Program-made: the position numbers and the translations under genes
Part shown: positions 1 to 20,000 of the stretch, one piece after another
How positions within the stretch are numbered: position 1 is the stretch's first letter
How the letters are laid out: the number at the start of each line of letters is the position of its first letter
Virus record (IMG/VR): IMGVR_UViG_3300031525_000002
Direction: 5' to 3' (one strand)
DNA: 20,000 nucleotides
Source: an uncultured virus (IMG/VR IMGVR_UViG_3300031525_000002)
Lineage: Duplodnaviria; Heunggongvirae; Uroviricota; Caudoviricetes
Notes under the pieces: generated by a model
What the model was told of the DNA's origin: nothing
Seen by the model: the letters and a program-made list of their open reading frames with translations, nothing else
Database searches by the model: none

Positions 1-120
1 AGGTCGTGAGCGGGACGGACCGAGGGACGCTATCCGGGGGCGGCAAGTTCGGACCGACCACCATCACACCGTCTGGATGGCGAAGATGATGCGCCCGGAT
101 GAAGGAAGGAGGACCGAACG

Positions 121-306
121 ATGACGAAAGCCATGGAAGCCTACGCGTGCATGCAACGACTGCGGGCCCTGCACTCCGAGGTATGCAGCGAGCAACAACG
201 TCTGGCGGATCTGCGACGTGAGATGGGGCACCCCACCGACGAGCAGATCGAGCGCGCAGTGGAGATGAAGAAGACGATTGTGCGCGGCTGCACTCAGAAC
301 CCGTGA
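121..306 (+). CDS. small hypothetical protein (61 aa)
   Basis: ATG preceded by strong SD (GGAAGGAGG); helical charged sequence. Confidence 0.6.
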   Translation: MTKAMEAYACMQRLRALHSEVCSEQQRLADLRREMGHPTDEQIERAVEMKKTIVRGCTQNP

Positions 307-345
307 GCGAGCCGTGCGCCCGGAGCAAACCAAGATGAGGAGGAC

Positions 346-555
346 GTGATGACCGATGTGCAGAAGAAGGTGATCCGCGACAACGCGCAGGCCATCCGAG
401 ACCTCGCCTACTACCGCCTGGGCGAGTCCGGTGTGGTCGACGAGAACGTGAGGAGCGACCTCGCGCAGATCGTGGGACTCGCCGACGCGGTGTTGCTGAC
501 GGTGGGCGATCCGTATTCCACGGAGCCAGTCGCGTCCCAATCGGTAGAGAAATGA
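346..555 (+). CDS. small hypothetical protein (~69 aa)
   Basis: GAGGAGG SD just upstream of GTG/ATG; co-directional with previous gene. Confidence 0.6.
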   Translation: MMTDVQKKVIRDNAQAIRDLAYYRLGESGVVDENVRSDLAQIVGLADAVLLTVGDPYSTEPVASQSVEK

Positions 556-667
556 TGCGCCCGGTCAATTCCTACAGGAGCCGACTGCTCAACAAACACC
601 CGGCGTGAGGCTGCGCCCGTTACGTGGAAGGACGAAGGATGCGGAAGGCGGTGCGTACGTCTGGCAG

Positions 668-696
668 TTGACCGGTTTTTCTGGACGTGCGACGAT
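668..696 (+). promoter_or_regulatory. putative sigma70-type promoter, leaderless start of the 703 gene
   Basis: TTGACC (668-673), 17-bp spacer, TGc-GACGAT (691-696), 6 nt before ATG 703; no SD. Confidence 0.4.
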
Positions 697-702
697 TCTG
701 GC

Positions 703-1407
703 ATGAATCCTCTACTCCTCGGCGGCGCCGCCTTGGTAGCCCTTCTCGCTCTCTCAAGCTCCTCGTCGGCCTCTGCGTCGCAAGACCAGATGGTCTTCAA
801 GGACTACATGTGGACCACGACGCTGCCGGCAACCTTGCCGATCGCGAATGGCCTCATCGAGTCCACGCTGCTTGCAGCAGCCCAGGCAGGTCAGTGGCCT
901 GCGCCGAGTCCGCTTGCAGCGGAGCTTCCTGCACCGCCCAATGCCAGCGCTACGGGTGGAAAGTGGGCGCACTACCCGTGCGGCTGGGCAAAGACGAACA
1001 GCGGTGGAGCGATGGTAGCAAGCGTGTTTCCGGGCTGCCCGGGAACCGTGGACGTGTACGCGTGGATCCCGAACTTCTCGTGGAACCCCAACAACCCTAG
1101 CGTTTTGCCGGTGACGCAGATCAACGGCTACTACGTCACGATGGCCCCCAACGTATGGTCCGACAAGGCGGACGGTTCGACAGGGCCGTCTGGACCAGGG
1201 GTTTTCTGGACAGTTGGTCAAGCAGGATGGCCGCCTCCTCCACCCGGACAGTCATCGGGCCACTGGTACATGCGCGCGCCTGGTTACTGCGTCTGGCTGA
1301 CGTCCGCCAACGCGAACACGGGTGAACTCGCGTCGTACGCGTTCAACCTCGGCACCGCCGTGCCGACCACCGCCGCCGCCCCGTCGTCGTTCCTCTCGTC
1401 TCTCTGA
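703..1407 (+). CDS. secreted or membrane-anchored Trp/Pro/Gly-rich protein (possible virion/surface protein)
   Basis: N-terminal hydrophobic stretch MNPLLLGGAALVALLAL followed by Ser-rich ASA site; beta-rich Trp/Cys body. Confidence 0.75.
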   Translation: MNPLLLGGAALVALLALSSSSSASASQDQMVFKDYMWTTTLPATLPIANGLIESTLLAAAQAGQWPAPSPLAAELPAPPNASATGGKWAHYPCGWAKTNSGGAMVASVFPGCPGTVDVYAWIPNFSWNPNNPSVLPVTQINGYYVTMAPNVWSDKADGSTGPSGPGVFWTVGQAGWPPPPPGQSSGHWYMRAPGYCVWLTSANANTGELASYAFNLGTAVPTTAAAPSSFLSSL

Positions 1408-1414
1408 GGTCACC

Positions 1415-1603
1415 ATGGCGAAGAAGCACCCGAAGGGGCATGTCGTCGCGGCGAAGGCCGTGAAGCGTCGCGCAGGCTGCATGTACTTTGTCGACGCGCA
1501 CGGCAACGTTCGCGAGACCGAGATGAAGGGCAAGCGCAAGAAGGGCCAAGGCGCTCGCAACGACCTCTGCAAGCCCGCCAAGCGGCGCAAGCGACGTCGG
1601 TGA
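1415..1603 (+). CDS. small highly basic DNA-binding protein, CC1 (crenarchaeal chromatin protein 1)-like
   Basis: GAGGT SD then MAKKHPKGH; core VKRRAGCMYFVDAHGNVRETEMK recalls the CC1 pattern KRExGYLY[YF]VDKxG[DN]V..M; Lys/Arg tail. Family call from memory. Confidence 0.6.
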   Translation: MAKKHPKGHVVAAKAVKRRAGCMYFVDAHGNVRETEMKGKRKKGQGARNDLCKPAKRRKRRR

Positions 1604-1745
1604 ACAAGGCTCGACGTCGTCGGCTGAAGCGTCAGCGACCTCGCCTCATGGTGACAACATGGTCGCCCGTGCGCGCAGAGTGGCGGCTCCGTCGCACCAG
1701 TCAGCGGCTGCCGGGGCATACGGTCGGGCCGGCGTGTAGGCCGCG

Positions 1746-2336
1746 GTGACGCGCGAGGAGTCGCAAGCATCGGCCGCTTGGCGCCCGGGCATAGGCGGCT
1801 ACTCGGTCGACATCCTCCCGTGGATCGACGCCATCGCCCCGACGAGGCCGAAGCCGCTGGCGCTGGTCGAAATTGGGGTGCTGTACGGCAGATCGATCCT
1901 CTACTGGGCCGAACGCCTCCGCCAACTCGGCCACGGCGCCGACACGCGCCTCGTGGGCGTCGACATGCCCGTCCTCGACCCAGACGGCCATGCGGTGCTC
2001 AAGCGCAACCTGGAGGAGACGAGGAGCGCGTGGGAGCCCGTGACGGTCGAGCTCGACCTCCGGCCCAGCGTGGAGGCGGCAGCGAGTTATGCGGACGGGT
2101 CGTTCGACATCGCTTTCATCGACGGCTCGCATAAGGAAGCCGATGTCCGAGCCGACATCGAGGCGTGGAGGCGGAAGGTCCGCGCGGGCGGCATTCTTGC
2201 GGGCCACGACTACGGCTGGCGGAGCGGTGACCATGCGGGCGTCAAGATTGCCGTCGACGCGCTTCTCGGGCCGGTGGAGCACCGCGACAGCGTCTGGTGG
2301 CAAATCGTCACGCGGGAACCCATCGCCCGTCCGTGA
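1746..2336 (+). CDS. class I SAM-dependent methyltransferase (Methyltransf_24-like)
   Basis: Motif I VEIGVLYGRS; FIDGSH; DIEAWRRKVRAGGILAGHDY. Confidence 0.88.
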   Translation: MTREESQASAAWRPGIGGYSVDILPWIDAIAPTRPKPLALVEIGVLYGRSILYWAERLRQLGHGADTRLVGVDMPVLDPDGHAVLKRNLEETRSAWEPVTVELDLRPSVEAAASYADGSFDIAFIDGSHKEADVRADIEAWRRKVRAGGILAGHDYGWRSGDHAGVKIAVDALLGPVEHRDSVWWQIVTREPIARP

Positions 2337-2580
2337 GGAGTCCGTGGTGACCGCATGCACGGCACTCGAGTGAGGGTGAGAGCGAGAGCGGCGACTAGCG
2401 TACCAGATCCCAACCGTCGTCCCACGCAGGCTTGACGGAGACGCAGCCTTGGCATTCGGAGCCATCCTTCGGGTTCGGATGCCAGTAGAAGACGTGTGCG
2501 ATGACGCCGTTCATGCGACGCACCTCGAAGCGCACGCCGAGGCCCGCGTCAACGATGGGGTCCGCAGTGCAGAGCGTCAC
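2308..2580 (-). pseudogene. DUF6527-like Cys/His protein interrupted by an in-frame TAG (2395-2397)
   Basis: Reading through the TAG gives ...GWDLVR*SPLSLSPSLECRACGHHGLLTDGRWVPA-TGA(2308-2310), completing a PL[ST]L[ST]PS..C..C..HG...G.W motif. Confidence 0.6.
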
Positions 2581-2583
2581 TTG

Positions 2584-3237
2584 CTACGGTCGCACCTCCC
2601 ATACGGTGCCGTAGATCGCCACGCGATCCCCAAAGACGCGATCCACAGCGGCCTTTACACCAACATAAAGAGGGTGGCCGTAGTCGTGGCCGGAGAGGAA
2701 CCCGGCCCCCTTCTTCACTTTCGGCAGCCACGCTTCGATGTCCGCGCGCACGGAGTCTTCCCGGTGATCGCCATCGAGAAACACGAGGTCTAGCGAGTCG
2801 TCGTCGTAGAACCGGGCGGCTCCGGGGCTCGCTTCCCGAAAAATAGAGATGAGTCGGACGACATCCAGGTCGAGCTTCTCGAGATTGGCGACGAGTTGCG
2901 GGAAAGAATTCCACATGACGTTCGCCGACCCCCAGGGGGCGACCTGAGCGGGAGGATACTGGTGTCCGGCGTCCTCTTGCCCCGGATCGAATCCGTGGAC
3001 CTCTGACCGATGCTTTCCGCAGCGGACGAGTTCCTCCGCGAGGAAAATGAGCGAACGGCCGAAATAGCACCCGACCTCGATGCAATGCGCATCCTCGGGG
3101 AGGGACGGAACGATCCTACGGTAGTAAGGGAGGATGTCGCGGCTCCAGCCGACGATGTCTTGGTGCCACGCGTCGGACCACTCGAGACCGTCGACGTTGC
3201 GGAGGAGGTCGGCCAGTTGCGCCGCAATCGGATCCAT
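2584..3237 (-). CDS. class I SAM-dependent methyltransferase (Methyltransf_24-like)
   Basis: IEVGCYFGRS; FLDGDH; DIEAWLPKVKKGAGFLSGHDY; TGATG-coupled to upstream GT. Confidence 0.9.
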   Translation of the reverse strand: MDPIAAQLADLLRNVDGLEWSDAWHQDIVGWSRDILPYYRRIVPSLPEDAHCIEVGCYFGRSLIFLAEELVRCGKHRSEVHGFDPGQEDAGHQYPPAQVAPWGSANVMWNSFPQLVANLEKLDLDVVRLISIFREASPGAARFYDDDSLDLVFLDGDHREDSVRADIEAWLPKVKKGAGFLSGHDYGHPLYVGVKAAVDRVFGDRVAIYGTVWEVRP

Positions 3238-3860
3238 CAGACGAACTTTCCATAAATATCGGCCCTCGTCAGCACGGCCTGCGTGTTGCCCCAGTGGTGA
3301 CGACCGAAGATGGGAGCGTCACCTGGCGCCGGCGTGCCCGTGTAGTGCTCGGGTAGGAAGTGCCGAGCCGGAAACACGTGGGTCTCGCGATGGTGCTTCC
3401 CTATGCGCGTGAGGAAGGCCGGGCCCACGCACTCCCACGCTGCCACTTTCAGGTTGCAGGTCGGCACGCGGTTCACGAGCTCGTTGAAGAGGCGCGAGCC
3501 AGGCCGAGCCCCGAGGACCGTCGTGGCCATCATACCTGGGCGGCACGTCTCGTTTTCCCAGCAACACCAAGACTCGTGTTCCAGAAATCTCTGGTCGAGC
3601 GCGTCGAGCGGCTGCAGACACTCCTCGTCGGCGTCAACGTAAACGCCGCCATGCTTCGCGAGGAGTTCGAACCGCATGATGTCGGCCTTGCCGTTGAGCT
3701 CGGGCATCAGGTCGATCTGACGCTGGTTGCGCCATCCACGGTCGGAGATGTGCAGGCGGAACTCCCACTTCGGATTGAGCGCAGCCCACGTATCGAGTAG
3801 CTTGCGCGGAGCGGGCTTGGGACCGATCCAAATGGCGTGGATGATGCGAGGGAATTCCAC
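3237..3860 (-). CDS. DXD glycosyltransferase (GT32/OCH1-like, Gly_transf_sug)
   Basis: FPRIIHAIWIG, KADIMRFELLAKHGGVYVDAD, GPAFLT, HHWG; start re-set to GTG 3860 because the longer ORF overlaps the divergent GT2. Confidence 0.88.
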   Translation of the reverse strand: MEFPRIIHAIWIGPKPAPRKLLDTWAALNPKWEFRLHISDRGWRNQRQIDLMPELNGKADIMRFELLAKHGGVYVDADEECLQPLDALDQRFLEHESWCCWENETCRPGMMATTVLGARPGSRLFNELVNRVPTCNLKVAAWECVGPAFLTRIGKHHRETHVFPARHFLPEHYTGTPAPGDAPIFGRHHWGNTQAVLTRADIYGKFV

Positions 3861-3875
3861 TGTGTCGAGCGTATC

Positions 3876-4661
3876 ATGACCGTCGCCATCAGCGTGATAG
3901 TGCCATCGATGGGGCAGGCGAAGTACCTCCCCGAGGCGCTTGCGAGCATCCGTGGGCAAACTTTCGCCGGTGATGTGGAGGTCGTCGTCGCCGCTGGCAC
4001 GGAGGCGGAAGCGAGTCTCGCGCGTGCGCTGGGCGTCGTCGCAGTGGTGGACGGTTGCGACCGAGGCCCGGGTGACGCACGGAATCGGGCCATCGATGTG
4101 GCCACGGGCCCGTACATTCTGCCGCTCGACGCCGACGACGTGCTCGAGCCGATGTGCCTTGAGCTCTTCATGAGTCACGCGGACGACAACACCATCGTCT
4201 CGTCCTCGACGAAGTCGTTCGGGATACGCAACTCCGTGTGGGTCCTGCCGCCCTTTGACAAGGTCCTCGAGATGAACCCGCTCAGTACGGCGTCGCTCTT
4301 CCCGCGGAAGATGTGGGAACAGGTTGGCGGGTTCGACGTGGGGCTCGGGTACGAGGATTGGGACTTCTGGGTGAAATGCAGCAAGCTACAGCCGCAGGTC
4401 GTGCAACTCCGGGAAACGCTCCTTCGCTACCGCGTGCACAGCGAGAGTGCGATGGCGCGCATCGACGCGGAGCGGCTCGATCCGCTGTATCGAGCGATGC
4501 TGCGACTGCGTCACCCGGACTGCTATGCGGGCAATGAGCCGCGAGACCAGGAGACGGTCGCGAGAATGTCGCCCCAAGTCTATCGTCGCCTCATCGAGCG
4601 TCTCCGTGCTTTCCCGGACAATGCTGCGCTGCTAGCCTTCAAGGCCATGGTGTTCTCGTGA
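3876..4661 (+). CDS. family 2 glycosyltransferase (GT-A)
   Basis: MTVAISVIVPS, ARNRAI, YILPLDADD, VGGFD, YEDWDFW, YRVH. Confidence 0.92.
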   Translation: MTVAISVIVPSMGQAKYLPEALASIRGQTFAGDVEVVVAAGTEAEASLARALGVVAVVDGCDRGPGDARNRAIDVATGPYILPLDADDVLEPMCLELFMSHADDNTIVSSSTKSFGIRNSVWVLPPFDKVLEMNPLSTASLFPRKMWEQVGGFDVGLGYEDWDFWVKCSKLQPQVVQLRETLLRYRVHSESAMARIDAERLDPLYRAMLRLRHPDCYAGNEPRDQETVARMSPQVYRRLIERLRAFPDNAALLAFKAMVFS

Positions 4662-5260
4662 GACCCGACGCGCCTGAAGAGATCGTGGCGAAGCGCATCC
4701 CGCCGAGCGGCGACAGCGACTGGCACCCGGAGATTCTCGGGTGGTCGGGCGGCATCCACGAGTTCTACGGGAAGATGGCGGTCGAGTTCGCGTCGGACGC
4801 GAAGTTCGTGGAGCTCGGGGTCTACAAGGGGCGGGGCATCCTCTGGTTGGCGTGCAAGCTGCGCGAACTGGGCAAGCTTGACGTGCAACTCGTGGGCATC
4901 GACGATGGCGTCTACTACGACAGCCACGGCGAACTCATGCGCAACGTTGCCGCTGTGACGGACGGCTGGGGCGAGCGGCCCGCCGTGGAGATACGCAGGA
5001 TGCGCGGGCGCGACGCCGCCCCCAGCTACCCCAACGGGTCGCTCGACTGCGTGTTCATCGATGCCGACCACTCGGCGGACGCGGTCTACCAGGACATCGT
5101 CACGTGGCTGCCGAAGGTGAAGCAAGGAGGGGTGCTCGCCGGACATGACTACGCACACGTCGACTGCCCAGGCGTGAAGGTGGGCGTCGATCGCTTCTTC
5201 GGCCAGGGGCGCGTCACGCTGGACCCGGACACGATTTGGCGGGTGCGGGTCGGCGCGTGA
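4658..5260 (+). CDS. class I SAM-dependent methyltransferase (Methyltransf_24-like)
   Basis: VELGVYKGRG; FIDADH; DIVTWLPKVKQGGVLAGHDY; GTGA overlap with GT2 stop. Confidence 0.9.
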   Translation: MRPDAPEEIVAKRIPPSGDSDWHPEILGWSGGIHEFYGKMAVEFASDAKFVELGVYKGRGILWLACKLRELGKLDVQLVGIDDGVYYDSHGELMRNVAAVTDGWGERPAVEIRRMRGRDAAPSYPNGSLDCVFIDADHSADAVYQDIVTWLPKVKQGGVLAGHDYAHVDCPGVKVGVDRFFGQGRVTLDPDTIWRVRVGA

Positions 5261-5448
5261 GCAAGTCGTGCGATACGTGCCTCTCGTTCCTGCACGACAC
5301 CGCGCAACACGACGGGCTCTGTAAGGAACCGATGACGTACAGGTGCTCGGCGGGCGCAGCGTGCATCTTCCACGAGCACAATGCCGCATGCGATAGACCG
5401 CGCGAGCACGAAGGGGCGCACGACTGCATGGAAAGCTACGTGATGTGA
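5257..5448 (+). CDS. small Cys/His-rich putative Zn-binding protein (63 aa)
   Basis: GTGA overlap with MTase stop; CDTC...C...C...C...CDRPREHEGAH. Confidence 0.55.
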   Translation: MSKSCDTCLSFLHDTAQHDGLCKEPMTYRCSAGAACIFHEHNAACDRPREHEGAHDCMESYVM

Positions 5449-5588
5449 TGCCCGAAGGGCCGTACCGAACGTCACCACGAGGCCCCGTACGCGTCATGTC
5501 GTGCGATCCTCCGTGCGACTGGTCGCCGAAAGATTGGACTGCGGCGGGACGCGCATGCTTCGCATCAGGCCCACGGACGACACGCTCG

Positions 5589-5786
5589 TCATCGTGGCTG
5601 GAATTGCCCATCTGGAGTCGTGCCCGACGGTGCCTCGCGGCACCTGAGCTCGCTCTCCAGCCACTCGCTCGGGTACGGCGAGCACTGGTGGCAGAGCATG
5701 TGTCGCAGCTGCTCGACGGTGAAGGTGTGGAGGTCGTGCGGTCGCACGCCCGTCGCCCAGATTGCGGTGGCTTCGGCGCGCGTCAT
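5589..5786 (-). CDS. small hypothetical protein (65 aa)
   Basis: ATGA overlap with stop of the 5783 gene; MTRAEATAIWATG... Confidence 0.5.
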   Translation of the reverse strand: MTRAEATAIWATGVRPHDLHTFTVEQLRHMLCHQCSPYPSEWLESELRCREAPSGTTPDGQFQPR

Positions 5787-6073
5787 GACGCCCACTCCGA
5801 GCCGACGAGGCGGCCGTCGCGAATCGCGCAGGCTTCCTCGTGGCGGTGGATGAACTCGCGTCCTTCAGGCGTGACTACGTACGCGAGCACGGGGCGACGC
5901 CCGAAGACGTTCTCGGTGTCGCCGAAGCGCGAGGGGCGAAGGTAGCCCAGCCGGAGCAGCTTGCTGATGGCGGCCCGGTCGAGCCGGTCGTGGTCATGCG
6001 GGTTGGGCATGTCATCGAAGTCGGCGAGGATGTCGTACAGGACGGAGGCGGAGAGGCGGTGCGGCTTGCTCAT
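5783..6073 (-). CDS. hypothetical protein, possible winged helix (96 aa)
   Basis: MSKPHRL start at 6073; AAISKLLRLGYLR...YVVTPEGREF resembles the wHTH recognition helix/wing and TxxG pattern. Confidence 0.6.
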   Translation of the reverse strand: MSKPHRLSASVLYDILADFDDMPNPHDHDRLDRAAISKLLRLGYLRPSRFGDTENVFGRRPVLAYVVTPEGREFIHRHEEACAIRDGRLVGSEWAS

Positions 6074-6114
6074 ATGAGAAAGACGCGGGGGGAGGCGGGT
6101 TCTGACAGAGACGA

Positions 6115-6990
6115 TCAGAATGCCCGATGCCGCTCCCAGAACGCCCTGTCGAGCATCGCCCCCCGCGTCCCGCTGAAGCTGGTGGCGCCCACGTGCTCGA
6201 GCGGCGCCCCTTCGCCAAGGTAGAGGTGCAGGCGGCCGCCCATCGCGCGCCACCGGTCACAGAAGGCCACGTCCTCCATGGTGAACACGCGTCGCTCGAG
6301 GCCCGTGTGAAAGAGGCCGACGTGCTCTTCATGTACCGGCTTGCCGTCGTCGTCGAGCCAGTCCTTGTCGTACCGGAGCGAATCCTTGTAGTGGGCCGTC
6401 ATCTTCTCGAAGACCTCGCGCTTGATGAGCGCGAACCCGAAGGGGACGTGACGCGGCATCTCCGCGATTCCGTCGGCGCCGACCTCCCCGAGGACCTCGC
6501 AGCGGAAGTCGGGCACGTACCGAACGGTGTAGCCGCGTAGGATCTCACCGAGTTCCTCGGCGGTGACCTCGGGGTGCTCGCGCAGGTGCTCGATGGCCTT
6601 CTGCGCCCCTTGGACCCAGTGTCGTGACTTCTGGATGTACGGGACGGCGATGATCGGCTTATCGGCCTTGAGGAGGCGCGTGAGCAGAGGCGCGATCTGG
6701 CCGGAGGTCGTCGGCTTCACGTCCGAATCCCATAGGAGCGCGTGCGTGTACTGCCGCGGGTGCGCCAAGAAGAGGCGAACCAGGTTGTTGCGCGCGTGCT
6801 CGATGCAGTTGGGGTACGGCTGCGGGTCGAGCTCGACCGAGCCCCCGTCCCACGACTTGTCGTCGCAGATCACGTCGAGTTGCTTGCCGAGTTGGTAGAG
6901 GGTACCGGCGATGGCGCGGCTGAGGCCGGCGGCTTCGCTGTCACCGTATAACGGCAGAAGCGCGCAAATTCGGAAGTTGGCCATCGTCAC
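6115..6990 (-). CDS. GT-A fold glycosyltransferase-like protein (phage-type)
   Basis: ARNNLVRLFL, ALLWDSDV (DxD), FGFALIKREVFEKM, EDVAFCDRWRAMGG, LEHVG. Confidence 0.8.
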   Translation of the reverse strand: MTMANFRICALLPLYGDSEAAGLSRAIAGTLYQLGKQLDVICDDKSWDGGSVELDPQPYPNCIEHARNNLVRLFLAHPRQYTHALLWDSDVKPTTSGQIAPLLTRLLKADKPIIAVPYIQKSRHWVQGAQKAIEHLREHPEVTAEELGEILRGYTVRYVPDFRCEVLGEVGADGIAEMPRHVPFGFALIKREVFEKMTAHYKDSLRYDKDWLDDDGKPVHEEHVGLFHTGLERRVFTMEDVAFCDRWRAMGGRLHLYLGEGAPLEHVGATSFSGTRGAMLDRAFWERHRAF

Positions 6991-7602
6991 TCACCCCGAC
7001 CTCGCCTTGAACGCCTCCCGAGCGGCCGTATGCCCCCCGAGCGACTGGATGCGGGTGAAGTCGTCAGATCCCGCTCCGTACTTCCGAATGAACGCGAACC
7101 ATGGCGCGTCCGCTACGCGGCGCTCCTCGTCACGCGCGCGACGCTCGGCCGCCTCACGATCCCGAGTCGCCTCGCGCTTCTCTGCGCTCGCCTTACGCTT
7201 CGCCTCGAGCCCGGAGACCGCCTCCGACGAGAAGCTCGCCTCGCCCGGATCGAACATGCGCCCGTGGTTCTTCCCCGAGCACTGGCACTCGCAGGTAAAG
7301 CCGGTCGATGACGTGCACTTCGCGGAGCACACCTCCTTCGCGCTGTACCGCCCACGGATCTCGGTGGCCCGGCGTGGCTTGTGGCACTGGCGGCAGTCGA
7401 TGACGAAGGCCCCCTCGACGTTGAGGTGCGGCGCGCCCTTCGGCTGCGCGTAGACGTAGACGTTGCTGCCCTGAGGCGCACGGCGCGCCTCGTCGGCGCT
7501 CGAGGTGCGGCTCGTGGCGATGCCACACGCCTTGCACTTGGCGATCCAGCGGCAGCGCTTGAGGAGGACCGGGCCGGGTAAGGTGGTACCGATGAGGCTC
7601 AT
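6991..7602 (-). CDS. MSLIG-tagged Cys-rich Zn-binding protein (array gene 17)
   Basis: Starts MSLIG; CKAC, CRQC, CSAKC..G..CECQCSGKNHG; charged helical C-terminal part. Confidence 0.8.
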   Translation of the reverse strand: MSLIGTTLPGPVLLKRCRWIAKCKACGIATSRTSSADEARRAPQGSNVYVYAQPKGAPHLNVEGAFVIDCRQCHKPRRATEIRGRYSAKEVCSAKCTSSTGFTCECQCSGKNHGRMFDPGEASFSSEAVSGLEAKRKASAEKREATRDREAAERRARDEERRVADAPWFAFIRKYGAGSDDFTRIQSLGGHTAAREAFKARSG

Positions 7603-7832
7603 CGCTGCACCGGTGCGGCCTTGATGACCTTGCCTCCTCGCCGGTACGTCTCCTGCTGAATCGCAACGATGGCACTGCGAGGTGCGAAGACGCGGACGTA
7701 GAGGAACGGGCGCTTCGGTTCACCCGTCTGGTACCCTTGACGCTCACACCACTCGCGGAACGCCTCCGCTTCGTACGTGGCGCCGAATTCGCTCAGGCAG
7801 TGCCACGGGCGGTCCATGAGGCCACCGTTCAT
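7599..7832 (-). CDS. hypothetical protein (array gene 16), starts MNGGLMD
   Basis: ATGA overlaps at both ends. Confidence 0.7.
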   Translation of the reverse strand: MNGGLMDRPWHCLSEFGATYEAEAFREWCERQGYQTGEPKRPFLYVRVFAPRSAIVAIQQETYRRGGKVIKAAPVQR

Positions 7833-8467
7833 CGGGACACCACGTCGCGCTTCGCGCGCCCCAGAGGGTCCCGCTCGGACGTGGGGTACGTGAACACGCG
7901 GTGGGGTCGGTCGGAACTCTGCTCGGCCGCATAGGCGCGCGCCTTGGCGAGGTCCTTCGCGTCACCCCGGTTCTTCCACATCGCCGCCCGTGGCACGCGG
8001 ACCGTCTTGAAGGTCGGCAGGCGCCACGTGGACCCCTCGCGCTCGACCTGCTGCTCCTCGGTCGTCCACGCGAGGACGATCTTCATCTTCGCTGGCTCTA
8101 GCGGCTCGCGCGCCTCACGCTTCTCCTCGGCCTCGATGAACGCCTCGCGCGCCATCTGCTCGCGGTGCTCGCTGGCGTCAGGCGTCCGCACGCGTGGAGC
8201 CCGAGGCGCCGTCGGCGCCGCCTCGCGCTCGTTGAGTACCCGGACCGCCCACGCGCACGCCGACGCTGCTGTGGAGCCGTACGGACCCGCTGCGTGCTCA
8301 ATCCACCTGCGCTTGCCGGTCCGCTCGACCGAGCCCATGAAGACGCCCGACTGCTCGACGCGCCATGACCGCTTGCAGACCGGAGACGCGCCTCGGTCGG
8401 GGATGAGCGTCAGGATGCCGTGCGTGATCGTCTCACGCGGGTCGGGCTTGCGTCCGATGAGGCTCAT
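7829..8467 (-). CDS. MSLIG-tagged hypothetical protein (array gene 15)
   Basis: Starts MSLIGRKP; ATGA overlaps; shares SWxVExxGxFMGSV module with 9449..10267. Confidence 0.8.
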   Translation of the reverse strand: MSLIGRKPDPRETITHGILTLIPDRGASPVCKRSWRVEQSGVFMGSVERTGKRRWIEHAAGPYGSTAASACAWAVRVLNEREAAPTAPRAPRVRTPDASEHREQMAREAFIEAEEKREAREPLEPAKMKIVLAWTTEEQQVEREGSTWRLPTFKTVRVPRAAMWKNRGDAKDLAKARAYAAEQSSDRPHRVFTYPTSERDPLGRAKRDVVSR

Positions 8468-8829
8468 CGCACGCGCTCCTCATCCTCGGCCTTCCGGTAC
8501 TCCTCCATCTCCTTGGCGTACTCGCGCATACGACCGGCGGCGTACTCCGACCACCCATCGGCCCAAGCGTCGTGGAGGCGTCGCTTCTGCGCAGGTGTGG
8601 CCGTCACACCGGTCGGCATGTAGTCGTCGACGTCGGGCGGCGACCCCTGGTCAAGGAGCCACCGCTTGATCGCAGCAGCGGAAGGCGTCTTGCCGACCTC
8701 CTCCGCGATCTCGGCTGGACCCATGGTGTTGCCTGCGTCCTGGCGCCCGGTCGTCCGCCAGAACGGAAGCTCCTTCACGAGCTCGGTCTCCGTGAGCGTG
8801 CGCGAGGGGGGCTTGCCGATAAGGCTCAT
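8464..8829 (-). CDS. MSLIG-tagged hypothetical protein (array gene 14, 121 aa)
   Basis: Start re-set to ATG 8829 (MSLIGKPP), overlapping the upstream TGA as ATGA. Confidence 0.8.
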   Translation of the reverse strand: MSLIGKPPSRTLTETELVKELPFWRTTGRQDAGNTMGPAEIAEEVGKTPSAAAIKRWLLDQGSPPDVDDYMPTGVTATPAQKRRLHDAWADGWSEYAAGRMREYAKEMEEYRKAEDEERVR

Positions 8830-9452
8830 CGCAGCGCCTCCACGGGCAGGAAACGAACCCGAGCGCCGCCACCCATGACGGTGACGGTGTCGCCCCGGTC
8901 GGCGCGCCTGAGGGCGGCCAGGTCGGTTGCCGACAGGCTCTCGCGGTTGTCGCGGATGAAGGTGACGAGGCCGCATTCCCCCTCGTCACCCCGGTCGGAC
9001 CGCCAGTGCACCGGGAGGTCCTGGGCGCCTTTGGCAAACGCCTTGACGGCGGGGGCGAGGGTTCGGTGGCCTTCCGAGGTGATGCGCCCGTCCTCAACGA
9101 CGTAGAAGCCACCGCTTGAGGCGATCCCGATCTGACCCCGGCGAGAAAAGCCGAGCGTCACATTGTAGCGCAGGCCCGTACCATTTGTTCCTGGGATGGC
9201 CGTCACCGTTGGCTTGGCCGAAGGAGCCTTGTAGAGCCCGTGCGTCTTGAGTGCGCGCTCCTCGGTCTGGCGACGCTCGCGGCCCTCGCGACGGGCCTCG
9301 GCGCGCTTGCTCCTGGCCACCCACGCCGGCACGGCCCCCATCTTCGCGAGGTTCTCGTGTGCGCGCGCGACCTCGAGAGCCTGCGCTTCCACGCGCCGAC
9401 GGTAGGCGATGTTCGACTGCTCGGCTTCGGGCAATTTGCCGATGAGGCTCAT
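8826..9452 (-). CDS. MSLIG-tagged hypothetical protein (array gene 13)
   Basis: Starts MSLIGKLP; basic helical N-half, beta-rich C-half. Confidence 0.8.
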   Translation of the reverse strand: MSLIGKLPEAEQSNIAYRRRVEAQALEVARAHENLAKMGAVPAWVARSKRAEARREGRERRQTEERALKTHGLYKAPSAKPTVTAIPGTNGTGLRYNVTLGFSRRGQIGIASSGGFYVVEDGRITSEGHRTLAPAVKAFAKGAQDLPVHWRSDRGDEGECGLVTFIRDNRESLSATDLAALRRADRGDTVTVMGGGARVRFLPVEALR

Positions 9453-10267
9453 GCGCCACCCAGCCGGTACATCTCGTCGCTCGAGCCGCGAATCTCCTTC
9501 GCGCCCGACCCAGGACGGTCCCAGACGCGGCCGTTGTAGCTTACGTGTCCGATGACCTTGCCGGAGGCGTCACGGATGTCCCCGCCCGTCCAGTTACCAC
9601 CCCCGAGCTCGTTCTTGGTGATGAACTGCTGCACGACGCTGGACGCCTCCAGGTAGCTGGTGACGGGAACCCGGTGCGAGCGAATCGAGACGGAACCACG
9701 ATGGTCGCTCGAGTAACTGGAGTGGGTGAAGTCGGGGTTCGGCTCGGCAGCGAGCTCCACGGACCAGTTGCCCGACTCCGCCCCGCGCGACTCCTTCGCC
9801 TTGAGGTGCGCCTCGAGCAGTTCCGCAGCTCGGCGGCACACGAGGACTCGCCAGGTCGGAAAGGCTTGCCCAGACCGCCCCCCTTCGCCCCCGTTCGGGT
9901 CGAGGGACCATCCGTTGTACGGGATCGCGTTCACGTGACGCCGGGGGGGCGCGCCCCGCTTGACGCTGCCCATGAATTCGCCGTTCAGTTCGACGAGCCA
10001 CGACCCCTTGTTGGGCTGAAGCATCATGAAGTTGCCGTCCGTCAGCACCTTCGTCGAGTAGGGGGCGATGTGCAGGGGCGAGCCGGGGACGTTCGCGGGG
10101 ATCGACGCCTTCGCGCGCCGTGGGCGCTTCGGAGGCGTGGCGTAGGGGTCGGCCATGTGCGCTCGGAGGTCGGCCCGGCGCTCCGCGTCCGTCCGCTGGG
10201 TCCGCTGGGGCTTCGGCGCGGGCCGGTCGAAGAGCGATAGCGATGTCGGCTTGCCGATGAGGCTCAT
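9449..10267 (-). CDS. MSLIG-tagged two-domain hypothetical protein (array gene 12)
   Basis: Starts MSLIGKPTSLSLFDRPAP; C-terminal GNWTGG...HVSYNGRVW domain. Confidence 0.82.
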   Translation of the reverse strand: MSLIGKPTSLSLFDRPAPKPQRTQRTDAERRADLRAHMADPYATPPKRPRRAKASIPANVPGSPLHIAPYSTKVLTDGNFMMLQPNKGSWLVELNGEFMGSVKRGAPPRRHVNAIPYNGWSLDPNGGEGGRSGQAFPTWRVLVCRRAAELLEAHLKAKESRGAESGNWSVELAAEPNPDFTHSSYSSDHRGSVSIRSHRVPVTSYLEASSVVQQFITKNELGGGNWTGGDIRDASGKVIGHVSYNGRVWDRPGSGAKEIRGSSDEMYRLGGA

Positions 10268-10761
10268 GGCGACCTCGGCATCACATAGGCCACCCCATCA
10301 ACGACGTAGCCACCCTTGACCACGCCACCGATGCGCTTGGCAGCGCGGGCCATGGTGTCCTTGGAAATGCACGCCTCGACAACACGAGCATCGTCGCGAC
10401 GAGATGTCATCGCGAAGAAGATGAACTGAGCCCGGTTGAACCCGCGAACGCTCGCGGCAGCATCGGGAAACATCTGATGCGCGCGAGCGCCTGCTGGCAC
10501 ATTGGCGGGGACGTTCGCGGCGGGCGCGGGAGCCTGGCGAGCCGGGCTCGGGTGCTTGTCTCTGGTGAGACCGCACTGGAAGCACTTGTCTGAGCCGCCC
10601 GGCATGCGGTCGAACCGATGTGTGACGGGTTCGGCATCCATGGTGGCCATGAGCGCCCGGTACGCGGCTCGACTCCCAGGCTTCGGCGCGGTCGGCGCGG
10701 GCGCGGGCCTGTCGAAGAGCGACAGCGATGCCGTATCCTTGGGCTTGCCGATGAGCGCCAT
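10264..10761 (-). CDS. MALIG-tagged hypothetical protein with small HxF...CxxCG...H Zn finger (array gene 11)
   Basis: Starts MALIGKPKDTASLSLFDRPAP; HRF...CFQCGLTRDKH. Confidence 0.8.
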   Translation of the reverse strand: MALIGKPKDTASLSLFDRPAPAPTAPKPGSRAAYRALMATMDAEPVTHRFDRMPGGSDKCFQCGLTRDKHPSPARQAPAPAANVPANVPAGARAHQMFPDAAASVRGFNRAQFIFFAMTSRRDDARVVEACISKDTMARAAKRIGGVVKGGYVVDGVAYVMPRSP

Positions 10762-11096
10762 CAGTACCCCTTCATACCGCGAAAATGCGCTGCCTGCTCG
10801 CGAAGTCCCTTCGCCCGCAGTTCGGACGGTTCGAGGCGCGCAGCTTCGTCGAGCAGGTCAGCAGCACGGTTGTTCTTGGCCGCGCTCAAGCCCATGTCGT
10901 CGGCTGCTGCGTTCGCTGCGACCATGGCCACGCTTGTCGCGTGGTCGGCCTTGCTGCGCCGCTCGTCCGCCGCCCGCCCCTCGGAACTGCGCGACCACGC
11001 CTCGGAGGCCCGGTCCTCGGCGGCGAGCCCCGCACGGAGCTTGCGCCCCATGTCGCGCTCCTCGGCGGTGGGACCCTTGCGTCCGATGAGGCTCAC
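10761..11096 (-). CDS. MSLIG-tagged Ala/Arg-rich helical protein (array gene 10)
   Basis: GTG start GTGAGCCTCATCGGA; TGATG overlap downstream. Confidence 0.78.
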   Translation of the reverse strand: MSLIGRKGPTAEERDMGRKLRAGLAAEDRASEAWSRSSEGRAADERRSKADHATSVAMVAANAAADDMGLSAAKNNRAADLLDEAARLEPSELRAKGLREQAAHFRGMKGY

Positions 11097-11647
11097 GTCC
11101 GCCTCCCCGCCGCAGCCTTGCGCTCGCGCGCGCGTCGCTTCGCGTCACGGTACTCCCGCGCCTCGAAGCCGGTCCTCGGTCGGTAGTCGCGATCGCGAAC
11201 CGGTTCGCCGAGTTCGGAGTAGAGCGGGATCGACGCGCGGCTTGTGAATGAGCGACCGCCTTGGTAATTCGAGGAACGCTCGTACTCGACGCCGCCCCAC
11301 CGTCCCACCGCTTCGCCCATCCGGATATTGCTGTACTGCGTGCCCATGCGCCGGGTGGTGATCGTCCCGTGCGTGAGCAGCATGCGCGCCTCGATGGCAG
11401 CGGGGTCCAACTTGTCCTCGAGAAGCCCGATGGCGATGCGGTCGAGCGGCCCGCCCGATGGGCGCGCGTAACCCAACCACGTCTCGATGCCGTCGCTGCC
11501 GGCGGCGCGATAGAGTTCCACGCGGCCGCCTCGGAACCGGATGGCGACGTACTTCCGTCCCCGGTAGGTGAATTCCTTGCGCGCGAGCTTGGGGGCGTCG
11601 TGGAGAGGGTCGTGGGGAGCGCGAGGGAAGCGACCGATGAGGCTCAT
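11093..11647 (-). CDS. MSLIG-tagged Arg-rich hypothetical protein (array gene 9, 184 aa)
   Basis: Start re-set to ATG 11647 (MSLIGRFP), ATGA overlap. Confidence 0.8.
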   Translation of the reverse strand: MSLIGRFPRAPHDPLHDAPKLARKEFTYRGRKYVAIRFRGGRVELYRAAGSDGIETWLGYARPSGGPLDRIAIGLLEDKLDPAAIEARMLLTHGTITTRRMGTQYSNIRMGEAVGRWGGVEYERSSNYQGGRSFTSRASIPLYSELGEPVRDRDYRPRTGFEAREYRDAKRRARERKAAAGRRT

Positions 11648-12012
11648 GGCGTCCTCCGAAGATGCGTGAGGCCGGGATTGTACTTCGTGTCCCAGTCGCC
11701 GTGCTCGATGCGGAAGCTCGGCGAACCGCGCAACTCGTAGGCTTCGCCACCGTAACCGCGACTCCCCACCTTCCACGGGAACAGGTCGTTCTGTCCGTCG
11801 GACACCTTGAACATGCCGGTGACATGGCGGCCGCTCAAGCGACGAACGATGGCGACAGCGCCCGACTTGCTCTTGGAGAACCCGACCCGGTTGTACGCCG
11901 CGAGGTCCTCGGGATCGCTGTGCGTGGCCCAGACGCCCCACCCGCGCTGGATAGACGTGGGAGCGAACGTGAAGGCGACCTTGGAGTAGCCGCTACCGCC
12001 GATGAGACCCAT
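11644..12012 (-). CDS. MGLIG-tagged hypothetical protein (array gene 8)
   Basis: Starts MGLIGGSG; TAATG overlap with upstream gene. Confidence 0.78.
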   Translation of the reverse strand: MGLIGGSGYSKVAFTFAPTSIQRGWGVWATHSDPEDLAAYNRVGFSKSKSGAVAIVRRLSGRHVTGMFKVSDGQNDLFPWKVGSRGYGGEAYELRGSPSFRIEHGDWDTKYNPGLTHLRRTP

Positions 12013-12395
12013 TACCCGCGCCTCGCTTTCGCCGCCCCAGCGTCCACGTACTCGTGAAACCGACGGATCGCACGCGTGACCTCTGCGTCGGCGGCGGGCA
12101 GTTCGTCGCGATGGTACGCCTCAGCGTAGTGCTTCGCCTTGAACGCCCTATCCTTCTCCTGCTCGAGCCGCTGGAGCTCGGGGTCGTTCCACATCGAGGC
12201 GTAGTACGCCTTCTCGCGCACAGCGCTCTGAATCTCACCGGGCGAGCGACCGAGAATCGCGCCCGTGCGGATGCGGTAGTCGAGGTCAGTCTCCCCGTGA
12301 CGATGCTCGATCGCCTTCCGGCATTTCACGCAGTAATTCTTCGACCCGCGGATCTTGTTGCCGCAGTAGCAGGTGCCGGAGATGAGCGTCGTCAT
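12012..12395 (-). CDS. Zn-ribbon protein with degenerate tag MTTLISG (array gene 7, 127 aa)
   Basis: ATG 12395 in ATGA overlap; CYCG..x..YCVKC. Confidence 0.75.
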   Translation of the reverse strand: MTTLISGTCYCGNKIRGSKNYCVKCRKAIEHRHGETDLDYRIRTGAILGRSPGEIQSAVREKAYYASMWNDPELQRLEQEKDRAFKAKHYAEAYHRDELPAADAEVTRAIRRFHEYVDAGAAKARRG

Positions 12396-12598
12396 TTTCG
12401 CCCGAACTTCCCCTGGTCGAGCAGCCCGTACTGCTGATTGAACAGCGAAAACTGCTCGGCGGGTGGCGGTGGCGGCTTGGGACGCGTCTCCATGCCGGCG
12501 AAGAGTGCGGGCGTGCGCGCGCATGCCGAGCAAAGCTTACGGTTCTTCTGCGGGCGGTGGCACCCGGGGCACTTGTTCTTCACGCCGATGAGACTCAT
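12392..12598 (-). CDS. MSLIG-tagged small Zn-finger protein with QFSLF motif (array gene 6, 68 aa)
   Basis: ATG 12598; CPGC...CSAC; poly-Pro then EQFSLF. Confidence 0.75.
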   Translation of the reverse strand: MSLIGVKNKCPGCHRPQKNRKLCSACARTPALFAGMETRPKPPPPPAEQFSLFNQQYGLLDQGKFGRK

Positions 12599-12807
12599 CC
12601 GAGCAACCTTCCTTGTCTGCCGCCATCGTCCGTGACGAGCGCCTCGCGGTACGCCCACCCACGCTCACCGTTGTCCCAGTGAATGAGCGCGCGGCCAGGT
12701 CCAGCGACCTGGTCGACGGTGCCCTTGGCGTCGGCCGACACCGCTACGCCCGTCACCCGGAGCGAGTACGCAGCGCAGACGCGGTCACCGCGACGCAGGC
12801 GTCTCAT
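12595..12807 (-). CDS. small SH3/KOW-like beta-barrel protein ending GRLLG (array gene 5)
   Basis: LRRGDRV...GTV...ALIHWDNG pattern; ATGA overlaps both sides. Confidence 0.7.
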   Translation of the reverse strand: MRRLRRGDRVCAAYSLRVTGVAVSADAKGTVDQVAGPGRALIHWDNGERGWAYREALVTDDGGRQGRLLG

Positions 12808-13220
12808 CCGAGCAATCCTCTCCGGGGCTTCCCGATCTCAGAGTCTCGCACGTTGATGACCGCGTCGAGCGATGCCTTCGGATAGTCGACGAGCGCATCG
12901 TAGACCATATCGCTCCACGTCAGATACGTCGTGTGCCCCTCCGGCCCCTTGTGCGACACGCGCGTTACACGCCACTTCCGCGAGGTCGGGTCGATGGAGA
13001 ACCAGAGCTTGCGCGCGACGTATGGGCCTTTGGAGGCGTCGCCCGTCAGTATCTCGAAGGTCGCCTCGCCGTGGAGCCTGCGGAAGCGCCCCACAGCTCG
13101 CTTGCGGTTCGTCGCGTTGACGTGCACCGCCTTGAAGATGAGCTTGCCGTCTGCGCCGCGAACGGGCGTGTGACCGCGCTCGTCCAGCGGGTACGCCTGC
13201 CGCCACGCGCCGAGGCTCAT
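12804..13220 (-). CDS. hypothetical protein, starts MSLGA, ends RGLLG (array gene 4, 138 aa)
   Basis: ATG 13220 in ATGA overlap. Confidence 0.75.
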   Translation of the reverse strand: MSLGAWRQAYPLDERGHTPVRGADGKLIFKAVHVNATNRKRAVGRFRRLHGEATFEILTGDASKGPYVARKLWFSIDPTSRKWRVTRVSHKGPEGHTTYLTWSDMVYDALVDYPKASLDAVINVRDSEIGKPRRGLLG

Positions 13221-13477
13221 CCGATGAGCCCCTTCTTCGCGGGCGGCTTCCACCCCTTCTCCCACGTCACAGCAGGGAGGCCCGCGACTCGCCCGACGCG
13301 GTAGGTCCACATGAGACCGGCCGAGGCAAGACGAATGCGGCAGCCCGACGGTAGGTAGGCGGCGGTCCGCAGTGCGAGCTCGGCCGCGCCTTCGCCACGC
13401 GAAGTGACCGTGTAAGTGTCTCCACGCGTCCCGTCCGCGAGGTAGACCTGAACCTTCACGCGCTGTCCGTCGTACAT
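13217..13477 (-). CDS. hypothetical protein ending KGLIG (array gene 3, 86 aa)
   Basis: ATG 13477 (MYDGQRV) in TGATG overlap. Confidence 0.7.
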   Translation of the reverse strand: MYDGQRVKVQVYLADGTRGDTYTVTSRGEGAAELALRTAAYLPSGCRIRLASAGLMWTYRVGRVAGLPAVTWEKGWKPPAKKGLIG

Positions 13478-14052
13478 CAGATGAGCCCTTCGAACGCGTG
13501 AGGTTCCTCGTAGACCGGCGTAGTGACGGTGCGCCACTTCGCGTGGGGGTCGCAAAGCTCCTTGACCCGGTACCGGTTCGGCTCGGCACATGGCACTTCG
13601 ACCGAGCGGCCCGAGCGAAGGAGTGACGACCCCATCCACTTCGGGCGCCTCTTGCGGGGCGTCTCAGGGTTGCAGGCGGCCTTGGTGCGGAACCGCCACG
13701 GGTCGCGGCAGGGGACGGCCACGGCGGCGGCGTTCAGCTTGGTGCGGACCAATTCCGTAGCCTTCGCCTCCGCCGCCTTCGAGCGCTGGTGCGTCGCTTC
13801 GCGGGCGTTCGCCTCGAGCCACTCACGAAAGAGCTCGGCCTTATGGTCGGGGGTGCCCGTGAAGCGCATCCGCCCGTGCTCATCCTTGGCGTAGCGGTTC
13901 TTCCGCCAGAGAGCGACCTCCCACGGGTCCAGGTTCGCCTCCACGCGCTCCTGGGCCTCGGCGCGGTGTTCGGCACCACGAAGGTAGCCGGTGCGACGAC
14001 GCTCCTCGGCGGCAAAGTCGGTGGGCTTGGACTTGGGGCCGATGAGGCTCAT
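13477..14052 (-). CDS. MSLIG-tagged hypothetical protein, also ends EGLI (array gene 2)
   Basis: Starts MSLIGPKS; two VPCxxPxR[FY]R segments. Confidence 0.8.
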   Translation of the reverse strand: MSLIGPKSKPTDFAAEERRRTGYLRGAEHRAEAQERVEANLDPWEVALWRKNRYAKDEHGRMRFTGTPDHKAELFREWLEANAREATHQRSKAAEAKATELVRTKLNAAAVAVPCRDPWRFRTKAACNPETPRKRRPKWMGSSLLRSGRSVEVPCAEPNRYRVKELCDPHAKWRTVTTPVYEEPHAFEGLI

Positions 14053-14405
14053 GAGCGCTTCAGGTCCTTGTAGCCGCCGCTGGCCGTCCAGTAGCCGATG
14101 TTCGTGTCGCGCCTTCGGGCGCGCATGGTGAGTTCCTCCGGCCCCATCCCGTCACGCTGGAGCCCGGCTACGTCGGCCTCGCTGTGCTCGTAACCGTTCC
14201 GGATGAGGATCTCGCGCATCTCGTCGCGCTCGCGCTGCTCTGCGGACCGGACGGCGGTTGACGACCGCTCTCCACGTCTCCAACGCCGACCTCTCTGACC
14301 GCTTTCGGTAGCGTCTCGCGCGCGCGCATCCTGCAGGCGACGGAACTCGCCTAGCTTGCGGACGGCCTCCTCATTGGACAGGGGCTTGCCACCGATGAGC
14401 GCCAT
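14049..14405 (-). CDS. MALIG-tagged Arg-rich protein (array gene 1)
   Basis: Starts MALIGGKP; first gene of the coupled array. Confidence 0.78.
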   Translation of the reverse strand: MALIGGKPLSNEEAVRKLGEFRRLQDARARDATESGQRGRRWRRGERSSTAVRSAEQRERDEMREILIRNGYEHSEADVAGLQRDGMGPEELTMRARRRDTNIGYWTASGGYKDLKRS

Positions 14406-14423
14406 GGGTCAAAATGGTACCAG
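14406..14423. promoter_or_regulatory. putative leaderless (possibly bidirectional) promoter of the array
   Basis: Minus strand TGG-TACCAT (extended -10, 14414-14422) 8 nt before ATG 14405; plus strand CAAAAT 8 nt before ATG 14424. Confidence 0.4.
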
Positions 14424-14651
14424 ATGAACCCACACACCGTCACCTTTCTCGCGCGCGCCGCTGCCTTCGAACTGTCCACCCGCCTGGGTGGACTGGCCCC
14501 ACCGGACCAGCAAAGCCGAGAGGCGGAACTGGAACGCTTGTGGGAACTCGTGCCGGAAGACGAGGAAGTGTTCTGCTACTGCGCGCGACGCGCCCCGGTC
14601 ACTGGAGCGTCGGCGGCTCTGCCGGGTCTTCCGGCGTGCTTCCGTCAGTAG
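14424..14651 (+). CDS. small hypothetical protein divergent from the array
   Basis: Fills the gap between minus-strand genes; protein-like composition; 3' end overlaps 14599 gene. Confidence 0.4.
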   Translation: MNPHTVTFLARAAAFELSTRLGGLAPPDQQSREAELERLWELVPEDEEVFCYCARRAPVTGASAALPGLPACFRQ

Positions 14652-15318
14652 GCGCGGGCGGCAGGGCGGGAGGCGGAGCAGGGGGAAGCGCCGGGGTCGC
14701 CTTCGTCCCAAAGAACAGGTACCCGAGGAGCGCGCCGATGGCGACGCCGGGAAGGCCCCCGATGGCACCGCCAATCGCTGCGCCGAGGGCAGCCATGGCG
14801 ATGGAGTTGTCTTGCTCTGGGGGTGCAGCGGGCGCGGGGAGCGCCAGATGAGCCGACGCCGCTTGGACAGCGGGGGCCGCCACTGGACCGGCGGCCGCGT
14901 AGTGGTGATGGTGGACGTGGACCTCGCCGATGTTGATCTGGACACCCGGCTTGGTGTCCGCCGGAGGCGGGATGAACTCGGCGTGCCACTCTTCCTGCGC
15001 GGGCTCGGGAGGTCGTAGCGACACCAACGACTCTGCCTGGGCCGCCTCGTAGTCGGCCAAGAGCTTGTCGATGACCTTGCGGACCTCGCGCTCCTTGAGG
15101 CGGGCGACGGTCTCGTCGAGGAAGATCTGCGCCCGAACCTCCGGGGGGACGGGGTCCTCCCAACCGCCCGTAGGCGGCGCTCCTGGTCCAGATGGGCCTG
15201 GGGGTGGCGTGACGGGAAACGGGATGAAGTCGCGGTCGATCCACCCGGACACGTCGGCGGACACGTCCATCCACGTCGCGTGGTAGCCATCGACATCCCA
15301 AGACCCGAGGCGCGCCAT
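14599..15318 (-). CDS. Pro-rich membrane protein with glycine-zipper TM segment
   Basis: ALGAAIGGAIGGLPGVAIGALLGYLFF; Pro-rich linkers. Confidence 0.72.
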   Translation of the reverse strand: MARLGSWDVDGYHATWMDVSADVSGWIDRDFIPFPVTPPPGPSGPGAPPTGGWEDPVPPEVRAQIFLDETVARLKEREVRKVIDKLLADYEAAQAESLVSLRPPEPAQEEWHAEFIPPPADTKPGVQINIGEVHVHHHHYAAAGPVAAPAVQAASAHLALPAPAAPPEQDNSIAMAALGAAIGGAIGGLPGVAIGALLGYLFFGTKATPALPPAPPPALPPAPTDGSTPEDPAEPPTLQ

Positions 15319-15330
15319 GGCGCTGCTAGC

Positions 15331-16323
15331 TTACTCCAGCCAGCGGCGATTCGCGGGGTCGGCGATCCAGCGGACCGTCTGCTGGAGGCTTTCTTCGAAC
15401 GGCTTCGGGATGTGCCACCCCATCGAGGCGAGCTTCTCGCCCGAGAGCGCATACCGGAGATCGTGCCCAGGTCGGCTCTGATGAAAATTCACCAGATCGT
15501 AGTCGGGACGACGCCCGAGGATCTCGCCGATGAGCTTCACCATGTCCTCGTTAGTGATCTCGCGCTCACCCACGATGTTGTAGCGCTCGCCCGCCTCGCC
15601 GCGCTCGAGGAGGAACGTCACCGCCGAGGCGACGTTGCGCGCGTGGATGTAGAAGCGCGAGCCGGACCGCGTGAGGTCGGGGTTCGCGTGGACGAGGATC
15701 TTCTCACCCGCAAGCGTGCGCTTGACGATGAGCGGCACCCATTTCTCTCTGTGCTGTCGCTCGCCGATCACGTTCATCGTCGAGCTCACGAAGACCGGCA
15801 GCTTGTACGTGTTCGCCCACGCCGCGCAGAGTTGGTCACCGGCGCTCTTCGTTGCCGCGTATGGGTTGTTCGGCTTGTGACGATCCCACTCCTTGTACCG
15901 GACCCCGTCCGGCGCCGGCCCGAACACCTCATCCGTCGAAAAGTAGAGCATCTTCTGGAGGCGCGTGAGCCCGCGCGCCCACTGGAGCATCCGGTACGTC
16001 CCCACGACGTTGCTCTGGATGAAGGGCCACGGATCCTCGATGGAGTTGTCCACGTGGGTTTCGGCGGCCATGTGCACCACGTAGTCGGGCTCCCCGAGCT
16101 CGTGACGGAGCCCCGACCCGAACTCGTGCGTCATGTCGGCGGTGAAGATGTGGACGCGCCGGTCATCGAACGCCTGAATGTCGCGGAGGCGGTCGAAGCC
16201 GCTCGAGGCATACGTGAGGCGGTCGAGGACCGCGATGTCCCAGTCGGTCGTCTTGAGGATGTGCTCGACGAGGTGCGCACCGATAAAGCCGGCACCGCCG
16301 GAGATGAGGATTCGCGTGGTCAT
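15331..16323 (-). CDS. rmlB: dTDP-glucose 4,6-dehydratase (NAD-dependent epimerase/dehydratase)
   Basis: MTTRILISGGAGFIG, HMAAETHVDNSI, STDEVFG, YAATK, RPGHDLRYAL; start at 16323 in TAATG overlap. Confidence 0.92.
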   Translation of the reverse strand: MTTRILISGGAGFIGAHLVEHILKTTDWDIAVLDRLTYASSGFDRLRDIQAFDDRRVHIFTADMTHEFGSGLRHELGEPDYVVHMAAETHVDNSIEDPWPFIQSNVVGTYRMLQWARGLTRLQKMLYFSTDEVFGPAPDGVRYKEWDRHKPNNPYAATKSAGDQLCAAWANTYKLPVFVSSTMNVIGERQHREKWVPLIVKRTLAGEKILVHANPDLTRSGSRFYIHARNVASAVTFLLERGEAGERYNIVGEREITNEDMVKLIGEILGRRPDYDLVNFHQSRPGHDLRYALSGEKLASMGWHIPKPFEESLQQTVRWIADPANRRWLE

Positions 16324-16682
16324 TACATGCCCCGTTCGCCACCGGCTAGCAGGGATGCCTCGTCTTCGTCGCCGCCAGTTCCTGCAGCGTGCACATCGAT
16401 CAGTGGAGCGTCCAAGACGCGCGCGAAGACACGGTACTCCTCCGTGTCCAGACGCTCGGCCCACAGCTTGGTCAGCGCCTCAAACGAGAGAGCGCCGGTC
16501 GAATCACGGTCGACCGGCTCGTCGCCCGTGTCCGAAACCTCCAATTCGTCCTGCATCATCAGCCGCAGCGCGGCAATGGCAAGTGCGCGTGACGAATAGA
16601 CGCCAGCCGGACCAGGAGCAGCCTCATCGTCATTGCTCCAAACGCCTCCGGGAGACTCGACGATGTAAAGCGTCATCGTCAT
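16323..16682 (-). CDS. acidic hypothetical protein
   Basis: Overlapping start/stop both sides; LYIV...GVYSSRALA pattern. Confidence 0.7.
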   Translation of the reverse strand: MTMTLYIVESPGGVWSNDDEAAPGPAGVYSSRALAIAALRLMMQDELEVSDTGDEPVDRDSTGALSFEALTKLWAERLDTEEYRVFARVLDAPLIDVHAAGTGGDEDEASLLAGGERGM

Positions 16683-17056
16683 CGGGCACCCTCGTAGTTG
16701 AACGCATGCGCGATCCCCTTCGCGAGCTTGTCGAGGAGCCCGTCACGACCCCCTTCGTACGACTCCGCGTTCAGCGCCTTGTCGAGTGCGGCCTTGACGA
16801 TGGCATCGAGCTTCGCCCGAGCCTCCGGTTGCGCGAGCTGCTCCGTGACGACCTTGCGAGCGGCCTGCTCCATCGCGTCCGCGAAGAGCTTGCCCAGCGG
16901 ACTCTCAGTCCGACCCGAGTAACTGCTGTAACGCGTCGCCAGCAGGCTTGAGATCGCCGTCGCGAAGAGTTCGTCGCGCTTCTCCGGCGTGAGGCTGTCG
17001 AGGATCGTTTTGGCGACGAGAGTTTGCAGATGGTCTGCGGACAACTGCATCGTCAT
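16679..17056 (-). CDS. helical hypothetical protein (125 aa)
   Basis: ATG 17056 (MTMQLSAD) in ATGA overlap. Confidence 0.72.
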   Translation of the reverse strand: MTMQLSADHLQTLVAKTILDSLTPEKRDELFATAISSLLATRYSSYSGRTESPLGKLFADAMEQAARKVVTEQLAQPEARAKLDAIVKAALDKALNAESYEGGRDGLLDKLAKGIAHAFNYEGAR

Positions 17057-17283
17057 GGCGTCACCGGCTTCTCTTCTTTCCGAACGGTGATAGCGAGGTC
17101 CGCGTGCGCGTTGCAGCGGCTGCAGATGATGAGGCACCCAAGCATGTCGTGGTTGAAGGGACTCACCGATGGTAGGTCCCAACGGTGACCCTCCAGCGCG
17201 CACCACTCCTTCTTGATCGCCTCTTCCTTGGCGAGGAGTGCCGCCTTGCCCGCCGCGAGCTCGTCCTTACTTCGCGCTACCAT
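17053..17283 (-). CDS. small Zn-binding protein (C-x4-H-x-W...CxxC)
   Basis: MVARSKDE...WCALEGHRWD...CSRC. Confidence 0.65.
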   Translation of the reverse strand: MVARSKDELAAGKAALLAKEEAIKKEWCALEGHRWDLPSVSPFNHDMLGCLIICSRCNAHADLAITVRKEEKPVTP

Positions 17284-18079
17284 TCGGAGCCTCCGAACGA
17301 CCCAGATCAACGGCAGGCGGTGGAACCATCGGTTCCTTCGGCGTTGTCGAGTCAGGCTGCGGCAGCCTCTTGAGCTTGGCGACCCAGTCCGCCGTGACGT
17401 TCCAGAGGTGGATGTAGCGGTACTGGAGCGCCTCTGGGCTCTTCGTGCCCTCCTCCGCCATGAACGTCGGATTGACGTCGAAGTTGAAGTTGGCCGTCAC
17501 GCGGTAGTGAGCGAGCCCGTTCATCTTCCGCCAGTCGTGGTTGAAGTAGAGGAACGTCTGCTGCATGAAGAACCGGCGGTGCGTCGGGTCCCAGAACGCG
17601 CGGTCCGACCGGCCCGATGGAACGACGATGTTGATGAACGCGTCGACCTTGAGGATCCGGTAGACCTCGTCCATGAAGGCGAAGAGCATGTCGGCGCCGA
17701 GGTACTTCGCTCCTCCAAGGTCCACGTCGCCAATGCCCTTGAGGATGTCGCTCTCCACGACCTCGCGCGCCGGCACGTGCTCGAGGAAGTGAGAGCAGTT
17801 CATCTCGTCGACCGAGTTGTCCGCCCACGGCCACGGGAACTTGAAGAGGTCGACCTTGTGCTTCGCCTTCTCCCCGTAGAGGTCGACACCCTCGTGTCCC
17901 TCCTTCGGGTTCTGCCCACATCCGAGGTCGAGCTTGAGCATGCTGCGCGAGGCAGCCTCTACGAGAGTAGGCGCGACGAGCCCCAGCGCCGTCTTGGGAG
18001 ACAGATCCTTGTCGACCTGAGCGGACAGCGCCTTGAGCCGGTCGTACTCCTCTTTCGAGATGGAAACGTGTTCGCTCAC
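17267..18079 (-). CDS. class I SAM-dependent methyltransferase (Methyltransf_11-like)
   Basis: KLDLGCG, DNSVDE, HFLEHV, EVYRILK, WDPTH; GGAGG SD before GTG. Confidence 0.85.
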   Translation of the reverse strand: MSEHVSISKEEYDRLKALSAQVDKDLSPKTALGLVAPTLVEAASRSMLKLDLGCGQNPKEGHEGVDLYGEKAKHKVDLFKFPWPWADNSVDEMNCSHFLEHVPAREVVESDILKGIGDVDLGGAKYLGADMLFAFMDEVYRILKVDAFINIVVPSGRSDRAFWDPTHRRFFMQQTFLYFNHDWRKMNGLAHYRVTANFNFDVNPTFMAEEGTKSPEALQYRYIHLWNVTADWVAKLKRLPQPDSTTPKEPMVPPPAVDLGRSEAPNGSAK

Positions 18080-18089
18080 GAGAACCTCC

Positions 18090-18833
18090 CTAAAAAACGA
18101 TGCCGCTGTTGACGTCGAGATGTCCCACTTTGACGCGACAGTCCGTCGCGAATCGTTTGCCGGCCTTCACCGCAGCCTGGCAGAAGTTGAGGTCCTGGGT
18201 GTAGCCGACGATCCCCTTGCCCGGTATGAGGTCGTTGACGGTGACGTACCAAGGGGCCGGGATGTCGCGGAACAGACTCATCCTCCAGAGCGCACAGCCC
18301 ATGGCGATCCCGTTCACGGGCATGACCTGACCCGCAGAGACCGCCTCGGTGACGTTCCGAGGGCGGAAGTCGAGCACGCCCGTTCTCGCGTACTCCGCAG
18401 GGTCGCCGTAGGCCATGGGCATGTTGACCTCGCCCTTAGTGAAGTAGAGAGCGCTCACCGCATCGTAGTTGCCCCACTCGATGCTCTCGAGGAGACGAAT
18501 GTGCGCGTCCGGTGGCGGCAGGTTGTCGTCCTCCAGAGTGAGGATGTACTTCCACGTCGAGAGTTCGGGGTGCTTGATGATCATGTCGATCATGGCGTTG
18601 TACGCCTTGCCAACCTCGTGACCGCTCGCGAACATCCAAGCCCGCTTCTGGTTCATCGGACCGATGAGACCCAGCCACTTCTGCACTACGGTGTCGGGGA
18701 TGTTTCCCCTCGAAGGGACGATGATGACCGTCGAGGAGTCGTTGTAGGTTGTACCGACGATGTGCTCTACGCGCTCGAAGCCGAGCCCGGCGCTTTTCAT
18801 CTTTTCGACCACGTCGGCGACAGGCTGGGTCAT
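18090..18833 (-). CDS. GT-A fold glycosyltransferase-like protein
   Basis: YILTLEDDN, MGCALWRMSLF, APWY, TQDLNFC, VKVGHLD; GGAG SD, ATGA overlap. Confidence 0.78.
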   Translation of the reverse strand: MTQPVADVVEKMKSAGLGFERVEHIVGTTYNDSSTVIIVPSRGNIPDTVVQKWLGLIGPMNQKRAWMFASGHEVGKAYNAMIDMIIKHPELSTWKYILTLEDDNLPPPDAHIRLLESIEWGNYDAVSALYFTKGEVNMPMAYGDPAEYARTGVLDFRPRNVTEAVSAGQVMPVNGIAMGCALWRMSLFRDIPAPWYVTVNDLIPGKGIVGYTQDLNFCQAAVKAGKRFATDCRVKVGHLDVNSGIVF

Positions 18834-18991
18834 AACTTCTTCTTCTCCAGGGCAACGGGTGCACCGGCGCGAATCCAAAGACGCACGATGTCGGCCACGG
18901 TAAGACCGTACTTGTCGGCCCTACACTTGATCGTGGCAAGTTCTTCGGGCGACAGACGCAGGTTGAGCTGCTTGGATCGCGCCTGCACCAT
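18830..18991 (-). CDS. ribbon-helix-helix DNA-binding protein (53 aa)
   Basis: MVQARSKQLNLRLSPEELATIKCRADKYGLTVADIVR: alternating beta strand plus two helices (Arc/CopG/MobC-like). Confidence 0.8.
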   Translation of the reverse strand: MVQARSKQLNLRLSPEELATIKCRADKYGLTVADIVRLWIRAGAPVALEKKKL

Positions 18992-18995
18992 GCGA

Positions 18996-19029
18996 CGCAA
19001 CGGATATACGTTGCGGTACGCGATGTCAA
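18996..19029 (-). promoter_or_regulatory. sigma70 promoter with overlapping palindromic operator
   Basis: Perfect TTGACA (19024-19029, minus); inverted repeat CGCAACG-N6-CGTTGCG (18996-19015) covering a weak -10. Confidence 0.6.
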
Positions 19030-19035
19030 CCCGTG

Positions 19036-20000
19036 TTAGGTGCCCTGCAAAGCGATCCAAGGCATCTGGGCCGCAGTCGCTCCTGTACGGATGTAGCTGG
19101 CGGTGTTGCTCATCCCGAAGCTCGTCGGCAGGGCGTTTGTCGTCGCCTGCGAGTAACCGGGAAGCATGAGTGTGCTCATCGCCGCGATCTGACCGCTTCC
19201 GATCAAAGGCTGCTGCGGCGGACCGTAGTACGAGACCGTCGCCGAGTTCTGTGTCGAGATCCACCACGCGAGGAGATACGGGCCTGGAGTGATCGACCAT
19301 GAGTTGAGCGACATCTGCTGGTAATTGATTCCGCTATTGCTCGAATAGGCCGCACCGCTCGTCCACGTGATGTTGCTAGAAGCCGAGCTCGCGAGACTGA
19401 GCGTGGACACGTTGAGCGTGTAAAGCGCCGCACTGATCGAGAACCCGCCCGAGGAGTTGGTAGCGTGGTTCGTGACCGAGGCGAGGAAGAGCAAGTTCGA
19501 CGCAGTGATGCAGTCTGGAACGATGATCGGTAGGAAGTAGAGCGTGTTCTGCCCGCCGGAGATGGCCGTCGCAGCATGCCCGTTGCTCCAAGATGACAGG
19601 CCACCGTTCTGCGCGGTCACGACGGACCCGTTTAGGCCGAACGAGATGCCGTTGCTGTTGGCGAACGTGACGGCGGTGAGGTTGTTGCTCGTCGTTCCTG
19701 CCGAAATGTTGATGGCCGTCAACGCCGACGCAACAGACGCCGTGAGGGTCGCTACGCCAGCGCCCGTGCTGAGACCGAAGGTCACGCCTTGGGAGTTGGC
19801 GAAGGTGAGACCGCTGATGGCGTTGCTGGTTCCGCCGTTGGCACTGACGTTGAGCGCGTAAGACCCGGTGACGGTCGACGCATTCAGGCCGAAGCTAACG
19901 TTGTTGGAGTTGGAGAACGTGAACGCGCTGGCGAGGTTCGAGGTCGTACCTGCGGAGATGTTGATGCTTGCTTGGGTGGAGGCGACAGTGGCCGACGCCG
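19036..20000 (-). CDS. Ser/Thr/Asn/Gly-rich repeat protein, fibre/adhesin-like (5' end outside window)
   Basis: Frame open to window edge; three ~35-45 aa repeats [IL]N[IV]SA..TSN....TF[AS]NS..[VI][ST]FGL, then a non-repetitive C-terminal domain. Confidence 0.8.
   Translation of the reverse strand, partial: ASATVASTQASINISAGTTSNLASAFTFSNSNNVSFGLNASTVTGSYALNVSANGGTSNAISGLTFANSQGVTFGLSTGAGVATLTASVASALTAINISAGTTSNNLTAVTFANSNGISFGLNGSVVTAQNGGLSSWSNGHAATAISGGQNTLYFLPIIVPDCITASNLLFLASVTNHATNSSGGFSISAALYTLNVSTLSLASSASSNITWTSGAAYSSNSGINYQQMSLNSWSITPGPYLLAWWISTQNSATVSYYGPPQQPLIGSGQIAAMSTLMLPGYSQATTNALPTSFGMSNTASYIRTGATAAQMPWIALQGT

Follow-up and report, generated by a model that had tools for sequence, protein, structure and literature searches.

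We observed that in an uncultured peat virus the proteins of 12 out of 17 consecutive genes share their first five residues, M-[S/A/G]-L-I-G (called the tag here), and that the products of this 17-gene array are small, mostly unrelated and strongly basic. All 12 tagged genes start exactly at the coordinate that the initial annotation had claimed for them, which is the higher coordinate of each intact tag in the list below. As the best explanation we propose, with somewhat less than even confidence, that the tag is a docking label for one common partner, possibly serving capsid loading as in the internal proteins of phage T4.

An array of tagged, basic proteins

The window, which is the whole stretch of 20 000 nt analyzed, contains the following features of the operon and its neighborhood. 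Intact tags listed without further remark were identified by sequence and pattern match, and the two degenerate ones by sequence.

6991..14405, minus strand: operon g1 to g17, consecutive, translationally coupled genes (from the open reading frame listing and the sequence)
14406..14598, minus strand: gap of 193 nt before g1, presumably holding the promoter; the operon has no other non-coding space
14049..14405, minus strand: g1, first gene of the operon; tag MALIG (ATG GCG CTC ATC GGT) at 14391..14405, where no upstream gene ends
13477..14052, minus strand: g2; tag MSLIG at 14038..14052
13217..13477, minus strand: g3
12804..13220, minus strand: g4
12595..12807, minus strand: g5
12392..12598, minus strand: g6; tag MSLIG at 12584..12598, with AGT for Ser
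12012..12395, minus strand: g7; degenerate in-frame tag M-T-T-L-I-S-G at 12375..12395
11644..12012, minus strand: g8; tag MGLIG at 11998..12012
11093..11647, minus strand: g9; tag MSLIG at 11633..11647
10761..11096, minus strand: g10; tag MSLIG at 11082..11096, with GTG start
10264..10761, minus strand: g11; tag MALIG at 10747..10761
9449..10267, minus strand: g12; tag MSLIG at 10253..10267 (MALIG or MGLIG in orthologues P0002-P0005)
8826..9452, minus strand: g13; tag MSLIG at 9438..9452 (MSLIG in orthologue P0038)
8464..8829, minus strand: g14; tag MSLIG at 8815..8829, with CTT for Leu
7829..8467, minus strand: g15; tag MSLIG at 8453..8467 (MALIG in orthologues P0036 and P0037)
7599..7832, minus strand: g16; degenerate in-frame tag M-N-G-G-L-M-D at 7812..7832
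6991..7602, minus strand: g17; tag MSLIG at 7588..7602
6115..6990, minus strand: glycosyltransferase-like gene (phrog_1574, E 5e-11) adjoining g17 without a gap and probably on the same transcript

At all 16 junctions the stop of one gene overlaps the start of the next, by 4 nt (ATGA or GTGA) in 13 cases and by 1 nt (TGATG or TAATG) in the other three, and all 17 genes show a coding GC pattern (GC3 0.76-0.88, GC2 0.47-0.58). Promoter- or terminator-like sites within the array showed no excess over shuffled sequences, and the 193-nt gap holds no Shine-Dalgarno-like sequence before the g1 start. No capsid, scaffold, portal or protease gene was found within 20.8 kb of the contig.

For evaluation of the tag against background we searched the window with the pattern RTGNNNCTYATCGG, which gave 13 matches, all on the minus strand, compared to 0.03 expected; none of 200 shuffles reached this number. 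The chance of at least 12 tagged starts among 17 genes, calculated from the residue frequencies of the array genes, is ~3e-50. The 13th match (15527-15540) encodes an internal V-K-L-I-G within an epimerase gene, so that, as previously noted, the tag occurs at no gene start of the window outside the block. Behind the tag, Lys or Arg is found at residues 6-8 in 10 of the 12 tagged proteins (p 0.006) and Pro at residues 6-10 in 10 of them (p 7e-5), both at varying positions, which bears out the annotated tendency. The annotation had also described the bodies as largely unrelated and basic, and both points hold. In an all-against-all BLASTP of the array, g11 and g12 share their first ~20 residues (E 7e-7) and an 18-residue patch is common to g12 and g15, while the remaining matches are weak and of low complexity. 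The pI is 9.2-10.6 in 16 of the 17 array proteins versus 4.1-6.2 in the 10 flanking proteins, which are all acidic and are enzymes.

Conservation in relatives and the docking reading

Next, we compared the array with relatives on other contigs, which differ in gene content. M[SAG]LIG is kept in all seven close orthologues with an intact N-terminus, which belong to three families (g12, P0002-P0005, 53-74% identity; g15, P0036 and P0037; g13, P0038); at position 2 the orthologues differ (S, A or G), and the residues behind the tag diverge. Among more distant relatives, represented by g2-family members of no more than 50% identity, the starts (called or likely) are MGLLA, MALLA, MGLLP, (V)GLLA, (V)SLLG, MGILA and MNFLG, corresponding to conservative changes at successive positions (L/I/F, then L/I, then G/A/P) and to M-[GAS]-[LI]-L-[AGP] overall. 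Outside this lineage the body domains lack the tag: it is missing from all six remote homologues of the g12 C-terminal domain, all four N-terminally intact long forms of the g2 domain begin with a Zn-ribbon in its place, and the g17 domain homologue of a Mycobacterium phage begins MTLTIS. Both conservation in related genomes and absence from outside homologues had been named as checks in the initial annotation, and both were observed. Judged from these comparisons, the tag can be regarded as a lineage-specific, portable module on otherwise unrelated bodies. Structure models place it on what is predicted to be a flexible N-terminal tail: the g2 model is confident as a whole (mean pLDDT 84), with residues 1-10 free of secondary structure at a mean pLDDT of 63, and in the g12 model residues 1-25 lie at pLDDT below 50.

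We suggest that M-[S/A/G]-L-I-G, followed by Lys or Arg and Pro within a few residues, may be a selected portable short linear motif, which would confer one common property, most likely docking to a single partner, on a changing set of small basic phage proteins. Removal of the initiator Met is expected where position 2 is Ser, Ala or Gly, and the free end would then read [S/A/G]-L-I-G. The likeliest partner would be a component of the assembling head (capsid interior or scaffold), and a host hub protein would be the alternative. At the DNA level the tag may have spread when genes were inserted or split at a junction and the junction sequence was duplicated, so that each new gene would inherit a working start and a tag.

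Peptide, junction motif or by-product

To the initial annotation, the synonymous codons and the small residues at position 2 argued for selection on the peptide. The codon variation is real: among the 12 tags codon 2 is AGC in eight, GCG in two, and AGT and GGT in one each, Leu is CTC in 11 and CTT in one, Ile is always ATC, Gly is GGC (seven), GGT (three) or GGA (two), and the start is ATG in 11 and GTG in one. The argument drawn from it is weaker than it seemed because internal Leu-Ile pairs are mostly encoded by CTC-ATC as well (12 of 17); the use of this codon pair in 11 of 12 tags is not significantly higher (p 0.09), so the nucleotide identity of the tag needs no extra explanation. Compared to plain codon usage, CTC in 11 of 12 tags and the absence of GGG at the Gly codon each give p 0.02, and the synonymous sites of just 12 tags are also compatible with selection on nucleotides. 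Likewise, all 12 tags indeed have Ser, Ala or Gly at position 2, but Ser is tied to the ATGA overlap with the upstream stop, which forces a codon 2 beginning with A; Ser occurs only there, and Ala and Gly only elsewhere. Since g1 is tagged where no gene ends, the tag is not a side effect of stop-start coupling. In the aligned starts, high information content is restricted to the stretch between the start codon and +13; upstream only the G at -9 (ribosome-binding site) is conserved, and downstream of +13 nothing is aligned. These bounds (0 to +13), the normal codon-pair usage and the Lys/Arg and Pro at varying positions favor, at the sequence level, selection on the peptide.

Besides the tag, we found a tag-like GL[IL](G) at the C-terminus of four genes. 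Three of them, g3, g4 and g5, have no N-terminal tag and carry the motif (GL[IL]G) at the C-terminus instead; the fourth is g2. The junctions concerned, and repeated segments at these and other sites, are the following.

13475..13488, minus strand: junction of the second type between g2 (end E-G-L-I-stop) and g3 (start MYDGQ, untagged), GGGCTCATC TGATG
13480..13488, minus strand: GGGCTCATC, upstream copy of a 9-nt direct repeat around g3 (second copy 13223-13231)
13209..13231, minus strand: junction of the second type between g3 (end K-K-G-L-I-G-stop) and g4 (start MSLG, a tag without Ile), GGGCTCATCGG ATGAGCCTCGGC
12803..12815, minus strand: junction g4/g5, TTGCTCGGATGAG, left copy of a 13-nt direct repeat around g5; g4 ends R-R-G-L-L-G-stop
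12594..12606, minus strand: junction g5/g6, TTGCTCGGATGAG, right copy of the repeat, followed directly by the g6 tag; g5 ends G-R-L-L-G-stop
10215..10248, minus strand: 34-nt segment directly following the g12 tag (SLSLFDRPAP); its counterpart after the g11 tag, 10700-10733, is 91% identical

At these four junctions, g2/g3 to g5/g6, the octamer CTCATCGG or TTGCTCGG stands just before the start codon and not after it, and the K/R-G before the C-terminal motifs is encoded by purine-rich codons that double as the ribosome-binding site of the next gene. The C-termini are conserved as well: HAFEGL[LIF] is kept throughout the g2 family, and g4 orthologues retain the MSLGAW start and a GL[LI]G end. 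A 9-bp hairpin lies over the g4 start codon, and the g3/g4 junction folds at -35.0 kcal/mol (z -5.2). Direct repeats of the junction stand on both sides of g3 and of g5, which suggests that the tag spreads by junction duplication, and the segment behind the g11 and g12 tags is, judging by its identity, a duplicated N-terminal module. Neither the C-terminal motif nor this route of spread had been noticed in the initial annotation.

Because the octamer precedes the start at four junctions, one motif per junction describes the array as well as one tag per protein. The functional unit might accordingly be a nucleotide motif at junctions (CTCATCGG, with ATGAG on either side) that a protein or RNA recognizes in the DNA or mRNA, with the peptide as by-product; we consider this unlikely. 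Such a motif could act as a translational operator, a start-associated element or a repressor site of the 'stoperator' type, the latter placed within genes because the operon leaves no room between them. In its favor, CTCATCGG occurs 14 times in the window, always on the transcribed strand and 12 times at array junctions; the octamer or a close variant lies within ~10 nt of the start at every junction from g1 to g15 and at g16/g17; in the four upstream cases it is out of frame for the downstream gene; third positions of Leu and Ile are nearly invariant across the 12 tags; and precedents are described for Cluster K start-associated sequences (as outlined in PMC3203893) and Cluster A stoperators (as outlined in PMC6550527). 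However, conservation starts exactly at the start codon and stops at the second base of codon 5, the four codons used at position 2 always encode a small residue, and the palindrome ATGAGnCTCAT is broken in three of the 12 tags, all with Ala or Gly, where the small residue is retained. The third positions match local codon-pair usage, as described above, the tag changes in distant relatives are conservative at the amino-acid level, and the Lys/Arg-Pro feature does not align as DNA. A consistent RNA structure is not found either (|z| <1.7 in 16 of 17 junction folds, no Rfam family match), and the ribosome-binding site lies outside the motif, unlike in start-associated sequences.

It is also conceivable, if improbable, that the tag is mainly a by-product of array growth, in which short-homology recombination at junctions duplicates the ribosome-binding site, the start and the first codons, and the tag, bound by nothing, persists as a proven, harmless translation start. 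The direct repeats around g3 and g5 and the segment shared by g11 and g12 fit this, as does P0002 of a relative, a fused form of the g11 N-terminus and g12. One g4 orthologue ends SGGLIG rather than RRGLLG, which indicates that junction types swap between relatives, and short g2 forms stop where long forms continue (AFEGLL aligned with FAVLGxL). Repeated regulatory cassettes drive gene shuffling in T4-type phages, as far as summarized in PMC2839356. Yet duplication accounts for the origin of the tag and not for its retention: it is intact in the close orthologues despite diverging adjacent residues, more distant relatives show conservative changes only, 14 nucleotides are short for sustained gene conversion, and the excess of basic residues and Pro after the tag is not copied DNA.

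Least probable, and in our view quite doubtful, is an N-terminal processing or stability signal, in which the exposed [S/A/G]-L-I-G-K/R would be read by a protease adaptor, unfoldase or chaperone to give the array proteins a common lifetime (e.g. timed removal of early proteins), a small position 2 ensuring Met removal; position 2 is Ser, Ala or Gly in all 12 tags and seven close orthologues, and two hydrophobic residues and then a basic one, on a tail predicted to be disordered, make up the kind of pattern seen in N-terminal recognition signals of bacterial proteases and chaperones, but Ser is forced by the ATGA overlap and the GL[IL]G ends of g3 to g5 are left unexplained.

Comparison with known systems

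For the docking reading, a close counterpart is the capsid targeting sequence (CTS) of T4, which comprises about 10 or more residues. Known targeting sequences are much longer than the tag. In the internal-protein locus of T-even phages (T4 IPI-III), diverse, fast-changing small basic proteins are encoded by adjacent genes and have only a short N-terminal sequence in common, as far as described in PMC3012670. Similarly, the 12 tagged proteins here are adjacent and mostly unrelated, 16 of 17 array proteins are basic and gene content varies among relatives. In contrast to the T4 CTS, the tag has five residues and no sequence similarity to it, no T4-like protease cleavage motif is evident behind the tag in the array proteins, and three genes carry a C-terminal motif.

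The targeting peptides of Family 1 encapsulins (consensus SDGSLGIGSLKRS) lie on a flexible tail and bind the inner face of an HK97-fold shell; according to the account in PMC8346489 they are usually C-terminal, with an N-terminal TVGSL motif on ferredoxin cargo. S-L-I-G-K/R has the same composition (small, Leu/Ile, Gly, Lys/Arg) and likewise occurs at either terminus, but this is a resemblance without alignment, and no encapsulin or capsid gene is present in the window.

Three further systems resemble the array at the nucleotide level. The start-associated sequences (SAS) of Cluster K mycobacteriophages (13 bp, 11-19 copies in one orientation by start codons of non-structural genes; as described in PMC3203893) are, like the motif here, short, asymmetric, ATG-associated repeats that all point the same way and stand at the starts of many unrelated genes. 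By that description they lie 3-7 bp upstream of the start codon and contain the ribosome-binding site, whereas the motif here is translated, extends from the start codon to +13 and lacks that site. Stoperators of Cluster A mycobacteriophages (20-30 sites; as reported in PMC6550527) are also many copies of an asymmetric 13-14-nt site oriented with transcription; the same report describes them as genome-wide and bound by the immunity repressor, while the sites here are confined to one operon in the 20 kb seen and always form codons 1-5. Finally, the PeSL cassettes of T4-type phages, as presented in PMC2839356, are repeated junction sequences that lie on both sides of small orphan genes of a variable region and bring about their shuffling; similarly, g3 and g5 each lie here between direct repeats of the junction. 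PeSL cassettes are promoter and terminator units between genes, whereas the repeat here is coding and shows no promoter or terminator excess over shuffles.

Array layout and protein products

The array consists of 17 consecutive genes (g1–g17) that run on the minus strand without intergenic space from 14405 to 6991, with a 4-nt overlap (ATGA or GTGA) at 13 gene junctions and a 1-nt overlap at three. In each gene, the distribution of G+C over the codon positions is that of genuine coding DNA (GC3 0.76–0.88; G+C of the window 60–70%), and a scan of 9.6 kb gave one promoter-like and four terminator-like sites, which is not above the level of shuffled sequences. The window is the middle part of a metagenome contig of 132,819 bp, of which we examined 20.8 kb, a stretch that adds 549 and 267 bases to the window. 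Several genes flanking the array match PHROG families and the contig is likely of phage origin. The surroundings of the array contain the following features:

1746–6990 and 15331–18878, sugar-modification cluster around the array, found by family searches, with a GT2 glycosyltransferase, a DXD glycosyltransferase, an NDP-sugar epimerase/dehydratase, three Methyltransf_24 proteins and one more methyltransferase
6115–6990, glycosyltransferase-like gene, into which g17 runs directly
193 nt upstream of g1, sole non-coding gap of the operon, presumed promoter region
18090–18878, glycosyltransferase-like gene by PHROG match only

The cluster may serve to glycosylate virion proteins or DNA. For the gene at 6115–6990 no relative was found in IMG/VR, and family searches of the 20.8 kb returned no capsid, scaffold or protease gene. 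An open-ended reading frame at 19036–19998 has the look of a beta-rich fibre, being built of repeats of about 35 residues (..NISAGTTSN..TF[AS]NSN[GN][IV]SFGLN..); it had no matches in GenBank phages, Pfam, PHROGs or NCBIfam. Just upstream of the presumed promoter gap lies a gene (14599–15318) whose product is acidic (pI 4.6) and rich in proline, and carries a hydrophobic glycine-zipper segment, AALGAAIGGAIGGLPGVAIGALLGYLFFG, at its C-terminus. No Shine–Dalgarno-like sequence precedes g1 (14406–14440); instead, 8 nt separate the end of a TACCAT hexamer from the ATG of g1. Leaderless transcripts are common in Actinobacteria, and the hexamer would fit a transcript of this kind.

We observed that 16 of the 17 array products are strongly basic (pI 9.2–10.6; g14, 5.1), and all ten flanking proteins have a pI of 4.1–6.2. 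Some array proteins are rich in cysteine (10 residues in g17; four each in g2, g6 and g7). The initial annotation had described the protein bodies as largely unrelated; an all-against-all BLASTP comparison bore this out for most of them, the exceptions being g11 and g12, which are alike over the initial ~20 residues (E 7e-7), and g12 and g15, which have an 18-residue patch in common. None of the 17 proteins reached a curated Pfam or NCBIfam cut-off or matched a PHROG family of assigned function; g17 matched phrog_6842 (E 1e-8) and g14 weakly matched phrog_421 (E 0.009), both families of unknown function. The Cys-rich N-terminal half of g17, which holds its 10 Cys, has a distant, uncharacterized homologue in the Mycobacterium phages Leston, Collard, Kratio and Feyre (27–29% identity by tblastn; 1504–1833 of locus L122).

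In the confident structure model of g2, a helical bundle leads into a VPCxxPxR[FY]R[VT]KxxC knuckle that is present twice, and a fold search with this model against PDB and BFVD returned nothing at E 0.001 or better. The g2 domain also occurs in forms of 250–480 residues that begin with a Zn-ribbon and whose C-terminal domain has RGIEG or RGIVG as its last residues (P0024, P0025, P0027 and P0028). We found no protein match for g2 in GenBank phages, and the IMG/VR search with its family gave one distant relative (36% identity; 9050–10495 of locus L245, on a 312-kb contig), which is part of a 481-residue protein at a locus without a tag array. Relatives of g12 were found neither in IMG/VR nor, for its family, in GTDB genomes; the model of g12 is poor (pLDDT 46), and the likeness of its C-terminal domain to small tailed-phage proteins in the ESM Atlas (scores below 0.9) is a lead only. 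The array products are a class of small, basic, likely nucleic-acid-binding proteins with a variable repertoire, as would suit internal proteins packaged in the head and also proteins of early host takeover. In g11 (10700–10737) and g12 (10209–10245) the tag is directly followed by (A/T)SLSLFD, and in the g12 orthologues P0003–P0005 by RQTSLFD. These segments resemble the bacterial beta-clamp-binding motif, whose consensus is given as Q-L-x-L-F (PMC4549789); g11 and g12 might dock on the host sliding clamp.

The gene-start tag and its C-terminal counterpart

All twelve M[SAG]LIG starts that the initial annotation had located in the array are present, to the nucleotide. By the residue frequencies of the array genes, the chance of at least 12 tagged starts among 17 is ~3e-50. 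The DNA pattern RTGNNNCTYATCGG has 13 matches in the window, all on the minus strand, compared to 0.03 expected, and none of 200 shuffles reached 13. The thirteenth match is an internal V-K-L-I-G of the epimerase gene, so within the window gene-start copies occur in the array only. For comparison, 12 other viral loci of 4–20 kb hold 0–2 relaxed tags each, versus 12 in the window.

Next, we searched for the tag and the array elsewhere. The 14-mer encoding the tag (start codon to +13) occurs at no fewer than 120 IMG/VR loci; among the matches listed, 119 have one tag-pattern start and L041 has two, and none carries a tag array. A 20-nt pattern matched two IMG/VR loci, unrelated by BLAST, and at least 120 genome loci, none of the 122 listed having more than two tag-like starts. 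The back-translated MGLLARK/MALLARK pattern gave 11 IMG/VR loci, none with more than two relaxed tags (range 0–2), where the window has 12. When 11 unrelated tagged proteins were combined into one profile query, only four foreign proteins were retrieved at E 10 or better. The array DNA had no match in GenBank phages, and a metagenome scan returned the window's own contig as sole match. The stretch is contained in 24 peat DNA sequencing runs, with no RNA run listed. Contigs from four of these peat runs were mainly short and of low depth; the pieces listed matched without differences, and many other pieces fitted only in part, with less than 90% likeness.

No description of the tag came to light among the papers listed, judged by title or abstract, and the protein-family libraries assign no function to the array proteins. 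Among ten listed titles out of 36 papers with the string 'MSLIG', none deals with phages. Without Met, the SLIGK../SLIGR.. starts of g12, g13, g14, g15, g10 and g9 would be identical over five residues to the beginning of the tethered-ligand peptides of mammalian PAR2, a likeness that we take to be coincidence in a peat phage but that would crowd text searches for 'SLIGK'.

High information content is limited to the stretch that begins with the start codon and ends at +13; its consensus is ATG AGC CTC ATC GG. Upstream, only a G at −9 is conserved (11 of 12), corresponding to the ribosome-binding site, and no positions can be aligned downstream. Codon 2 is AGC or AGT where start and upstream stop are merged in an ATGA, because this overlap forces an A, and GCG or GGT elsewhere; residue 2 is therefore always small despite differing nucleotides. 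Behind the tag, Lys/Arg occurs within residues 6–8 (p 0.006) and Pro within residues 6–10 (p 7e-5), each in 10 of the 12 tagged proteins, at variable positions and without DNA alignment.

A second junction type, overlooked in the initial annotation, was observed at the ends of four consecutive genes: g2 ends in ...EGLI, g3 in ...KKGLIG, g4 in ...RRGLLG and g5 in ...GRLLG, and no other array gene has a tag-like C-terminus. At these end junctions the octamer CTCATC(GG) or TTGCTCGG directly precedes ATGA. The followers g3, g4 and g5 are exactly the genes without a proper N-terminal tag (MYDGQ, MSLGAW and MRRLRR); g7 (MTTLISG) and g16 (MNGGLMD) have degenerate in-frame tags. The junction data fit two rules equally well, namely that every junction has one motif or that every protein has one tag, be it N- or C-terminal. 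The C-termini of g4 orthologues read RRGLLG, SGGLIG and RRGLLG, and those of seven g2-family members FEGLL, FAGLL(G), FEGLF or FDDLLYG. Part of this conservation has a sufficient reason in the ribosome-binding site of the next gene, as which the K/R-G codons before the motif (AAGAAGGGG, CGGAGAGGA and GGAAGG) also serve.

Possible roles of the tag

Orthologues and remoter homologues shed light on whether selection acts on the peptide or on the nucleotides. In close orthologues with an intact N-terminus the tag was kept in seven of seven cases, while the following residues have diverged: g12 orthologues of 53–74% identity start with MALIG, MGLIG, MALIG and MALIG, two g15 orthologues with MALIG and a g13 orthologue with MSLIG. 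Short forms of the g2 family, sampled at ≤50% identity, start with MGLLA, MALLA, MGLLP, (V)GLLA, MGILA or MNFLG, and several over-extended gene calls of this family contain (V)SLLG or similar at the matching place; these changes are conservative. The tag is missing from remote homologues of the body domains, namely from all six for the g12 C-terminal domain and from all four long g2 forms, which start with the Zn-ribbon; for the g17 domain, the homologue from Mycobacterium phages has MTLTIS as its start and is likewise untagged. In addition, g1 is tagged although no upstream gene ends at its start, which means that stop–start coupling does not account for the tag, and in the g2 model (pLDDT 84) the first ten residues form an unstructured tail. 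Taken together, the orthologue conservation, g1 and the g2 tail favour selection on the peptide over selection on the nucleotides, although not conclusively.

We tentatively prefer the explanation that the tag would be a short linear motif for docking, borne on a flexible tail, by which many cargo proteins would share one partner; it is a plausible reading that falls a little short of an even chance. As a docking motif, its leading candidate role would be head loading, because of the T4 capsid targeting sequence (CTS) as precedent, the encapsulin cargo peptides and the joining of the operon to a cluster that, as we infer, may glycosylate virions. A wider version of the docking explanation is possible but doubtful. 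It holds that a terminal [S/A/G]-L-[I/L]-G with a basic-proline linker would be a universal either-end label that loads at least 15 different basic, Zn-finger-rich proteins into the head for co-injection, that the label DNA would be the crossover point for gene gain, loss, split and fusion, and that the system, in a probably large phage, would be a minimal cassette-style counterpart to T4 CTS and encapsulin loading.

A DNA or RNA element at gene starts, in the manner of start-associated sequences or stoperators, is an unlikely explanation. All 14 copies of CTCATCGG lie on the transcribed strand, as do all 13 pattern matches, and CTC is used in 11 of 12 tags (p 0.02) at a general usage of 0.6 of Leu codons (ATC, 0.83 of Ile). 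Internal Leu-Ile pairs of the window are, however, written CTC-ATC in 12 of 17 cases, and against this baseline the 11 of 12 in the tag are not significant (p 0.09). The absence of GGG at the tag Gly codon (p 0.02) is the sole leftover nucleotide oddity, and for these reasons peptide and nucleotide cannot be told apart from the window alone. The palindrome ATGAGnCTCAT is absent from the three Ala/Gly tag variants. Rfam gave no matches, and RNA structure at the junctions was inconsistent, with g4 alone conspicuous: its 55-nt junction folds at −35 kcal/mol (z −5.2) and is the only one with significant structure. A 9-bp hairpin, GGGGCUCAU CGG AUGAGCCUC (13204–13240), holds the g4 start codon in its 3' arm, and g4 may be translated solely via coupling to g3. 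Among other nucleotide roles considered, pairing with 16S rRNA or initiator-tRNA mimicry was dropped for want of a host rRNA, and a Chi-like or restriction-related site since the motif is restricted to gene starts in one operon.

Equally unlikely, in our estimate, is that the tag is a mere by-product of junction duplication, similar to PeSL shuffling. Duplication as such has left clear traces, among them two pairs of direct repeats:

13480–13488 and 13223–13231, direct repeats GGGCTCATC flanking g3
12803–12815 and 12594–12606, direct repeats TTGCTCGGATGAG flanking g5

Moreover, g11 and g12 have 34 nt behind the tag in common (91% identity), P0002 of a related contig is a single protein in which the N-terminal part of g11 is joined to the body of g12, and one g4 orthologue has a GLIG-type instead of a GLLG-type end. 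It follows that genes were inserted, split and fused at junctions with the junction being copied. Junction duplication accounts for the origin of the tag, but not for its retention. An N-terminal processing or stability signal is improbable. A frameshift fusion of the array into a polyprotein was dropped for want of any support.

We rate the array as real and striking, and it would be a polymorphic locus for cargo that bears an address tag. If the tag does serve for docking, a label of five residues would suffice to direct any protein to a single site of the phage, possibly the head interior, which would make it the shortest address of such kind known; packaged or injected effectors of uncultured phages would become recognizable by sequence alone, and the label would be a candidate tool to load foreign proteins into capsids. 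The array also illustrates how an accessory set grows, as a duplicated junction gives each newcomer a working start and a label together. Should the motif act as DNA or RNA instead, it would be the first start-associated repeat located within coding sequence. Either outcome bears on why repeated motifs occupy gene starts in variable regions of phage genomes.

Comparison with known systems

In T4 the CTS is described as the sole feature common to the diverse basic internal proteins (PMC3012670). Similarly, the array is one locus with an N-terminal sequence on otherwise unrelated bodies, here on 12 of 17; unlike in T4, no array protein matches the T4 internal-protein families or the CTS in Pfam, NCBIfam or PHROGs. 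The prohead protease of T4 cuts off the CTS at a defined motif; behind the tag of the array, the alignment showed no acidic residue conserved at a fixed position. Encapsulin cargo peptides, for which PMC8346489 gives the consensus SDGSLGIGSLKRS, attach to the inner side of a shell with the HK97 fold and are found at either terminus. S-L-I-G-K/R has composition and partial order in common with the quoted consensus, five residues being too few for a statistical alignment; in contrast to encapsulin operons, the 34 window proteins gave no match to an HK97-fold or encapsulin family.

Among nucleotide motifs, the start-associated sequences of Cluster K phages are reported 3–7 bp upstream of the start codon with an AGGAG core (PMC3203893), whereas the motif described here lies at 0 to +13 and its upstream sequence is unconserved except for the G at −9. 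Stoperators provide a precedent for asymmetric repressor sites (PMC6550527), and like them the motif is an asymmetric site in a single orientation relative to transcription; stoperators are dispersed over the genome and bound by the immunity repressor. Within the window, the gene-start sites are confined to the array. Finally, PeSL cassettes represent gene shuffling in T4-type phages (PMC2839356); they place an early promoter and a stem-loop terminator between genes, whereas the genes of the array follow each other without intergenic space.

Follow-up and report, generated by a model that had tools for sequence, protein, structure and literature searches.

The array of 17 co-oriented small ORFan genes that we delimited by reading open reading frames at 6991..14405 (minus strand) of the window, i.e., the whole 20,000-nt stretch of viral DNA analysed here, encodes a short hydrophobic motif, L[IL]G, that is restricted to the ends of the proteins. 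Among its 15 occurrences in the array proteins, 12 are found at residue 3, three at the extreme C-terminus and none internally, against 1.27 internal occurrences expected from composition. Homologues keep the C-terminal endings and alter the N-terminal tags only conservatively, which points to selection on the terminal peptide. The explanation that we prefer, and to which we give roughly even credence, is that these small-Leu-[Ile/Leu]-small peptides are docking motifs acting at the protein level, the C-terminal tails having been propagated by junction duplication.

All 16 junctions of the array are overlaps, 12 of them ATGA, one GTGA and three of a single base (TGATG twice, TAATG once). No Pfam or NCBIfam family scored above cut-off in any of the 17 genes, and gene 7602 is the only one with a PHROG match (phrog_6842). 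Paralogy as the origin of the common tag was rejected, as an all-vs-all BLASTP of the 17 tag-stripped proteins returned just two weak pairs at E ≤ 0.001, namely 10761 with 10267 (12 residues) and 10267 with 8467 (43 residues, 40% identity). The N-terminal tag M[SAG]LIG opens 12 of the 17 genes, in one case with a GTG start.

The genes that carry C-terminal copies are neighbours on the minus strand. The 191-aa gene (13477..14052) combines an MSLIG tag with the tail ...EEPHAFEGLI*, its E-G-L-I codons (13480..13491) standing directly before a stop that overlaps the next start by one base (TGATG). This is followed by an 86-aa gene (13217..13477) that starts MYDGQ, lacks the N-terminal tag and ends ...PPAKKGLIG*, with the G-L-I-G codons GGG CTC ATC GGA at 13220..13231, the last A of which opens the ATG of the next gene. 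The 138-aa gene (12804..13220) starts MSLGAW, that is, with the tag minus its Ile, and ends ...GKPRRGLLG* (G-L-L-G codons GGA TTG CTC GGA, 12807..12818, before an ATGA overlap), while the 70-aa gene (12595..12807) starts MRRLRR, has no N-terminal tag and ends ...GGRQGRLLG* (R-L-L-G codons AGG TTG CTC GGA, 12598..12609). The latter overlaps by ATGA with a tagged 68-aa gene, MSLIGVK (12392..12598), whose start reads MSLIGVKNKCPGC. The junction letters are CTCATCGGATGA at 13217 and CTCGGATGA at both 12804 and 12595. The first-pass annotation had read three consecutive genes without MSLIG as ending KKGLIG* (13217), RRGLLG* (12804) and QGRLLG* (12595), the gene above them (13477) as ending EGLI* and the two other untagged genes as starting MTTLISG (12395) and MNGGLMD (7832); the letters agree in every case, the sequence of gene 13477 reading ...HAFEGLI*.

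Chance is excluded as the origin of the three C-terminal L[IL]G copies, the probability that at least three of 17 proteins end in this way being ~9e−8, and the endings L[IL]G and GL[IL] are both absent from the 18 further ORFs that we read in the window and L027. At the nucleotide level, CTCATCGG occurs 14 times, always on the minus strand (1.2 expected), and 12 of these occurrences lie within the array, where the copy at 13220..13231 is the only one that is not an N-terminal tag. It had also been proposed that genes lacking the N-terminal tag carry it at the C-terminus instead. A C-terminal L[IL]G was found in three of the five genes without the canonical tag and in none of the 12 with it (Fisher exact P = 10/680 = 0.015), so this part of the claim stands as a tendency; it is no rule, since the 138-aa protein retains a partial N-terminal tag (MSLG), the 70-aa gene with its RLLG* directly precedes a fully tagged gene (MSLIGVK, 12598) and the 191-aa protein is labelled at both ends.

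Loss of the C-terminal L[IL]G among homologues, the outcome that would have counted against the first-pass reading, was not seen in the 86-, 138- and 70-aa families, apart from one distant relative of the last. The sole homologue of the 86-aa protein (P0007, 80% identity) ends PRKGLIG, and among the three homologues of the 138-aa protein (70–86% identity) two end RRGLLG (P0002, P0004) and one RSGGLIG (P0003). In the 70-aa family the ending is present in all six tailed homologues, which span 46–86% identity, and the linker of 8–12 residues before it differs in both sequence and length; the residues immediately preceding the tail read RQGR, EQRS, EQVR, RARG or RQGT. A distant relative of this family (P0044, E = 6e−4) has no tail, carries an N-terminal extension of 19–22 residues and starts MPVFPKKP; on thin evidence, this may be a case of a switch between the N- and the C-terminal end. 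The 191-aa family comprises 16 homologues at 41–77% identity, 14 of which end HAF[EA]GL[IL]; all 16, including one that ends HAFEGLIG and two that end GGFFDDLL[RY]G*, possess a hydrophobic C-terminal end behind a linker of variable length. The distance from the hydrophobic pair to the C-terminal end is thus 0, 1 or 2 residues (GLI*, LIG*, LLRG*). N-terminal tags of homologues read MSLIG, MALIG, MGLLARK, MALLARK, MGLIARK and VSLLGG, so that only S/A/G, I/L and G/A replace one another, as LLG and LIG do in the tails; in P0024 a tag-like SLLG lies at residues 7–10, provided that the gene call is right. Two explanations had been offered at first reading, a position-independent motif needing a free terminus or a property of the gene junction that marks inserted genes, and it is the former that gains from the conserved C-terminal endings.

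In the mechanism that we consider, the N-terminal form would be [S/A/G]-L-[I/L]-[G/A] right after the start Met and the C-terminal form (G)-L-[I/L]-(G) at the very end, both being carried at the free ends of small proteins that are not otherwise related, on linkers that are flexible and little conserved. Through these peptides, the array proteins of this phage-like element from peat soil would all attach to one partner that offers a hydrophobic pocket. The junction segment, composed of ribosome-binding site, tail codons and stop/start overlap, would be duplicated upon gene insertion, which would propagate the C-terminal copies, and selection for the peptide would maintain the tails afterwards. 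An AF2 model of the 191-aa protein (pLDDT 70) shows residues 1–12 and 161–191 with low confidence and devoid of secondary structure, and Foldseek retrieved no PDB structure for this model at E ≤ 0.001. The model of the 138-aa family was unusable (pLDDT 47), and the ESM Atlas held no usable match to the 138-aa protein. The sequence around the tail of the 191-aa protein is acidic and that around the other three basic, so that more than one motif may be involved. If the docking labels are real, they would represent a portable address peptide of 4–6 residues, usable at either protein end and inherited via the gene junction, and would offer both a handle on the function of small ORFan phage protein sets and a minimal cargo-directing tag.

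No reader of the tags was found within the readable 23 kb of the 132.8-kb contig. The leading, if tentative, candidate for the reader of the C-terminal tails is the sliding clamp, either the DnaN of the host or a phage clamp; docking to a partner, a single reader common to N-terminal tags and C-terminal tails and the clamp in this role are all steps that we infer. We know of no precedent for 15 clamp binders in a row, and 15 of 17 neighbouring ORFan genes with the tag or a variant of it are far above any known phage clamp interactome. The clamp motif of mycobacterial ImuB is given as QLPLWG (PMC10421592), the bacterial clamp-binding consensus as QL(S/D)LF (PMC9690074), and T4 gp43, gp55 and gp33 are described as sharing short C-terminal clamp epitopes, hydrophobic and acidic in character, that follow a linker divergent in sequence and variable in length (PMC2988020). 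The C-terminal ends of the 191-aa family are built like those of the T4 proteins, and clamp epitopes resemble the array tags in being short hydrophobic terminal peptides behind divergent, variable-length linkers. Known clamp epitopes are also common to functionally different proteins and interchangeable between them (PMC2988020, PMC9690074, PMC10421592). Likeness to the motifs themselves is seen in the 70-aa family, where five of the six tails read Q-x-x-L-[IL]-G, and in SLSLF, which is present just behind the tag in two array proteins (genes 10267 and 10761). In contrast to clamp motifs, most tags contain no Gln and the N-terminal tag sits strictly at residues 2–5; without Gln, the tails of the 86-aa (KKGLIG) and 138-aa (RRGLLG) proteins and all N-terminal tags misfit the motif.

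Complex prediction with E. coli DnaN as a stand-in clamp and the 70-aa family gave weak support, scoring 0.49 versus 0.00 for the best of three controls, with no interface reported, a value to be read against the fact that scores ≤ 0.60 comprise only 18 of 157 solved complexes and both of the mismatched pairs that passed. Of the 157 solved complexes, 116 reach the mark used for such predictions, as do 2 of 215 mismatched pairs. At least 71% of contacts recur between the prediction runs, with a partner pLDDT of at least 71, and the score may stem from resemblance to clamp-peptide complexes already solved. With the clamp as reader, it would serve the phage as a general landing platform, in a role far wider than that for the few replication and late-transcription proteins known from T4. 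The full picture of an actinophage-like element in which at least 15 unrelated small proteins are labelled by a four-residue hydrophobic, either-end tag for one hub, in its boldest form the sliding clamp serving as a DNA-bound toolbelt for phage effectors, and in which new genes gain the label through a duplicated junction, is in our view improbable as a whole.

The strongest rival, which we consider rather unlikely, regards the tails as a by-product of the junction, in which the L[IL]G codons ride in a duplicated cassette (Shine-Dalgarno run, 8-nt spacer, ATGA) and persist through their overlap with the translation start region of the next gene, the peptide itself being inert. The four tailed junctions, including that of EGLI, are indeed alike, as each tail coincides with the 8 nt that separate a strong Shine-Dalgarno purine run from the ATG, and this location means that the overlap alone would slow tail divergence in close relatives. 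Direct repeats of the junction bracket exactly the 86-aa gene (13218..13246 and 13475..13503, 29 nt, 72% identity) and the 70-aa gene (12594..12611 and 12803..12820, 18 nt, 89% identity). In the window the tail codons are either TTG CTC or CTC ATC, and the presence in both LLG tails of TTG, a codon used for only 6% of Leu residues, argues for common descent of these two junctions. The genes present between the homologues of the 191-aa and 127-aa proteins also seem to vary among relatives: with matches grouped by equal contig size, a contig of 23,636 nt matched the 191-, 138-, 70- and 127-aa families and not the 86-aa one, and another of 2,311 nt matched the 191- and 127-aa families only. Based on the bracketing repeats, the tails probably spread by junction duplication, and it is this history that remains of the earlier suggestion of a junction-borne motif signalling gene insertion.

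What such a by-product leaves unexplained is the deep conservation at the amino-acid level. Six sequences of the 70-aa family, the most divergent at 46% identity, all retain L-[IL]-G while the preceding residues, which supposedly encode the Shine-Dalgarno run, are replaced throughout, and what is conserved is an amino-acid class, which at the base level implies only Y-T-N M-T-N G-G-N. Likewise, 14 of the 16 homologues in the 191-aa family, which come from many different contigs, share the GL[IL] end. No particular spacer sequence is required either, since the other 12 array junctions function with unrelated spacers of 3–16 nt. Nor does the array resemble an integron-like cassette array: its boundaries are coding overlaps of 1–4 bases without an intergenic site, no integrase family was detected in the window (Pfam, NCBIfam, PHROG), and junction repeats flank no more than two of the array genes.

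The basic residues before the C-terminal tails, which the first-pass annotation took to mirror those following the N-terminal tags, proved to be unspecific, as the last eight residues contain on average 2.06 K+R over all 17 array genes (1.37 expected) and 2, 3 and 2 in the three tailed ones. Ends rich in K/R are found throughout the array because the ribosome-binding site of the next gene lies there, and the apparent mirror is largely the Shine-Dalgarno run of that gene read in frame, in addition to a K/R-rich composition.

According to a further explanation, the tags are address labels that send diverse small cargo into the capsid, or into a compartment built by the phage, for co-delivery, which we regard as quite unlikely. 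It would suit a row of unrelated, fast-evolving small proteins with only a short terminal leader in common, located downstream of fibre-like genes and in the same orientation. Against it, no capsid, scaffold, portal or protease gene was found within the readable 23 kb, and the tag has only 4–6 residues, with no cleavage site recognised behind it. We know of the T4 internal-protein leader at the N-terminus only. The diverse small internal proteins of T4 have nothing but a conserved short leader in common (PMC3012670). An N-terminal leader on unrelated small proteins, as in T4-type capsid targeting, is what the array presents (M[SAG]LIG in 12 of 17), but the tag is shorter than the T4 leader, occurs C-terminally as well and has no sequence likeness to it. 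No PHROG or Pfam match indicated relatedness to T4 internal proteins in any array gene. Encapsulin cargo-loading and microcompartment encapsulation peptides are terminal, carried by flexible linkers and placed at the N- or C-terminus of unrelated cargo; they are longer than the array tags and their genes adjoin a shell gene, whereas the array has none in the 23 kb read. Finally, the terminal peptides could be degrons for a host AAA+ protease that render the proteins short-lived: they are short and non-polar, lie at unstructured free ends of either terminus and adjoin basic residues, and ClpX reads distinct N-terminal and C-terminal motif classes. We regard this as very improbable; a hydrophobic pair 0, 1 or 2 residues from the C-terminal end fits carboxylate-dependent recognition poorly.

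At the nucleotide level, codon bias and ATGA overlaps explain most of the invariance. CTC accounts for 59% of Leu codons and ATC for 83% of Ile codons, and AGC follows from the ATGA overlap, so the near-invariant ATGAGCCTCATCGG needs no reading as a nucleotide signal. The third base of the Gly codon varies (GGC 7, GGT 3, GGA 2), and relatives alter the tag peptide conservatively, which implies different codons. The core ATGAG-C-CTCAT is a palindrome, the same letters being predicted by codon bias plus the ATGA overlap, and a hairpin at ATGAGCCTCATCGG would need a loop of 1–3 bases holding the start codon. Hence, ATGAGCCTCATCGG as an operator, a hairpin promoter or a recombination site was rejected as the main explanation. 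Frameshifting or read-through across GGA-TGA was dropped on inspection of the letters, since read-through yields no meaningful frame.

Searches for related arrays included a 16-mer scan of IMG/VR, which found 26 loci with a single match each and no array, and a blastn search of the array against the phage collection, which gave no match. There was also no match for the 138-aa and 191-aa family profiles in IMG/VR or GTDB genomes, nor for the 191-aa protein by tblastn in the phage and plasmid collections, and a metagenome scan recovered only the contig of the window itself. A full-text literature search for MSLIG yielded nothing relevant by title or abstract among the matches listed. No informative variant was found at the junctions in the parts covered by contigs of four peat metagenome runs. 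These runs belong to 24 labelled peat metagenome that contain the stretch or part of it, and their contigs, taken at 80% likeness, consist of identical short pieces together with many poorly fitting ones.

The array comprises 17 small minus-strand genes of 68–272 codons, running from 14405 down to 6991 in the window, itself a section of a metagenome contig of 132,819 nt; 24 public runs, all labelled peat metagenome, contain the stretch in full or in part, and the record L027, the same DNA, continues 3.2 kb past the window end. The genes overlap at all 16 junctions (12 by ATGA, 1 by GTGA, and 3 by one base). No Pfam or NCBIfam family exceeded its cut-off for any of the 17 genes, and the only PHROG match was that of the last gene, 7602, to phrog_6842.

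An M[SAG]LIG start (N-tag) was found in 12 of the 17 genes, while the other five begin with MYDGQ (13477), MSLGAW (13220), MRRLRR (12807), MTTLISG (12395), and MNGGLMD (7832). Re-reading the array bore out the C-terminal tails reported in the first-pass annotation: the first three of these five genes are consecutive and end in KKGLIG* (86 aa, 13477–13217), RRGLLG* (138 aa, 13220–12804), and QGRLLG* (70 aa, 12807–12595), and the tagged gene above them (191 aa, 14052–13477) ends in EGLI*. The 17 proteins contain L[IL]G 15 times, 12 at residue 3, three at the very end and none internally; at least three such ends among 17 would be expected from composition with P = 9e-8, and not one of the 18 further ORFs that were read from the window and L027 has such an end. 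The claim that the C-terminal tag stands in place of the N-terminal one held as a tendency only (L[IL]G tail in 3/5 genes without a canonical N-tag vs. 0/12 with one, Fisher exact P = 0.015), since the 138-aa gene retains MSLG, the 191-aa gene bears both an N-tag and a tail, and the 70-aa tail precedes a fully tagged gene. With the variants MSLG, MTTLISG, and MNGGLMD included, the tag is present on 15/17 neighbouring ORFan genes.

Homologues were searched for all four tailed genes, and the endings are kept in them, as L[IL]G in the 138-, 86-, and tailed 70-aa families and as a hydrophobic end in the 191-aa family; the loss of the C-terminal motif in homologues, which the first-pass annotation named as refuting, was thus not observed. 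The three relatives of the 138-aa protein (70–86% identity) end in RRGLLG (two) or RSGGLIG (one), and the single relative of the 86-aa protein (80% identity) in PRKGLIG. Close relatives of the 70-aa protein end in QGRLLG or, on a 141-kb contig, in NPLYEQRSLIG, and searching 1.84 billion representatives with a profile added three clusters of ~70 aa ending in EQVRLIG, RARGLLG, and RQGTLLG; when aligned together, all six tailed sequences, down to 46% identity, keep L-[IL]-G, and the preceding 8–12 residues vary in sequence and length. The 191-aa family, the most widely conserved of the array, has 16 relatives on many contigs (41–77% identity), of which 14 end in HAF[EA]GL[IL], one in HAFEGLIG, and the two most distant in GGFFDDLL[RY]G*, each tail preceded by a Pro-rich linker of variable length. 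This protein has a long helical N-terminal half and carries the repeated pattern PC-x-P-x-R-x-R-x-K-x-x-C twice, and a Foldseek search of its model against the PDB returned no similar fold. No relative was found in IMG/VR, GTDB genomes, or the phage and plasmid collections, and contigs from four of the public runs, placed on the stretch, showed no informative variant at the junctions. Selection on the peptide was thus told apart from selection on the overlapping start region solely through the pattern of amino-acid changes. A weak relative of the 70-aa protein, P0044 (E = 6e-4), is without the tail and has a 19–22-residue N-terminal extension starting with MPVFPKKP, similar to the starts MPSTWLVP and MTSSWLVPEKK seen in the most distant 191-aa family members; this one sequence may represent a switch between N- and C-terminal tags.

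We read the N-tag as a peptide-level feature. The near-invariant ATGAGCCTCATCGG at the tags looks like a DNA element and holds a small palindrome. That candidate was set aside as the main explanation, since codon usage in the window (59% of Leu codons are CTC, 83% of Ile codons are ATC) predicts its letters together with the ATGA overlap, which requires a second codon beginning with A, hence AGC or AGT; the third base of the Gly codon is free (GGC 7, GGT 3, GGA 2). Relatives of the 191-aa protein start with MSLIG, MALIG, MGLLARK, MALLARK, MGLIARK, or VSLLGG, position 2 always being S, A, or G, so that residue class is conserved through changes that require different codons. In one of them, P0024, a tag-like SLLG lies at residues 7–10 behind MGRAAK; either the gene call begins too far upstream or the very end is not a required position for the tag.

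The suggestion that the motif belongs to the gene junction and marks insertion of new genes is supported as an account of history. Junction repeats bracket the 86-aa gene (29 nt, 72% identity) and the 70-aa gene (18 nt, 89% identity), both LLG tails use TTG, which accounts for 6% of Leu codons, and, judging from contigs of the same length among the protein hits, relatives appear to differ in which of these genes they carry. We take this pattern to reflect junction duplication upon gene insertion. As the tails of the 70- and 191-aa families are old, the junction copies would have been taken from already existing tails and retained since. The basic residues said to mirror each other at the two ends fared unequally: 7/12 tagged genes have K or R as their sixth residue, a real enrichment, but those before the C-tails are explained by composition and the ribosome-binding site of the next gene. 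All four tailed junctions have a strong purine run (GAAGGG, GAAGGGG, GGAGAGGA, AAGGAAGG) 8 nt before the next ATG, encoding K, R, G, and E in the upstream frame, and K+R in the last eight residues average 2.06 over the 17 genes vs. 1.37 expected (2, 3, and 2 in the three tailed genes).

The tags and tails have the build of a short linear docking motif: unrelated bodies (two weak paralogous pairs among the 17 proteins) bear at a free end a hydrophobic pair that is conserved, behind a linker that diverges in sequence and varies in length. Residues 1–12 and 161–191 of the 191-aa protein are unstructured in its AF2 model. The pair lies 0–2 residues from the C-terminus (GLI*, LIG*, LLRG*), which argues against a reader needing the carboxylate at a fixed distance. 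Among known paradigms, the sliding-clamp epitope fits best; for it, excerpts of the respective papers give the bacterial consensus QL(S/D)LF (PMC9690074), the mycobacterial ImuB motif QLPLWG (PMC10421592), and the interchangeable hydrophobic-acidic C-termini after a divergent linker in T4 gp43, gp55, and gp33 (PMC2988020). Q-x-x-L-[IL]-G is present in 5/6 tails of the 70-aa family, and SLSLF (10229–10243 and 10714–10728, minus strand, within SLSLFDRPAP) follows MSLIG or MALIG by a few residues in genes 10267 and 10761, whose N-termini are paralogous over 12 residues; SLSLF nearly matches the bacterial pentapeptide. Complex prediction of the 70-aa family with E. coli DnaN, a stand-in from another host, scored 0.49 vs. 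0.00 for the best of three controls, without giving an interface, on a mark that was met by 116/157 solved complexes and 2/215 mismatched pairs, and at ≤ 0.60 by only 18/157 solved complexes and both passing mismatched pairs. Contact agreement between runs was at least 71% and partner pLDDT at least 71; the score, which may be driven by solved clamp-peptide complexes, lends weak support to clamp reading. Because Gln is absent from the remaining tails and from every N-tag, we consider a clamp a rather doubtful reader of the C-tails, and a still less likely one of the whole tag set. The main alternative is a capsid-targeting label, as in the T4 internal proteins, diverse proteins whose targeting sequence is their sole common part (excerpt of PMC3012670); another candidate would be a protease degron. 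Terminal peptides that serve as addresses or docking sites are of a known kind; the literature searched contained no description of a four-residue label borne by proteins at either terminus, of its presence on 15/17 neighbouring ORFan genes, or of copies spreading with the gene junction.

Zinc-ribbon-like Cys pairs directly follow the tag in the 68-aa (MSLIGVKNKCPGCHRP...CSAC) and 127-aa (MTTLISGTCYCGNK...CVKCRK) genes (12012–12598, minus strand), and MTTLISGTC is invariant in 5/5 family members found. Directly upstream of the array, a 239-aa Pro-rich protein (14599–15318, minus strand) without family match has a hydrophobic, Gly-rich C-terminal segment, AIGGAIGGLPGVAIGALLGYLFFG, which probably anchors it in a membrane. 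A dense sugar/methyl-transfer cluster flanks the array (1746–6990 and 15331–18878), with three Methyltransf_24 paralogues, a GT2 and a DXD glycosyltransferase, two phrog_1574-like proteins, another methyltransferase, and a nucleotide-sugar epimerase/dehydratase, and may act in glycan modification of the virion or of DNA. The DNA further upstream encodes, in array orientation, three or more fibre-like paralogues (19036–20000 and L027 1–4185) with ~40-residue repeats (NISAGTTSN...FSNSNNVSFGLN) and a common C-terminal domain ending in ALQGT*. We interpret the element as large and phage-like; its host is probably an actinobacterium. Gene 7602 (6991–7602, minus strand) has ~27% identity to relatives in 21 Mycobacterium phage records, namely gp90 of phage Leston (L028, 2504–2833) and 20 others; the Leston gp90 start, MTLTISRP, bears a faint likeness to the tag variants.
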